Below are positions 1 through 64,000 of a DNA stretch of 64,000 nucleotides, piece by piece. Numbering within the stretch: the first letter of the stretch is position 1; every line of letters starts with the position of its first letter. The DNA lies in the NCBI GenBank assembly GCA_050175015.1, contig JBFXJJ010000010.1:9987-73986 (forward strand), read 5' to 3'. The notes under the pieces are model-generated. The model searched no databases and was not told the origin of the DNA. It worked only from the letters and a program-made list of their open reading frames with translations. Origin of the DNA: Alphaproteobacteria bacterium (lineage in GTDB: Bacteria; Pseudomonadota; Alphaproteobacteria; JBFXJJ01). Made by a program: the position numbers and the translations under genes.

Positions 1-497
1 GCGTTATTGGCTGAGTAAATTCCGTTGTTATTGCCAAGTTTGGTATGAAGTTTTTCAATATCATTTTTTGTTATTGAGGTTATTTTTTTATAATCCCAAT
101 TTTTAAAATATCGATTGTAAATATCTATATTTTCTTGCCAAGTTCTTTGTTTGGTATGCTTTTTAGAATATTTTTCAATATATTCATCAAAAAGCTCTTG
201 TAATATAAGCTCTTCCTTAAGTCTGTTCTTTTCAATATTAGGATTTTTACCTTCACTAAGCTGAGAAATAATTTCTAAAGCTTTAGCTCGAGCTTTGATT
301 AAAGTTATTTCCGTATTTTTGCCAATAGTGATTTTTAAAGGTCTGCCATTATGCTTTTTATAAATGACATAGGTTTTAACCCCTTTATCGGTAACTCGGC
401 ATATTAAACAGCTAACTTTATCATCTTTAACTGAATATCTTTTGCCCTCTTTAGCTGGCTTTAGTCTTTCAATATAACTTTCTGTAAAATTTGGCAT
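1..497 (-). CDS. Tyrosine recombinase / phage (P4-type) integrase, N-terminal part; the gene runs off the left edge
   Basis: ATG at 497 on the minus strand, preceded by GAGGA. The translation MPNFTESYIERLKPAKEGKRYSVKDDKVSCLICRVTDKGVKTYVIYKKHNGRPLKITIGKNTEITLIKARAKALEIISQLSEGKNPNIEK matches the integrase arm-type DNA-binding N-domain (pattern LTDxxIxxLKP...Y.v.D..v.GL.lrV...G.KtW...Y). It is not in the ORF track because it is open at the window edge. Confidence 0.7.
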   Translation of the reverse strand, partial: MPNFTESYIERLKPAKEGKRYSVKDDKVSCLICRVTDKGVKTYVIYKKHNGRPLKITIGKNTEITLIKARAKALEIISQLSEGKNPNIEKNRLKEELILQELFDEYIEKYSKKHTKQRTWQENIDIYNRYFKNWDYKKITSITKNDIEKLHTKLGNNNGIYSANN

Positions 498-513
498 TTT
501 AAAAAATCCTCAA

Positions 514-600
514 ACTGGGGCTACTTTTTTAAATTTAATTTCAACAAAAGCGTTTTTTTAGAAGGGTTTTATAAAAATCTCGGGGCTACTCTGGGGCTAC
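514..600. repeat. Three copies of GGGGCTAC (517-524, 582-589, 593-600; the last two 11 bp apart) between the integrase start and the tRNA-like core; candidate integrase arm-type binding sites
   Basis: Exact octamer repeats read directly from the sequence (ACTGGGGCTAC, TCTCGGGGCTAC, TCTGGGGCTAC). They lie in the 240-bp int-att spacer. Confidence 0.45.
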
Positions 601-738
601 CTTTTTGATAAAAAACCATCAAAAACGACTTGTTGTTATAAAACCAAGAATCAGGCAAAAGTGTTGAATTGTCAAGGGTTATAATGGCATATAAAAAACC
701 GTCAAACCTAAAACCAGCAAATTTGTAATCAGAGGGTC

Positions 739-766
739 GGGAGTTCAAGTCTCTTAGCCGGCACCA
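739..766 (+). other. tRNA 3'-end-like fragment (T-arm GGGAG-TTCAAGT-CTCTT, acceptor 3' strand AGCCGGC, discriminator A, CCA); putative att core or direct repeat of an integrated element
   Basis: Canonical T-loop TTCAAGT and a ...GCCGGCACCA end are present. No matching 5' acceptor strand (GCCGGCT), D-arm or anticodon arm lies upstream, so this is not an intact tRNA gene. Confidence 0.5.
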
Positions 767-778
767 GAATTCTCAAGG

Positions 779-816
779 GTTTCAAAGTTTTTGCTTTGAA
801 ACTTTTTTGTTTTTTT
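779..816 (+). terminator. Rho-independent terminator immediately after the tRNA-like 3' end
   Basis: Hairpin GTTTCAAAG / loop TTTTTG / CTTTGAAAC, followed by TTTTTTGTTTTTTT. Confidence 0.6.
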
Positions 817-862
817 GATGTCATCTTAGGGATAATCTTTTAAATAAGAATGAAGTTATAAT

Positions 863-1309
863 TTACGGTAACGAGCTATAAGCTTTAATTAACATCATAA
901 TCATATTTTTAAAATTAGAAATTGTATTATAACATTCAGGACAAAAGAATGATGCTAAGTAGTAGCCCAAAAAGACAATAGGAATATTCCCAGGAAGAGT
1001 TGTATAGTAAAGGAAAATACTGACAAGCGTATAAAACCATAAAAAGTAATAGAGTATTTTTTTTATTTTTTGGTTCTTGTTATATTTTAGTGTTTGATAA
1101 TATGAGAAGATTAACACAGAGAAAAACAGTGTATTTCTGCAAAAATAAAACATATTACGGTATTCTCTTGAAGAAAAAGTGTCGTATCTTTCTAAAAAGC
1201 ATAAAAGAACTCCCAAACAAATTTGTAATAAGATGAAATAAACAAAGAAAACACGCCAAAAACCAGTGTTGATATCTATTTTTAAAATATTTTTGATGTC
1301 GTTTTTCAT
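863..1309 (-). CDS. Hypothetical small polytopic membrane protein (148 aa)
   Basis: ORF with several hydrophobic segments and no recognisable family. It sits in a very AT-rich accessory segment. Confidence 0.35.
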   Translation of the reverse strand: MKNDIKNILKIDINTGFWRVFFVYFILLQICLGVLLCFLERYDTFSSREYRNMFYFCRNTLFFSVLIFSYYQTLKYNKNQKIKKILYYFLWFYTLVSIFLYYTTLPGNIPIVFLGYYLASFFCPECYNTISNFKNMIMMLIKAYSSLP

Positions 1310-1352
1310 GAAAAACCCCGTTTTTTCAATAAGTATTGTTTTGTATTTATAT

Positions 1353-1814
1353 TTATCTTAAGTCCGAAGATAAGTTATGCTTTGCCATGTGTAACTCAAT
1401 TATTTTTGGGCGGTATAATGCTGAGCCAATATGGACTAATGGTGTTAAACTTCTAAAATATGAAATAGAAAGCATTGAAAGTATATAGTATAAAATTAAT
1501 GAGTATTTTATTGCATTCCTTGTTTTGTCTGAGTTTACCTTCTTTAATGATTTAAATACAAAAACAAAGCTATATATGGTATATATAACAACAATATATA
1601 AGGGAATGTAGATAAAGATGAAATAAAGTGTAAAATAAAGATAAAGGTTATTTTTAACAATATTATAAAAGCTATCAATGTTGTTCATTAAAATAAAATC
1701 TATTGTCTGTTTGAATATCCCAACAGCAGTTTGCCCTAAAATAAACACATAAAAAATTTGGGTAAAAATATTCTTATTTATATGTCTGCATATATTACTG
1801 AAAAGTGTATTCAT
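1353..1814 (-). CDS. Hypothetical small polytopic membrane protein (153 aa)
   Basis: Hydrophobic, Tyr/Ile-rich ORF lying 44 nt upstream of and co-oriented with 863..1309. It could be a fragment of a larger membrane-protein gene. Confidence 0.35.
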   Translation of the reverse strand: MNTLFSNICRHINKNIFTQIFYVFILGQTAVGIFKQTIDFILMNNIDSFYNIVKNNLYLYFTLYFIFIYIPLYIVVIYTIYSFVFVFKSLKKVNSDKTRNAIKYSLILYYILSMLSISYFRSLTPLVHIGSALYRPKIIELHMAKHNLSSDLR

Positions 1815-1909
1815 TCGATATCATTCCAATGATTAATTTTTTTATTTTCTAAATTAATAAATAGCACAAAATAGCACAGAGTTTAATTTTTAAAACAGTA
1901 TTGTTAGAG

Positions 1910-2527
1910 TTATTGAATGTTGTTTATTATAGCATCACATAGAGCACTATCTTTTCCCTTTTTTATTTTTTTATAGCAATTGTCGAAAATACATAAATTA
2001 TAGAGCCTGTTATAATTATCAATTAAATAAGTATACGAAACTTTTTGTTCGTTAATAATATAATTCTGGTTATTAAACTGAAAAAAATTAAATTCGGAAT
2101 TTAAAGGTAAAGACAATTCCTTCTTTTCAATAGAATATGATGGAAAATAGGCGTTCTTTATTTTTCTTCCGTTGAATTTACTGGCGATACCATTTAAATC
2201 TTTTTCGCTGTTTATAGTCAAACTTGATTGTTTTAGATAGTTTTTAACCTCGTCGATATTGTCAAAATAAACATACCCTAAACGTTCATTCTTGTTGTTT
2301 AACTTTATAATATGAAGCAGTTCTTCTTTGCCATCGTTATTAAAATCAATAAAAATAATTTTATCATCAGTATTAGCAATCTTTGCCATTTGAAACTGGG
2401 TAATTTCGTTGTCCCATTGATACGAATTAAAAGTAGAGGCATTTTGATTGTTATGTTTTGCTGTTGTGTAACCAATAAAACCACAAATTGCCACAAGTAA
2501 AAAAAGAAAAATTACTCTGCTGTTCAT
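1910..2527 (-). CDS. Secreted protein with one copy of the ~150-aa DxNxDG repeat unit (205 aa)
   Basis: N-terminal signal peptide MNSRVIFLFLLVAICGFIGYTTA. It contains WDNEITQFQMAKI...IDFNNDGKEELLHI...KNYLKQSSLTINSEKD...KFNGRKI, the same unit that is repeated in the upstream 919-aa protein. The ATGA start/stop overlap with that gene at 2524-2527 suggests translational coupling. Confidence 0.55.
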   Translation of the reverse strand: MNSRVIFLFLLVAICGFIGYTTAKHNNQNASTFNSYQWDNEITQFQMAKIANTDDKIIFIDFNNDGKEELLHIIKLNNKNERLGYVYFDNIDEVKNYLKQSSLTINSEKDLNGIASKFNGRKIKNAYFPSYSIEKKELSLPLNSEFNFFQFNNQNYIINEQKVSYTYLIDNYNRLYNLCIFDNCYKKIKKGKDSALCDAIINNIQ

Positions 2528-5283
2528 TTGTTATTTACTTTTGTTTGAGATTCTTCAGTTTTTTCCAACTTATCTAAATCTGTACCGCAGAGTTCCTTTA
2601 CTTTTTGTTTGAGGTAAGTTTCAAGCTGTTTTTTAGTATTTTCTGATAAATTAGAATTTTTTACTCTAGCTTTTATTTCATCAGCAAAGCTTTCGTCATA
2701 TAAATAACTATCTTCATGAACGTGGTTTTTAGATATAATCTTAGCCGTGTATAACCTTATGATATTAAGCGGTAAATTTTCATTTTTATATAAGTAAGGA
2801 TAAAACGAGCAAATTTCATGGGATTTATCATCTTTTATTAAATATATATCATCGTAATAAGTATCAAAAAAATAGTTGGTTTTATTATATTTAAAGAATG
2901 AAAAATCATTCCAGTTAAATGGTTGTTTGTTATTCAAGAACTGTTCTGAGATACTGTTTTTTAAATTAGATTTTTTAACGAATCTAATAAAATTATCTTT
3001 ATTTTTTACAATACTGTTTGGTTCCTTTAGAAAAGCATTACTTAGACTTATATCATCTAAATAGATGTCATAACCAATGTTTCCATAAGGTTCATCAATG
3101 GCATCATAAACCCAAGCAATTTCTTGTTCTAGTTCTTCGTGCCTGTTTTTATTTTTTATTGGAAACCTTTCATGGATAAAGATATCACTATTAAATTTCT
3201 GGGCTATTTTCACAAAATCATCTTTGTTTTTAAGAACTAAGTTTGGTTGTTTTAAATATTTTTTAACTTCAGAAATGTTTTTAGAAAAGATTGCAGTATC
3301 AATATTATTATTAATTCCATCTAGAGAATATATTCCTGTAGTATAGATTAACTCATTGTTGTTGTCGTTATTAAAATCAAGCTCAATAATTTTAGATAAA
3401 TTCGCAGCCTCAATTAACATTTGGGCAATGTTATTGTCCCATTCATACGGTTCAATTTTGAAGTTTTGAGAGATATAATTATCAAAATCATTAATAATAT
3501 TTGTTTCGACTGAAAAACCATAATAACTTGCTACATTTTTACAGAAAATATTGTCTTCTCCTTGTTGGGGAATATTGGTTGACCCAACAAAACTGCAAAT
3601 TTCTTTGGCTGAGTTTTTTTCGATTAGAAATACCTGTGTTTGCCAACGATTTTTATTAAGAAAATAAATTTTGCTATCAGAATAAAAAAAGTTAGGTTCA
3701 TCTATTGGCAAAAACCAACGTTCTTTCTTTTCATCAAAATAGGGGGTTCCTGAGGGAGTTATTTCTTTGCCGTTAAATTTTTCTGCAATGTTAAAAAAAT
3801 CATTTTGATTATTTATAACAAAGCTTTTTTGTTTTAATTGTTTGATGATATCGTCAATATTACTGTAATAAATTACAGCTTTTCTCGTTGATATAGAATT
3901 TTCTTTGGCATCTAGGTTATAATTTTTAGAAATATGTATTAACTCTTTTTGCCCATCATTGTTGAAATCAATTAAAATAACCCCATCTAAAGAATCATCG
4001 ATAGGAGGTGTTTGCATTTGAGTTATTTTATGATCCCAATTATATTTCTTTATTCTATGATATTGACCAACATCATTTAAATCAAAATCGCTTGGTATTT
4101 TATTTACGATTTTTTTGGCTTTGACAAGACCATTGTTTTTATTTTTAGCATTCCAGTTGTAGTTTGGGTAAGTTTTAACATTGCTTGGATAGTTTTTTAT
4201 CTTTTCGTTTTTTACCAACAATCCATATGAATTAGCTGCAACATGGCAAACAAGGTTTTCATATCCTGACGTTAGTTCAAAATCAGGCAAAGAAAAACGG
4301 CACAACCTTTTTGCTTGGTTGTTTTCAATTAAGAAAACATTTGTTTTTTCGCTCAATATGTAAGTTTTATTATGGAACTCAAAAAATACAAGATCAATTA
4401 ACGGTAAGGCCCAATCTTGATTTTTCTCTGAGAAAAAAGGAGCATAAGCAAAGTTTATTTCTTTGCCATTAAATTTTTTAACAATAGCATCAAAGTTAGA
4501 TTTATTTTTTAAGGTTAGATTTGGTTGTTTTAAGTATGCTTTGATTGCGCTAATATTTTGAGTGAAAAAGGCGGTATAACCTTTGTAAGTATCATATACT
4601 TCCTGTCCATAATCTTTTAAGTAATAAAATCCTGTAGTATAAATTAGTTCTTTTTTGCCATCATTATTAAAGTCAACTTCAATTATTTTAGATGGTTCTA
4701 GTTTAGCCAGTTGTATTTGCGCAATGTTATTGTCCCAAGACATTTCTTCTATTAGTTTTGGTTTTATGAAATTTTCTTTGTCAGTAAGAAAGCTGTGTTT
4801 CTCGGCAAATGCATAACAAACAGGTTCATTAAAGCCATAGTTAAGAAATAAAGGAGAGTTTGAATTATAATACCATTCATCATAAGTTTTTTTAGGATAA
4901 TTTTTTGCTAGTAACCAAGATGAACCATCTACAATTATTGATTTTGCAAAATCGCCTCTATTACAACTCATAGGAGTGCCATAGTTTTGGTAAAAAGCAT
5001 TTTTATGTAGTTTAGCGCACATAATTCTACATTGTTCTTCCTCTTTTGACTTTGGAGAAAACCCTAAGTAACAATTATGGTTGCATCTAACTTCGCCTTC
5101 TTTGTAACTGAAACCTGTTTCTAATGTAAAATCATTTTTTATTTTATTCAGGCTAGGAATCTTGCTCCAATCTGGATGATACTTCAATTTAGAGAAAACA
5201 GAGTTGCCTTCATCTGCTATGCTAATCGAAGCTGCCAGGGTTAAAAATGTTATGATAAATGCAATAAATTTAAGTGATTTCAT
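2524..5283 (-). CDS. Large secreted protein (919 aa): signal peptide, Cys-rich N-domain, then four tandem ~150-aa repeat units each carrying a DFNNDGKKELI (DxNxDG, Ca-binding-loop-like) motif
   Basis: Signal peptide MKSLKFIAFIITFLTLAASISIA. The repeat units begin WDNNIAQIQLAKLEPSKIIEVDFNNDGKKELIYTTG; WDHKITQMQTPPIDDSLDGVILIDFNNDGQKELIHIS; WDNNIAQMLIEAANLSKIIELDFNNDNNNELIYTTG; a fourth is degenerate. Each unit is followed by KxYLKQPNLxLKNK...KFNGKEI. Confidence 0.6.
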   Translation of the reverse strand: MKSLKFIAFIITFLTLAASISIADEGNSVFSKLKYHPDWSKIPSLNKIKNDFTLETGFSYKEGEVRCNHNCYLGFSPKSKEEEQCRIMCAKLHKNAFYQNYGTPMSCNRGDFAKSIIVDGSSWLLAKNYPKKTYDEWYYNSNSPLFLNYGFNEPVCYAFAEKHSFLTDKENFIKPKLIEEMSWDNNIAQIQLAKLEPSKIIEVDFNNDGKKELIYTTGFYYLKDYGQEVYDTYKGYTAFFTQNISAIKAYLKQPNLTLKNKSNFDAIVKKFNGKEINFAYAPFFSEKNQDWALPLIDLVFFEFHNKTYILSEKTNVFLIENNQAKRLCRFSLPDFELTSGYENLVCHVAANSYGLLVKNEKIKNYPSNVKTYPNYNWNAKNKNNGLVKAKKIVNKIPSDFDLNDVGQYHRIKKYNWDHKITQMQTPPIDDSLDGVILIDFNNDGQKELIHISKNYNLDAKENSISTRKAVIYYSNIDDIIKQLKQKSFVINNQNDFFNIAEKFNGKEITPSGTPYFDEKKERWFLPIDEPNFFYSDSKIYFLNKNRWQTQVFLIEKNSAKEICSFVGSTNIPQQGEDNIFCKNVASYYGFSVETNIINDFDNYISQNFKIEPYEWDNNIAQMLIEAANLSKIIELDFNNDNNNELIYTTGIYSLDGINNNIDTAIFSKNISEVKKYLKQPNLVLKNKDDFVKIAQKFNSDIFIHERFPIKNKNRHEELEQEIAWVYDAIDEPYGNIGYDIYLDDISLSNAFLKEPNSIVKNKDNFIRFVKKSNLKNSISEQFLNNKQPFNWNDFSFFKYNKTNYFFDTYYDDIYLIKDDKSHEICSFYPYLYKNENLPLNIIRLYTAKIISKNHVHEDSYLYDESFADEIKARVKNSNLSENTKKQLETYLKQKVKELCGTDLDKLEKTEESQTKVNNK

Positions 5284-5286
5284 GTT

Positions 5287-6399
5287 TTATCTTGATCTAA
5301 GTTTTTTTATATCAAAAAAGTTTTTTTTGGGTGCTATTTCTAAAATTCTATCATATCCGTTTTCCCTTTCTGGTATATGTTTAGGATTCTCTTTATCAAA
5401 ATCATTAAATGTCTTAGGAAAGTTATTTGAAATATAATTAATAGTTGATTTTCTTAAGCCTACATTTTTGTCGGTTTGTATAAATGTTGATAGATCTTCT
5501 ATGTATATACAGTCTTCAATTAAAAAATTTTTTAAAAAAACTGAGACATCTACATCTTTTGAAAAATTAAATTTATCTTTTTGGGGCTGATTTTGTTTAA
5601 GAAACTTAACCATATTTTCTTCGTAGTAATCTTTTCTTAAGTCACTTAACCATATATTTTTTTTATTAACTTCTTTTTTTCCCTCATTATTTAGATTTGC
5701 TTTATCGGCACCACTATATTCATACCATTCCTTGAAAGCACTTTTTGTTGCTTGCATTGTTCCGTTGCTAATTTCTCTTTCAAAAGCCTTGAAAATATCA
5801 CTTGATGAACTTTCTTTGCGAGCATCAAAATAGACACTAAGATTACTTTCTTTTTTTAGTTCCCAAGTGGCAAGAGCAGAAAATGCTGTAGCATCAGCTT
5901 CCATTACTCGGTCTTTTATAATCCAAGCTCTTATACTGTCTTTTGTTAATTCAATTTCTATTCCTTTTCTATTTTGCCAAAAATGGCGTATTTCATGTGC
6001 AAAAGTTGCAGGCATATTGACCCCATAACTATCTATGTCACTTTTGAATTTGCTATAAGCATCTCCGTATCTTTGTCCGTAAGTTTCTGGGGTGTCGTCT
6101 TTTCCATATTTTTCAATAATGCGAGGAATTATAATTTTTTTATTTACTGAATCAAAAACTCCAAAATTTTTTGTTTCTTTTTTATTGCTATCAGGATTGT
6201 TTTTGTAAACCTCATCACTGAAAACAACCTTTATTTTATCTACCCCTATTTCTTTGATTAGACGTCGGATAGATTTACTTAAGAGAGTATTATAAAACTG
6301 AGAGTGATAAATAATCGCATATTGATCTAGTTTTTGGCACCAAAGATCATTATACACTTCAGGAGAATCGGTCTCTATATCAGGTGTTCTGATATACAT
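5287..6399 (-). CDS. Zincin-like protein with HExxH (AHEIRHF) and a downstream Glu (MEADATAF); putative metallopeptidase-fold protein with no signal peptide (370 aa)
   Basis: The HEIRH motif and a Glu about 30 residues downstream resemble the gluzincin arrangement. The stop lies 3 nt before the start of the 919-aa gene, which indicates an operon. The family could not be assigned from sequence alone. Confidence 0.45.
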   Translation of the reverse strand: MYIRTPDIETDSPEVYNDLWCQKLDQYAIIYHSQFYNTLLSKSIRRLIKEIGVDKIKVVFSDEVYKNNPDSNKKETKNFGVFDSVNKKIIIPRIIEKYGKDDTPETYGQRYGDAYSKFKSDIDSYGVNMPATFAHEIRHFWQNRKGIEIELTKDSIRAWIIKDRVMEADATAFSALATWELKKESNLSVYFDARKESSSSDIFKAFEREISNGTMQATKSAFKEWYEYSGADKANLNNEGKKEVNKKNIWLSDLRKDYYEENMVKFLKQNQPQKDKFNFSKDVDVSVFLKNFLIEDCIYIEDLSTFIQTDKNVGLRKSTINYISNNFPKTFNDFDKENPKHIPERENGYDRILEIAPKKNFFDIKKLRSR

Positions 6400-6770
6400 T
6401 GGGCCTCCTTCTGTGGTAAGAGCATCTATATTTCTTGTGCTTCTATAGCGTCGACATCGTTCTCTATTTGCAAGTCATGCTTGCTAGCAAGGCTGTTCTT
6501 CCTTCCTGAAAGAAATTCTTTAATGCCACCTTTGGCTTTAAATTGTTCAACTTTAGATGATTTAACCATAATAAAAAATCCTGTTGTTTATTTTTAAAAA
6601 AATAAATCTGATTGGAATAATAACGTTTCAATTTTATAGGCTGTTTTTTTGAACATATTTTAATTATAAGGATGTTTTGTTGCAAGTTATAGTTTTGTAA
6701 CAAATATTATTACAGCTAATTTGTTTAAAGAAACTGCCAGTTACAATGATTACAATAAAATTAAGTGATT

Positions 6771-6944
6771 TCATTGGCCGTTTCTGCTTGCTTGAGGTTT
6801 TTTCATTCTTTCTAACTTATCCCAATCTGTGCCGCAGAGTTTCTTGACTTTTTGTTTGAGATAGGTTTCAAGCTGTTTTTTAGTATTTTCTAATAAATTA
6901 GAATTTTTTACTCTAGCTTTTATTTCATATACAAAGCATATCAT
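6771..6944 (-). pseudogene. Truncated duplicate of the 3' end of the 919-aa repeat-protein gene (58-aa remnant ORF)
   Basis: 6814-6940 is about 92% identical to 2566-2690, the C-terminal coding end of 2524..5283. The remnant translates as ...IKARVKNSNLLENTKKQLETYLKQKVKKLCGTDWDKLE, against the full gene's ...IKARVKNSNLSENTKKQLETYLKQKVKELCGTDLDKLE. Confidence 0.6.
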
Positions 6945-7260
6945 TTGGTTTCAATCATAAAAAAGAAACGCAAATATATTTGCATTTAAACGTTTTTTGT
7001 TCTAATAACGCTTAAGTGTTGTAATATTTGTGTTTAGAATAATTTTGCCGCAAATTTAAAGGCTGTATAAGCTAAGGTTATGTTTGGCTAAGTATTTAAA
7101 AAAATGTTTTCTTCTTTATTATGAAGAAAAACGGAATAGGAAAAAATAATAAATTATAGCAAATATTCAAATTTATTATTGACCATAATTAAAAATAGCA
7201 ATAATCAAAAAAACAATAAACTGCTTTTTTAGTAGGTTTTTTATGGAGAAATAAAAGAAT

Positions 7261-10200
7261 ATGTCCAATGATTATGTTGAAGAGTTATTGTTTAAGCAAT
7301 TAAATAATAAGGAGTTACTCTCGAAGTATGGCTTGTATAATCAAAAAGATGAACACTCTTCCTGCGGTGTTGGGTTTATCTCATCGATTGATGGCAAAGC
7401 CAGCCGAAAAGTTGTAAAAGTTGGCATAGAATCCTTAAAAGCGCTTTTTTATAGAGGCGCCGTTGATGCTGATGGCAAAACGGGAGATGGGGCTGGTATT
7501 CATATTGAGCTGCCACAAGAATTTTTTAAAGAGCATATCAGAAACACGGGGCATGCGGCTAAAAAAGATTTAGTTGCGGTTGGTATGATTTTTCTTCCAA
7601 GAAAAGATTTGCACGCTAGAGAGCGCTGCCGTGCGATTGTCGAAAGCGAGATTATTGATTTTGGCTATGAGGTTTATGGCTGGAGGCAGGTTCCCGTTGA
7701 TACTTCTGTGATTGGCGAAAAGGCCAATGCCACAAGACCAGAAATCGAGCAAATTATGATTGCTAACTCCAAAAATAAAACAGCAGAAGATTTTGATCTT
7801 GATTTATACATAATAAGAAGAAAAATAGAAAATGCGGTGATTGCCGAGCATATAAAAGATTTTTATATATGCTCTTTTTCCTGCCGTACAATTATCTATA
7901 AGGGGCTGTTTTTAGCTGGGCAGTTAGCGCAGTTTTTTCCTGATTTGCAGGACGAAAGATTTATATCAAGATACGCTCTTTATCACCAGCGTTATTCCAC
8001 TAATACTTTTCCAACTTGGTCATTAGCGCAGCCTTTTAGAATGATTGCTCATAATGGCGAGATAAACACGTTGTCGGGCAATCTTAACTGGTTAAAAGCG
8101 CTTGAGCCTCGGTTAGAAAGCAAAAGAATAGGGGAATATATTAAAGACGTAAAACCGATTGTCTTGCCTGATAGTTCTGATTCTGCGGCACTTGACAGCG
8201 TGTTTGAGCTAATGTGTTATTCGGGCAGGGACATACCTCTTGTAAAGTCCATTCTGATTCCAGAAGCAATCGAAAATAAGAAAGATGCCAAAGAGGAATT
8301 GAAGGCTTTTGTTTCTTACTGCAACAGCATAATAACCCCTTGGGACGGTCCTGCGGCTTTAGTTGCGACCGATGGCAAATGGATTTTAGCTGGTATGGAT
8401 AGAAATGGTTTGCGCCCGCTTCGTTATACGGTAATGGAAGACGGTTTGCTAATTGTTGGTTCCGAAAGCGGTATGATACGAGTTAAAGAAACGGACATAA
8501 TAGAAAAGGGCAAAATTCTTCCAGGGGAAATGCTGGCTCTGAATCTTGATGAAGGAAAATTATATAAAGATGCCGAAATAAAAGCAAAGCTTGCTGCTAA
8601 GCACCCTTACTCTGACTGGGTTAAACGGATAACAAAGTTAGAAGATATTATAAGAGAAAAAACATTAGATAAGCCTTCGGTTAAAGAAGAAAGCTTAACT
8701 AAACTGCAAAACTGTTTTGGTATAACGAAAGAAGATATAAAAACGGTTTTAACTCCTATGATTTGTGATGGCAAAGAAGCTGTTGGTTCTATGGGAGATG
8801 ATGTTCCTTTGGCCGTTCTAGCCGAAGGTTACCGTAGTTTACACCATTATTTTAGGCAGATTTTTAGTCAGGTTACTAATCCTCCTATAGATAGTTTGAG
8901 AGAAGTATCCGTTATGTCGCTGGCGACAAGAATTGGCAATATGGGTAATATCTTAGATGAAACGGAAAGGCAGTGTGATATTTTAGAAATGGCTTCGCCT
9001 GTTTTGCTTAACCGTGAATTCGATACAATGGTAGACTTTCTAAAGGATAAAATTTATCAAATCGATTGTACTTTTGATGTTGAGGGTGGAAAAGATTCTT
9101 TGTTTCATCGAGTTGAGGAGATAAAAAAAGAAGCGGTTTCTGCGGTTTTATCTGGTAAATCTAATATCGTTTTATCTGACAGAAACATTTCTGAAAAAAG
9201 AGCTCCAATGCCTATGATATTGGCTACAGGGGCAGTCCATACTGAGTTAATAAAACAAAAATTGAGAGCCGAAAGCACAATTCACGTTGCCTCAGGAGAA
9301 TGTATCGATACGCATTATTTTGCCGTCTTAATCGGAGTTGGGGCAACAACGGTAAATCCTTATTTAACTCAAGATGCCATTGTTATAAGTCATAAAAAAG
9401 ATAATCTTTACGGTGAGTTATCATTAGAGGAATGTCTGCAAAATTATAAAAAAGCTATAAATGCAGGGCTGTTAAAAATAATGTCAAAAGTAGGCATTTG
9501 CATAATAAGCTCTTACCGAGGTGGTGGCTACTTCGAGGCCTTAGGATTATCAAGAACAATGGTTGCCAGATGCTTTTTAGGTATGTCATCAAGAATATCT
9601 GGCATCGGAACGGAAGGTCTCCGTCAAATGATTGTAAAACAGCATAAGAAAGCCTTCGTAGAAGGGGCAGATCTTGATGCTGGCGGTTTTTATTTTGATA
9701 GAAAAAATTCCAAAACACCGCACGGCTTTAGTATGCTTATTGCTAAAAAGCTCCAAGAAGCAGTTCGGACAGATTCTTATACGGCATATAAGGATTATGT
9801 AGAAGAAATAGAAAAGCTTCCTCCGATTGATTTGCGTAATTTATTAGGATTTAAGTATGCGAAAGAGCCTATGCCAAGAGATGAAGTTCAGTCTATAACC
9901 GAGATTAGAAAAAGCTTCTTAACTCCAGGAATGTCTTATGGTGCGCTAAGCCCCGAAGCTCACGAAACACTTAATATTGCAATGAATAGAATTGGGGCTA
10001 AATCTGTTTCAGGGGAAGGCGGAGAAGATTCTAATCGTTATAAGCCTTATTCAAATGGAGACAACGCTAATTCCGCAGTAAAACAGGTCGCATCTGGTCG
10101 TTTTGGCGTAACAGCGGAGTATCTTAATAACTGCGTTGAAATCGAAATAAAAATGGCACAAGGAGCAAAACCAGGTGAAGGCGGACAGTTGTTGGGCATT

Positions 10201-11733
10201 AAAGTTACAGAAGAAATAGCCAAGCTTCGTAACGCCGTAAAAGGAACAACTCTTATCAGTCCGCCGCCGCATCACGATATTTATTCCATCGAGGATTTAG
10301 CGCAGCTTATTTATGACTTAAAGCAGATAAATCCGAAAGCTAAAGTCGGCGTTAAGCTTGTTTCTAAAAGCGGCGTTGGAACTATAGCCGCAGGCGTTGC
10401 TAAAGCCAAAGCAGATATAATTACAATATCAGGCAATAATGGCGGAACAGGTGCCACGCCTTTAACTTCAATGAAGTTTGCAGGCGCTCCTTGGGAGCTG
10501 GGGTTAGCAGAGACCAATCAGATTTTAGTGCTTAATAATCTAAGGCATAACGTTAAACTTAGGGTTGATGGCGGTATAAAAACAGGAAAAGACATTGTCA
10601 TAGCAGCCATATTAGGGGCAGAAGAATTTGGGATAGGCACAGCGTCTCTTATCTCTTTGGGCTGTGTGGCAGACAGAATGTGTCATAAGAACACGTGTCC
10701 TGTTGGAATATGTACCCAAAATCCTGACTTAAGAAAGAGATATAAAGGAACCCCTGATAATGTTGTAAATTTGTTTTCGTTCATTGCGGAAGACGTGAGA
10801 ACAATATTAGCGCAACTGGGAGTAAGAAGTCTTAAGGAGCTTATCGGAAGAACTGACTTATTATATCAAATAAACCGTGGGGCAGAAAATCTAGACGATT
10901 TAGACTTAAACCCGATTTTGGTAAAACCCGATATTGGCGATGCTAAAATGTACTGCACCGTTGAAGGAAGAAATGAAGTTCCTGAGACTTTAGATGAATT
11001 AATAATTAAAGATGCCGAGCCTGTTTTAGAAAATAAAGCCAAAATGCAGCTCACGTATAACGTTAGAAATACGCATCGCTCTGTGGGAGCAAAAATTTCT
11101 CATATGATTTATAAAAAATATGGAAACAGTTTATCTAACGACCTCTTAACTATAAGATTAAGAGGCAGTGCAGGGCAGTCGCTGGGAGCGTTTGCTGTAA
11201 ATGGCTTAAAATTAGAAGTTTTCGGCGATGCTAACGATTATGTCGGCAAAGGCTTATCGGGAGGAATAATCGTTGTCCGTCCTTCGGCTTCAAGCAAGTT
11301 AAAAACCAATGAAAATATTATCATCGGGAATACGGTTTTATACGGTGCAACATCAGGAAAACTCTTTGCCGCTGGCAAAGCTGGTGAACGTTTTGCGGTT
11401 AGAAACTCTGGAGCTGCTGCGGTGGTTGAAGGCTGTGGCTATAACGGCTGTGAATATATGACGGGAGGCGTTGTTGTTATATTAGGCGATGTTGGATATA
11501 ACTTTGGAGCGGGAATGACAGGAGGCTTGGCTTTTATATACAGTCCTTATGACATTTCCGATAAAATTAATAAGGACAGCATTACGTTAGAGAAAATAAG
11601 AGATCCTAAACACGAAATGATACTAAAAGATTTAATAAAAGAGCATATCAAGGAAACAAAATCATCTTTTGCTAGTTCGTTATTAGATAACTGGGAAAAA
11701 GAGAAAGATAATTTTAAAATAGCTGTTCATTAA
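7261..11733 (+). CDS. gltB: Glutamate synthase large subunit
   Basis: 1490 aa. N-terminal Ntn amidotransferase with a Cys after the initiator region (SSCGVGFI), then the central and FMN/Fe-S domains (GMSYGALS, PPPHHDIYSIEDL) and a C-terminal GXGXG beta-helix domain. Confidence 0.95.
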   Translation: MSNDYVEELLFKQLNNKELLSKYGLYNQKDEHSSCGVGFISSIDGKASRKVVKVGIESLKALFYRGAVDADGKTGDGAGIHIELPQEFFKEHIRNTGHAAKKDLVAVGMIFLPRKDLHARERCRAIVESEIIDFGYEVYGWRQVPVDTSVIGEKANATRPEIEQIMIANSKNKTAEDFDLDLYIIRRKIENAVIAEHIKDFYICSFSCRTIIYKGLFLAGQLAQFFPDLQDERFISRYALYHQRYSTNTFPTWSLAQPFRMIAHNGEINTLSGNLNWLKALEPRLESKRIGEYIKDVKPIVLPDSSDSAALDSVFELMCYSGRDIPLVKSILIPEAIENKKDAKEELKAFVSYCNSIITPWDGPAALVATDGKWILAGMDRNGLRPLRYTVMEDGLLIVGSESGMIRVKETDIIEKGKILPGEMLALNLDEGKLYKDAEIKAKLAAKHPYSDWVKRITKLEDIIREKTLDKPSVKEESLTKLQNCFGITKEDIKTVLTPMICDGKEAVGSMGDDVPLAVLAEGYRSLHHYFRQIFSQVTNPPIDSLREVSVMSLATRIGNMGNILDETERQCDILEMASPVLLNREFDTMVDFLKDKIYQIDCTFDVEGGKDSLFHRVEEIKKEAVSAVLSGKSNIVLSDRNISEKRAPMPMILATGAVHTELIKQKLRAESTIHVASGECIDTHYFAVLIGVGATTVNPYLTQDAIVISHKKDNLYGELSLEECLQNYKKAINAGLLKIMSKVGICIISSYRGGGYFEALGLSRTMVARCFLGMSSRISGIGTEGLRQMIVKQHKKAFVEGADLDAGGFYFDRKNSKTPHGFSMLIAKKLQEAVRTDSYTAYKDYVEEIEKLPPIDLRNLLGFKYAKEPMPRDEVQSITEIRKSFLTPGMSYGALSPEAHETLNIAMNRIGAKSVSGEGGEDSNRYKPYSNGDNANSAVKQVASGRFGVTAEYLNNCVEIEIKMAQGAKPGEGGQLLGIKVTEEIAKLRNAVKGTTLISPPPHHDIYSIEDLAQLIYDLKQINPKAKVGVKLVSKSGVGTIAAGVAKAKADIITISGNNGGTGATPLTSMKFAGAPWELGLAETNQILVLNNLRHNVKLRVDGGIKTGKDIVIAAILGAEEFGIGTASLISLGCVADRMCHKNTCPVGICTQNPDLRKRYKGTPDNVVNLFSFIAEDVRTILAQLGVRSLKELIGRTDLLYQINRGAENLDDLDLNPILVKPDIGDAKMYCTVEGRNEVPETLDELIIKDAEPVLENKAKMQLTYNVRNTHRSVGAKISHMIYKKYGNSLSNDLLTIRLRGSAGQSLGAFAVNGLKLEVFGDANDYVGKGLSGGIIVVRPSASSKLKTNENIIIGNTVLYGATSGKLFAAGKAGERFAVRNSGAAAVVEGCGYNGCEYMTGGVVVILGDVGYNFGAGMTGGLAFIYSPYDISDKINKDSITLEKIRDPKHEMILKDLIKEHIKETKSSFASSLLDNWEKEKDNFKIAVH

Positions 11734-11803
11734 GATTCTTTGTCCTTTTGATACTCTTGTTATAGGTCAAAGCTTGAGACTATGAATTGGAGATTAAATT
11801 AAG

Positions 11804-11826
11804 AAATAAATAAGCCTTATTTATTT
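11804..11826. terminator. Perfect AT-rich inverted repeat (AAATAAATAAG CC TTATTTATTT) between the convergent gltB and 11821..12657 genes; likely a bidirectional terminator
   Basis: 11-bp perfect stem seen directly. It overlaps the stop codon of the minus-strand gene. Confidence 0.4.
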
Positions 11827-12657
11827 TCCATTATTTTTAAAAACACAAAATGGCTCTGGATATTTTATACTTCCATAGTTGCTATTTATAACACAGCCCC
11901 AATTCCCACCATCAAAAGCATTAATTTCATCACTAATTGATATATTTGAATGATCACCGATAATTCGAAACAAACTATCTTTAAAATAAAAATAGAAATT
12001 CTTCTCAAAACTTCGTGAAAGACTTCTAATACATACTGTTTTTTCTTTATTTGTTGGATATAATCTACCAAAGACAGCCATTATAATTTTAAACGCAACT
12101 TTTTCTTTAGAATCGTACGGTTTTTTTAAAATAAAATCAGCAATATAAAATTTTTTTATTTTTTGAAATTCTGAAATGTAAGCATTCTTTAAATATGGTT
12201 TTTTATTGAAATCTGTGTCAGGATACATTTGTTCTAAAGAAGGCATTAATTGCTCTGCTTTAGCTCTTGTTATCTCTTGCCACTCTGGTTGAGAAAAATC
12301 TTTATATTCATCTGGAATATAAAGTTTATTAATAGAAATTTGATTATAAATCGTAGGTATAAAGTTATGATTTTCAGGTAACTCTAGTATTTCTTTAAAT
12401 TTTTCGCACAATTCAGGTTTATGATTAGTTACCAATTCAAAATGAACGGGTTCTCCTTTTTGAACGGGTGGTATAGGTTTAGGATTATCTACTATGGTAT
12501 CATTAAAATTGTTAGCTAAAACAGATTGTTCTTTTTTCATAATAGCCTCGTTATCTTCAGCTATTTTTTTGTTAACTAAAGCCTCTTCTGCTCCTGCATT
12601 TATTATGAAAGAAAACAAAAGGAAGCAACTAAAGTTAAATAAAAAGATTTTTTTCAT
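11821..12657 (-). CDS. Hypothetical secreted protein (278 aa)
   Basis: Signal peptide MKKIFLFNFSCFLLFSFIINAGAEE. No recognisable family. Confidence 0.5.
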   Translation of the reverse strand: MKKIFLFNFSCFLLFSFIINAGAEEALVNKKIAEDNEAIMKKEQSVLANNFNDTIVDNPKPIPPVQKGEPVHFELVTNHKPELCEKFKEILELPENHNFIPTIYNQISINKLYIPDEYKDFSQPEWQEITRAKAEQLMPSLEQMYPDTDFNKKPYLKNAYISEFQKIKKFYIADFILKKPYDSKEKVAFKIIMAVFGRLYPTNKEKTVCIRSLSRSFEKNFYFYFKDSLFRIIGDHSNISISDEINAFDGGNWGCVINSNYGSIKYPEPFCVFKNNGK

Positions 12658-12899
12658 AAATTCCTCATTAATTTTTTATAACAAGATTTAAAATTATTCT
12701 TGAAGCCGAAAATAACCATAAATAAACCTGATTTTAATAATTATATAATATACGCTAGTTTGATTTAATATTAATATAATTTTTTGTTATATTTTGTTTG
12801 TATAAATATACTATAGGTTGAGTCAATGTTTAGTGCCTTCGTTAATAAAGGCGCAAGATATTTCTCTATTTTTGGTGTGTGATTTTTCTTATGCTTCGA

Positions 12900-13847
12900 C
12901 TATTTTTTATTATCAAGAAACCACTGGTAATAAGATTTTAAGCCATCATCTAAGGAAATTTTGGCTTCCCAGCCGAGTTCTTTCAGCTTGCTTACATCAA
13001 GAAGTTTGCGGGGGGTGCCATCAGGTTTGCTTGTATCAAAAACCAAGCTGCCCGTAAAACCTGTAACCTTTTTTATTTTGGAGGCAAAATCAGCAATAGA
13101 TATTTCTTTTCCTGTGCCGACATTTACGTGTTCATAGCCATTGTAGTTTTTCATTAAGAAAATCAAAGCATCTGCCAAATCATCAGAGTATAAGAATTCT
13201 CTTAAAGGTGTTCCTGTACCCCAGATAACGACTTCTTTGTCTCCTGCTATTTTAGCGTTATGAAAACGCTGGAGCAGAGCGGCGGGAACGTGTCCGTTTT
13301 CAGGGTGAAAATTGTCGTTTATGCCGAAAAGATTGGTTGGCATAGCCGAAATAAAATTGGATCCATATTGTTTTTGATAAGCTTGGCAAAGCTTAATGCC
13401 TGTGATTTTAGCAATGGCATACCATTCATTAGTCGGTTCTAGTTCGCCAGTAAGCAGACAGCTTTCAGGCATAGGCTGTGGTGCAAATTTAGGATAGATA
13501 CAAGAAGATCCAAGGAATAACAGTTTTTGAACTTTGTGTTGAAAAGATGCCTGAATAATATTGGCTTCAATCATAAGATTGTTATAAATAAATTCCGCAG
13601 GATACATACTGTTAGCATAAATTCCGCCGACTTTAGCTGCGGATAAAAATACAGCGTCAGGCTTGTTGGCTTCAAACCAGTCATAAACATCTTGCTGGCA
13701 GCATAAATCAAGGTCTTTATGGCTTGCTGTTAATATTTGGCAGTTTTCTTGTTGTAAACGGCGATAAATTGCACTGCCTACTAATCCTTTATGCCCTGCA
13801 ACAAAAACTTTTTTGCCACTTAAATTGTAATCAAGCGAATTTGGCAT
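12900..13847 (-). CDS. fcl: GDP-L-fucose synthase (GDP-4-keto-6-deoxymannose 3,5-epimerase/4-reductase)
   Basis: Rossmann N-terminus [15 protein letters not shown]; [22 protein letters not shown] and the overall pattern are typical of Fcl. It overlaps gmd by 17 nt. Confidence 0.9.
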
Positions 13848-14898
13848 TGTTTTTCTGTCCTGACTGCATTTTGGCTAAATCTTTCTGCACCATCTCTTTG
13901 ACCAGAGTTTTGAAAGTTATTTCTGCTTGCCAGCCAAGTTTTTCTTTGGCTTTGGTTGGGTCGCCCAAAAGAAGATCAACTTCAGTCGGACGGAAATATA
14001 TCGGGTCGATTGCGACTAGTGTTTTTCCAGTTTTGGCGTCAATTCCTTTTTCATCAACGCCTTTGCCTTCCCATCTAATCTCTATGCCTACTTCAGCAAA
14101 AGCATATTCAACAAATTCTCTAACAGAATGAGTTTCGCCTGTTGCTAAGATGTAATCATCAGGGGTGTCTTGTTGCAGTATGCGCCACATTCCCTCGACA
14201 TAATCCTTGGCGTGTCCCCAGTCTCTTTTGGCATCAATATTTCCTAAAAACAGAGTATCTTGAAGACCCAGATGGATAGCGCATACCGCACGGGTGATTT
14301 TCCTTGTTACAAAGGTTTCTCCACGTCTTGGACTTTCGTGATTAAATAAAATTCCGTTTGATGCGTGAATGTTATAAGCTTCACGGTAGTTGATAGTAAT
14401 CCAATAAGCATAAAGCTTTGCCGCAGCATAAGGGCTTCGAGGGTAGAAAGGCGTTGTTTCTTTTTGAGGAGTTTCTTGAACTTTTCCAAAAAGTTCTGAA
14501 GTTGATGCTTGATAAAATCTGGTTTTATCTTTAATGCCGAGAATTCTAATAGCTTCTAAAAGACGCAGGGTTCCTAAAGCGTCGGCATTGCCTGTATACT
14601 CAGCGGTTTCAAAGCTTACTTGAACATGGCTTTGAGCGGCTAAATTATAAATTTCATCAGGCTGCACCGTTTGAATAATACGGATAAGATTAGTTGAATC
14701 GGTCATATCACCGTAGTGCATAAAGAATTTGGCATCTTTATTATGGAAATCTTTGAGTAGATGATCAACTCTTTCCGTGTTAAAAGAAGATGAGCGCCTT
14801 TTAATGCCGTGAACTTCGTAGCCTTTTTCAAGTAAAAGCTCAGCAAGGTATGAACCATCTTGACCTGTAATACCTGTTATAAGTGCCTTCTTTGCCAT
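13831..14898 (-). CDS. gmd: GDP-mannose 4,6-dehydratase
   Basis: [45 protein letters not shown] is the classic Gmd N-terminus. 355 aa. Confidence 0.95.
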
Positions 14899-15076
14899 AT
14901 TTTTTTCCTAAAAGTTTTTTGAATATTGTTAATTTTTTATATTCTTTTAGCGTAGTTATTTCAATATCAAAAAAGTTTTTTGGGATAAAATGAATTGATT
15001 AATAAAAGTTATTGCCATTCTTTGATAAGTATGGAAAAAAAGATAATGCCTTGTTTCACCAAGATAGCTTTGAAAA

Positions 15077-16879
15077 ATGTTTGAAACCTTAAAAAAAACG
15101 CTTGCAATATTAACTCCACCAGAAAAAAGAAAAGCCTTAATTCTTCTTCTTTTAATGATTTTTGTAGCTGTTTTTGAGATGATAAGTGTGGTTTCTATAA
15201 TGCCTTTTTTATCTGTTATTGCAAAACCCGAGATTATAGAAACGAATAAATATTTAAAATTTACTTACAATTATTTGAAATTTGAAAATCAAAAAGATTT
15301 TTTATATTTTCTAGGTGGTACGGTTTTTCTTCTGCTTGTTTTAGGTAATATTATAAAATCGCTATATATTTGGGCAGAAGTCAGATTTATTAATATGCGA
15401 GGGCATGATATTAGTAAAAGGCTATTAAAAAAATATTTAGAAAAAACATATATCTTTTTTGTAAATCGTAATAGTGGAGATTTAGCAAGGAATGTTCTTG
15501 ATGAAGTTAATAAAATAATGGTTTGTTCTCTAAAACCATTTATGAGTATAGCTTCTCAGGCAATTACTAGTTTATTCGTTGTTTCAATAATCATTGCTTC
15601 TGACCCGTTTTTAGCGGCCACAATGGCGTTCATAATAGGTTTTATTTATTTCGTAATATATAGGGCATTGAAAAAAAAGCTTCTACGGTTAGGTGAAGGG
15701 TATTTTAATTCAAATAAAGAACGTTATATTACAATTAATGAAATATTTGGAGGAATAAAGGATTTAAAGTTATTAGGTTTAGAGAAAACCTTCCTCAAAA
15801 TTTATGAAAAACCATCACGGAAAAGAGCTGATTATTACTGTTTTCATCAGTTGGCAGCCTTAATACCTCAATATATATTAGAGATATTAGCAATGGGAAG
15901 TGTTCTTATTGCAACTTTTTATCTTATGTCTATAAAAAATGATATAGGTTATTTTTTACCAATTTTAGGACTTTATGCATATGCAGGTAAAAAAATAGTT
16001 CCTGCTATGCAGGCTATTTTTGGTGCTATCACTTTAATCAAATTTAATGGAACTGTTGTCGATAATATCTTTAAAGAATTAAATTTAGAAGAGAGTGATA
16101 AGAAGAATATAAAAATAGATGATATTTTTGGTGAAGTAAAAAATATAGAATTAAAAAACTTAAAATTTCAATATCCGTCAAATAAAAAACTCATTATTGA
16201 TGATTTGAATCTAAGTATAAAAGCCAAAACAACAGTTGGATTTGCTGGTTCTACTGGTTCTGGAAAAACTACTTTAGTTGATATAATTCTTGGGCTTTTA
16301 AGACCTACTAGTGGGGATTTAATTGTTAATGGGCAAAAGATAACAGGTGAAAGCATTCGGTCGTGGCAGTCTAAACTGGGCTATATTCCTCAATTTATTT
16401 TTTTAACAGATGATACTGTTGCTAAAAATATAGCGTTTGGAATTCCTGATGATGAAATAAATATGGATATAGTTAAAGATGTTGCAGAAAAAGCGCAAAT
16501 CAAAGATTTTATAGAGCAGCTTCCAGATAAATATAATACGATAGTTGGAGAAAGAGGGGTCAAATTTTCAGGAGGACAACGTCAAAGAATAGGTATAGCA
16601 AGGGCGTTGTATCGAGATCCAGAAGTATTGATACTTGATGAAGCAACATCAGCCTTGGATAATATAACAGAACGAAGTGTTATGGCTGCAATTCGAAAAT
16701 TATCAGGTTTAAAAACGCTGATTTTGATTGCGCATAGATTAACGACGCTTAAAAATGCGGATATAATTCACTTTATAGAAAATGGAAAAATTATTTCTTC
16801 AGGTAATTATGACGAAATGTTAGCAAATACACAATTCGCTGATTTGGTTAGAGCTGCACAGGAAAAGGATGAATTTTAA
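15077..16879 (+). CDS. Fused TMD-NBD ABC exporter (MsbA/PglK-like); candidate lipid-linked glycan flippase or exporter
   Basis: N-terminal 6-TM domain; Walker A GSTGSGKTT; signature LSGGQRQRIGIARAL; Walker B ILDEATSALD. Located at the head of the glycan locus. Confidence 0.85.
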   Translation: MFETLKKTLAILTPPEKRKALILLLLMIFVAVFEMISVVSIMPFLSVIAKPEIIETNKYLKFTYNYLKFENQKDFLYFLGGTVFLLLVLGNIIKSLYIWAEVRFINMRGHDISKRLLKKYLEKTYIFFVNRNSGDLARNVLDEVNKIMVCSLKPFMSIASQAITSLFVVSIIIASDPFLAATMAFIIGFIYFVIYRALKKKLLRLGEGYFNSNKERYITINEIFGGIKDLKLLGLEKTFLKIYEKPSRKRADYYCFHQLAALIPQYILEILAMGSVLIATFYLMSIKNDIGYFLPILGLYAYAGKKIVPAMQAIFGAITLIKFNGTVVDNIFKELNLEESDKKNIKIDDIFGEVKNIELKNLKFQYPSNKKLIIDDLNLSIKAKTTVGFAGSTGSGKTTLVDIILGLLRPTSGDLIVNGQKITGESIRSWQSKLGYIPQFIFLTDDTVAKNIAFGIPDDEINMDIVKDVAEKAQIKDFIEQLPDKYNTIVGERGVKFSGGQRQRIGIARALYRDPEVLILDEATSALDNITERSVMAAIRKLSGLKTLILIAHRLTTLKNADIIHFIENGKIISSGNYDEMLANTQFADLVRAAQEKDEF

Positions 16880-17638
16880 ATGAAAGATGCCATTAAGAAA
16901 TTCTTACCTAAGAAAGTAAAAAAAATTATAAAAAAGCTGCTTAGCTTAAGATATTTGTATAGGTTTTTTACAAATTATAAGCAATTTGTTAATAACGGCG
17001 GAAAAATTACAAAACTTTGCCCTGTTCTTAGCAATTTTAACAGTTCTGCGGGATTAGATAAAGGACATTATTTTCATCAAGATTTGCTAGTGGCATCATA
17101 TATTAATAAAGCTAATCCTGAAAGGCATATAGATATAGGCTCTCGTATAGACGGTTTTGTTGCTCATGTTGCGTCTTTCCGTGAAATAGAGGTGATGGAT
17201 ATTCGAGAACTTAATCCGTTGAAACATAAAAATATAAAATTTATTCAATCAGATTTAATGCAATATGATGATAAATATAATGATGCCACGGACTCAATAT
17301 CTTGCCTGCATGCAATAGAACATTTTGGATTAGGACGTTATGGCGATCCCATAAATCCTAATGGTCATATCGCAGGTTTTAAGAATATTTTGAAAATGCT
17401 AAAGAAAAATGGAATGCTTTATATTAGTTTTCCAATAGGGAAAGAAAATCAAGTTTTGTTTAATATTCATAGAATATTTGATCCCAAAGATATTTTTAAA
17501 TGGAGCGATGAAAAGCTCGAACTTCAAAAATTTGACTTCGTTGATGATAATGGCGATTTGCATATAGATTTTCCGATTAAAGAAAAAAATATCGTTGCTA
17601 ATTTTGGTCTGGGTATCTATAGTTTTTGTAAAAAATGA
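16880..17638 (+). CDS. Putative SAM-dependent methyltransferase (DUF268-like)
   Basis: HYFHQDLLVASYI...HIDIGSRIDGFVAHVASF...VMDIREL resembles the DUF268 / class I methyltransferase fold. Its start abuts the ABC exporter stop. Confidence 0.5.
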   Translation: MKDAIKKFLPKKVKKIIKKLLSLRYLYRFFTNYKQFVNNGGKITKLCPVLSNFNSSAGLDKGHYFHQDLLVASYINKANPERHIDIGSRIDGFVAHVASFREIEVMDIRELNPLKHKNIKFIQSDLMQYDDKYNDATDSISCLHAIEHFGLGRYGDPINPNGHIAGFKNILKMLKKNGMLYISFPIGKENQVLFNIHRIFDPKDIFKWSDEKLELQKFDFVDDNGDLHIDFPIKEKNIVANFGLGIYSFCKK

Positions 17639-17689
17639 TTGGTTAATAAAAAGATTTAATTTATTTATAATGTCAAACATATTAGGTAT

Positions 17690-18307
17690 ATGATGCTAAA
17701 ATATATAAAGAAAATGCTTCCTAAAAGGTTTAAGAATTATTTGAAAAATAAGATTACTTATTTTTTTTGGGTTAGTAAAGGAAAGCCTAATCCTCCTCAT
17801 CATATAATAAAACAGAAAAAAATTCTAAGATTGCAAAAAAGACAAGGAAACAACGTGTTCGTAGAAACTGGAACTTATTTTGGTGATATGGTTTTTGCAG
17901 TAAAAGATACGTTTAAACAAATTTATACTGTAGAGTTAAGTAAAGATTTGTATGACTTAGCCGTGGAAAGATTTAAGAAAGATACGCATATTAATTTATT
18001 AAATGGAGATAGCGGAGAGGTTTTAAAGGATCTTGTTAAAAAGATAGAAGAACCTGCAATTTTTTGGTTGGACGGTCATTATTCTGGTGGCGAGACGGCA
18101 AAAGGGAACGTAGATACACCTATAGTAGAAGAACTAAAACATATTTTTTCTTCAGAATTAAAGCATACAATTCTTATCGATGATGCTAGGTGTTTTGGTA
18201 AAAACGATGGTTATCCAACAATAGAAGAGTTAGAAAAAATAGTTTTGGAAAGCAGGCAGGGTGCTAAAATCAAAGTTGAATCTGACATTATAGAAATAAC
18301 CTATTGA
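17690..18307 (+). CDS. Class I SAM-dependent methyltransferase (Methyltransf_24 / TylF-CmcI-like)
   Basis: VFVETGTYFGDMV ... FWLDGHYSGGET ... ILIDDARCFG motifs. Confidence 0.55.
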   Translation: MMLKYIKKMLPKRFKNYLKNKITYFFWVSKGKPNPPHHIIKQKKILRLQKRQGNNVFVETGTYFGDMVFAVKDTFKQIYTVELSKDLYDLAVERFKKDTHINLLNGDSGEVLKDLVKKIEEPAIFWLDGHYSGGETAKGNVDTPIVEELKHIFSSELKHTILIDDARCFGKNDGYPTIEELEKIVLESRQGAKIKVESDIIEITY

Positions 18308-19191
18308 AAAAAGTAATGTTACCTTTTTATAAAATTTTAAATGTCTTTAAAAATCCTGATGTGGGAAATGTTGCTGTTGTTTTTACAAATGGAGCAGGTA
18401 ACAATATTTTCCAATATATTTATGCTAGATTATTAGCCGATCATTATGGGCTAAATTTATCTTGTGATGGGCTTGATATTTTAGATGTTACTAAAACACA
18501 TTATAGAAAAAACAAAAAATTAAAAACGATAAAAATAGGCTTGGAAGAAACTGATTTTCAACAATATTTCAATATTAAAGAACCTTGTAATTTTATTGTT
18601 CATACATATCCTGAGGATTATAGGGTTTATAAGCCACACCTTGAAAAAATACGAAGTTGGTTTGATGAGGTTCCTAAAACTAATGAAGAAGACTTGGTTT
18701 TTCATTTAAGATTAGGAGATAGGCTTTTGTATAAAAGCAGCTATGAAGCTTCTATGAAAGTTGAAGCAGAAGAGTTTGTTGAGGCGTTTGAAATGTTTGA
18801 TTTTAAACGCCTACATATTGTAACTGATATGAATGTTTGGCATAGAGTAACTCCTAAAGATGTAGAAAAAATGGTTTTTCATATAAATGTTCCTGATAAT
18901 TTAAAAGTAGATTCAAGAGTATCGGCAGAATATTTTAACTCACTTTATGATGCGTTTTCTAAATTTGACCCTATAGTTAGAATAGGAAATAGCGTAAAAG
19001 ATGATTTTAATTATATGAGATCGTTTGATAAAATAATGTTTCAGCATGGAACGTTATCTTGGTGGGCGGCTGCTTTAAGTAAGGCATCTAAGGTTGGTTT
19101 TTTTGCACCTTGGAGATGCAATAAAAGAAATATGGGGCAAACAGATTTTGATGGCTGGTTCGGCTGGGGAACTAATCGTATAAAGTCATAG
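18304..19191 (+). CDS. Putative GT11-family alpha-1,2-fucosyltransferase-like glycosyltransferase
   Basis: VFHLRLGDRL resembles GT11 motif I (HxRRGDY) and GTLSWWAAAL resembles the C-terminal S(T)FSWWAAYL motif. It is adjacent to the GDP-fucose synthesis genes. Confidence 0.5.
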   Translation: MKKVMLPFYKILNVFKNPDVGNVAVVFTNGAGNNIFQYIYARLLADHYGLNLSCDGLDILDVTKTHYRKNKKLKTIKIGLEETDFQQYFNIKEPCNFIVHTYPEDYRVYKPHLEKIRSWFDEVPKTNEEDLVFHLRLGDRLLYKSSYEASMKVEAEEFVEAFEMFDFKRLHIVTDMNVWHRVTPKDVEKMVFHINVPDNLKVDSRVSAEYFNSLYDAFSKFDPIVRIGNSVKDDFNYMRSFDKIMFQHGTLSWWAAALSKASKVGFFAPWRCNKRNMGQTDFDGWFGWGTNRIKS

Positions 19192-19203
19192 TGAGTATTT
19201 GAT

Positions 19204-20316
19204 ATGGAATATATCTGGATAGGTTGTGGATTTGGTCATGAACCAGATGAAAATTTTAGGTTGTTGTTGGACAATGGAGTTTGCTGGCAACTAAAGGATA
19301 GAACTGACAATACAATGTTCCGCTATCTGGAAAAAAAAGAATGTTTTAAAGCTAACATTAAAGATTTTAAAACTAAAAATGAGAATATTTTTTATAATAA
19401 TACGTGTATAGATGAAATTTTAATTGGTTGTAAGTATGTTTTTTTTACTATTAAGCCTGAATTAGCTACAAAAAAGACATTAGCAAATGCAATAGCTATT
19501 GAAAAACATATTAATAACAAAAAACTTCCAATAAAAATTATTAATTCTCCATCTTCGTTTTCTTATCTTTGCCATAAAGATGAGTTTTATCAAGTAATGC
19601 CTCAAGATGATGTTCCAAAATATCATATAATTAATAAAATATCAGATATTGATAATATTAAATTTTCCTATCCCTTTATATTAAAGGCAAATAATTTTTC
19701 TAGTGGAAAGGGGACAAGTCTTGTATCTTCTAGAAAACAAGCAATTAAATTTTTTATAAAAATGAAGTTTGTTAAATGTTTTGGAGGATATATTTCATTT
19801 TTCAGAAATCTTATTAGAGCAAAATTTTCATACAGAGTAAAACTTGCTAATTTTATTCCAGATAAAATTATAGCGGTCGAATATTTTAATACCAAACAAA
19901 CTGAAAATTTTTATATGACGGGGCGGGTTTTTTTTCTAGGAAATAATTTATATTATGCGTATCCTCATATTTCAGCAGATGATTGGTGTGTTCATACGGA
20001 TCAGGCAAAAAACTATCTTCCTAAAAATATTTATAAATTAGCTTGCGAACGTATAAATAAAGCTGTTGTAGCTAATAAAGATAAGTTTTTAAAAGCTCAG
20101 AAAAGACTAAATATAAGTACATTAGCGTTTGATTTTCTTATAACAAAAGAAAATAGAATTAAGATTTTAGAACCAGAACTAAAGTATGGATTAGATAAAA
20201 ACTTTTTAAAGGGACAAGAAGAAGTGTATGCACTTGATCAAAAACATATTGATTGGATACAAGAAAGTATAAAGGCTAAACCAATAGTTTCGTTCGATAG
20301 TTTGTTCTTGCAATAA
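19204..20316 (+). CDS. Hypothetical protein, possibly ATP-grasp fold
   Basis: YPFILKANNFSSGKGTSLVSS resembles the ATP-grasp central segment. The assignment is weak. Confidence 0.35.
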   Translation: MEYIWIGCGFGHEPDENFRLLLDNGVCWQLKDRTDNTMFRYLEKKECFKANIKDFKTKNENIFYNNTCIDEILIGCKYVFFTIKPELATKKTLANAIAIEKHINNKKLPIKIINSPSSFSYLCHKDEFYQVMPQDDVPKYHIINKISDIDNIKFSYPFILKANNFSSGKGTSLVSSRKQAIKFFIKMKFVKCFGGYISFFRNLIRAKFSYRVKLANFIPDKIIAVEYFNTKQTENFYMTGRVFFLGNNLYYAYPHISADDWCVHTDQAKNYLPKNIYKLACERINKAVVANKDKFLKAQKRLNISTLAFDFLITKENRIKILEPELKYGLDKNFLKGQEEVYALDQKHIDWIQESIKAKPIVSFDSLFLQ

Positions 20317-20360
20317 GATATGTTCTTTAGCCAAGCATTTAAAGTTAGGAAAAATTTAAT

Positions 20361-21020
20361 ATGAAATTTGATACGAATTTAACGTACGATACTAGAGAGA
20401 ATAAATCTAAGTATATCTGGGAAAAATATCAAACAATCTTAAAAGGAAAGATATTAGATGTTGGTGCAGATGAATGCGTTTTAAAAAAACATCTACCTAA
20501 AGATGTTGAATATACAGGAATAGGTTTAGGGGGCTCAGTTGATATTGAAATTAATTTAGAAAAGGAAGAAATTCCTTTTAAGAAAGATGAATTTGATTGT
20601 GTATTATGTTTAGAAACGCTTGAGCATTTAGACAATTTTCATGCTGTTTTTGATAAGCTTTGCAGCATTACTAATAAATATTTGGTTGTTTCCTTACCTA
20701 ATCCTTGGCAATCCTTCATAAATTGCCTTAATAAAGGTAATTATAAGGGGACAACTCTTCCTATGAAATTTTATAATTTGCCTATTGATAAGCCTATAGA
20801 TAGACACAAGTGGTTTTATGGATTGCATGAAGCTGAAAATTTTTTGGTTGAATGTGGGAAAAGAAACAGTATGAAAGTTGTTCAAATCGATAGAATTTCT
20901 CCTAAAGGAATAAGAACATTTATTTTAAGAAGTTTTTTATCTTTGGTTGTTCATAAAGATATAAAGGTGAAAGATCTTTTAGATAGTACGTTATGGGTTG
21001 TTTTGTGTAAAGAAGAGTAG
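20361..21020 (+). CDS. Class I SAM-dependent methyltransferase
   Basis: ILDVGADECVL (motif I) and CLETLEHLDNF. Confidence 0.6.
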   Translation: MKFDTNLTYDTRENKSKYIWEKYQTILKGKILDVGADECVLKKHLPKDVEYTGIGLGGSVDIEINLEKEEIPFKKDEFDCVLCLETLEHLDNFHAVFDKLCSITNKYLVVSLPNPWQSFINCLNKGNYKGTTLPMKFYNLPIDKPIDRHKWFYGLHEAENFLVECGKRNSMKVVQIDRISPKGIRTFILRSFLSLVVHKDIKVKDLLDSTLWVVLCKEE

Positions 21021-21025
21021 TTATT

Positions 21026-21868
21026 ATGAATGAAATTAAAGAAACATCAGATTTGTATGGTACATCATATCAAGAACAGCAGGCCGAAAAATATAGGAAC
21101 AGAGAAAACAATCATTGGAAAGCAAGGTTAGATATTGCTGATGAACTTTATAATAAGTACGTTAAGCCTTCTTTCGAAAGTAAATCAAATAAAGATGTTG
21201 TTTTTGTTGATATTGGCTGTTCTATAGGGACTTTTGCAATAGAATTTGCGAAAAAAGGTCTTAAGACATATGGCATTGATTTTGATAATTCTGCTTTAGA
21301 AATAGCTCGGAACTTAGCCAAAGAAGAGAATGTTTCTCCAACGTTTGTTTGTGGTGATGTTTCTAATTGGAGCGAAAATTTTCCAGAAATAGATATTGCT
21401 GCTTGTTTTGACATTTTTGAGCACTTGCACGATGATGAACTAGGTTCATTTTTAATAGCTATAAAGAAAAACCTCTCCTCTAGAGGGTGTATTATTTTTA
21501 ATACGTTTCCAGCTCAATATGATTATATGTTTTTTGATGACAGCTTATTTAGTAAATTTTTTAAAGTGTTTAAAAATTTAAAGCCAACAAAGTTCTCCAA
21601 ATTGGTAAGGATCATGCAAGCTTTATATGATGTTTATTTATTGTTTAGCCAAGGCGTTACATACCAAGAAAAAATAAAAAAAGCAAAACACTGTAACCCA
21701 ACAACAAAAGAACGACTAACTGACATCTTTGAGCGTTCTGGTTATGAAATAGTTTTTATCGATAATTCAAATCTTTATAATACTGAAATTGAAAAGCAAA
21801 ATATATTTAAAAAACAGCCTATAACTTATCGTAATATTTATGGCGTTGTTAAGCCTAAAAACCCATAA
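21026..21868 (+). CDS. Class I SAM-dependent methyltransferase
   Basis: VFVDIGCSIGTFAIEFAKKGLKTYGIDFDNSALEIAR and CFDIFEHL. Confidence 0.6.
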   Translation: MNEIKETSDLYGTSYQEQQAEKYRNRENNHWKARLDIADELYNKYVKPSFESKSNKDVVFVDIGCSIGTFAIEFAKKGLKTYGIDFDNSALEIARNLAKEENVSPTFVCGDVSNWSENFPEIDIAACFDIFEHLHDDELGSFLIAIKKNLSSRGCIIFNTFPAQYDYMFFDDSLFSKFFKVFKNLKPTKFSKLVRIMQALYDVYLLFSQGVTYQEKIKKAKHCNPTTKERLTDIFERSGYEIVFIDNSNLYNTEIEKQNIFKKQPITYRNIYGVVKPKNP

Positions 21869-22982
21869 GTTTTAAATATTGATCTGCTATATTATTTATA
21901 TTGTGATGGGCTATGGTTAATTTTACTTGCTCTTTAGAAAAATTAGCATTTATAGTTTTGATAATGTTTTCTGCCATTTTATCAGTATCTCCGACTGGGG
22001 TTAAAAAGCCGTTTTTCCCATCAATGATTAACTCTGAAGGTCCACTTGGACAATTTGTTGCAACAGATGGGCAGCCACAGCCTAGCGCCTGAACTAGCAT
22101 ATTCGGCATTCCTTCATGGAGAGACGAAAGCACGAAGACATCAGCTTTATCCATAAAGGCAAATGGGTTTTCGGTGTATCCCATCAAATCGATTTTATTT
22201 TCTATTTGTAAATCTTTTATTAGCGTTTCAAGGTTTGGTCTTTCAATGCCATCTCCCATAATTATAAGTTTAGCATCTAGTGTTTTTAATACCTTGGAAA
22301 AAGCCTTGATAAGCGTTGGAAAATCTTTTACCTTTGCTAATCTTCCTCCAGATATGACAACAGGCGTTTCTTTGTTTTCGAGCCAGATATGACCTGTCGA
22401 CAGTTTTGATTTTTCATCAGAATAACTAGGGATAGGATTAACAATCGTAGTAACATTTTTAATTCCAAATGTGTTTTCTAAATCAAACTTTACGCCATTA
22501 GATGGGGCATGTATTCCATCAGCAAGAGGGTATAAAACCTTTGAAAAAAGAGGAACAATATATTTATAGGCAAATGAATTATATGTTTTTTTCGCTCCAG
22601 AAGGTGTTGTTGCTTCGCTTATAAATACTTTGCAAGGTTTTCCAAGTATAACATTATATAAGCAGCATAAAAAATTAGCGGTATTAATAATTGAGAAGAT
22701 TGTTTTTGGTTTATCTTTCCTCATATAATTAAAAAGTTTAAATACAGAATGTCTCATTCTCTTTGATTTAAAATCAACAAAGTTAATATTTTTATGCATA
22801 ATATTAGTATGTGCGTGAATATCAAAATCTTTGTTTTGAGGGGTCTTTAATGCAACGAAGTCAACAGAATAGCCTTTTTCTGCAATTTTGGATGCAATAT
22901 CTATCATCACTCTTTCTGCGCCGCCAAAACCTGCTAAATTAGGAACAATAAAAGCGATGTCTGGCTGTTTTAGTTTACTCAT
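21855..22982 (-). CDS. Glycosyltransferase family 4
   Basis: GGAERVMIDIASKIAEKGYSV N-terminus; C-terminal EGMPNMLVQALGCGCPSVATNCPSGPSELI. Paralog of 27549..28655. Confidence 0.85.
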   Translation of the reverse strand: MSKLKQPDIAFIVPNLAGFGGAERVMIDIASKIAEKGYSVDFVALKTPQNKDFDIHAHTNIMHKNINFVDFKSKRMRHSVFKLFNYMRKDKPKTIFSIINTANFLCCLYNVILGKPCKVFISEATTPSGAKKTYNSFAYKYIVPLFSKVLYPLADGIHAPSNGVKFDLENTFGIKNVTTIVNPIPSYSDEKSKLSTGHIWLENKETPVVISGGRLAKVKDFPTLIKAFSKVLKTLDAKLIIMGDGIERPNLETLIKDLQIENKIDLMGYTENPFAFMDKADVFVLSSLHEGMPNMLVQALGCGCPSVATNCPSGPSELIIDGKNGFLTPVGDTDKMAENIIKTINANFSKEQVKLTIAHHNINNIADQYLKLMGF

Positions 22983-24168
22983 TTTTTAAAAGCTCCAGTA
23001 TTTTTTTAGTTATGAATGTATGGCTAGCATATTTTTCAACATATTCACGACCATTTTTCCCCATTTGTTGCCGTTGTTCTTTGTTGTTTATAAGCTCTTG
23101 TACGCTTTGGGCAAATTCTTTAGGGGCGTTTGGTGGTACTACTGCAAAAGCGTTAGTTTCTTTTGCAAGGTTATCAAGAGGAGATCCTTCATTTGCGGTA
23201 CAAATTGCAGTTCTTCCTGAGGCCATAATTAAATATAATTTGCTAGGGACTGCGGAATTAGCCCCTTCAGGTATTTGCGGGACAAGATGAATTGTTCCTT
23301 CGCTTAAACTTTCATTTAGCTTTTCAATTTTTTCTAGGTCTTTAAAAAAGACATTATCTAATTCTTTAGCTTGTTCTTTGATAATATTTTCTTGGTTTCC
23401 TTTTCCTCTAAGTATGATTCTTACACCAGGCATAGTAATTTTTAGAATTTTAGCTAAATCTAAAATTTGGTACAATCCTTGCTTGCGGCCAAAATTGCCA
23501 CTATAAAGCAGAGTGTCTTTTTCTTTGTCAGGTAAAGGAAAAATCTTATAGGTATTTATATGGGGCGGTAAAATTATAATTGGTTTTTTTATCTTATTTT
23601 TTTTTAGTTCTTTTTTCATTCCTTCGGATAAAGTAATAATTTTATCCGCTTTATTAAATGAAACTCTCTCAACAAATTTTATAATACCACTAAGAAAAGA
23701 TGCGCCTTTAAATTTTAGGTTTACACCAAGCTCGGAAGGAATATCGTGGATTATAGTTATATGGCAGCCTTTTTTGGAATAGAAAAAGTTAGCTAAAAAG
23801 GGGACAAACATTGAGGGGCATAAAGAAATAACATAATCATATTTTGTATGTTTGGTAAAAGCTTCTTTAAGAAGCATAACGCCAAAAAAAAATTCAGATA
23901 TAAGTCTTGCAAAAATGCCGCCATTTTTAGTGGGAATAGCTTTTAACCTTTTAATGGTTACATTGTTTATCTTCTCATTGTCCTTTTCTCCATTTTCATA
24001 TCCATTAAAGATGCTACCGATAGGATAACTAGGACGGGTTGTTATAACATTAACATCCCAGTTTTCTTTTGCTATGTTTTCGCAAATATCGGTTATAACT
24101 GGAGGAGAGCCAATCGGTTCAGGGGCATAAAATTGGCTAATAACCAGAATTTTATTTTTTTTGTGCAT
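22975..24168 (-). CDS. Glycosyltransferase family 4 (WcaI-like)
   Basis: KILVISQFYAPEPIGSPPVITDI N-terminus, typical of WcaI-type GT4. 397 aa. Confidence 0.8.
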   Translation of the reverse strand: MHKKNKILVISQFYAPEPIGSPPVITDICENIAKENWDVNVITTRPSYPIGSIFNGYENGEKDNEKINNVTIKRLKAIPTKNGGIFARLISEFFFGVMLLKEAFTKHTKYDYVISLCPSMFVPFLANFFYSKKGCHITIIHDIPSELGVNLKFKGASFLSGIIKFVERVSFNKADKIITLSEGMKKELKKNKIKKPIIILPPHINTYKIFPLPDKEKDTLLYSGNFGRKQGLYQILDLAKILKITMPGVRIILRGKGNQENIIKEQAKELDNVFFKDLEKIEKLNESLSEGTIHLVPQIPEGANSAVPSKLYLIMASGRTAICTANEGSPLDNLAKETNAFAVVPPNAPKEFAQSVQELINNKEQRQQMGKNGREYVEKYASHTFITKKILELLKNE

Positions 24169-25075
24169 TTTTTTCTTTTTTGAAATGAATATTAAAAGCC
24201 ATTTTTAAAATTATAAGAGAAAACGCAATAACAATACTTATAAACGAAAAAATAATAAGGACTAGTTTGACGTTAGGAGATGATGGTATTTTTTCTACAG
24301 ATGGTTTTGAAATAACTTTAGAGTGGGGATTTTCAGACATATTAATAAGCATTAAATCCGTTTGTTTGTTAACGAGCAAATTAATTAAAATGTCTTTCAT
24401 AAAAAGTTTGTTAGAATTATTAAAACTATTAGAAATAGAGTTTATAGAATTCTCGGTTTCTTCTCTTTGTTCTTCAATATATATTTTATTAGCGGTTTCA
24501 TAAACATTGGTTAGGAGCCATAATGCAAACTTAGGATCTATATCTTTTACAGATACTGTTGTAACCCCCATTTCAGAATTTATTTCGATGGTTTTATTTA
24601 AGTAGTCAGATAAACTGAAGATGTCAAGTTTAGCAGATATAGGCATACCTATAATCTTTTTTATAATATTAACTATAGAGAAAGTAGGTTCAGAAGAAAC
24701 AAACGCTTGCTCTTTTTCGTCCCAGTTATTAGCAAAAATCTTTTTCATTAGCTGGTGCTCTTGATCTAGCTTAAGAGCGGTTTCATAAGAACTCATTTTT
24801 ATAAGAAAAATATCAAACTCAGAAACTGTTTGTTTTTGAGTTAGTCCAAAATTTGATAACAAACTGCTAGATTGAATGTTTACTTGGGCTTTTTCTCTAG
24901 GAACAATCTGCATAGATGCTTTATACAATATCGGTGATTTTGACAAGTTGTAAGACGCAATAATGAAGAAGAATAAAAAACATAAAGGAAAAAAGTACCA
25001 ATTTTTAATGATATTGGTAACAATTTCTTTTAGGGCAATCATATACGGATCGTCATATTTTGCTTCTTCAGACAT
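24152..25075 (-). CDS. wzz: Wzz-like polysaccharide chain-length determinant (PCP family)
   Basis: N-terminal TM (NWYFFPLCFLFFFIIASYNL) followed by KSPILYKASMQIV, a periplasmic segment, and a C-terminal TM (LVLIIFSFISIVIAFSLIIL). This is the two-TM Wzz topology. Confidence 0.65.
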   Translation of the reverse strand: MSEEAKYDDPYMIALKEIVTNIIKNWYFFPLCFLFFFIIASYNLSKSPILYKASMQIVPREKAQVNIQSSSLLSNFGLTQKQTVSEFDIFLIKMSSYETALKLDQEHQLMKKIFANNWDEKEQAFVSSEPTFSIVNIIKKIIGMPISAKLDIFSLSDYLNKTIEINSEMGVTTVSVKDIDPKFALWLLTNVYETANKIYIEEQREETENSINSISNSFNNSNKLFMKDILINLLVNKQTDLMLINMSENPHSKVISKPSVEKIPSSPNVKLVLIIFSFISIVIAFSLIILKMAFNIHFKKEKNAQKK

Positions 25076-25093
25076 CTCAAATAATTCCTTTTC

Positions 25094-26374
25094 TTATGAT
25101 GTTTTTTTATACTCACTTTTTTTCAAAATAAAAACAAGAAATATTATAAAAGGAATCACACTTCTTGTTATTAAAAAGAACTCTGTTGCCAAATTTGCTA
25201 ATCCATAATTAAAGCATGAAACTAAAGCGGCATTAAATAATATAAAATTTTTAGATGTTATCGATAAGTTATAAAATCTTTTTAAAACGACAAATAAAAA
25301 TAAAAAGAACATTACGCATCCTAATAAACCAGTTTGTATAATTAAAGAAGCTATAAGGTTGTCATACCACTTGTTTCCAGCAACAAGGCTTATTCCTATA
25401 AAGAAGGGCCCCTCAAAAACAATTTCATTAAAAGCACTAACAACGCTTCCTACTCGTCCTTTTTCGCTGCCGCCATATGTTAGTATATTAAAAGCTCTAT
25501 TAATTAATTGGGTTAACGTATGAGATTCTTGAGAATACCAAATCAAAAAACTGACAAATGCAGCAAAAATTAAAAAGCCCAAAAGAGAGATAAGTAATGT
25601 TGATGGACTTATCTTTAAGTGTTTTTTTCTATAAAAAAAAGTAAAAAAGTTAACTATAAGAAATAATATAAAAGAAAGAGAAAAACTTACAATTCCATTT
25701 CTGGAACCCGTTAGGACAAGAGCTCCACCCATAAGAATTATAACAACTACAGCCGCTATTCTTCCTATCTTTATAAAATTATAACGCCAAGCGATAATAA
25801 ATTGAATAATAGCTAAAGAAATGTAAGCACTATAAACATGCCCAGCATGTTTTTGACCACTTTCGATTATTGAATATCTAGTAAAAGGAAAATTGGGTCT
25901 TATCTGAGCTCCATGGAGCATATTGTGTGTTACAAGAAAAAAATGAATATAAACGAAAAGGCTTGTTACTATAATAAAAAATATGTGTAACTTAATAAAT
26001 TGGTTAATTCTATTATTTGATAAGGGAGCATCTTTTAAGGCAATAAATAAGAGAAAAGGCATAAAAAATTTATAAATGGCACCTAAATTTGTAATTTTTA
26101 AATTAGAATAGTGAGAGGCACCATATCCTAGACTTAGTGCAAATAAAATTGCAAGGATGCATAATATAGCTAAAAGGGCGTCCAATCGTATTTTTCCAAA
26201 AAGAAAAGATGAAGCTAAAGTAATAAGTATTATAACATCAACAGGTCTAACTGTTGCTATTAAATCAAAATTTACCGAATGAAGCGAAATAATTAGAAAA
26301 AGGCAAACCTCCATTATAACCATATAGAGGCTTTGGCGTTTTTCTTCGTTGCTAATCATTATTTCTTTATCCAT
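25094..26374 (-). CDS. O-antigen polymerase/ligase-family polytopic membrane protein (Wzy-like)
   Basis: 426 aa with about 10-12 TM segments and a LTGSRNG-containing loop, located within the glycan locus. Confidence 0.55.
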   Translation of the reverse strand: MDKEIMISNEEKRQSLYMVIMEVCLFLIISLHSVNFDLIATVRPVDVIILITLASSFLFGKIRLDALLAILCILAILFALSLGYGASHYSNLKITNLGAIYKFFMPFLLFIALKDAPLSNNRINQFIKLHIFFIIVTSLFVYIHFFLVTHNMLHGAQIRPNFPFTRYSIIESGQKHAGHVYSAYISLAIIQFIIAWRYNFIKIGRIAAVVVIILMGGALVLTGSRNGIVSFSLSFILFLIVNFFTFFYRKKHLKISPSTLLISLLGFLIFAAFVSFLIWYSQESHTLTQLINRAFNILTYGGSEKGRVGSVVSAFNEIVFEGPFFIGISLVAGNKWYDNLIASLIIQTGLLGCVMFFLFLFVVLKRFYNLSITSKNFILFNAALVSCFNYGLANLATEFFLITRSVIPFIIFLVFILKKSEYKKTS

Positions 26375-27546
26375 TTAGGTTTAATTTTGTTTATAAGATT
26401 AGGGAGTTTTTTTAATATTATAACGATAGGTAAAAACAAAGCATCAAAAGGAGACAAATCTCCTGCAAAAAATAATAGTCTTGCAAATCTTTGTTTTAAG
26501 TTCAATTTTTTTGTATCAGAAATCTTAAAAAGTTTGAACTCAGAACTTTCTTTTATACTGTTTATAATATTGGCATCTTGAGGTTTCATTGTTCTAGAAA
26601 AATGAGCAAGCGCATTGTTTCCATCTTTGCAAGTTAAAATATATCCATCTTTAAATTCAGATATATTTTTGGCTCCGTACAAATCAATAACAAGATTATC
26701 GTTCTTATCTATTGGTAAAAGATTTCTTATTTTGGAAGATAAAATTTCTCCCCAGCCATCATATATAGCCAGCGATTTTTCCAAGCTTATAAAACTCCAT
26801 TTCTTTTCACCATAAAGGAGTTGGTTCTGAAAAGTTGTGGTTGCATAAGCATAATGAGTGCCTCTGTCTCCAAAATTGCTTGTAAGGCTAATTCTTGGAT
26901 AAACAAAAAATAAATCTTGATGAGCCATATATGATACAAACAATTTTTTCCAAGAACTTTCAGCCCAAATTCTAACATTTGAAGGTATTGCGGGGTGGTT
27001 CATTGGAATGTTGTTATCACATTCTTTGAGCCATATTTTAAAAGATTTCCATTGTTTAGATGTCCATGCCTGTCCACAAGAAGATGGAAGCTGCATAAAA
27101 TAAATGTCTGTTCCATCATTGATAGGAGAGAAGGGGAAACCAGCGGTTTCATTGTAGCTTGGTGAAAACAAAGAAATTCCAGCAATTTTTTCATCATTTT
27201 GATAATAAGATATACAGTTTTCTGCATAATCTGGAAAATATGGTGAAACGTAAAGATCATCTTCAAGCATAATTATAGAACCATACTTATCCGATAAATC
27301 TCCAGCCCATAGGATATGTTTTCTCAATCCTTTTTGTTCAGAGTGAACAATCACTTCTTTTTCACCATATTGCCAATTAAATTGGTTCGCAACATCTATG
27401 ACATCTGAGAATTTTCCAGAATCTATACTTATGATTAATTTGACATCATCATGATTACCAAATTTAGCTTTGGCTAAAGAGGTAAGTAATCTTAAAAGAG
27501 CATCGGAGCGATTATAAGCTATGACAACTATAGCGGGGAAAGACAT
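26359..27546 (-). CDS. Glycosyltransferase family 2
   Basis: FPAIVVIAYNRSDALLRLLTSL N-terminal GT-A segment; DxD-like region LEDDLYVSP. Confidence 0.7.
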   Translation of the reverse strand: MSFPAIVVIAYNRSDALLRLLTSLAKAKFGNHDDVKLIISIDSGKFSDVIDVANQFNWQYGEKEVIVHSEQKGLRKHILWAGDLSDKYGSIIMLEDDLYVSPYFPDYAENCISYYQNDEKIAGISLFSPSYNETAGFPFSPINDGTDIYFMQLPSSCGQAWTSKQWKSFKIWLKECDNNIPMNHPAIPSNVRIWAESSWKKLFVSYMAHQDLFFVYPRISLTSNFGDRGTHYAYATTTFQNQLLYGEKKWSFISLEKSLAIYDGWGEILSSKIRNLLPIDKNDNLVIDLYGAKNISEFKDGYILTCKDGNNALAHFSRTMKPQDANIINSIKESSEFKLFKISDTKKLNLKQRFARLLFFAGDLSPFDALFLPIVIILKKLPNLINKIKPKWIKK

Positions 27547-27548
27547 TT

Positions 27549-28655
27549 TTATAAAACTCCAAAAGTTTTTAAATATTGATTGCTAATATTTTCTATTTTA
27601 TGGCTGGAAACGCTCGCTATTATTTGATCTTTATCAAAGTTTGTATCGAGAGCAGTTAAAATTTTTTCTGCCATTTTATCTTCATCTCCAACAGGAGTTA
27701 AAAAGCCATTTTCTCCGTCTTTTATTAATTCTGATGGACCGCTTGGACAATTTGTTGAAACCGATGGGCATCCACAAGCTAATGCTTGGAGCAGCATATT
27801 GGGCATACCTTCTCTAATTGATGATAAAACAAATAAATCTGATTTAGCTAAAAATGCAAATGGGTTGCTGATTTGACCGATTAAATCTACGTTTTCTTTT
27901 AAATCAAGCTCTGCAATTAACTGTTCTAGCTTATTTCTATCGGCTCCTTCTCCCATAATAATCAAGTTGACATCTTTTTTGGTTCTAACCTTAGCAAAAG
28001 CCTTTATAAGTAACGAAAAGTTTTTTTGCTCACACAGTCGTCCGCCTGCGACAATTAGAGGCAGAGCTTTATTGTTAAGCCATTTATGTTCTGCTGGTTC
28101 TTGTGATTTTGTTTGTAAATCGTAAGGAATGGGGTTAGGGATAGTTATAACATTTTTGACATTATATACTTTTCTTAGATCTTCAGCTACTCCCATAGAA
28201 GGGCAGATAACCCCTTTGGTGAATTTATATAAAAACTTCAAAACAACAGCTTTATTTTTACTGTTTTTTTGTTCTGCCTCTACCGATGATGTGTTTGCAA
28301 CCCTCACAAAAAGTTTGCCTATTCTTCCTGCAAGAAGATAAGCCAGAATGCATACAATATTGGAGTAGTTCAATGTTGATATTGAAACTTTGGGTTTTCG
28401 GCTTTTTAGATATTGGGCTAGTTTAAAAATACTTTGCCTTAGTCTTTTAGCACCAGGATAAACTATTTCAATTCTAGCATCTAAAACAGATTCATAGATA
28501 TTTTTGCCATAATTATCGGGCCACCTAACCATAACAAAGTCAACATTTAGCCCTTTGCGGGCAAAGGAATTGGCAAGTTCAACAAAAGCATTTTCTGCAC
28601 CAGAAATAATTTTACTTTCGGTAATAAAAAAAGATATATCAGGCTGTCTAGTCAT
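27549..28655 (-). CDS. Glycosyltransferase family 4 (paralog of 21855..22982)
   Basis: C-terminal EGMPNMLLQALACGCPSVSTNCPSGPSELIKDGENGFLTPVGDEDKMAEKI is near-identical to the other GT4. Confidence 0.85.
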   Translation of the reverse strand: MTRQPDISFFITESKIISGAENAFVELANSFARKGLNVDFVMVRWPDNYGKNIYESVLDARIEIVYPGAKRLRQSIFKLAQYLKSRKPKVSISTLNYSNIVCILAYLLAGRIGKLFVRVANTSSVEAEQKNSKNKAVVLKFLYKFTKGVICPSMGVAEDLRKVYNVKNVITIPNPIPYDLQTKSQEPAEHKWLNNKALPLIVAGGRLCEQKNFSLLIKAFAKVRTKKDVNLIIMGEGADRNKLEQLIAELDLKENVDLIGQISNPFAFLAKSDLFVLSSIREGMPNMLLQALACGCPSVSTNCPSGPSELIKDGENGFLTPVGDEDKMAEKILTALDTNFDKDQIIASVSSHKIENISNQYLKTFGVL

Positions 28656-37788: not shown

Positions 37789-38717
37789 ACCGCATTAAGA
37801 CCTTGTTCTAATTCATATAGTGCTTGCTGCGCATCTTTTCCTGCTGGTAAGTCTCCGTGCCATTTGGGATTGTTTTCCATAAAACTTACGCCTTTTCCAG
37901 GGGTGGTTCTAAGACATACCGCAACGGGGCGATAGGATTTTTTAGCATAAAGGCAGGTATTTATAATTTCTTCAACGTTATGACCATTGCAGCCTATGAC
38001 ATTAAAACCAAACGAGGCATATTTATCTTTTATATTCCCTAAAGGCATAATTTCATCGGTTGTTCCTGTGTTCTGAATACCGTTGCAGTCGATAAAGATG
38101 GTTAAGTTTGACAGCTTATATTTATTAACACAAAGAAGAGCTTCCCAAATTTGTCCTTCTTGCTGTTCACCATCAGAGGTCAGAAGAAAAATATGTTCAG
38201 AGCTATTTTTTAAGCTTAAAGCGGAACCTACAGCCAATGATATTCCTTGTCCCAATGAACCTGAAGCATTTTCAATTCCAAAATCAGGCAGAAAAGAGGG
38301 GTGTCCAGTCAACGGACTGCCAAGTTTGGTATAGCTTTCGAGGCAGCTTTCATCGAAATAACCAGCTTTAGCAAGAGTAGCATATATTACAGCCGAAATA
38401 TGACCGCAGGAAACAAACAAACGATCTCTCTTTCTCCACATAGGATTGGCAGGATTATGCCGTAGTCCACCGCCAAAATAAACTGCGGCAAAAAAATCTG
38501 CCAATCCTAAAGATGATGCTGGGTGTCCATAATTAGCACCGAGCATAGTCCGCATAGTTAGAAGCCTAATTTCTGCGGCTTTTTTTATGGCACTTAGAAC
38601 CTGAGGAGATTGGCTTTTATCTGGAGAAAAGGCCTTTGCCATAAAAGGAGACCAGTTAAGGTTTTTGAAAGTATGTTCGAAATTATAAGCTAGAGTTATA
38701 TCATTCATCGTTTGCAA
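37785..38717 (-). CDS. Transketolase N-terminal subunit (TPP-binding)
   Basis: YGHPASSLGLADFFAAVYF...NPANPMWRKRDRLFVSCGHISAVIYATLAKAGYF and GDGEQQEGQIWEA. The true start may be an internal Met. Confidence 0.85.
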   Translation of the reverse strand: MQTMNDITLAYNFEHTFKNLNWSPFMAKAFSPDKSQSPQVLSAIKKAAEIRLLTMRTMLGANYGHPASSLGLADFFAAVYFGGGLRHNPANPMWRKRDRLFVSCGHISAVIYATLAKAGYFDESCLESYTKLGSPLTGHPSFLPDFGIENASGSLGQGISLAVGSALSLKNSSEHIFLLTSDGEQQEGQIWEALLCVNKYKLSNLTIFIDCNGIQNTGTTDEIMPLGNIKDKYASFGFNVIGCNGHNVEEIINTCLYAKKSYRPVAVCLRTTPGKGVSFMENNPKWHGDLPAGKDAQQALYELEQGLNAV

Positions 38718-39493
38718 CTCCGATTGAATTTCATAAGCGTTATAACGTTGTTATTATTATCATTAATCGCAGCGGATATTTGCTTAGCTGCAATATTCCA
38801 AAAAGCTTTGTCCTGATTACCGTGTTTGTGATTGGCAATACTTATTAAACGTGTTTTGCAGCCAAGCTTTTTTAAGATTTTTTGAGAGTTTTTAGCGGCA
38901 TTAAAATTGATAACATCGTCGTTGTTTCCATGTATGAAAACGATTTCGGGGTTTGAATTTATTCTTTGTTCTAATGTTTTTTCAAAAGGAGGAATTACTG
39001 CTCCCGCAACGGATATGGCTTTTCTAACTTTAAAATTGCGGGATAGAGCAAGATCTATCGCAGTCATTCCTCCTTGAGAATAGCCTAAAATAATGGTGTT
39101 GGTATCTGTTATATTCCATTCTTTTTGGCACTTATCTAAAATAAGGTTTAAATCATAAGATATTCCAAATAAACCTTTTGTTTTTTCATCGCCTAGAGCC
39201 ATTTTCATATAAGCTCTCCGCTCTTTTTGATCTAGGTCTGATGGTTTTTTAGCAAATAGTTCTTTAGTATAATTATTTTCAATGTCAAACCATTGATAGC
39301 TGTTTTCGCCTTCTTCTGATGGCATAACAGCTTCGGGGGCTATTGCCACAAAATTCTTTGGTATATCGAGCATTGGAGCAAGTTTCAATATGTCTTCGGC
39401 GTTACCGCCGCAGCCATGGAGCATAAAAAGCATTAAACTAGGCTTTTCATCTTTGTTGCTTAAATAGAATTTGACATTGGTTATATTAGTCAT
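38705..39493 (-). CDS. Alpha/beta hydrolase (phospholipase/carboxylesterase family)
   Basis: LHGCGGNAEDI and the GYSQGG nucleophile elbow. Confidence 0.75.
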   Translation of the reverse strand: MTNITNVKFYLSNKDEKPSLMLFMLHGCGGNAEDILKLAPMLDIPKNFVAIAPEAVMPSEEGENSYQWFDIENNYTKELFAKKPSDLDQKERRAYMKMALGDEKTKGLFGISYDLNLILDKCQKEWNITDTNTIILGYSQGGMTAIDLALSRNFKVRKAISVAGAVIPPFEKTLEQRINSNPEIVFIHGNNDDVINFNAAKNSQKILKKLGCKTRLISIANHKHGNQDKAFWNIAAKQISAAINDNNNNVITLMKFNRSCKR

Positions 39494-39629
39494 TTTTTTT
39501 CTTCTGTTTCGCTGTCTTTCTTTTCTTTTAAACGAGTCATAGCATTAGCAGCTTTTGCGCAAGGCTGTTCATCTTTCGTTGTGCTATTGATTTCTTCTGT
39601 TAAATCTGTGAATTTAAGATTTTTTAAAG

Positions 39630-40301
39630 TCATTTTTTCACCATACGAAAGATGATTTTGTTAGCATAATAATCAATAAAATCAGTTACTTTAGGAAAAT
39701 AATTTTCCCTATCTTGCCAGCATTTTACAAAACCTTGAGGAAGACATCTGGCAATGGACACTTCAAAACCTTCTTCCCAAAAAGCTTTAGCAAAATCGTT
39801 TATGGAATAATCAGGCACGGGAACATTGGAATACTCATCGACAATAGGCTTCCAGCGGTTCCATAGCGGCATTTCGTGATAACAGCCTGTCGTTGCATAA
39901 TAGACGCCGTTTTTGTTTAGAACATTGGCAATTATTTTAGCGTGTTCAGTTAAATCTGGCAGGAGATAAATAACATCGTGGCTAAACGCAATGTCAATCT
40001 CACCTTTAATATTATTAAGGAAACTAACGGTATCATAATGAACAGGTAAATTACCCTTAAGAGATTTAGCAACCTCTAAAGATTGGAGAGCTATATCTAC
40101 GCCGATAGCTTTCTTAAAAGGACTAAGATAATAAAGCGTCCTTAAAAAACCGCCTTGGTTACAACCAAAATCGAGAACAGCCGAGTTGGCAAGATCTTTT
40201 TCCTGCATTTGGGTAATTATTGAACGCCAGAATGGTGCGTGGTGGTCGTTCATTACATTTTCTTCATCTTGAAGATTTGCCCAAGTATCAATATTGTCCA
40301 T
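39630..40301 (-). CDS. Class I SAM-dependent methyltransferase
   Basis: VLDFGCNQGGFLRTL (motif I). Confidence 0.65.
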   Translation of the reverse strand: MDNIDTWANLQDEENVMNDHHAPFWRSIITQMQEKDLANSAVLDFGCNQGGFLRTLYYLSPFKKAIGVDIALQSLEVAKSLKGNLPVHYDTVSFLNNIKGEIDIAFSHDVIYLLPDLTEHAKIIANVLNKNGVYYATTGCYHEMPLWNRWKPIVDEYSNVPVPDYSINDFAKAFWEEGFEVSIARCLPQGFVKCWQDRENYFPKVTDFIDYYANKIIFRMVKK

Positions 40302-40386
40302 TTCTTTTTGCTTTTTCCTTATTCTTTTGTTTTTTGTTGTTAAAAGTTTTATTTATAAAACTTTTTGTTTAAATAAAAAGTGATAC

Positions 40387-40695
40387 TTAAATATGTTCCT
40401 CATTTATGGGTAGTTTTGACAAGTGTTGAACAGGAGCATCATATTCTCTGACAAGTTCTTCTTTATCGAATTCAACGATTAAAACCTGCTTCAAATTTTT
40501 GATAGTTGTTTGGGCAAGAGTGGGTAGAAAATCAAGAAGAAGGCTTTCTTCTTCACTGCGGTATAAAACGGCGTGTTTTCCTCCAGCATAAAGCATTCGA
40601 GGCGAAGAGGGCGCCTTGTTTCTTGATTTTATACTAAAAAGCAACTCTCCTTCTGGATTTTGTAAAACTTCATAATTTTTTTCTTGAATAAGCAT
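40387..40695 (-). CDS. Hypothetical small protein (about 102 aa; start moved to the internal ATG at 40695)
   Basis: The longest ORF (to 40785) overlaps the upstream gene by 86 nt, whereas the ATG at 40695 lies 5 nt after that gene's stop. Confidence 0.4.
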   Translation of the reverse strand: MLIQEKNYEVLQNPEGELLFSIKSRNKAPSSPRMLYAGGKHAVLYRSEEESLLLDFLPTLAQTTIKNLKQVLIVEFDKEELVREYDAPVQHLSKLPINEEHI

Positions 40696-40699
40696 TTTT

Positions 40700-41110
40700 T
40701 TAATCCCAATGTTTTCCCTTAGATGCCGCAATATATTTAAAAGTTGCTTTTTCAACAGCGCTTTGATTTTTTTCAACCGTTTCAAGCCCCAGAATTGGAT
40801 CCTGTAAGCCCCCAGAAATTCCCGCAGCTTTTAAAAATTTATCAAAGGCTGCTGCCGTACTTTCGCCAAAAACTTTAGCTCCTTTAGGATTGGCTTCAAT
40901 CATAGCTTCGGCTTTGCCATTGATTATTTTTGCTGCATTTTCGGCGCCGCCATTCATTAATACATACTGTCCTCTAGCTTCTTTGTTCAAAAGACTACGG
41001 AAAAAGCCCGCACAGCCAGGGCATCTGTCAGCACAGCCGTGCGCCTTAGCCTTTTCTAAATTTTTCATAGAAGCTTTTTCGTTTCCGTGTTCATGATGTT
41101 GATGTTGCAT
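40700..41110 (-). CDS. Hypothetical His- and Cys-rich small protein (possible metal or redox site)
   Basis: N-terminus MQHQHHEHGNEK followed by HGCADRCPGCAG. 136 aa, otherwise Ala/Gly/Lys-rich. Confidence 0.45.
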   Translation of the reverse strand: MQHQHHEHGNEKASMKNLEKAKAHGCADRCPGCAGFFRSLLNKEARGQYVLMNGGAENAAKIINGKAEAMIEANPKGAKVFGESTAAAFDKFLKAAGISGGLQDPILGLETVEKNQSAVEKATFKYIAASKGKHWD

Positions 41111-41163
41111 CGTAAGTTTCTCCTAGTTTCTTATGTGATAGAAATGTTTTTTGTAAATAATTT

Positions 41164-41610
41164 TTAAGAAAGTTTAGATTTTAGCTGTTTAACCCAATCT
41201 TGAATTTCATTTTCAAAATCTTCGGGATCGCCATCTATTTTTAAACCTGATACGATGACGTTTCCTCCAAGATCTTTAGTCTTTTCTTCAATAGCATCAA
41301 CAGCACCGCAAAAATATTCAAAAGAAGAATCTCCGCAGCCAAAGGCTGCAACTTTTTTGCCGTTGATACCGATTAGGTTAAAGTCCTCAAAAAAATCACT
41401 GAAATCTTGTTGAAATTCAATATCATCTGCTCCCCAAGTTGAAGAGCCAAACAATAAAACGTCATAATTTTCAGCTAAATTTCGAGGTTTGGTTTCAGAA
41501 ACATTTTGCAACACAACATCATAATCTTTCGCCAAAAGGGCTTCAATTTTTTGCGAAACAGTTTCGGTATTTCCTGTTGTTGAGCCATAAACAATTAAAA
41601 TTTTAGTCAT
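41164..41610 (-). CDS. Short-chain flavodoxin (Desulfovibrio/Clostridium type)
   Basis: MTKILIVYGSTTGNTE is the FMN phosphate loop; AFGCGDSSFEYFCGAVDAIEEKTKDLGGNVIVSGLKIDGDP closely resembles Desulfovibrio vulgaris flavodoxin. Start set at the ATG at 41610 (GGGAG upstream) rather than the TTG at 41673 used by the ORF track. Confidence 0.85.
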   Translation of the reverse strand: MTKILIVYGSTTGNTETVSQKIEALLAKDYDVVLQNVSETKPRNLAENYDVLLFGSSTWGADDIEFQQDFSDFFEDFNLIGINGKKVAAFGCGDSSFEYFCGAVDAIEEKTKDLGGNVIVSGLKIDGDPEDFENEIQDWVKQLKSKLS

Positions 41611-42093
41611 AATACGTAGAATTAACTCCCGTAAGTTTATTTTAAAATTAACAATGTTTTTGGCGGTATTCAAAAAGTTTGATATATAAAACTTTTTATA
41701 AAAACATAATTATTTATATCTTCCATTCTTGTCAACATATTTTATTAAATTTTTTTAAATTAAGGTTAGACTTATTTTAATTAGTTATATATTGCATTGT
41801 TTATAATGAATTTTATTTTTAACGAGGTGTTTTTAAAAAACATTCTTTAGGGTTACATTTTTGCAAGTAAGTAATAATTCTAGTTCGAAATAAAGGCTTT
41901 AGAGTAATGTAGATTTTAATTTATAGTTTTTTTAATGCTTCCAATCTTGCGAGTCCTTATAAAGTGGCAGGCAATATGCCAATTATGGTTTATATTTTTG
42001 CCTTTTGTAAAGAAAATCAAAATTTGGGAGATAGCCATCGTAGATACTGTTAAGTGCAAAGAGCTCTAATTGCGATACGCTCAAAAATTTAAT

Positions 42094-42139
42094 ATCAAAA
42101 AATAATCCGCTTTCTGACATATCTAGAATGCGGATTATT
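42094..42139 (-). terminator. Rho-independent terminator downstream of the nfnB/gltD-like gene
   Basis: 9-10 bp stem AATAATCCGC...GCGGATTATT with a 19-nt loop. On the minus strand it is followed by a T run (complement of AAAAAA at 42095-42100). Confidence 0.5.
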
Positions 42140-42289
42140 TAATAAAGTTGATTATATTATAACAAACAACAAAAACAGTTGCGAAAGCTATAAATTCATC
42201 TTTTTAAAGAGGTTTTAAAATGATGTTTTTCTTAACTTTTTTCCCTATATTCGTTTTAAATTAGCTATAAGGCAAATTTAAAAAATATT

Positions 42290-43681
42290 CTATTTTGATA
42301 AAGATGTGTGAATATCTTTGGCCGCTTTTCTTCCTGCTCCCATTGCCAAAATAACCGTTGCGGCTCCCGTTACAATGTCGCCCCCAGCCCAGACATTAGC
42401 TCTGGAGGTTTTGCCATTATCATCGGTTACGATATAACCCCATTTGTTAAGCTCTAGTCCTGAGCCTGACTTTGTTAAAATAGGATTAGCATCTGATCCG
42501 ATTGATATAACGACAGCATCACAGGGGATTTCGAAAAAATCATTCGTAACAGGAACAGGCCTGCGGCGGCCTTTTTCATCTGGTTCTCCAAGTTCCATAC
42601 GTTGACATTTTAGTTTAGCAACACAGCCGTTATCATCACCAATAAATTCTACAGGGTTAGATAAAAGCTTAAAAATGATTCCTTCTTCTTCGGCGTGATG
42701 CACTTCTTCTGCTCTGGCAGGAAGTTCGTCTCTTCCTCTGCGGTAAACAATATAAACCTTATCGGCTCCAAGCCTTAGAGCCGTTCTTGCGGCGTCCATA
42801 GCAACATTGCCGCCGCCTAATACGCAGACCTCTTTTCCGATAGCAACAGGGGTGTCATAATTAGGAAAATCATAGGCTTTCATTAAGTTTGAGCGGGTTA
42901 AGTATTCGTTTGCTGAAAAGATATTGCCTAAATTTTCACCAGCTATTCCCAGAAATTTAGGAAGACCAGCCCCAACGGCAACGAATGCAGCATCAAAGCC
43001 TTCTTCTTCCATAATATCATCAAGCAGAAGCGAACGCCCAATGACGGAATTAAGTTCAAATTTAACGCCCATTTTTTTCAAGCCGTCAATTTCTTTGCGA
43101 ACGATTTCTTTAGGCAGACGAAATTCAGGAATACCATACATTAGAACGCCGCCTGGTTCGTGAAAGGCTTCAAAAACCGTAACATCATAACCTAATCTTG
43201 CAAGGTCTCCTGCGCACGCTAATCCCGAAGGGCCAGAACCAACGATTGCAACTTTTTTGCCGTTAGGTTCGATGCTAATAGCGTTTTTGTCAGACGCATT
43301 TTCTCGTTCATAGTCGGCAACAAAGCGTTCTAAGGAGCCAATAGCAACGGCTTCTCCCTTTTTGGCAAGAACACAGCGCTGTTCGCATTGGGTTTCCTGC
43401 GGGCACACTCTTCCACAAACCGCAGGAAGCATATTCGCGGTTTTAATGGTTTGAGCGGCTTCTAAAGGCTTTCCTTCTGTTATTGCTTTGATAAATTGCG
43501 GGATAGGAACGGAAACGGGGCATCCTTCAACACATTGAGGTTTTTTACATTGCAGGCATCGGCTGGCTTCAAGAGCGGCTTCTTCTTTCGAAAAACCCAA
43601 AGCAACTTCTTTAAAGTTATGACCTCTTTCTATTGGATCCTGATTTCTCATAGGAGTGCGGTTTATTTTGTTGTTTGCCAT
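42290..43681 (-). CDS. GltD-family FAD/NAD(P)H oxidoreductase with two [4Fe-4S] motifs (NfnB/SudA-like; glutamate synthase small-subunit homolog)
   Basis: CLQCKKPQCVEGCP and CGRVCPQETQCEQRC cluster motifs; dinucleotide fold VAIVGSGPSGLACAGDLARLGYDVTVFE; 463 aa. Confidence 0.85.
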   Translation of the reverse strand: MANNKINRTPMRNQDPIERGHNFKEVALGFSKEEAALEASRCLQCKKPQCVEGCPVSVPIPQFIKAITEGKPLEAAQTIKTANMLPAVCGRVCPQETQCEQRCVLAKKGEAVAIGSLERFVADYERENASDKNAISIEPNGKKVAIVGSGPSGLACAGDLARLGYDVTVFEAFHEPGGVLMYGIPEFRLPKEIVRKEIDGLKKMGVKFELNSVIGRSLLLDDIMEEEGFDAAFVAVGAGLPKFLGIAGENLGNIFSANEYLTRSNLMKAYDFPNYDTPVAIGKEVCVLGGGNVAMDAARTALRLGADKVYIVYRRGRDELPARAEEVHHAEEEGIIFKLLSNPVEFIGDDNGCVAKLKCQRMELGEPDEKGRRRPVPVTNDFFEIPCDAVVISIGSDANPILTKSGSGLELNKWGYIVTDDNGKTSRANVWAGGDIVTGAATVILAMGAGRKAAKDIHTSLSK

Positions 43682-43700
43682 TTTTTATACCCCTTCAAAA

Positions 43701-44546
43701 TTAATCTTTGTTTTCTCGATAACGTTCAAGTGAGCAATGTTCGTGCTTTTTATATAAGCGCTGTCTTGCCGAGAATAAATTCCAGTCAACACCATGCCCG
43801 TCAAATTCAGGTCCGTCAACGCAGGTAAATTTGGTTTCTCCGTGGACTAAAACTCTGCAGCCTCCGCACATTCCTGTGCCATCAATCATAATGGTATTAA
43901 GGCTTACAATGGTTTTTAGCTCATAAGGTCTTGTTGCTTCTGATACGACTTTCATCATAATTTCTGGACCAATGGCATAGCAAATGCCAGCTTTTTGAGA
44001 TGAATTAGCTTTGCCTTGTTCTAAAATTTCTAAAAGAGGTTCGGTAACACGCCCTTTGCGGCCAAAGGTTCCATCGTCTGTGCAGACAATATGTTCATTG
44101 GCAATTTGTGCGAGTTTATCGTCCCAGAACAATAAATCTTTGGTTCTTGCTCCTTGAATTATGGTGATTTTATTTCCAGCTTCTCTCAAAGCTCTTGCTA
44201 TGGGAAATATTGGGGCAGATCCAACACCGCCAGCAACCATTACGGCATGACCAAAGTTTTCAATTTCTGATGCGGTGCCTAATGGACCTAAAACAGCATA
44301 AAAGCTTTCGCCAACTTCTTTGGCTGCAATTTTCATTGTGGATACGCCAACTGCCATCATAACCATAGTTAAGGTGTTCTTTTCACGGTTGAAATCGGCT
44401 ATAGTTAGAGGAATTCTTTCGCTTTTTTCATCAGCCATAACTAGAACAAATTGTCCTGGCTGACCTCTTTTAACGACTTTAGGAGCATCAACGGTAATCT
44501 CGTAAATATCCTTTGCGAGTAGTTTTTTTTCAAGGATTTTCGCCAT
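43701..44546 (-). CDS. PyrK/SudB/NfnA-like FAD plus [2Fe-2S] electron-transfer subunit
   Basis: 281 aa. FNR-like fold with the C-terminal MCGGCRV...FTCVDGPEF cysteine motif. It lies immediately upstream of the GltD-like gene. Confidence 0.8.
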   Translation of the reverse strand: MAKILEKKLLAKDIYEITVDAPKVVKRGQPGQFVLVMADEKSERIPLTIADFNREKNTLTMVMMAVGVSTMKIAAKEVGESFYAVLGPLGTASEIENFGHAVMVAGGVGSAPIFPIARALREAGNKITIIQGARTKDLLFWDDKLAQIANEHIVCTDDGTFGRKGRVTEPLLEILEQGKANSSQKAGICYAIGPEIMMKVVSEATRPYELKTIVSLNTIMIDGTGMCGGCRVLVHGETKFTCVDGPEFDGHGVDWNLFSARQRLYKKHEHCSLERYRENKD

Positions 44547-44802
44547 AATTATTTCCTTATTTTTTTAGTTTTTAATTTATGATTTTAAGATTAGAGGTGT
44601 TTGAAAGATGCTTTCAAATTTTGAAGTAATCATAAAATAAAATTTAACATTTTAAAAGAGTGTAATGTTTTTAAATGCACTAAAAAGAGCAAATGGATAA
44701 AAATGAGCGTATTTCTAAAAAGATAGATGCTGCAAACTAAGATATGTATCCTTTTTAGATAATCATTTTAGTTGTTATAAAAAGATATTTTTTTAAAAGA
44801 TA

Positions 44803-46179
44803 TTAAATTTTAGGAAAAACAAGCCCTGCATTAGCAACATAAGATGCCAGCTCATTTTTTATAAGGTCTAATGCATCTTTGTTTTCGCCTTCACATCTTG
44901 CGACCATAATTGGCTGTGTATTAGACCTTCTTAAAAGCCACCAGCCATCTTTTAATGAAACTCTTAGCCCATCGGTGAAATCAATTTTCGCCCCTTTTTC
45001 TTCCAGTTCTTTCTTTATTTTAGCGAGAACAACTTCTTTTAGATTCTCGGGGCAGTCTATTCTAATTTCAGGCGTGTTATAAACAATAGGCAGTTCTTTT
45101 GCTAGTTCTTCTAAAGTTTTTGAGGAATTGCCAATATATTTAATCAGTCGTGCCGCAGTATATAGCGCATCATCAAAACCGTAATATCTATCGGCGAAAA
45201 AAATATGACCGCTCATTTCGCCAGCTAAAGGAGCTTTGGTTTCTACCATTTTAGCTTTTATAAAAGAATGACCCGTTTTCCACATTAACGGGGAGCCACC
45301 AAGCTTTTTTACCTCTTCGAAAAAGCGGTTAGATGCTTTAACATCGGCGATAATCGGCGCACCTTTATGGGTTTTAAGAACGTCTCGAGCAAGAAAAATC
45401 ATAAACTGATCGCCCCACAAAATCTGCCCGTTCTTAAGGACAACTCCAATGCGGTCGCCATCGCCATCAAATCCAAGCCCAATATCAGCATCGCTTTCCT
45501 GAACTTTGGCAATAAGCTGCTCTAAATTTTTAGGAATAGTCGGGTCTGGGTGATGGTTGGGAAAAAGACCATCGATTTCTTGATTTATGATGATGTTTTG
45601 CGTTTTGCTTTGTTCTGTAATTTTCGCAACTATATCACCGCAAGAACCATTGCCTGTGTCCCATACTATTTTTAGGTTATCAATATCGATGAATTCATCA
45701 ACAATTTTAGAAACATATTTGTTGCTTATATCAAGCGTATTTACTCGCCCTTGCCCTTCGGCATAAGACGCATCTTCTGCAATTTTGCCAATTTTTTTGA
45801 TGCTATCACCAAAGAAAGCACCTTGGTTGAAAACAAATTTAAAGCCATTGTATTCTGAAGGGTTGTGCGAACCCGTAACCATAATACCTGACTTGGCATC
45901 GGTTTCATAACAAGAAAAATAAAGCATTGGGGTGGGACAGACTCCAATATCGATGACATCAACTCCAGTATCAACAATGCCTTCAATTAATGATTTTGCT
46001 AATTCTGGAGAAGATAGTCTGCCATCTCTTCCGACTGCAATAACGTTGTTTTCTGGTTTTGCTATGGTTGCAAAGGCTCGCCCTATCGCATAGGCATCAT
46101 CTGGATTTAGGTCCTGACCGAAAATTCCTCTAATATCAGAAGCTCTGAGTATATCGGGGCTAAAGATATGTTTTTTCAT
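44803..46179 (-). CDS. manB: Phosphomannomutase/phosphoglucomutase
   Basis: Active-site loop VTGSHNPSEYNGFK and metal site GFDGDGDR. 458 aa. Confidence 0.9.
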   Translation of the reverse strand: MKKHIFSPDILRASDIRGIFGQDLNPDDAYAIGRAFATIAKPENNVIAVGRDGRLSSPELAKSLIEGIVDTGVDVIDIGVCPTPMLYFSCYETDAKSGIMVTGSHNPSEYNGFKFVFNQGAFFGDSIKKIGKIAEDASYAEGQGRVNTLDISNKYVSKIVDEFIDIDNLKIVWDTGNGSCGDIVAKITEQSKTQNIIINQEIDGLFPNHHPDPTIPKNLEQLIAKVQESDADIGLGFDGDGDRIGVVLKNGQILWGDQFMIFLARDVLKTHKGAPIIADVKASNRFFEEVKKLGGSPLMWKTGHSFIKAKMVETKAPLAGEMSGHIFFADRYYGFDDALYTAARLIKYIGNSSKTLEELAKELPIVYNTPEIRIDCPENLKEVVLAKIKKELEEKGAKIDFTDGLRVSLKDGWWLLRRSNTQPIMVARCEGENKDALDLIKNELASYVANAGLVFPKI

Positions 46180-47236
46180 TATCTTCCTTTAATTTTTCAA
46201 CAATTTTTCTAACATCTTGGCTTTTGTCTTTTGGAACTACCATTATGGCATCTTCGCAGGCAATTACAACCAAATCATCAACTCCAACAACCGAAATAAG
46301 CTGTTTGGTCGTCGATTTGATAAAGCAATTCTTAGAATCAATAACTACCGTTTTAGCAGATTTAACATTGCCGTCTTCGTCTTTTTGCGAAATTTCCCAT
46401 AAAGATTTATAAGAACCAATATCATTCCAACCAGAATTATTAACAATTACAACGGCGGTCTTATTGGATCTTTCCATAACGGCATAATCAAAAGATATGG
46501 ATTTAGCTTCGGCAAAATATTCGTTGTTTAAAAAAACAGCATTGCCATCAATTTTGGCTTTATTTAAGCTTTCGCTGCACGATTTTAGCATTTCTGGTTC
46601 GTACTTGCCCATTTCATCAATCAAGGTTTGGGCTTTCAGCATAAACATACCGCTGTTCCAAAAATAGTCTCCAGAGCTTAAATATTTTTTGGCCGTTTCT
46701 AAATTAGGTTTTTCTACAAATTTATCAATTATGAAAAAGCCATCATTATCTTTTTTGCCTTTTTTTATGTAACCAAAGCCTGTTTCTGGATATTCTGGTT
46801 TGATGCCAAAGGTTGTTAAAAAGCCTTTTTCTGATGCTTTTAGAGCAGTTTCAGCCGCATCTAAAAAGGCAGAGTTGTTTTGGATAAAATGATCAGAAGG
46901 CATAACCATCATAACGGCATCTTTATCTTCTTTATAAAGACAAAGAGCAGATGCCAAAATGGCTGGTGCGGTGTTCCTTGCACAAGGTTCTAGTATTATT
47001 TTAGCGTTTGTGATATTCTGGTTTTTTAATCCATAATTTACTAGGTCTAAATGATGTTCTACGCAAATTATAGTAGGGTAGTTAAAAAGTTTATCGCGGC
47101 ATCTTTTAACGGTATTTTCAAAAAGATACTCATTATCAACTAAACGGGTAAATTGTTTGGGGTTTTTATTAACAGATATTGGCCATAATCTTGAACCAGC
47201 ACCGCCCGATAATAAGACAGGATATATTTTGCCCAT
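46160..47236 (-). CDS. manC: Mannose-1-phosphate guanylyltransferase (NTP-transferase domain only, no C-terminal PMI domain)
   Basis: PVLLSGGAGSRLWPIS...PKQF N-terminus. 358 aa. Confidence 0.85.
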   Translation of the reverse strand: MGKIYPVLLSGGAGSRLWPISVNKNPKQFTRLVDNEYLFENTVKRCRDKLFNYPTIICVEHHLDLVNYGLKNQNITNAKIILEPCARNTAPAILASALCLYKEDKDAVMMVMPSDHFIQNNSAFLDAAETALKASEKGFLTTFGIKPEYPETGFGYIKKGKKDNDGFFIIDKFVEKPNLETAKKYLSSGDYFWNSGMFMLKAQTLIDEMGKYEPEMLKSCSESLNKAKIDGNAVFLNNEYFAEAKSISFDYAVMERSNKTAVVIVNNSGWNDIGSYKSLWEISQKDEDGNVKSAKTVVIDSKNCFIKSTTKQLISVVGVDDLVVIACEDAIMVVPKDKSQDVRKIVEKLKEDNEKTYL

Positions 47237-48237
47237 TAGCTGTTCTCCATATTGCTAGCAAATTTCCAAGCATCTTGGCACATATCTTTAATATTCTTTG
47301 TAGCTTTCCACTTTAAAATTTTTTCAGCAAGAGCTGGGTCTGCATATGATATTGCAATATCTCCTGGTCTTCTAGGAGCTATTTTGTAAGGTATTTTGAT
47401 GCCAGAGACTTCTTCAAAGCCATTTATTATGTCAAAGACAGAATAACCATGTCCTGTTCCAATATTGAAAAAGTGATTACCATCGTTGTTTTTTAAAAAA
47501 TCTAAGGCAGCAATATGAGCTAGAGCTAAATCTGATACGTGAATATAGTCTCTAACACCTGTTCCGTCTTTGGTTGGATAGTCATTGCCAAATACAGATA
47601 GCTCTTTAAGTTCACCTTTGGCAACTTTCAAAATATAGGGCATTAAATTGTTAGGTATGCCTTTGGGTTGTTCGCCCAATAAACCAGAAGAATCAGCCCC
47701 AATGGGGTTAAAATAGCGCAGGCTTGTAACTCTGGCTTCCTTATCTGATACGGCAAAATCACTTAGAATCTGTTCAACCATAAATTTACTAAAACCATAA
47801 GGATTATATGGGGAGATAGTATCACTTTCTGTAAACGGATTTTCCTTTGAAGGAGCATAAACGGTTGCCGATGAGCTAAAGACAAAAGTTTTAACATTAT
47901 GTTTCTGCATAGCTTTTAAGAGGCTTAATGTTCCTGCAACATTGACGTCATAATAAGCGATAGGATTAATAACCGATTCGCCGACTGCTTTCAGTCCAGC
48001 AAAATGAATTACAGCTTCAATATCGTGTTTAGTGAATATTTGCTCTAGTAAAGATTGATCTCTGACATCACCTTCAAAAAAAAGAGGACACTTGTTAGAT
48101 ATTTTCTCAATGTTTTTTAAAACTTTAGGATTCGAGTTGCTAAAATTATCAATAATAACAACATCGTATCCTTTTTTTAACAATTCAAGAGCGACATGAG
48201 ATCCGATGTACCCAGCTCCGCCTGTAAGTAAAATCAT
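47236..48237 (-). CDS. galE: UDP-glucose 4-epimerase
   Basis: MILLTGGAGYIGSHVALELLKKGYDVVIIDNFSNS, YxxxK present. 333 aa. Confidence 0.9.
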   Translation of the reverse strand: MILLTGGAGYIGSHVALELLKKGYDVVIIDNFSNSNPKVLKNIEKISNKCPLFFEGDVRDQSLLEQIFTKHDIEAVIHFAGLKAVGESVINPIAYYDVNVAGTLSLLKAMQKHNVKTFVFSSSATVYAPSKENPFTESDTISPYNPYGFSKFMVEQILSDFAVSDKEARVTSLRYFNPIGADSSGLLGEQPKGIPNNLMPYILKVAKGELKELSVFGNDYPTKDGTGVRDYIHVSDLALAHIAALDFLKNNDGNHFFNIGTGHGYSVFDIINGFEEVSGIKIPYKIAPRRPGDIAISYADPALAEKILKWKATKNIKDMCQDAWKFASNMENS

Positions 48238-48506
48238 TCCTAGCCTTTTTGATTTTATATTATTTTAAAGTATATGTTTTATATGCTTTTAAGAGAACAA
48301 AGGCAATAATCTATTTAAAAAAGGGAGAACAGAAATTAAAAACGTTGCAAAAAAAAATGCTAGTAATTATCGTTGGTCAGAGGGATTGTAGTGTAAAGAG
48401 TATCGTTCATTTGAACATCACTTAATATGTTGAATTCTTACAGTAATATTTATAAAAACAAAGTCATAATTAAATCAAATATTTAGAACCGTAGGGATAT
48501 TTAAGT

Positions 48507-50039
48507 ATGTGGTCATTTTTTGAAAACATAGCTCCGAAGGAAGACGTAACTGACGAAGAATTAGAAGCTGGGATTCCTTGGTATTTTAAAGATGGTGTGG
48601 CATCGCAGATTCTCGACAGCATTACAGTTGGTCCTTTTTTAATTGCGTTTGCTTTAGATTTAGGAGCCAATAATATTGTAATTGGTTTGCTTGCTGCTAT
48701 TCCGTTTCTAACACAATTGTTTCAGCTTCCTGCCATATTTCTAATTGAAAGAACAAAAGCGAGGAAAGCTGTTACTCTTGCCGCCTGTGCAATATATCGT
48801 CCAATGCTTCTTGTTATGGGCTCAGCCGCATTTTTCTTGGGGTCTCCCTTTGCCCTTCCTGTTCTCGTCAGCGGTTTTGCGGGCAGATATATTTTGGGTA
48901 GTATTTCAGCTTGCAGTTGGAATTCATGGATGAAAGATTTTCTTCCTGAAGATAGGATTGGCAAAATTTTTGCTAATCGTATGTTTAAAATGATGGTAGC
49001 AAGCGTTATCATAAGCTTGGTTGCGGCGTGGTTTGTCGATGCCTGGCCTAAAATGTTTCCGGACTACTCGATATATCGTTATTCAATCTTGCTGGTTATT
49101 GCTTTTATATCAGGGGTTTATGGTTTAACTTGTATGTATCATATGCCTGAACCAAAGATGAAAAGTGCAGGTTTACAAAAAAGCTTTGTATCAAAATTAT
49201 TAATGCCTTTTAAAGATCATAATTTTAAAAATCTTATGATTTTCCTTGGGACTTGGAACTTTGCAGTTAATCTTGCCGCTCCATTCTTCACTGTGCATAT
49301 GCTCAAGAGACTAGAAATAAGCATAACATTGGTTACGATTCTTACAATATTAAGTCAAATATCAAATCTTATGATTATTAAATCTTGGGGAAAAATTGCC
49401 GATAACTTTAGTAATAAATCTGTTTTGACAATCGCTGCGCCATTGTTCATTGGTTGTATTTTTGCTTGGACGTTTACTGCGCTTCCTGAAAAACATCATT
49501 TTACCTTGCTGCTCTTAGTTTTGATTCATATTTTTACAGGGGTAGCAACCGCAGGCGTTACGCTGGCAACTGGTAATATAAGTTTAAGACTGGCTCCCAA
49601 AGGAGAAGCGACGTCATATCTTTCGGTAAACAGTCTTGTTAACAATTTGGCAGCAGGTATTGCCCCTGTCTTTGGTGGTCTTTTTGCCGACTTCTTTTCT
49701 AATAAAGAACTTTCTCTTATGGTAAGCTGGAAGTCTGGAGCTGAAGGGCTTTTGCTGCAAACACTTAACTTTAGATATTGGGACTTCTTCTTCCTCTTTG
49801 CTACTATCATAGGTATTTATTCTATTTATCGTTTATTCAAGATAAAAGAAGAGGGTGATGTTGAAGAAAATATTGTTCTGCACGAACTGATGGCAGAAAT
49901 CAGGGGTAATATGCGTAATTTTAGAAACATTTCATCAGTTTCAGGAATTAAAATGGCAATCCATTTTCCAATAGAGAAAATTAAAATCCACAAGAAAAAG
50001 AGGCATAAAAAAGCCAAAGATGAATCTTCTAATCAGTGA
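48507..50039 (+). CDS. Polytopic membrane transporter, probably MFS superfamily
   Basis: 510 aa with about 12 hydrophobic segments. The family call comes from topology only. Confidence 0.55.
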   Translation: MWSFFENIAPKEDVTDEELEAGIPWYFKDGVASQILDSITVGPFLIAFALDLGANNIVIGLLAAIPFLTQLFQLPAIFLIERTKARKAVTLAACAIYRPMLLVMGSAAFFLGSPFALPVLVSGFAGRYILGSISACSWNSWMKDFLPEDRIGKIFANRMFKMMVASVIISLVAAWFVDAWPKMFPDYSIYRYSILLVIAFISGVYGLTCMYHMPEPKMKSAGLQKSFVSKLLMPFKDHNFKNLMIFLGTWNFAVNLAAPFFTVHMLKRLEISITLVTILTILSQISNLMIIKSWGKIADNFSNKSVLTIAAPLFIGCIFAWTFTALPEKHHFTLLLLVLIHIFTGVATAGVTLATGNISLRLAPKGEATSYLSVNSLVNNLAAGIAPVFGGLFADFFSNKELSLMVSWKSGAEGLLLQTLNFRYWDFFFLFATIIGIYSIYRLFKIKEEGDVEENIVLHELMAEIRGNMRNFRNISSVSGIKMAIHFPIEKIKIHKKKRHKKAKDESSNQ

Positions 50040-50455
50040 TTGCATATTTATTTGCTTCAGGAATCCTTAATTTTTTCAAAATTTTTTGATTTTACTTTTA
50101 CCAAAGTTGCTGGGATACTTCGCCGCAGGGCAGAAAAATATGTTAGGAAGGCTAACTTTGTTCTAATTTAGTTGCGGGTTAAGTGCAGAAATAAGCGATA
50201 AAAAATACCAAAACAATCGGCGGCTAACACATTTAGAGCATATTTCATTTAATTGTACGCATCTTTATATTTTGCCTTACGGCAAGCCTTAGGCGGGCAG
50301 TTTTTTCTTTTATAAAAGCAAAGGCAAAACTTTTATTATTCTTAACTCTTTTTGTAAACAAAGATTTGAAAGTAATAAAAATAGTTTTTTAAGATTGCTA
50401 AGGATTTTTTTTTACAAAAAAATCTTAGTTTGCGTAAGCAAATTTTTTAGGCAAC

Positions 50456-50487
50456 AAAAAACCCGCTTTAAATAGCGGGTTGTTTTT
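50456..50487. terminator. Terminator hairpin immediately downstream of tRNA-Glu (AAAAAACCCGCTTTAAATAGCGGGTTGTTTTTT), with flanking A/T runs on both strands
   Basis: Perfect 7-bp GC-containing stem ACCCGCT/AGCGGGT with a T run on each strand. Confidence 0.75.
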
Positions 50488-50563
50488 TGGCGACCCCAAG
50501 GGGATTTGAACCCCTGTTACCGCCGTGAAAGGGCGATGTCCTAGGCCTCTAGACGATGGGGTC
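50488..50563 (-). tRNA. tRNA-Glu (anticodon UUC)
   Basis: The reverse complement reads GACCCCATCGTCTAGAGGCCTAGGACATCGCCCTTTCACGGCGGTAACAGGGGTTCAAATCCCCTTGGGGTCGCCA. It has a cloverleaf, CUUUCAC anticodon loop and CCA end, and is close to the canonical bacterial tRNA-Glu. Confidence 0.95.
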
Positions 50564-51238
50564 ATCTAGACTTGAAAATAACTTTTATTGCCTTTGAATA
50601 AAAAAATCAAGACTTTTTTATCACGAAATTAAAAAAAATTAAAAAATTTTAGGTAAACTAATCAATATGCACTTTTTAAGTGTTTTATACAGTTGTATTA
50701 AACCTTAAGTGACATACTGAATGTTTGTCTTAAAGTGCTTTATTTTAAGTTGTTTTGCTAAATTTTATTAAATTAAAGAAAGATTACTAATTTTTATTGA
50801 AGCGTTAATTATTGTAATAAATAGCTATTATAAATAGTTATCAGGTAAAAATTCTATGATAGGCTCAGAGATGTTAATCATAAACAATAAAAAATATTAC
50901 AAGAGTTATAACTATAAAATGGGCTTCAATTTTAAAAAGATATAAGATATAGGGAGCTGCACTATGATATTTTGTGGTGAAATATGCTCTAAGCCTAAAA
51001 TATTTGGCATAATTATGAGACATTGTTGTTTAAGTTATTTACGACGTTGCTTATCAATGTATGATAAAATTAATTTGGTTTGATTATATAAAAAATAATT
51101 GTTTTTTATCTTATGATTATTCCTCAAATTGTAGCTCAAAATATTTTGATTTATAGTCTGAAACATAACAATAGAACTAGCTTGTAGACTTATTACAGCT
51201 AACTTAATTTTTCGTGTAATTAAAAAACTAGGTTTGTT

Positions 51239-53236
51239 TTAGATATCTAGGTTATCAGATTCTATGAACTTTGCTCGTTCTTGAATAAACTTAAAACGCA
51301 GTTCAGGCTTTTTGCCCATCAAGTGTTCAACTCTTCTCGCTGTATCTAGAGCCTCTTCTTTTTCTTCAACGTTCTGCCCGTGAGGAATAGTTACTCTTAA
51401 AAGGGTTCTTTTGAGTGGGCTCATAGTAGTTTCTTTAAGTTGGGCAGCTGGCATTTCACCAAGACCTTTAAACCTGCTGACTTCAACTTTGGTATTTTTA
51501 GCAAAGTTTTTGGAGATGACAGTTTCTTTATCAGAATCATCGAACGCATAAAAAGTTTTATCTTTATGAGTAAGACGGTAAAGAGGAGGCAGGGCTAAGT
51601 AGAGATTTCCATTTTCTATTAAGCCTTTCATTTCCTGATAGAAAAAAGTCATAAGTAAAGATGCAATGTGGGCGCCATCAACGTCAGCATCTGTCATAAT
51701 TATAATTTTTTCATACCTTAAACCATCAATATTAAAGCGGTTTCTTGTGCCGCAGCCTAAAGCCTCAATAATATCCTTGATTTCTTGGTTGTTCATAATT
51801 TTATCAGATGTTGCACTGGCAACATTGAGAATTTTTCCACGTATAGGAAGAATTGCTTGCGTTTCCCTATTGCGTGCCTGTTTAGCAGAACCGCCGGCAG
51901 AATCGCCTTCAACAATAAATATTTCGGTGCCATCAGGTGTGCTTCTAGAGCAATCGGCAAGTTTTCCTGGCAGGCGTAGTCTTTTGGTTGCGGATTTACG
52001 GTTAAGTTCTTTGTCTTTGCGTTTTTTCTGGCGATATTCTGCACGCTCAATAATAAAATCTAATAAAGCGTTTGCCATTGTCGTATTGGAAGACAACCAG
52101 TGATCAAACATATCTTTAATAACGGGTTCGATATATTTGGTAGCTTCTGGTGATGTTAGTTTTTCTTTGGTTTGTCCTTGAAACTGAGGATTTTTCATAA
52201 ACAAAGACAGCATAACAGAGGCGCTGCCAAACATATCGTCAGCATTTATATTCGAGGCTTTTCTATTGCCTGACATTTCGGCATAAGCTTTGAGGCTTTT
52301 GGTTAAAGCGGTTTTGAAGCCATTTTCATGCGTTCCGCCAAAAGGTGTAGGAACTGTGTTGCAGTAAGAATAAAAGAAGCCATCTTCGTTATCTGAAGCC
52401 CAGTTCAATGCCCATTCAATTTTTCCATTATCGTCTGGAATATCTACAATACCAGCGAAATGCTTATCAGTTACGGTTTCTTTGCCGCTTATCATATAGT
52501 TAAGAAAGTCTTCCAAACCATTGGGAAAGACTAAAACTGCTTCACTTGGAATTGGATTGTCTTCACTTATTAATGAAGGAGCGCATTGCCATTTAATTTG
52601 AACCCCGCGGAAGAGATAAGCTTTGGAACGTGCCATACGGTAAATATGCCCAGGGCGAAACTTTACTCTAAAACCAAAAATTTCAGGGTCAGCTTTAAAA
52701 GTCACAGAAGTTCCTCTGCGATTGTTTACTTTTCCTACTTCTTCTAGGGTAGTTGTTGGAAGTCCTCGACTATATTTTTGGCGCCATAAAGTTTTATCTC
52801 TAGCAACTTCTATTGTTAATTCTTCTGACAAAGCGTTAACTACAGAAATGCCGACTCCGTGTAATCCTCCAGAAGTAGTGTAAGCCCCACTGCCAAATTT
52901 GCCGCCCGAATGAAGAGTTGTCATAATGACTTCAAGGGCAGATTTTTCAGGGTTTGATGGGTGTGGATCCACAGGGATTCCTCGACCATTATCAGAAATG
53001 GTAATGGATCCATCTTCGTGCATACTGACTTCAATTGTATTTGCGTAGCCTGCAACAGCTTCGTCCATAGAGTTATCCAGAATTTCGGCAATAAGATGAT
53101 GCAGGGCGTTTTCGTCAACGCCGCCAATGTACATACCTGGTCTTCTACGTACCGGTTCTAAACCTTCTAAAACTTCAATATCCTTAGCGGTATAAGCGTT
53201 TTTTGAGGTTTGTTTGTTTGAAAATAAGTCTGACAT
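51239..53236 (-). CDS. parE: Type IIA topoisomerase B subunit, by length (665 aa) most likely topoisomerase IV subunit B
   Basis: GHKL ATPase N-terminus (EILDNSMDEA, GLHGVG), TOPRIM (EGDSAGG) and C-terminal domain. It is too short for a proteobacterial GyrB. Confidence 0.75.
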   Translation of the reverse strand: MSDLFSNKQTSKNAYTAKDIEVLEGLEPVRRRPGMYIGGVDENALHHLIAEILDNSMDEAVAGYANTIEVSMHEDGSITISDNGRGIPVDPHPSNPEKSALEVIMTTLHSGGKFGSGAYTTSGGLHGVGISVVNALSEELTIEVARDKTLWRQKYSRGLPTTTLEEVGKVNNRRGTSVTFKADPEIFGFRVKFRPGHIYRMARSKAYLFRGVQIKWQCAPSLISEDNPIPSEAVLVFPNGLEDFLNYMISGKETVTDKHFAGIVDIPDDNGKIEWALNWASDNEDGFFYSYCNTVPTPFGGTHENGFKTALTKSLKAYAEMSGNRKASNINADDMFGSASVMLSLFMKNPQFQGQTKEKLTSPEATKYIEPVIKDMFDHWLSSNTTMANALLDFIIERAEYRQKKRKDKELNRKSATKRLRLPGKLADCSRSTPDGTEIFIVEGDSAGGSAKQARNRETQAILPIRGKILNVASATSDKIMNNQEIKDIIEALGCGTRNRFNIDGLRYEKIIIMTDADVDGAHIASLLMTFFYQEMKGLIENGNLYLALPPLYRLTHKDKTFYAFDDSDKETVISKNFAKNTKVEVSRFKGLGEMPAAQLKETTMSPLKRTLLRVTIPHGQNVEEKEEALDTARRVEHLMGKKPELRFKFIQERAKFIESDNLDI

Positions 53237-53532
53237 AGCTGCGGATTATAGGTAGGCTTTTTAAGTTGAGCAAGATAGAAAAGTTATATTTTTTTAAACT
53301 TTTTTTATATCTTTAAAAAAAAACTAAAAAAAAAGCTCAAAAGCGCTTGCCTTTTGGTAATAAATTTAAGATAAATAGACCGTATCACACACGTAAGGTT
53401 TAAACGGCAGTAATTGTGCATTGTTTTTCAAACATCAAAAATTGTCGTCTCCGGTGTTAGTACTTTTCTTTTAAAGTGCTAGCTAGAATGCCTTACGGAG
53501 GTTTAACCGGTAAAGCAAAGAGGATTATAAAT

Positions 53533-54306
53533 ATGGCTATACCTACATTTTCAATGTCTCAGCTTGTTAAAGCTGGCGTTCACTTTGGACATCATACTCG
53601 TCGTTGGAACCCAAAAATGGGCAAATTCATTTACGGCAGCAGAGAAAATGTCCACATTTTAGATTTACAGAAAACCGTTCCAATGATGTATCAGGCTCTT
53701 CAAGCTGTCAGCAATACTGTTGCTGCAGGTGGTAAAGTGCTTTTTGTTGGAACAAAAAGACAAGCTCAAGATCCGATTCGTGAAGCAGCGGAACGCTGTG
53801 GTCAATACTATGTTAACCATCGTTGGTTAGGTGGTATGATGACTAACTGGAAAACAGTTACTCACTCTATCAATCGTCTTAAAGAATTCAATGAAATGGT
53901 TTCTGAAGGCAAATATGAAGGTCTTACTAAGAAAGAGACTCTTAATGTTGGCAGAGAAAGAGAAAAGTTGGATCAAGCTTTAGGCGGCATCAAAGATATG
54001 AATGGCTTACCTAACTTAGTTTTCATTATTGATACGAATAAAGAAAGCTTAGCTATTAAAGAAGCTAATAAACTTGGTATTCCTGTTGTTGCTGTTTGCG
54101 ATTCTAATTCTGATCCAGATGGTATTGATTTTCCAATTCCTGGAAATGACGACGCTATTAGAGCAGTTAAATTATATTGCGACTTAGTTGCAGGTGCTGT
54201 TCTTGATGGTATTCAAGCTGAACTTTCAGCTGCGGGTGTTGATATTGGCTCAAGCGAAAAAGTTTTAAGTGAAAACTTAGAAGATGATGAAGCTTCTGAC
54301 GAATAG
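53533..54306 (+). CDS. rpsB: 30S ribosomal protein S2
   Basis: [29 protein letters not shown]. Start set at the ATG at 53533 (AGAGGA 9 nt upstream) rather than the ORF-track 53476. Confidence 0.9.
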
Positions 54307-54411
54307 TTAAAACATTCAGATGTTAAATCTGGTGTTTCTAAAAAATTAAGAGCATCAGATTTAACATTTTGTATATATAAGATAACAAAATAGATTAAAG
54401 AGGGTTTTTAA

Positions 54412-55338
54412 ATGGCTCAAATTTCAGCCTCTATGGTAAAAGAACTGCGTGAGATGACTAACGCAGGTATGATGGATTGCAAAAAAGCTTTGGCAGAAGT
54501 TGATGGAGATATGGACGCTGCTGTTGATTGGCTTAGAAAAAAAGGTTTAGCTGCAGCTGCTAAAAAATCAGGACGTGTTGCATCAGAAGGTTTAATTGGT
54601 GTTAATGTTGATAATAATTCTGGGGTTTTAGTTGAAGTTAACTCTGAAACAGATTTCGTATCAAGAAACACCGAATTTCAGAGCTTTGTTGCTAATGTAT
54701 CTAAAGTTGCAGTCGAAGCTGAAGGTGATGTTGAAAAACTTAAAACAACAGCATATCCAGAATCTCAAAAAGATGTTGCTTCTCAATTAACCGATTTGAT
54801 TGCTAAGATTGGTGAAAATATGAGCTTACGTCGTACATCTGTTCTTAAAACAGATAATGGTGTGGTTGCATCTTATGTTCATAATCAGGTTTCTCCTAAT
54901 TTAGGAAAAATAGGGGTTTTAGTTGCTTTAGAATCAGAAGCAGCTAAAGATAAACTTTTAGAATTAGGCAAACAGATTGCTATGCACGTTGCTGCATCTA
55001 ATCCTCAATATCTTGAGATTAAAGATGTTGATAGCGAAGCTTTAGATAGAGAACGTTCAGTTCTTTCTGAGCAGGCAAGAGCATCTGGTAAGCCAGAAAA
55101 TATTATTGAAAAGATGGTTGAAGGCAGATTACGCAAGTTCTATGAAGAAGTTGTGCTTTTAGAACAACCATTTGTGCTTGATCCTGATAACAAAGTGGCT
55201 AAAGCCGTTGAGCAGGTAGCTAAGGAAGTTGGAAAGCCAATTAAAGTTAAAGGCTTTACAAGATATGCACTTGGTGAGGGCATAGAAAAGAAAGAAAATG
55301 ATTTTGCGGCAGAGGTTGCAGCTGCTGCTGGTAAATAA
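54412..55338 (+). CDS. tsf: Elongation factor Ts
   Basis: [25 protein letters not shown]-terminus. 308 aa. Confidence 0.95.
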
Positions 55339-55340
55339 CA

Positions 55341-55370
55341 AAAAGGCTGGTATTAACCAGCCTTTTTTAT
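55341..55370 (+). terminator. Rho-independent terminator after tsf
   Basis: AAAAGGCTGGT ATTAA CCAGCCTTTT followed by TTTAT. Confidence 0.8.
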
Positions 55371-55457
55371 AACTTTAATATTTTTTTATAATATTAAAAG
55401 TGCAAATTTAGAATAAACATCAGCTCTTCGAATATTTTTTTAAGGATATAATAACAA

Positions 55458-56183
55458 ATGACAGATAACTTGAAATATAAAAGAATCTTATTAAAGCTTT
55501 CAGGCGAAGGACTTCTTGGCAATAAGGAATATGGATTAGATAATGAAACCGTAGCGAACATCGCAGATGATATTGTTAAGGTTCATAAACAAGGGGTTGA
55601 GGTTTGTGTAGTTATTGGCGGCGGAAACATTTTTAGAGGAGTTTCAGGGGCGGCTTCTGGTATGGATAGAGCCAGCGCTGATTATATGGGTATGCTTGCA
55701 ACAATTATCAATTCTTTGGCTGTGCAAGATGCTTTGGAACGTCGTGGAGCATCTACTAGAGTTGTGTCGGCAATATCAATGCCTACAATTTGTGAAAGTT
55801 ATATTAGAAGAAAATGTTTGAGGCATCTAGAAAAAGGCAGGATTGTTATTTTTGCAGCAGGTACAGGAAATCCATTCTTTACAACCGATACGGCGGCATC
55901 ATTAAGGGCCGTCGAAATGGGGTGCAATGCTTTATTAAAGGCTACTCAAGTTGATGGTGTATATTCGGCAGACCCCAAAAAAGATAAAAATGCGGAAAGA
56001 TATGAGTCTCTTTCTTATAATGAAGTTATATCAAAAAATTTAAAAGTGATGGATACTTCTGCAGTAGCTCTTGCAAGAGAAAATAATTTGCCCATAATAG
56101 TATTTTCATTGCATAATTCAGGTGCTTTAGAGAATGTTCTAAAAGGACTTGGAAGATATACAAAAATTACTAAGGAGAGTTAA
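55458..56183 (+). CDS. pyrH: UMP kinase
   Basis: [11 protein letters not shown]...[10 protein letters not shown]. 241 aa. Confidence 0.95.
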
Positions 56184-56184
56184 T

Positions 56185-56757
56185 ATGGTCGACGCTAATG
56201 ATTTTGCATCAGTAAGGAAAGATTTAAAACATCGTATGGATAAAACAATAGATGTTTTAAAACAAGAGTTTTCAGGGCTTAGAGCAGGAAGAGCCAGCAC
56301 TGGATTGTTAGATGCAGTTGTGGTTGATGCTTATGGTTCAAAACTTCCTGTAAATCAAGTTGGCAACATCGGTGTTGTTGATTCTCGTATGCTTTCGGTT
56401 CAAGTTTGGGACAAGGGGCTAATTAAAGCTGTCGAAAAAGGAATTTTAGAAGCAAATTTAGGTTTGAATCCTATCGTTGATGGGCAAACTGTGAGGATTC
56501 CTATTCCTCCTCTTAGTGAGGAACGCCGTAATGAACTTAAAAAAGTTGCCAGCAAATATACAGAAAATGCCCGTGTTGCTATTCGTAATGTTCGCCGTGA
56601 AGGTATGGAAGCTGTTAAAAAAATGCAGAAAGACGGCGCTATTTCTGAAGATGAACAAAGAAAATTTGAAAATGAAGTCCAGAAGATGACCGACGATTCT
56701 ATTAAAGAGATGGATGACGCTCTTGCCAGTAAAGAAAAAGACATAATGCAAGTTTAA
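56185..56757 (+). CDS. frr: Ribosome recycling factor
   Basis: Start set at the ATG at 56185 (AAGGAGA 6 nt upstream) instead of 56149, which overlaps pyrH. 190 aa. Confidence 0.9.
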
Positions 56758-56776
56758 TAGGTTTGAAACTTGTTTT

Positions 56777-57511
56777 ATGATGTCAAATTTTCATAAAAAA
56801 TTCGAATTAAAAATACCTCGTCATATTGCCGTTATTATGGACGGCAATGGGCGTTGGGCGAAAGCTAGGAATCTTCCCCGAACAGCAGGACACAAAAAAG
56901 GAGCCGAGGCAGTACGCAGAATTGTAGAAGCTGCCTGCGAAATAGGCTTGTCTTATTTAACACTTTTTGCTTTTTCTTCTGAGAACTGGAATCGTTCAAA
57001 AACTGAAGTTAGCATTTTAATGCAGCTCTTAAAAAATTATATAATTAAAGAAATTCCAGAGTTAGACAGGCAAGGGGTAAGAGTTAGTTTTATTGGAGAT
57101 AGAACAAAGCTTAGCTCTGATATTGTTTCCGAAATGGAAGCGGCGGAAGCTAAAACGTCTAAAAACGACAAACTAAATTTGATTATAGCGCTTAGTTATG
57201 GTGCAAGAGAAGAAATTTTAGCAGGAGTTAAGTCTATTATATCTGATGTTGGCAATGGTTCGTTGTTAATAGATAAATTAGATGAAAACGAGTTTTCTAA
57301 AAGATTATATACCAAAGATATTCCCGATCCAGATGTTGTTATAAGAACCAGCGGTGAAAAAAGGATCAGCAATTTTTTACTGTGGCAGGTAGCCTATGCA
57401 GAATTCGTTTTTGCTGATGTTTTGTGGCCCGATTTTAGCAAAGAAAATTTAATTGCGGCGATAGAAGAATATTCTAAGAGAGAGCGCCGTTATGGAAAAG
57501 AAACAGCTTAA
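56777..57511 (+). CDS. uppS: Undecaprenyl-diphosphate synthase
   Basis: PRHIAVIMDGNGRWAK...GHKKG and the C-terminal RRYG. Confidence 0.95.
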   Translation: MMSNFHKKFELKIPRHIAVIMDGNGRWAKARNLPRTAGHKKGAEAVRRIVEAACEIGLSYLTLFAFSSENWNRSKTEVSILMQLLKNYIIKEIPELDRQGVRVSFIGDRTKLSSDIVSEMEAAEAKTSKNDKLNLIIALSYGAREEILAGVKSIISDVGNGSLLIDKLDENEFSKRLYTKDIPDPDVVIRTSGEKRISNFLLWQVAYAEFVFADVLWPDFSKENLIAAIEEYSKRERRYGKETA

Positions 57512-57527
57512 CCAATAAGGAAAGTAT

Positions 57528-58289
57528 ATGTTAAAACAAAGGATTATTTCGGCTCTGGTAATGATACCGTTACCTTTATTAATAGTTTATTTAGGCAATC
57601 CTTGGTTTGCCCTTACAGGGGCATTATTAGGTGTGGCTATGGCTTGGGAATGGCAGCAGATGCTTGAAAATAAATGTGATGTTTACGCCCTGTTTCTAGC
57701 TGGCTCGGCATCAATATCAACATTATTAAGTTTGGTATGCCCGATTGCGCCGTTTATGGTTGTGTTTTTTGCATCAATAATCTTTTTTGCTATTTTTAAT
57801 CAAGATTCAACTAAGCTTAAAATATTTGGTTTCTTTTATATTTCTTTGCCCTTAGTCTCTCTTGTTTGGCTGCGTTCCAACTTTGACTTTGCTTATGTTT
57901 TATGGATTATAGGCGTTGTTTTGGCAACCGATATTGGAGGTTATGTCTTTGGTTGCAGTATTAGAGGTCCTTTGCTTTTGCCTTCAATAAGTCCTAAAAA
58001 AACTTGGGCAGGATTAATTGGAGGTATGCTGCTAGCAGCCTTGACAGGTTTTGCTTATGCTAAATTGGCAGGCAAAGAAGAAATATGGTTTGCGGGCGTA
58101 AGTGCTTTTTTAGCGGTTATATCTCAAGTCGGAGACTTTTTTGAATCGGGCGTAAAACGCCGTTTAGGAAAAAAAGATTCCAGCAATTTGATTCCAGGGC
58201 ACGGCGGAATATTTGACAGGATTGATGGTCTTTTGTTTGTTGCTCCTGCGGTTGCCATTTTTCAAGGCATTAAAATTATTATCACTTAA
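57528..58289 (+). CDS. cdsA: Phosphatidate cytidylyltransferase
   Basis: Polytopic. The C-terminal KRRLGKKDSSNLIPGHGGIFDRIDGLLF is the CTP-transferase signature. Confidence 0.9.
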   Translation: MLKQRIISALVMIPLPLLIVYLGNPWFALTGALLGVAMAWEWQQMLENKCDVYALFLAGSASISTLLSLVCPIAPFMVVFFASIIFFAIFNQDSTKLKIFGFFYISLPLVSLVWLRSNFDFAYVLWIIGVVLATDIGGYVFGCSIRGPLLLPSISPKKTWAGLIGGMLLAALTGFAYAKLAGKEEIWFAGVSAFLAVISQVGDFFESGVKRRLGKKDSSNLIPGHGGIFDRIDGLLFVAPAVAIFQGIKIIIT

Positions 58290-58326
58290 AATAATTATTA
58301 TAGTTATTAAATTAAGGCGCTTTTTT

Positions 58327-59484
58327 ATGAGTATGAAAGTTACAGTTCTAGGGTCAACAGGGTCAATAGGCAAAAGTACAATTGATATTTTATCTAGAAA
58401 TTTAGATGCATATGAAGTTGTTGGTTTGACAGCTAATAACAATGTTGAACTTTTGGCTGAACAGGTAAAAAATCTAAAACCTAAGTTTGCAGCCATTGCT
58501 AACAAAACTAAATATCAAGATTTAAAAGAAGCTCTAAGAGGTGAGAAAGTTGAAATTTTAGCAGGTGAAGATGCGATAGAAGATATCGCTGCAATAGATA
58601 GTGATTGGATTATGGCATCAATCGTTGGTGCCGCAGGGCTTAAACCTTTTATGAAAGCGATAAAAAAGGGCAGAGTTCTTGCTTTAGCAAACAAAGAAAC
58701 GCTTGTTTGTGCCGGTGATATCGTTATGAAAACCGTTAAGGAAAAGGGTGCAAAGCTGATTCCTGTAGATTCTGAGCATAGTGCAATTTTTCAAGTTTTA
58801 GAAAGTAACAATCACAGTAAAATAGACCGCATTCTTCTAACGGCGTCAGGTGGTCCTTTCCGTGAAAAGTCTTTAGAATATATGGCTAAAGTAACGCCTG
58901 CCGAGGCTGTTGCTCACCCTAATTGGAGTATGGGAGCAAAAATTTCAGTAGATTCGGCAACAATGATGAATAAAGGCTTAGAATTTATTGAAGCCTATCA
59001 TTTATTTAATGTTCCGCCCGAAAAAATAGAAATAGTTGTTCACCCGCAGTCGGTAATTCACAGTGCTGTATCTTATGTTGATGGCTCAGTTTTGGCTCAA
59101 ATGGGAAGCCCAGATATGAGAACTCCTATCGCTTATTCTTTATCTTACCCAGAGCGAATGACAACGCCTTCTCCTAAGCTAGACTTAACAAGTCTTGCTG
59201 CGTTGACGTTTAATAAACCCGATGAAAACCTCTTCCCTTGTATCAGAATAGCAAGAGAGTCCTTGAAACAAGGTGGTTTTGCCCCTATTGTAATGAACGC
59301 GGCTAATGAAGAAGCTGTTGCTAGCTTTTTAGCTGGCAGGATTGGTTTTTTAGATATTGCTCTTGTTGTAGAGAAGACTTTATCTCTTTCTTATGATAAT
59401 AATATCTTAAATATTGAAGATGTTGTTGCAATAGATAAAAAGGCAAGGTACGAATCAAATAATATAATTAAAACTATCTCCTAG
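58327..59484 (+). CDS. dxr: 1-deoxy-D-xylulose 5-phosphate reductoisomerase
   Basis: Start set at MSMKVTVLGSTGSIGKSTIDIL (58327). The ORF-track start at 58213 would overlap cdsA. 385 aa. Confidence 0.9.
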   Translation: MSMKVTVLGSTGSIGKSTIDILSRNLDAYEVVGLTANNNVELLAEQVKNLKPKFAAIANKTKYQDLKEALRGEKVEILAGEDAIEDIAAIDSDWIMASIVGAAGLKPFMKAIKKGRVLALANKETLVCAGDIVMKTVKEKGAKLIPVDSEHSAIFQVLESNNHSKIDRILLTASGGPFREKSLEYMAKVTPAEAVAHPNWSMGAKISVDSATMMNKGLEFIEAYHLFNVPPEKIEIVVHPQSVIHSAVSYVDGSVLAQMGSPDMRTPIAYSLSYPERMTTPSPKLDLTSLAALTFNKPDENLFPCIRIARESLKQGGFAPIVMNAANEEAVASFLAGRIGFLDIALVVEKTLSLSYDNNILNIEDVVAIDKKARYESNNIIKTIS

Positions 59485-59500
59485 TTAGGAAAAAGAACTT

Positions 59501-60640
59501 ATGGAAACACTGTCATCAATTTTCTTTCACACGGTACCTTTTATTATCGTTTTATCAATTCTAGTTTTTGTTCATGAATTAGGACACTATCTAATTGCAA
59601 AAATTTCTGGAGTTAGAATTGAAACATTCTCGATTGGTTTTGGTAAGGAAATCTTTGGTTTTAATGACAAAAGCGGAACTAGATGGAAATTTAGTATGCT
59701 GCCTCTCGGGGGTTATGTCCGTATGTTCGGTGATGCTGATGAAACCAGCACAGGTATGTCAAGCGAAGCCAAAACTTTTACAGAAGAAGAGAAAAAAGTA
59801 TCTTTTCCTCACCAATCTGCAGCTAAAAAATTAGCAATAACGGTAGCAGGACCTTTGGCTAATTATCTTTTTGCTATTTTCGCTTTAACGGTGTTGATTG
59901 CAACTTATGGCAAACCGACAGTTCCAGCAATAGTTGGTTCGGTGATAGAAAATTCAGCGTCTTTTGAAGCAGGGATTAAAACTGGAGACAGAATCGTATC
60001 CATAGACGGCAGGGAAATTGATAATTTTGCTAAACTTCAGAAAATAGTAACAAATTCGTCAGATAAAGAATTAAGTTTTGGAATTGAACGTGATGGTCAA
60101 AATTTAGAAATTAAAATGAAGCCTAGAATGACAGAAAAAGCTGATAAAGATACGGGCGTCATTACCAAAAAGCCTATGATAGGGATTGTTTCGGCTGAGA
60201 TGCTTGAGAATAATTTTGTTGTTTTGCCGTTGCATAAAGCTTTTGTCTCGGCTCTTGAATATACTTATGACATTAATTCTCATACAATTTATAGCTTATG
60301 GCAAATGGTAACTAGGCAAAAATCAGCAGAGGAGATTGGCGGGCCAATAAGGATTGCTGAATTATCTGCTAATGTTGCGACAGGTAAAAAACCTATCCCT
60401 AGTATGATTTTTTTCATTGCGGTCTTGTCAATTAACCTTGGTTTGATTAATCTTCTTCCTATCCCAATTTTAGATGGCGGCAGTATTGTCTTTTATTTTT
60501 TTGAAGGATTAAGAGGAAAACCTCTTAACGAGAAATCACAAGAATGGCTGTTTAGATTTGGTTTTTTTGTTATATTGGCATTGATGATTTTTGCTACTTG
60601 GAATGATATTTCTCGGCTTTTTAGTCGTTGGTCGTCCTAA
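59501..60640 (+). CDS. rseP: RIP zinc metalloprotease RseP (site-2 protease)
   Basis: HELGHYLIAK HExxH in TM1, a PDZ segment, and a C-terminal LPIPILDGG. Confidence 0.9.
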   Translation: METLSSIFFHTVPFIIVLSILVFVHELGHYLIAKISGVRIETFSIGFGKEIFGFNDKSGTRWKFSMLPLGGYVRMFGDADETSTGMSSEAKTFTEEEKKVSFPHQSAAKKLAITVAGPLANYLFAIFALTVLIATYGKPTVPAIVGSVIENSASFEAGIKTGDRIVSIDGREIDNFAKLQKIVTNSSDKELSFGIERDGQNLEIKMKPRMTEKADKDTGVITKKPMIGIVSAEMLENNFVVLPLHKAFVSALEYTYDINSHTIYSLWQMVTRQKSAEEIGGPIRIAELSANVATGKKPIPSMIFFIAVLSINLGLINLLPIPILDGGSIVFYFFEGLRGKPLNEKSQEWLFRFGFFVILALMIFATWNDISRLFSRWSS

Positions 60641-60655
60641 AGGATAGAAAAAAGT

Positions 60656-62950
60656 ATGCAGTTTATTAAATTAATAAAAAAGATTTTAAGTCTTGCTGTT
60701 GCAATTAACGCGTTGGTTTTAATTAATCTGGCTAATGCGGAAGAAGAGCATATTAATATTGCAGGCAAAATTATCATTGAAGGTAACCAGCGTATTGAAC
60801 CTGAAACCATTTATTCATATATGATGATTAAAGAAGGTTTGATTTATGATGCTGAAGCCATCAATAATTCCTTAAAAAATCTTTTTGCAACAGGACTTTT
60901 TGCTGATGTCAGGATAGAAACTTCTGGCGATGATTTGGTTGTCAAGGTCGTTGAAAATCCTGTTATAAACAGAATTTCTTTTGAAGGTAATACTCGTATT
61001 AAAGATGATACCTTAGCCGAGCAAACAGCTCTTAAATCAAGAGAGACTTATTCTCGAGCAAAAGTCCAAAATGATTTAGAAAGATTAATGGAAGTATACC
61101 GCAGAAGTGGTATGTTTGCGGTTACGGTTGAACCTAAAATAATTGAACGTCCTCAGAATCGTGTTGATTTGGTTTATGAAATCAATGAGGGAGCTAAAAC
61201 ATATATTAAAAAAGTTAATTTTATTGGTAATAAAAAAATCACCTCAAGTGAATTAAGAGATGTTTTGGCTACCAAAGAAAAACGTTGGTATCGCTTTTTT
61301 ACTAACTCAAGTTCATATGATCCAGAAAGACTAAATTACGATAAGGAACTTCTTAGAAGGTATTATTTGAAAAAGGGCTATGCTGACTTTAGAGTTGAGT
61401 CTTCTGTTGCCGAACTTTCGGCTGATCGCAAAGACTTTTTTGTAACGTTTACCATTACGGAAGGTGAACGGTTCCATTTTGGAAAGCTTGATATCACAAC
61501 AACTTTGCCCGAACTTAAATCCGACTCACTAAAAGAAAATGTGACTATGACTGAAGGTGAATGGTATAATGCTGAGAAAGTTGAAAATACGATTCAAAAA
61601 ATAACGGATAGTGTCGGGGCTAAGGGATATGCTTTTGTTGATGTTTCTCCTAATACTAATGTTGATAGAGAGAAGCGCATTGTCGATGTGACTTTTGCTG
61701 TTAATGAAGGCGCTAAGGTTTATGTTGATAGGGTAGATATAAGAGGAAATGTAAGAACTCTTGATAAAGTTATTAGAAGAGAAGTGCAGCTTACAGAAGG
61801 TGATGCTTTTAATACCGCAAGGCTTAGACGTTCTAATAAAAATATTGAAGATTTAAACTTCTTTTCTAAGGTTTCGATTACCCCAGAACAGTCGCCAGTT
61901 GCTAACGATAAAGTTGATATTAAGGTCGATGTTGAAGAAAAATCAACAGGTTCAATGTCCTTTGGTATTGGTTGGTCAACTAACAACGGTGGTATGGTTC
62001 AGACAGGTATTAAAGAACGTAACCTTATGGGCAAGGGGCAGGAACTTGGTGCTTCAGTGGCTTTAGCTCAGAAAAAAACCGAGTTTGATATTAGTTTTAC
62101 AGAGCCTTATTTTTTAGATAGAAAATTAAAAGCTGGTTTTGACTTGTATTATATTACCAAAGATTTACAAGACCAGAGCTCATATGATTCTAAAACAACA
62201 GGTGAATCGATTAGATTTGGCTGGGATTGGGGTGAAAATCTTAGTCAGTCAGTTAAATATACTTTATCTCAAGAAGAAATTAAAAATGTCGATGACGATG
62301 CTTCATTTTACATTAAGGAGCAGGAAGGCTCATATTTGGTTTCTTATGTTTCACAAAGTGTGTTTTATGACAGACTTGACAGCAAAGTAGATCCAACAGA
62401 AGGTTATTATGTTAAATTTGGCAATGATTTAGCCGGTATTGGCGGCGATCGTCGTTTTATCACTACAGACGTTGGGGCTGGTAAGTATATTCCAATAGGA
62501 GAAGACCTTACTTTAATGCTTTCGCTTGATGGTAAGGTTGTTAATGGCATTGGGCAAGATGTTAAGATTAATAATAGATATTTTCTTGGCGGCAATTCAT
62601 TAAGAGGATTTGAGGCTGGCGGCGTTTCAGCTAGAGATAAAGTTACTGATGACTCTCTTGGCGGTAACTGGATAGTTTATGGTACCACTGAGCTTGCTTT
62701 CCCTCTTGGTATGCCATCAGAATTAGGTGTGAGGGGGCGTGTTTTTTCAGACTTTGGAACGGTTGGCGAGCCTGATAAATATAATGCAGCAGATGTTGAT
62801 TATGCTTCTTCAATAAGGGCGTCCTTAGGTCTAGGACTTACTTGGAAATCTCCTTTAGGACCAATTAATATTGATTTTGCTAAAGCGATGAAAAAAGAAG
62901 ATTTCGATTTAACAGAAGTATTTCGTTTAAATATGGGAACAAATTTTTAA
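60656..62950 (+). CDS. bamA: Outer-membrane protein assembly factor BamA
   Basis: 764 aa. Signal peptide, POTRA repeats (INRISFEGN..., IKKVNFIGN...) and a C-terminal beta-barrel ending ...RLNMGTNF. Confidence 0.9.
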   Translation: MQFIKLIKKILSLAVAINALVLINLANAEEEHINIAGKIIIEGNQRIEPETIYSYMMIKEGLIYDAEAINNSLKNLFATGLFADVRIETSGDDLVVKVVENPVINRISFEGNTRIKDDTLAEQTALKSRETYSRAKVQNDLERLMEVYRRSGMFAVTVEPKIIERPQNRVDLVYEINEGAKTYIKKVNFIGNKKITSSELRDVLATKEKRWYRFFTNSSSYDPERLNYDKELLRRYYLKKGYADFRVESSVAELSADRKDFFVTFTITEGERFHFGKLDITTTLPELKSDSLKENVTMTEGEWYNAEKVENTIQKITDSVGAKGYAFVDVSPNTNVDREKRIVDVTFAVNEGAKVYVDRVDIRGNVRTLDKVIRREVQLTEGDAFNTARLRRSNKNIEDLNFFSKVSITPEQSPVANDKVDIKVDVEEKSTGSMSFGIGWSTNNGGMVQTGIKERNLMGKGQELGASVALAQKKTEFDISFTEPYFLDRKLKAGFDLYYITKDLQDQSSYDSKTTGESIRFGWDWGENLSQSVKYTLSQEEIKNVDDDASFYIKEQEGSYLVSYVSQSVFYDRLDSKVDPTEGYYVKFGNDLAGIGGDRRFITTDVGAGKYIPIGEDLTLMLSLDGKVVNGIGQDVKINNRYFLGGNSLRGFEAGGVSARDKVTDDSLGGNWIVYGTTELAFPLGMPSELGVRGRVFSDFGTVGEPDKYNAADVDYASSIRASLGLGLTWKSPLGPINIDFAKAMKKEDFDLTEVFRLNMGTNF

Positions 62951-62951
62951 C

Positions 62952-63521
62952 ATGAAAAAAATATTTTATTTTGTTTGTTTAACTATGCTTATGGCAAATG
63001 TTAAATTAGCTGCAGCAGAAGAAGCTGTAGCATCTAATAATGGCAAATATGCTGTTATTGGTGTCGTGAATTTATTAAAAATTCAATCAGAAGCTAAAAT
63101 TTATAAAGATATAAAGACAAAAAGAGATTCTTATATTGAAAAATATAAAAATGAAGTTGCTAAAAAAGAACAGGAATTCAGAAAAATAGATCAAGAGCTT
63201 GCAGAAGAAGCAAAATCTGGTTCAACCCCAGAATTAGAAAAGAAGAAGGAAAATTTTGTAAATCAGCTTAGAGAATTCCAAAGCAAGGTTCAAAAAAGAA
63301 GTGAGAAAATAGGGGAAACGTTTATCAAGACTACATCTAAAGTCCAAATTGAAGCTTTGGCTCCAATTATTGAAAAAGTAGCAGAAGAGAGAGGCGTTAA
63401 TCTTGTATTGAATAATGCTCAAATTATTTTCTTTGCTCCTTCTATGGATATGACCGATGAAGTTTTAACTAGATTGGATAAAAAAATATCAAGCATAGAT
63501 TTTCCCGATCCTGATAAATAG
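62952..63521 (+). CDS. skp: OmpH/Skp-family periplasmic chaperone
   Basis: Signal peptide, then a Lys/Glu-rich coiled-coil protein of 189 aa between bamA and lpxD. Confidence 0.75.
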   Translation: MKKIFYFVCLTMLMANVKLAAAEEAVASNNGKYAVIGVVNLLKIQSEAKIYKDIKTKRDSYIEKYKNEVAKKEQEFRKIDQELAEEAKSGSTPELEKKKENFVNQLREFQSKVQKRSEKIGETFIKTTSKVQIEALAPIIEKVAEERGVNLVLNNAQIIFFAPSMDMTDEVLTRLDKKISSIDFPDPDK

Positions 63522-63586
63522 TTAAAATTAAAAAAGGATTGGTTTTAACTTTAAGATAGACAACCCAAAAAGAAGAAAGCGTTCAA

Positions 63587-64000
63587 ATGCCCGATAGTCG
63601 TTTTTTTAAACCAGAAAAAGGAATAAGCTTAAAAAGGCTTGCAGAAATAGCTGATTGCAGATTGGCGGATGGTGTTAATCCTGATTTTATGATTAATAAT
63701 GTTGCTAGTCTGCAATCAGGAAAAGAAGATGAAATTGCATTTTTTGATAATAAAAAAATGCAGGATATTTTTAAAAACAGCCAAGTAAAAGCTTGTATTG
63801 TAAAAGATGATTTTAAAAATGACGCTTTCGGCAAGTTTTTGCTTTTTAGTGCAAAGCCGCAAAGTTCTTTTGTGGCGGTTGCCAATTACTTCTACCCTCA
63901 AAAAAGCAAGATGGGCATCTCTGAACAAGCTGTCGTTTCTAAACAGGCTAAGCTTGGTCAAAACTGCTTGGTTGAAGCTGGAGTTGTAATTGAAGATGGG
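63587..64000 (+). CDS. lpxD: UDP-3-O-acylglucosamine N-acyltransferase, N-terminal part; the gene runs off the right edge
   Basis: The ATG at 63587 gives MPDSRFFKPEKGISLKRLAEIADCRL...VASLQSGKEDEIAFFDNKK, the LpxD N-terminus. It is not in the ORF track because it is open at the edge. Confidence 0.8.
   Translation, partial: MPDSRFFKPEKGISLKRLAEIADCRLADGVNPDFMINNVASLQSGKEDEIAFFDNKKMQDIFKNSQVKACIVKDDFKNDAFGKFLLFSAKPQSSFVAVANYFYPQKSKMGISEQAVVSKQAKLGQNCLVEAGVVIEDG

Follow-up and report, generated by a model that had tools for sequence, protein, structure and literature searches.

In satellite phage P4, repeated Int-binding sequences are located on both sides of the tRNA-derived core of the attachment site. 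A sublocation preference of integrase subfamilies is reportedly among the subjects of the work of Williams from 2002. For islands integrated into tDNA, the displaced 3′ tDNA fragment was described to lie downstream of the regenerated tDNA (Islander rule; Hudson, Lau and Williams 2015, PMC4383910), and a sublocation in the anticodon loop was described for some integrase subfamilies (summarized in bioRxiv 10.1101/2020.11.02.365908). The locus analyzed here was compared with these systems. It is situated at the beginning of a stretch of DNA of 64,000 nucleotides, which is referred to as the window in the following. Positions 1 to 830 of the window very probably represent the integrase-proximal junction of an integrative element residing in a tRNA-Thr(UGU) gene, encoding a P4-type integrase, and extending leftward off the window. 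In the polarity of the tRNA, this junction is of the attR type (P-O-B′).

The host is a divergent, AT-rich member of the Alphaproteobacteria, as deduced from the GltB protein encoded at positions 7261–11733, which is approximately 60% identical to GltB of Rhodospirillales-like Alphaproteobacteria, and from the low GC content of the window (approximately 27–41%). In the right flank of the junction, the GC content ranges between 27% and 30%, and lineage-specific proteins are encoded. The 148-aa ORF neighboring the junction was found elsewhere only on a 1.9-kb Logan contig, which is identical to the window and ends at position 694. A relic is also present in the window at 6771–6944. The relatives identified by GltB (approximately 60% identical Alphaproteobacteria) were examined for an empty integration site and were uninformative, featuring a tRNA-Leu gene upstream instead of tRNA-Thr.

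The integrase gene starts with an ATG at position 497 on the minus strand and remains open for 165 codons until it runs off the left window edge (497..1). The part within the window comprises the arm-binding domain and the start of the SAM-like core-binding domain. Comparison of this fragment with domain profiles, which had been suggested as a check, yielded a match to Pfam PF13356 (Arm DNA-binding domain) with an E-value of 1.2e-10 and 41.7 bits at a cut-off of 27. Used alone in a word-indexed protein search, the fragment did not obtain a match, and annotated phage integrases were approximately 29% identical to it in their N-terminal part. When 1.84 billion representative proteins were searched exhaustively with HMMER, 5225 homologues were obtained, the best of which showed identities between 42% and 44% and lengths between 385 and 436 aa, the window fragment being collinear with their first approximately 165 residues. 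The top homologues feature PF13356 plus the catalytic domain PF00589.

A profile search performed after HMMER recovered two MAG proteins deposited at NCBI, P0268 and P0151, both named 'tyrosine-type recombinase/integrase [Alphaproteobacteria bacterium]'. P0268 (MGD9638872.1, 388 aa) is encoded on an 89,576-bp contig, and its N-terminus is 100% identical to the 165-aa fragment of the window. Together with the PF13356 match (E = 1.2e-10), this identity substantiated the original prediction of a P4-type integrase N-terminus at 1–497 on the minus strand. P0151 (MGD9637757.1, 387 aa) originates from a 257,994-bp contig of the same MAG and shares 96% identity with the window fragment and 98% with P0268 overall. 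P0268 was found to contain the domains PF13356 (E = 3.7e-10), PF13102 (SAM-like), and PF00589 (E = 1.4e-28), and matched PHROG 1 'integrase' with an E-value of 7.7e-64. Since this protein is 388 aa long, features all of these domains, and is 100% identical over the fragment, the integrase gene of the window is considered to be full-length. Furthermore, the residues R236, K261, H325, R328, H351, and Y360 are kept in P0268 and are invariant across the alignment of relatives. Reading this alignment, they appear to represent the catalytic set R-K-H-R-H-Y. By domain and residue criteria, the integrase of the window is a P4-type tyrosine integrase, for which recombination activity is predicted.

Relatives of the integrase were taken from contigs encoding integrases 50–54% identical to P0268 and from a metagenome scan, with 80 loci at 39–53% identity. 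These loci were analyzed by means of tblastn, ARAGORN, and a T-arm/acceptor detector, and 69 of them had at least 300 nt upstream of int.

The region extending from the int start codon to the tRNA-derived core (498–721, plus strand) is element DNA and constitutes the P arm of the attachment site, which probably also holds the int promoter and ribosome-binding site. Three exact copies of GGGGCTAC, two of them 11 nt apart, had been reported for this region and were located at positions 517, 582, and 593. The first copy, an exact match at 517–524 on the plus strand, lies 20–27 nt upstream of the int ATG (on the int strand) and adjoins the upstream side of a GAGGA ribosome-binding-like motif; the longer match CTGGGGCTACyTTTTT is common to this copy and positions 591–606. 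The other two copies form a tandem pair at 582–600 (582–589 and 593–600, plus strand), and their spacing of 11 nt from start to start corresponds to one helical turn. Within the 64 kb and on both strands, GGGGCTAC occurs exactly three times (at 517, 582, and 593), compared to an expected number of 0.34, and none of 100 shuffles gave three copies. No tandem GGGGCTAC pair other than the one at 582/593 was detected across the window, even at one mismatch. Judging from their sequence and arrangement, the GGGGCTAC copies are putative arm-type sites, and binding of the N-terminal domain of Int to them is predicted.

Parts of this arm are also found in other elements. Positions 575–612 could be aligned with the int-upstream region of two relatives having a 52% identical integrase, L019 and L023, the common sequence being CTGGkGCTACyCTGGkGCTACCTTTTTGrTAAAAA. 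The alignment with the same two loci also drew attention to GAATTGTCAAGGGTT at 666–680 on the plus strand, within which TnTCAAGGGTT is kept in L019 and L023 at the same distance (approximately 41 nt) upstream of the core. GAATTGTCAAGGGTT could possibly be a candidate site for an accessory factor or for Int.

The P arm is followed by the displaced 3′ half of a tRNA-Thr(UGU) gene at 722–766 on the plus strand, which represents the att core (O) and corresponds to tRNA positions 32–76, the CCA being encoded. The elements of the tRNA can be read directly from the sequence, namely the anticodon loop TTTGTAA (anticodon UGU, Thr), the stem TCAGA, the variable loop GGGTC, the T arm GGGAG/TTCAAGT/CTCTT, the acceptor strand AGCCGGC, the discriminator A, and CCA. 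When the Rfam tRNA model was applied in truncated mode from position 722, positions 722–763 were assigned to model positions 31–71 as a 5′-cut tRNA (21.1 bits, E = 0.019). The original prediction comprised a 28-nt tRNA 3′ end lacking a 5′ half. This piece is real (739–766) and occurs only once in the window, but the tRNA-derived block is longer than proposed, comprising 45 nt (722–766). An intact tRNA overlapping positions 690–766 was detected neither by ARAGORN nor by whole-region covariance-model searches with Rfam, and upstream of 722 the sequence resembles neither a D arm nor the 5′ strand of an acceptor stem. The pentanucleotide GCAAA, which directly precedes the anticodon loop, cannot pair as an anticodon stem. 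Since it does not mimic the anticodon stem of the tRNA, the crossover can be placed only approximately, and the boundary between element and host-derived DNA is given as approximately 721/722, in or near the anticodon loop.

Downstream of the fragment, an intrinsic-terminator-like hairpin with a T run was identified at 775–816 on the plus strand. Its stem (775–806) consists of 14 pairs, just three of which are G-C, encloses the loop TTTT, and is followed by TTGTTTTTTT; the folding energy was calculated to be −14.9 kcal/mol (z = −2.7). A terminator hairpin and T run had been noted at 779–816 and are indeed present, the stem, however, beginning at 775. As deduced from its sequence, the hairpin is predicted to act as a Rho-independent terminator, and it most likely belonged originally to the tRNA-Thr gene of the host. 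The terminator also faces a convergent ORF at 863–1309.

An integrase gene next to half of a tRNA could also be left behind by an element that underwent deletion or rearrangement of its far end (the regenerated tRNA or the bulk of the cargo), in which case the locus would represent an immobile integrase gene and an orphan att half-site. In accordance with such a relic, the other end of the element was not observed, and the core is without an exact match in the searched collections, the source genome being outside of them: the 25-nt T-arm/acceptor string did not occur in 185,579 species genomes, in IMG/VR, or in the JGI metagenomes. Moreover, the T stem of the fragment (722–766) contains two G-U pairs, the fragment matches no tRNA in the 185,579 species genomes, and AT-rich, host-associated-looking genomes are prone to gather relics, one of which lies in the window (6771–6944). 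However, the integrase was annotated as full length (388 aa) and features all of the presumed catalytic residues, the arm repeats are exact, and the second, 98%-identical integrase copy in the same MAG suggests recent activity. The two G-U pairs may reflect decay, which is expected anyway for a displaced copy. Since tRNA-Thr(UGU) is normally essential, a regenerated copy of it must exist somewhere. In summary, a relic junction is regarded as unlikely, and the intact integrase, the exact repeats, and the 98%-identical paralogue argue for a recent and probably functional element, its function being predicted from these features.

The module consisting of integrase gene, repeats, and tRNA fragment was also recognized in most of the relatives. 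In 54 of the 69 loci, a tRNA 3′ half that was not called by ARAGORN is located on the strand opposite to int, with its T stem between 150 and 480 nt (mostly between 165 and 260 nt) away from the int start. The arms of these loci are of the same kind and between 136 and 463 nt long; in the window, the distance from the int start to the fragment is 225 nt, with int on the 5′ side of the fragment. Regarding the identities of the tRNAs, mostly initiator-type CAT was found, and also Thr (UGU, GGU, and CGU), Arg, Asn, Val, Lys, Ala, and Pro. An exact 7–11-mer repeated at a distance of 10–12 nt was detected in 53 of 54 distinct arms (window included), compared to 1.75 predicted by mononucleotide shuffles; 51 arms show a spacing of 11 nt and two a spacing of 10 nt. 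In most cases, the motif reads kGkGCTAC(C), seven relatives having GGGGCTAC(C) identical to that of the window, and in most relatives the tandem pair is found within approximately 40 nt of the int start codon.

Both ends of the element are visible in nine relatives. In these loci, an intact cognate tRNA gene is located 7.75–11.2 kb beyond int and on the same strand as the fragment, and the exact direct repeats shared by the two ends are 47–58 nt long (104 nt in one case), starting at tRNA positions 27–33 and continuing through the CCA. A second tandem pair, the P′ arm, is present in all nine loci, with the same motif and orientation and a spacing of 11 nt. It lies 49–84 nt after the intact tRNA, inside the element and usually behind a hairpin, the arm motif otherwise being nearly absent from each of the nine loci. 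Int adjoins the fragment, inside the element, in every complete relative. This position next to the displaced fragment results from the orientation of int, which is divergent from the tRNA-derived core in attP. The textbook layout, in which the tRNA gene is followed by int, was encountered only in one of the 69 relatives (L103). In the relatives, yjdM, dnaX, and other genes of the host are found beyond the fragment. On the other side, beyond int, there are a gene of the HTH_17 (AlpA-like) type, a primase/helicase-like gene with DUF3987 or DUF3631, and cargo, for example, a type I restriction-modification system or a DNA methylase. In one relative (L066), a tandem array with three core copies was observed. 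The recurrence of the same module in 54 of the 69 relatives, with both ends in nine of them, upholds the earlier interpretation, according to which the locus is the junction of an element that inserted into the 3′ part of a tRNA gene. By analogy to the complete relatives, int of the window element is expected to be placed between the tRNA gene and the fragment, and an AlpA-like excisionase is expected to be encoded in the remaining part of the element.

The side on which the element resides, which had been considered not to be settleable from the window, was settled as the left one by the polarity of the fragment, the position of int, and the missing P′ pair. Since the fragment is located on the plus strand and 3′ fragments lie downstream of the regenerated tRNA, the element has to be to the left, and the same follows from the position of int, because it adjoins the fragment inside the element in every complete relative. 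Arm sites had been proposed to flank the core; the P-arm set is present in the window, but no second set exists to the right of the fragment. As neither a P′ pair nor a second core was found to the right of position 766, the DNA from 767 onward represents host DNA (B′) and not a second element. An intact tRNA-Thr(UGU) gene would accordingly be placed by the pattern of the relatives to the left of the window.

In the case of a tandem-array junction (P-O-P′) or an unrecombined attP, the segment at 0.86–6.95 kb to the right of the junction would also be element DNA. Arrays do occur among the relatives (L066, with three core copies), the right flank with its low GC content (27–30%) and lineage-specific proteins would fit an accessory segment, and GAATTCTCAAGGGTT, directly following the CCA, repeats a P-arm motif, a comparable string being present after the CCA in L027. 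However, with an E-value of 2, this 15-nt repeat does not exceed chance level, and a P′ pair, which follows the tRNA at a distance of 49–84 nt in nine out of nine complete relatives, is missing from the window even when mismatches are allowed. Moreover, the 63 kb following the fragment on the right contain neither an exact nor a degenerate further copy of the core, and no integrase, HTH_17, or primase-like gene was detected in the right flank. An array or an unrecombined attP is, thus, judged to be very improbable. Three further candidates were rejected in this context: the 15-nt repeat 666–680/767–781 (14/15 positions; E = 2) and the 16-nt match 718–733/1218–1233, each considered as an extra att remnant, are at chance level in this AT-rich window, and no degenerate core bounding a second island at 0.86–6.95 kb was found.

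Alphaproteobacteria are known for permuted (two-piece) tmRNA genes, the host is an alphaproteobacterium, and GGGGCTAC superficially resembles a tmRNA 5′ end, but that the tRNA-like piece is unrelated to the integrase, being a decayed pseudogene, part of such a tmRNA, or a product of chance, is barely credible. The piece corresponds to tRNA-Thr(UGU) in its anticodon loop, its stem, and its variable loop, and the int-repeat-fragment module recurs in 54 relatives with many tRNA identities. A two-piece tmRNA is ruled out by negative ARAGORN and Rfam searches and by the acceptor strand AGCCGGC, which needs the partner GCCGGCT, resulting in C3-G70 instead of a G3-U70 pair, and is unable to pair with GGGGCTA.

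For the preferred reading, i.e., an integrase-proximal junction with the element to the left, the following course of integration is proposed. The circular element would carry the tRNA 3′ half as a copy within its attP. Int would dock, by means of its N-terminal arm-binding domain, on the tandem GGGGCTAC sites, one helical turn apart, on both arms, and would bridge the arm-type pairs (P and P′) and the core-type sites around the crossover, the catalytic domain exchanging strands in or near the 7-nt anticodon loop. Integration would regenerate the tRNA at the far end from the host 5′ half and the element-supplied 3′ half, and, the element supplying a terminator together with the replacement 3′ half, the tRNA would stay functional. 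The original host 3′ half (722–766) and its terminator (775–816) would be stranded beside int. Furthermore, Int bound to the copy at 517–524, directly upstream of the ribosome-binding-like motif of int, may repress its own gene. Such an autorepression is probable because this copy adjoins the GAGGA motif and because the pair is located near the start codon in most relatives. Int binding, the position of the crossover, and autoregulation are, in this proposal, transferred from the family and from the biology of tyrosine integrases.

For the annotation of the source genome, the junction marks the boundary between host DNA and a mobile element at approximately 721/722, and the working tRNA-Thr(UGU) gene as well as the element itself are placed to the left of the window. 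The sequence at 722–766 is a tRNA fragment and should not be annotated as a gene. In addition, the 11-nt kGkGCTAC pair on each arm, combined with int beside the displaced fragment, provides a testable signature for both ends of such elements in fragmented metagenome assemblies. Tentatively, and with considerable doubt on our side, the integrase of the window might be assigned to a large, apparently unnamed family of P4-like integrative elements (approximately 8–11 kb) of aquatic and host-associated Alphaproteobacteria, characterized by a strict 11-nt tandem kGkGCTAC pair per arm, int divergent from the core, an element-supplied terminator behind the regenerated tRNA, and the use of eight or more tRNA identities (fMet, Thr, Arg, Asn, Val, Lys, Ala, and Pro). 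If this is true, the family would represent a clean natural series on integrase retargeting, in which the sublocation in the anticodon loop is kept.

Compared to the tDNA islands of the Islander type (Hudson, Lau and Williams 2015, PMC4383910), the elements described here are alike in that a tyrosine integrase is encoded inside the element, and the tRNA gene serving as the target is split and restored with sequence of the element. The far endpoint is recognizable by the displaced 3′ tDNA fragment, which has the same orientation, and this end of an island was observed for the window element at 722–766. Also in common are the use of varied tRNA identities by one integrase subfamily at the same sublocation, the repeat starting here at the anticodon stem/loop, and the occurrence of tandem arrays (L066 in this study). 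In contrast to these islands, int is nearly always located at the fragment end and divergent from the fragment (54 of 69 relatives).

The integrases of satellite phage P4 and its kin feature the same domain architecture (Arm-DNA-bind_3 and Phage_integrase), and attP is likewise situated immediately upstream of int. The relatives of the window element also resemble P4 in that int is neighbored by an HTH_17 gene of the AlpA/Vis type and by a DUF3987 or DUF3631 gene of the primase/helicase type. Unlike P4, the core starts at the anticodon loop and not at the extreme 3′ end, and it points away from int. The identity to characterized phage integrases is only approximately 29% (N-terminal part), and no capsid-hijacking or other satellite functions were identified for the window element, which is known from its int end.

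With phage lambda, whose Int matches weakly (PDB 1z1b, E = 8e-4), the integrase subfamily shares short direct repeats on both arms that are distinct from the core, binding by the N-terminal domain being predicted here. Also as in lambda, one repeat pair overlaps the control region of int, which would allow autoregulation. In contrast to lambda, kGkGCTAC occurs in strict 11-nt tandem pairs, one per arm and both in the same orientation. Taken together, the element of the window is an ordinary tDNA-integrated element with a P4-type integrase, by which the current understanding of site-specific integration is not challenged; compared to the systems described previously, it is mildly peculiar at the subfamily level, with int at the fragment end and divergent from the core, and with one strict 11-nt pair on each arm.

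Directly beside the att junction, the segment between 0.86 and 6.95 kb is occupied by a group of minus-strand ORFs, two of which share a module of approximately 170 amino acids. The 205-aa ORF (positions 1910-2527) is a single-module version, and at least three copies were found in the 919-aa ORF (positions 2524-5283), the 205-aa ORF and the repeats of the larger protein being 34-40% identical. The module contains the motif DFNNDGK.EL and gave a weak FG-GAP-like Pfam match. Together, the two ORFs represent a lineage-specific, secreted-looking repeat protein family located immediately next to the att junction. Furthermore, a 57-aa ORF (positions 6771-6944) features 71% identity to the final 55 residues of the 919-aa ORF and appears to be what remains of an additional copy of the corresponding gene. 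The 370-aa ORF (positions 5287-6399), carrying an HEIRH motif, was matched to DUF6782 (E=6.9e-25), a putative metallopeptidase family. Given this ORF and the repeat proteins, the segment between 0.86 and 6.95 kb looks accessory, but it carries no mobile-element genes.

The T stem of the tRNA-Thr fragment (GGGAG/CTCTT, positions 739-763) includes two G-U pairs, and a search of three large collections yielded no genome matching the 25-nt T-arm/acceptor string at the same positions. This points either to a highly divergent lineage or to decay of the displaced tRNA copy. The window contains a single intact tRNA gene, tRNA-Glu(UUC), at positions 50488-50563 on the minus strand, and neither an integrase nor a tRNA fragment was noticed in its vicinity.

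The sequence GAATTsTCAAGGGTT was found both in the P arm (positions 666-680) and immediately 3' of the CCA of the fragment (positions 767-781), a pair which is statistically at chance level. In L027, a relative whose element is associated with tRNA-fMet, ATTCTTGCAAGGGTTT follows immediately 3' of the CCA (at about 8670-8690) and resembles positions 767-781 of the window.

Regarding the number of elements per genome, a second integrase, P0151 (MGD9637757.1), is encoded on a separate 258-kb contig of the same MAG. It is 98% identical to the integrase of the window (P0268, MGD9638872.1), which suggests that one genome harbors two copies of related elements. Contigs assembled in a k=31 graph break approximately 30 nt inside a repeat when they reach its edge. 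Four of the related loci, all of them Logan contigs (L021, L022, L024, and L029), begin at position 1 in this manner, their first base lying about 30 nt into the tRNA fragment, an indirect indication of its duplication in the corresponding samples.

Unusual layouts were also observed among the relatives. The 18.7-kb locus L066 contains the tRNA-fMet core three times on the minus strand (at 2018, 9803, and 18583) and represents a tandem array of two elements of the window integrase's family behind a single intact tRNA. In L103, an intact tRNA-Met (9562-9638, plus strand) is located 384 nt upstream of the integrase gene, which starts at 9995, and is co-directional with it; no divergent fragment is present in that place. 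L103 is the sole relative displaying the classical layout, in which an intact tRNA precedes a co-directional integrase gene.

What the first reader, a model, noticed from the sequence alone, without database searches (positions are those of the whole stretch)
863..6950. Very AT-rich accessory segment bounded by the att-like site and a gene-remnant duplication
Between the tRNA-like core/terminator (about 820) and the gltB upstream region (about 6950) the DNA is visibly more AT-rich than the housekeeping genes (gltB, rpsB-lpxD block). It encodes only lineage-specific proteins: two small hydrophobic proteins, a zincin-like protein and DxNxDG-repeat secreted proteins. It ends with a truncated duplicate (6771-6944) of the 3' end of the 919-aa gene. 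The composition, the content and the remnant at the border indicate horizontally acquired or rapidly evolving DNA shaped by recombination between paralogous repeat-protein genes.
Basis: seen in the sequence. Interest (0 to 1): 0.55.

Follow-up and report, generated by a model that had tools for sequence, protein, structure and literature searches.

The report
Genome-specific secreted-protein operon, not island
The AT-rich stretch is a five-gene operon that pairs a predicted zinc protease with secreted proteins from a family seen so far in only this one uncultured alphaproteobacterium; it has grown and shrunk by local gene duplication and deletion, and it is not the mobile island that the neighbouring tRNA fragment suggests.

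Summary
The segment has 28.0% GC against 34.0% for the rest of the window. All five ORFs are on the minus strand. A 168-nt copy of the 3' end of the 919-aa gene (84% identical) lies at 6770-6937.

The AT-richness is not a foreign signature:
- 83% of the coding GC deficit is at codon positions 1 and 2 (FYNKI-rich proteins).
- Synonymous codon bias falls within the core-gene range.
- A 20-kb polysaccharide cluster in the same window is almost as AT-rich.

The att-like site is a real 3' half of tRNA-Thr(UGU). The integrase and its putative arm repeats lie on its 5' side, so the integrated element is to the left. The segment sits on the chromosomal side, and no second att copy exists in the window.

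The segment encodes a DUF6782 HExxH protein next to a Sec-exported protein built from an orphan ~180-aa module. A second copy of this gene pair occurs on another contig of the same MAG. Among 1.84 billion representative proteins, every true relative of the module carries this MAG's locus-tag prefix.

The remnant is a fossil junction of two tandem 919-like genes, which points to birth-and-death turnover. Synteny could not be tested because no close relatives exist. The finding is ordinary as an "island" and mildly interesting as an orphan family.

The parts
3..497 (-). N-terminal 165 codons of a tyrosine integrase; the gene runs off the window start. It is a neighbour, not part of the segment.
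   Evidence: Pfam Arm-DNA-bind_3 E 1.2e-10. PHROG 1 integrase E 4.9e-10. Translation. Not found in the protein database, not even as a self-hit.
517..600 (+). Three copies of GGGGCTAC between the integrase start and the tRNA fragment; putative arm-type integrase-binding sites (inferred).
   Evidence: All 3 occurrences in the 64-kb window are here. 0.34 are expected by chance, and 0 of 100 shuffles reach 3.
724..768 (+). 3' half of a tRNA-Thr(UGU), from anticodon loop to CCA; a displaced tDNA fragment (attR-type).
   Evidence: Rfam tRNA model positions 33-71, 18.6 bits, E 0.034, 5'-truncated. No complete tRNA here. Unique in the window.
775..816 (+). Terminator-like hairpin with T-run directly after the tRNA fragment; probably the original tRNA terminator.
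   Evidence: 14-pair stem followed by TTGTTTTTTT.
863..1309 (-). 148-aa hydrophobic ORF, last in the gene row; coding status uncertain.
   Evidence: ORF. One strong transmembrane-like segment. No family hits. Called in the Logan assembly but absent from NCBI proteins. GC1 is lower than GC3. Chance of a stop-free run of this length is about 1e-6.
1353..1814 (-). 153-aa hydrophobic ORF; coding status uncertain.
   Evidence: No detectable similarity to the 148-aa ORF (E 1.8).
1910..2527 (-). 205-aa exported protein: N-terminal hydrophobic signal plus one copy of the ~180-aa module.
   Evidence: 34-41% identical to the modules of the 919-aa protein. Its start overlaps the stop of the 919-aa gene (ATGA). 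Module model has pLDDT 76.5.
2524..5283 (-). 919-aa exported protein: signal peptide, Cys-containing N-domain, 3.5 modules and a conserved C-terminal tail.
   Evidence: Approximate module positions are 4228-4776, 3529-4071 and 2734-3486. FG-GAP_3 scores only 22.1 bits, below the cutoff of 26.9.
5287..6399 (-). 370-aa DUF6782 putative metallopeptidase, first gene of the row. HEIRH at residues 135-139, with E167 27 residues downstream. No signal peptide; basic C-terminus KKLRSR.
   Evidence: Pfam PF20573 E 6.9e-25. Invariant H135/E136/H139/E167 in alignment with the paralogue. No TM or signal segment.
6740..6774 (-). Copy of the first 35 nt (start codon and signal-peptide start) of a 919-like gene. 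The reading frame stops after about 36 codons.
   Evidence: 83% identical to 5249-5283 (family D6). Sequence.
6770..6937 (-). Remnant of the last ~55 codons of a 919-like gene, truncated at its 5' side next to the gltB upstream region.
   Evidence: 84% nt identity to 2523-2690 (family D2). 72% aa identity, E 2e-17.

Best explanation
The segment is a native, fast-turning-over operon of an uncultured AT-rich alphaproteobacterium, not an att-bounded island.

Gene order on the minus strand:
- a cytoplasmic-looking DUF6782 zincin (HExxH plus a downstream Glu);
- a 919-aa Sec-exported protein made of an N-domain, 3.5 copies of an orphan ~180-aa module with one DxNxDG loop each, and a conserved C-terminal tail;
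- a 205-aa single-module protein;
- two small hydrophobic ORFs.

The pairing of zincin and module protein is a conserved two-gene cassette, present at a second locus of the same MAG. I infer that the two proteins act together in an extracytoplasmic or host- or surface-directed function. The zincin may process the module proteins or be delivered alongside them. The module proteins are probably disulfide-stabilised, with a putative calcium-binding loop.

The locus evolves by tandem duplication, unequal crossing-over inside and between module genes, and deletion. The remnant at 6740-6937 is the leftover junction of two tandem 919-like genes.

The low GC arises because weakly constrained, lineage-specific proteins drift towards AT-rich codons (Phe, Tyr, Asn, Lys, Ile). 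Their silent sites sit at the intergenic level.

The tRNA-Thr 3' fragment and integrase mark the right end of a separate integrated element that lies to the left of position ~770.

Shown: the anatomy, the paralogy, the second cassette, the restriction to one MAG, and the composition breakdown. Inferred: operon status, export, functional coupling, and native origin.
For: Anatomy
- The five ORFs share one strand with gaps of 3, -4, 95 and 43 nt.
- DUF6782 is above Pfam's threshold.
- The module repeats are 36-43% identical, with 30 invariant columns.

Second cassette
- On Logan contig L020 from the same run, a 413-aa DUF6782 (38% identical, E 3e-75) sits 8 nt upstream of the 439-aa single-module homologue P0003.

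Family restriction
- A profile search of 1.84 billion representatives finds only P0003, P0004 and P0006 as full-module relatives.
- All of them, and the 919-aa protein, carry the NCBI locus-tag prefix AB7U85, on contigs of 111, 213 and 89.6 kb.

Selection on the family
- Six cysteines, GSSW.L and YLYDES...YLKxKxKxxCxxDLDK are invariant across the family.
- The 17-aa tail motif is identical in two paralogues despite about 9 synonymous DNA differences.

Turnover
- The remnant and gene-start copy are documented.

Composition
- GC1/GC2/GC3 are 0.340/0.261/0.238 in the segment and 0.480/0.363/0.289 in the core, so 83% of the deficit is at positions 1 and 2.
- The FYNKI fraction is 0.40-0.49 against 0.22-0.35.
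- Codon bias B against the core is 0.162; random core subsets give a mean of 0.130 and a maximum of 0.208.
- Delta* is 56-59, and other windows reach up to 65.7.
- GC at fourfold sites is 0.211, close to the polysaccharide cluster (0.222) and at the low end of the intergenic range (0.21-0.33).

att geometry
- See, and PMC4383910.
Against: - GC at fourfold sites is lower than the core mean (0.211 against 0.300), and the segment is the most AT-rich 6-kb stretch of the window. Some compositional distinctness therefore remains.
- The locus lies directly beside a tRNA integration hot spot.
- The second cassette (L020) sits beside an integrase C-terminal fragment and hipBA remnants. This hints at an association with mobile DNA.
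- The third family locus (AB7U85_02870/02875) has no detectable DUF6782 of this subfamily in the database, so the pairing is seen at 2 of 3 loci.
- No relatives are available to show that the segment is ancestral.
- Function is unsupported by any characterised homologue. The DUF6782 model failed (pLDDT 36), and the module model has no PDB or BFVD neighbour.
Confidence: 0.62

Rival explanations
1. The segment is an old, largely ameliorated genomic island that entered at the same tRNA-Thr, forming a tandem array with the integrase-bearing element. Its distal att repeat and its own integrase were later lost, perhaps in the deletion that created the remnant next to gltB.
For: - It lies immediately 3' of a tDNA fragment.
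- It has the lowest GC of the window and lower fourfold-site GC than the core.
- All of its content is orphan.
- The paralogous cassette on L020 is next to an integrase fragment and toxin-antitoxin remnants.
- Tandem islands at one tDNA are known (PMC4383910).
Against: - There is no second core copy anywhere in the window, with alignment scores at null level.
- There is no integrase inside the segment.
- Synonymous codon bias and dinucleotide signature fall within the window's own spread.
- The family is known only from this genome, at three loci, so no donor exists.
- A terminator-like hairpin directly after the CCA looks like the native tRNA flank.
Confidence: 0.18
2. The operon is a toxin-immunity or polymorphic-effector locus. 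The DUF6782 zincin would be an exported toxin or effector, with its basic C-terminus as a secretion signal. The module proteins or the small membrane ORFs would protect the producer, and the remnant would be an orphan displaced C-terminal cassette of the kind seen at polymorphic toxin loci.
For: - The protein is a zincin without a signal peptide, and both paralogues end in a basic tail, KKLRSR and VKIKSR.
- The gene row is tightly packed and ends in small hydrophobic ORFs.
- A displaced 3'-end remnant is present.
Against: - The remnant copies the module protein, not the zincin.
- There is no match to PADLOC, PHROGs or NCBIfam toxin or immunity models.
- No secretion-system genes are seen in the window (the window was only partly annotated).
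- The module proteins are exported, whereas the zincin looks cytoplasmic. That is the wrong compartment for a simple immunity pair.
Confidence: 0.1
3. The arrangement is an assembly or binning artefact: a chimeric MAG contig joined at the short repeat, or foreign DNA binned with the alphaproteobacterial core genes.
For: - Independent Logan contigs of the same run break at 694, 2614/2652 and 6776/6899. These positions are at the tRNA fragment and at the exact block shared by the 919 tail and the remnant.
Against: - The exact shared block is only about 39 nt, shorter than a read.
- L021 links the tRNA fragment to the 205-aa gene and the 919 tail.
- L019 links the 919 body to DUF6782 and the gene-start copy.
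- L018 links the head of the remnant to gltB.
- The remnant differs from the 919 tail at 27 of 168 positions, so it is a separate sequence.
- Composition at silent sites equals that of the neighbouring polysaccharide cluster.
Confidence: 0.03

Closest known systems
tRNA-gene-integrated genomic islands (Islander-type: tDNA, integrase, displaced 3' tDNA fragment)
   Same: A genuine 3' tDNA fragment that starts at the anticodon loop (the common 'A' sublocation), an adjacent P4-like integrase N-terminus, and repeated short motifs between them. All of these sit at the left border of the segment.
   Different: The segment lies on the 3' (chromosomal) side of the fragment. It holds no integrase, has no second repeat, and shows no distinct synonymous codon usage. 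The island these features define is the DNA to the left of the window.
Pfam DUF6782 (PF20573), putative metallopeptidase family
   Same: The 370-aa protein and its 413-aa paralogue score 88 and 85 bits (cutoff 27) and carry HExxH with a conserved Glu 27 residues downstream.
   Different: Only the central ~120 residues match (profile positions 90-190 of 241). The family has no characterised member, no paper in the searched library and no solved structure. Linkage to the module protein has not been described anywhere I could search.
FG-GAP / VCBS calcium-binding beta-propeller repeat proteins
   Same: The DxNxDGxxEL loop matches the calcium-binding turn of FG-GAP repeats. Weak profile hits to true FG-GAP proteins cover only that loop.
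   Different: There is one loop per ~180-aa module rather than one per ~60-aa blade. The Pfam score is below threshold. The predicted module (beta-strands plus three helices) has no significant structural neighbour in the PDB.
Lineage-specific paralogous surface or secreted protein families of AT-rich host-associated bacteria that evolve by duplication and decay (comparison from general knowledge, not tested here)
   Same: Multi-copy, genome-restricted, exported, repeat-expanded, accompanied by pseudogene fragments, and more AT-rich than core genes.
   Different: No sequence relationship to any such family. The lifestyle of this MAG is unknown. There is no evidence that the remnant serves as a donor for gene conversion.

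Membership tests
tDNA-integrated genomic island | The island lies between an intact tDNA and its displaced 3' fragment, in the same orientation, with the fragment downstream. | tested here: not met
   The fragment is at 724-768 on the + strand and the segment is on its 3' side. The only complete tRNA in the window is tRNA-Glu at 50488-50563 on the minus strand. No second copy of the core was found. Rule taken from PMC4383910.
tDNA-integrated genomic island | A tyrosine integrase gene lies inside the island. | tested here: not met
   The only integrase is at 3-497 on the minus strand, on the other side of the fragment. None of the five segment proteins matches a recombinase.
tDNA-integrated genomic island | Composition or codon usage is distinct from the host genome. 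| tested here: inconclusive
   GC is 28.0% against 34.0%, and fourfold-site GC is 0.211 against 0.300 in the core. However, 83% of the deficit is at codon positions 1 and 2. B of 0.162 lies within the random core subsets, whose maximum is 0.208. Delta* is within the window's range. Only 64 kb of the genome was available.
tDNA-integrated genomic island | The island is absent from the same site in close relatives. | not testable with these tools
   The best gltB relatives are 58-65% identical in the GTDB representatives and JGI metagenomes. In five of those distant genomes, tRNA-Leu(CAG) rather than tRNA-Thr lies upstream of gltB.
Pfam DUF6782 (PF20573) | Score above the curated gathering threshold. 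| tested here: met
   88.1 bits against a cutoff of 27, E 6.9e-25. The paralogue scores 85.3 bits.
Zincin metallopeptidase (HExxH) | An HExxH motif plus a third zinc ligand, conserved among homologues. | tested here: met
   H135, E136, H139 and E167 are invariant in the two-sequence alignment. Only two sequences were aligned, and catalysis was not tested.
FG-GAP / VCBS repeat proteins | Repeats of ~60 aa that score above the Pfam threshold and form propeller blades. | tested here: not met
   FG-GAP_3 scores 22.1 bits, below the 26.9 cutoff, and no single stretch passes. There is one loop per ~180 aa. No significant fold match was found.
Known anti-phage defence or phage protein families | A match to PADLOC or PHROGs models. 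| tested here: not met
   There are no PADLOC hits. PHROG hits for the five proteins are only at chance level (E 0.004 or weaker).

The most novel reading that the evidence does not exclude
The DUF6782 zincin and the module protein form a previously undescribed two-component secreted system. The module (N-domain, ~180-aa unit with one calcium-type loop, selected C-terminal tail) would be a new fold. The system would have arisen and expanded within a single deep-branching, AT-rich alphaproteobacterial lineage, and would be a candidate host-interaction or surface-remodelling machine.
Probability: 0.25. Interest if true: 0.45.

Novelty: new member of a known kind. Interest (0 to 1): 0.3.

Why it matters
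As a putative genomic island, the finding matters little. It shows that low GC beside a tRNA fragment can mislead: here the deficit is mainly in amino-acid composition, and the att geometry points away from the segment.

The useful residue has three parts:
- A first genomic association for DUF6782, a family with no literature in the searched library. It is linked twice to an exported orphan protein.
- A protein family found only in one MAG among 1.84 billion representative proteins, with a confidently predicted module that has no neighbour in the PDB.
- A clear small example of birth-and-death evolution, with a junction fossil of tandem genes.

If the organism proves to be host-associated, these would be candidate interaction proteins.

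Tried and rejected
Synteny with relatives
- gltB was scanned against the GTDB representative genomes and JGI metagenomes.

Word-index protein searches
- The 370-aa zincin returned only itself.
- The two-paralogue profile returned only the two paralogues.
- The integrase N-terminus returned nothing, not even itself. I therefore could not extend the sequence to the left or check whether the integrase is intact.

Other collection searches
- A metagenome scan with the family alignment gave 600 pattern hits, none of them real.
- tblastn of the zincin against plasmids and phages gave no match.
- The zincin has no solved-structure relative; the best E-value was 0.071 and spurious.
- Literature searches for DUF6782, PF20573 and SRR27751817 returned zero papers.

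Structure
- The DUF6782 model was unusable (pLDDT 36.2).
- The module model was good (pLDDT 76.5), but Foldseek found nothing in the PDB (best E 0.22) or BFVD (best E 0.056).

Context of other family members
- P0004 and P0006 are not on record in the contig index.

Ideas rejected
- A two-piece tmRNA at 570-770: ARAGORN and Rfam find none.
- The two hydrophobic ORFs as paralogues: BLASTP E 1.8.
- Gene conversion as the cause of the identical C-tail motif: the DNA differs at synonymous sites.


Full report
**1. Observation**

The window has 33.4% GC. The segment 863-6950 has 28.0% GC, and the remainder to its right has 34.0%. In 6-kb windows it is the lowest value. However, 15001-21000 and 29001-35000 reach 29.2%, and the orphan ORF at 11821-12657 is 27.1%. 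The region 15-34.5 kb is a surface-polysaccharide cluster (ABC transporter, methyltransferases, GT4/GT2 glycosyltransferases, PGA_cap, TupA-like ATP-grasp, MBOAT). AT-rich stretches of this kind therefore make up about a third of the window.

The listed genes exist, all on the minus strand:
- 370 aa at 5287-6399
- 919 aa at 2524-5283
- 205 aa at 1910-2527
- 153 aa at 1353-1814
- 148 aa at 863-1309

The gaps between them are 3, -4 (an ATGA overlap), 95 and 43 nt.

The duplicate is real. 6770-6937 is 84% identical to 2523-2690 over 168 nt. At protein level it is 72% identical over 54 residues, E 2e-17.

**2. Composition is not a foreign signature**

- Pooled GC1/GC2/GC3 are 0.340/0.261/0.238 in the segment and 0.480/0.363/0.289 in 29 core genes. 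So 83% of the coding deficit lies at codon positions 1 and 2.
- Phe+Tyr+Asn+Lys+Ile make up 40-49% of the segment's proteins, against 22-35% in core proteins.
- Karlin's codon bias of the pooled segment relative to the core is 0.162. Random core subsets of the same size give a mean of 0.130 and a maximum of 0.208. The polysaccharide cluster gives 0.147.
- The dinucleotide signature distance is 56-59. Other 6-kb windows reach 65.7.
- One difference remains. Fourfold-site GC is 0.211, against 0.300 in the core. That value equals the polysaccharide cluster (0.222) and lies at the low end of the intergenic range (0.21-0.33).

I read this as silent sites at mutational equilibrium in weakly expressed genes. 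I do not read it as recent import.

**3. The left border**

- The Rfam tRNA model aligns 724-763 as a 5'-truncated tRNA (positions 33-71, 18.6 bits, E 0.034), beginning at a UGU anticodon. With the CCA, the fragment ends at 768.
- There is no complete tRNA or tmRNA there.
- A 14-pair hairpin with a T-run follows at 775-816.
- To the left, on the minus strand, lie the first 165 codons of an integrase with an Arm-DNA-bind_3 domain.
- Between the integrase and the fragment are the only three GGGGCTAC octamers of the window, against 0.34 expected.
- In tDNA islands, the displaced 3' fragment lies downstream of the regenerated tDNA, with the island and its integrase in between (PMC4383910).

The integrated element is therefore left of about 770 and runs off the window. 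The segment is on the chromosomal side. No second copy of the core exists near 6950 or anywhere else in the window. The integrase fragment found no database entry, not even itself. I could not tell whether it is intact, and I could not extend leftwards.

**4. What the segment encodes**

The zincin:
- The 370-aa protein is a DUF6782 member (88 bits, cutoff 27).
- It has HEIRH and a conserved Glu 27 residues downstream.
- It has no signal peptide.

The module proteins:
- The 919-aa protein has a signal peptide, a ~165-aa N-domain, 3.5 copies of a ~180-aa module and a C-terminal tail. The third module carries a duplicated half.
- The module motifs are W-D..I.Q, I..DFNNDG..EL, NI...LKQ, KFNG, FF, Y, LI and C.F.
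- The 205-aa protein is a signal sequence plus one module.
- Pfam sees only a sub-threshold FG-GAP-like loop.
- A model of the module built from seven copies reached pLDDT 76.5 and pTM 0.75. It has no significant Foldseek neighbour in the PDB or BFVD.

The two hydrophobic ORFs:
- They are unlikely to be chance ORFs (about 1e-6 each).
- They have GC1 lower than GC3, no homologues, and no NCBI protein record. Their status is open.

**5. A conserved cassette and a genome-restricted family**

- A profile of the module was searched against 1.84 billion representative proteins. It found the 205-aa protein itself and three real relatives (P0003, P0004, P0006). All other hits cover only the calcium-type loop of true FG-GAP proteins.
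- The relatives share the architecture. They have a signal peptide or lipobox, the N-domain with GSSW.L, one module and the tail V..D.YLYDES..EIK...YLKxKxKxxCxxDLDK, with six invariant cysteines.
- P0003 is encoded on another contig of the same sequencing run, 8 nt downstream of a second DUF6782 gene (413 aa, 38% identical, E 3e-75).
- All four long family members carry the locus-tag prefix AB7U85. They therefore belong to one MAG, on three contigs.
- Neither the zincin subfamily nor the module family was found in plasmids, phages, JGI metagenomes or the distant alphaproteobacterial loci.
- The 17-residue tail motif is identical in the 919-aa protein and P0003, while the DNA differs at about nine synonymous sites. 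That indicates purifying selection rather than gene conversion.

**6. The remnant**

Reading the minus strand from 6937:
- first, the last ~55 codons of a 919-like gene;
- then the same AATGA stop/start overlap that joins the 919-aa and 205-aa genes;
- then a copy of the first 35 nt of the 919-aa gene (MKSLNFIVII..., against MKSLKFIAFI...), which runs into a stop after about 36 codons.

This is the junction of two tandem 919-like genes. Everything upstream of it and most of the second gene have been deleted. It lies upstream of the present DUF6782 gene, so the locus once held at least one more unit. The internal module repeats and the half-module duplication point the same way. The locus evolves by duplication, unequal crossing-over and deletion.

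Independent Logan contigs anchor both ends of the remnant. L018 links its head to gltB, and L019 links its tail to DUF6782. These contigs break only at the ~39-nt exact block, so misassembly is unlikely.

**7. Mechanism and limits**

I commit to the following reading, with about 0.6 confidence for the evolutionary part. The segment is a native, lineage-specific operon. Its core is a zincin and exported-module-protein pair acting outside the cytoplasm. The locus evolves by birth and death, and its AT-richness is due to weakly constrained protein composition.

The biochemical role is inferred only from linkage, export signals, conserved cysteines and the calcium-type loop. I would give any specific version of it no more than about 0.3.

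An old tandem island that has lost its marks cannot be excluded (about 0.18). The locus abuts an integration hot spot, and the second cassette lies next to an integrase fragment and hipBA remnants.

**8. Verdict**

The 'att-bounded horizontally acquired' alternative is not supported. Synteny remains untestable with the collections at hand. The finding is ordinary as a genomic feature and modestly interesting as an orphan protein family with a first genomic partner for DUF6782.

Noticed in passing
window 1-770: This is the right end of an integrated element that continues off the window. It comprises a P4-like integrase N-terminus (3-497, minus strand), three GGGGCTAC repeats (517-600) and a tRNA-Thr(UGU) 3' half (724-768). 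The integrase fragment has no entry in the protein database, not even itself, so it may be a pseudogene or cut by a contig end.
   Followed up: partly
window 15077-34478: A ~20-kb surface-polysaccharide cluster (ABC exporter, several methyltransferases, GT4/GT2 glycosyltransferases, PGA_cap, TupA-like ATP-grasp, MBOAT, and five ORFs with no Pfam hit). Its GC is 27-34% and its fourfold-site GC is 0.22, almost as AT-rich as the segment under study.
   Followed up: partly
window 11821-12657 (minus strand): A 278-aa orphan ORF between gltB and two sugar epimerase/dehydratase genes. GC is 27.1% and GC3 is 0.17. It has no significant match in Pfam, NCBIfam, PADLOC or PHROGs.
   Followed up: no
L020 1-1270 (Logan contig of SRR27751817; NCBI MAG contig of 111 kb): Upstream of the second DUF6782/module cassette lie a HipB-like HTH gene, a 96-aa HipA N-terminal fragment (Couple_hipA) and, on the opposite strand (816-950), a 44-aa ORF resembling the C-terminal box II of a tyrosine recombinase. 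This looks like mobile-element debris next to the paralogous cassette.
   Followed up: no
window 5287-5310 and L020 2485-2508: Both DUF6782 paralogues end in a short basic tail (…FFDIKKLRSR and …LNFVKIKSR). It might be a C-terminal secretion signal. Nothing in the window identifies a secretion system.
   Followed up: no
window 863-1814: The two hydrophobic ORFs are the only ones of 54 examined in which GC1 is not above GC3 (0.228/0.302 and 0.247/0.266). They were called in the Logan assembly but have no NCBI protein record.
   Followed up: partly
NCBI proteins MGD9637984.1 and MGD9637985.1 (AB7U85_02870/02875, contig of 213 kb): Two adjacent 637/638-aa lipobox-bearing family members with an extra, nearly identical ~130-aa C-terminal extension (about 110 aa beyond the end of the 919-aa protein). 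Their genomic context could not be fetched, and no DUF6782 of this subfamily is on record beside them.
   Followed up: partly
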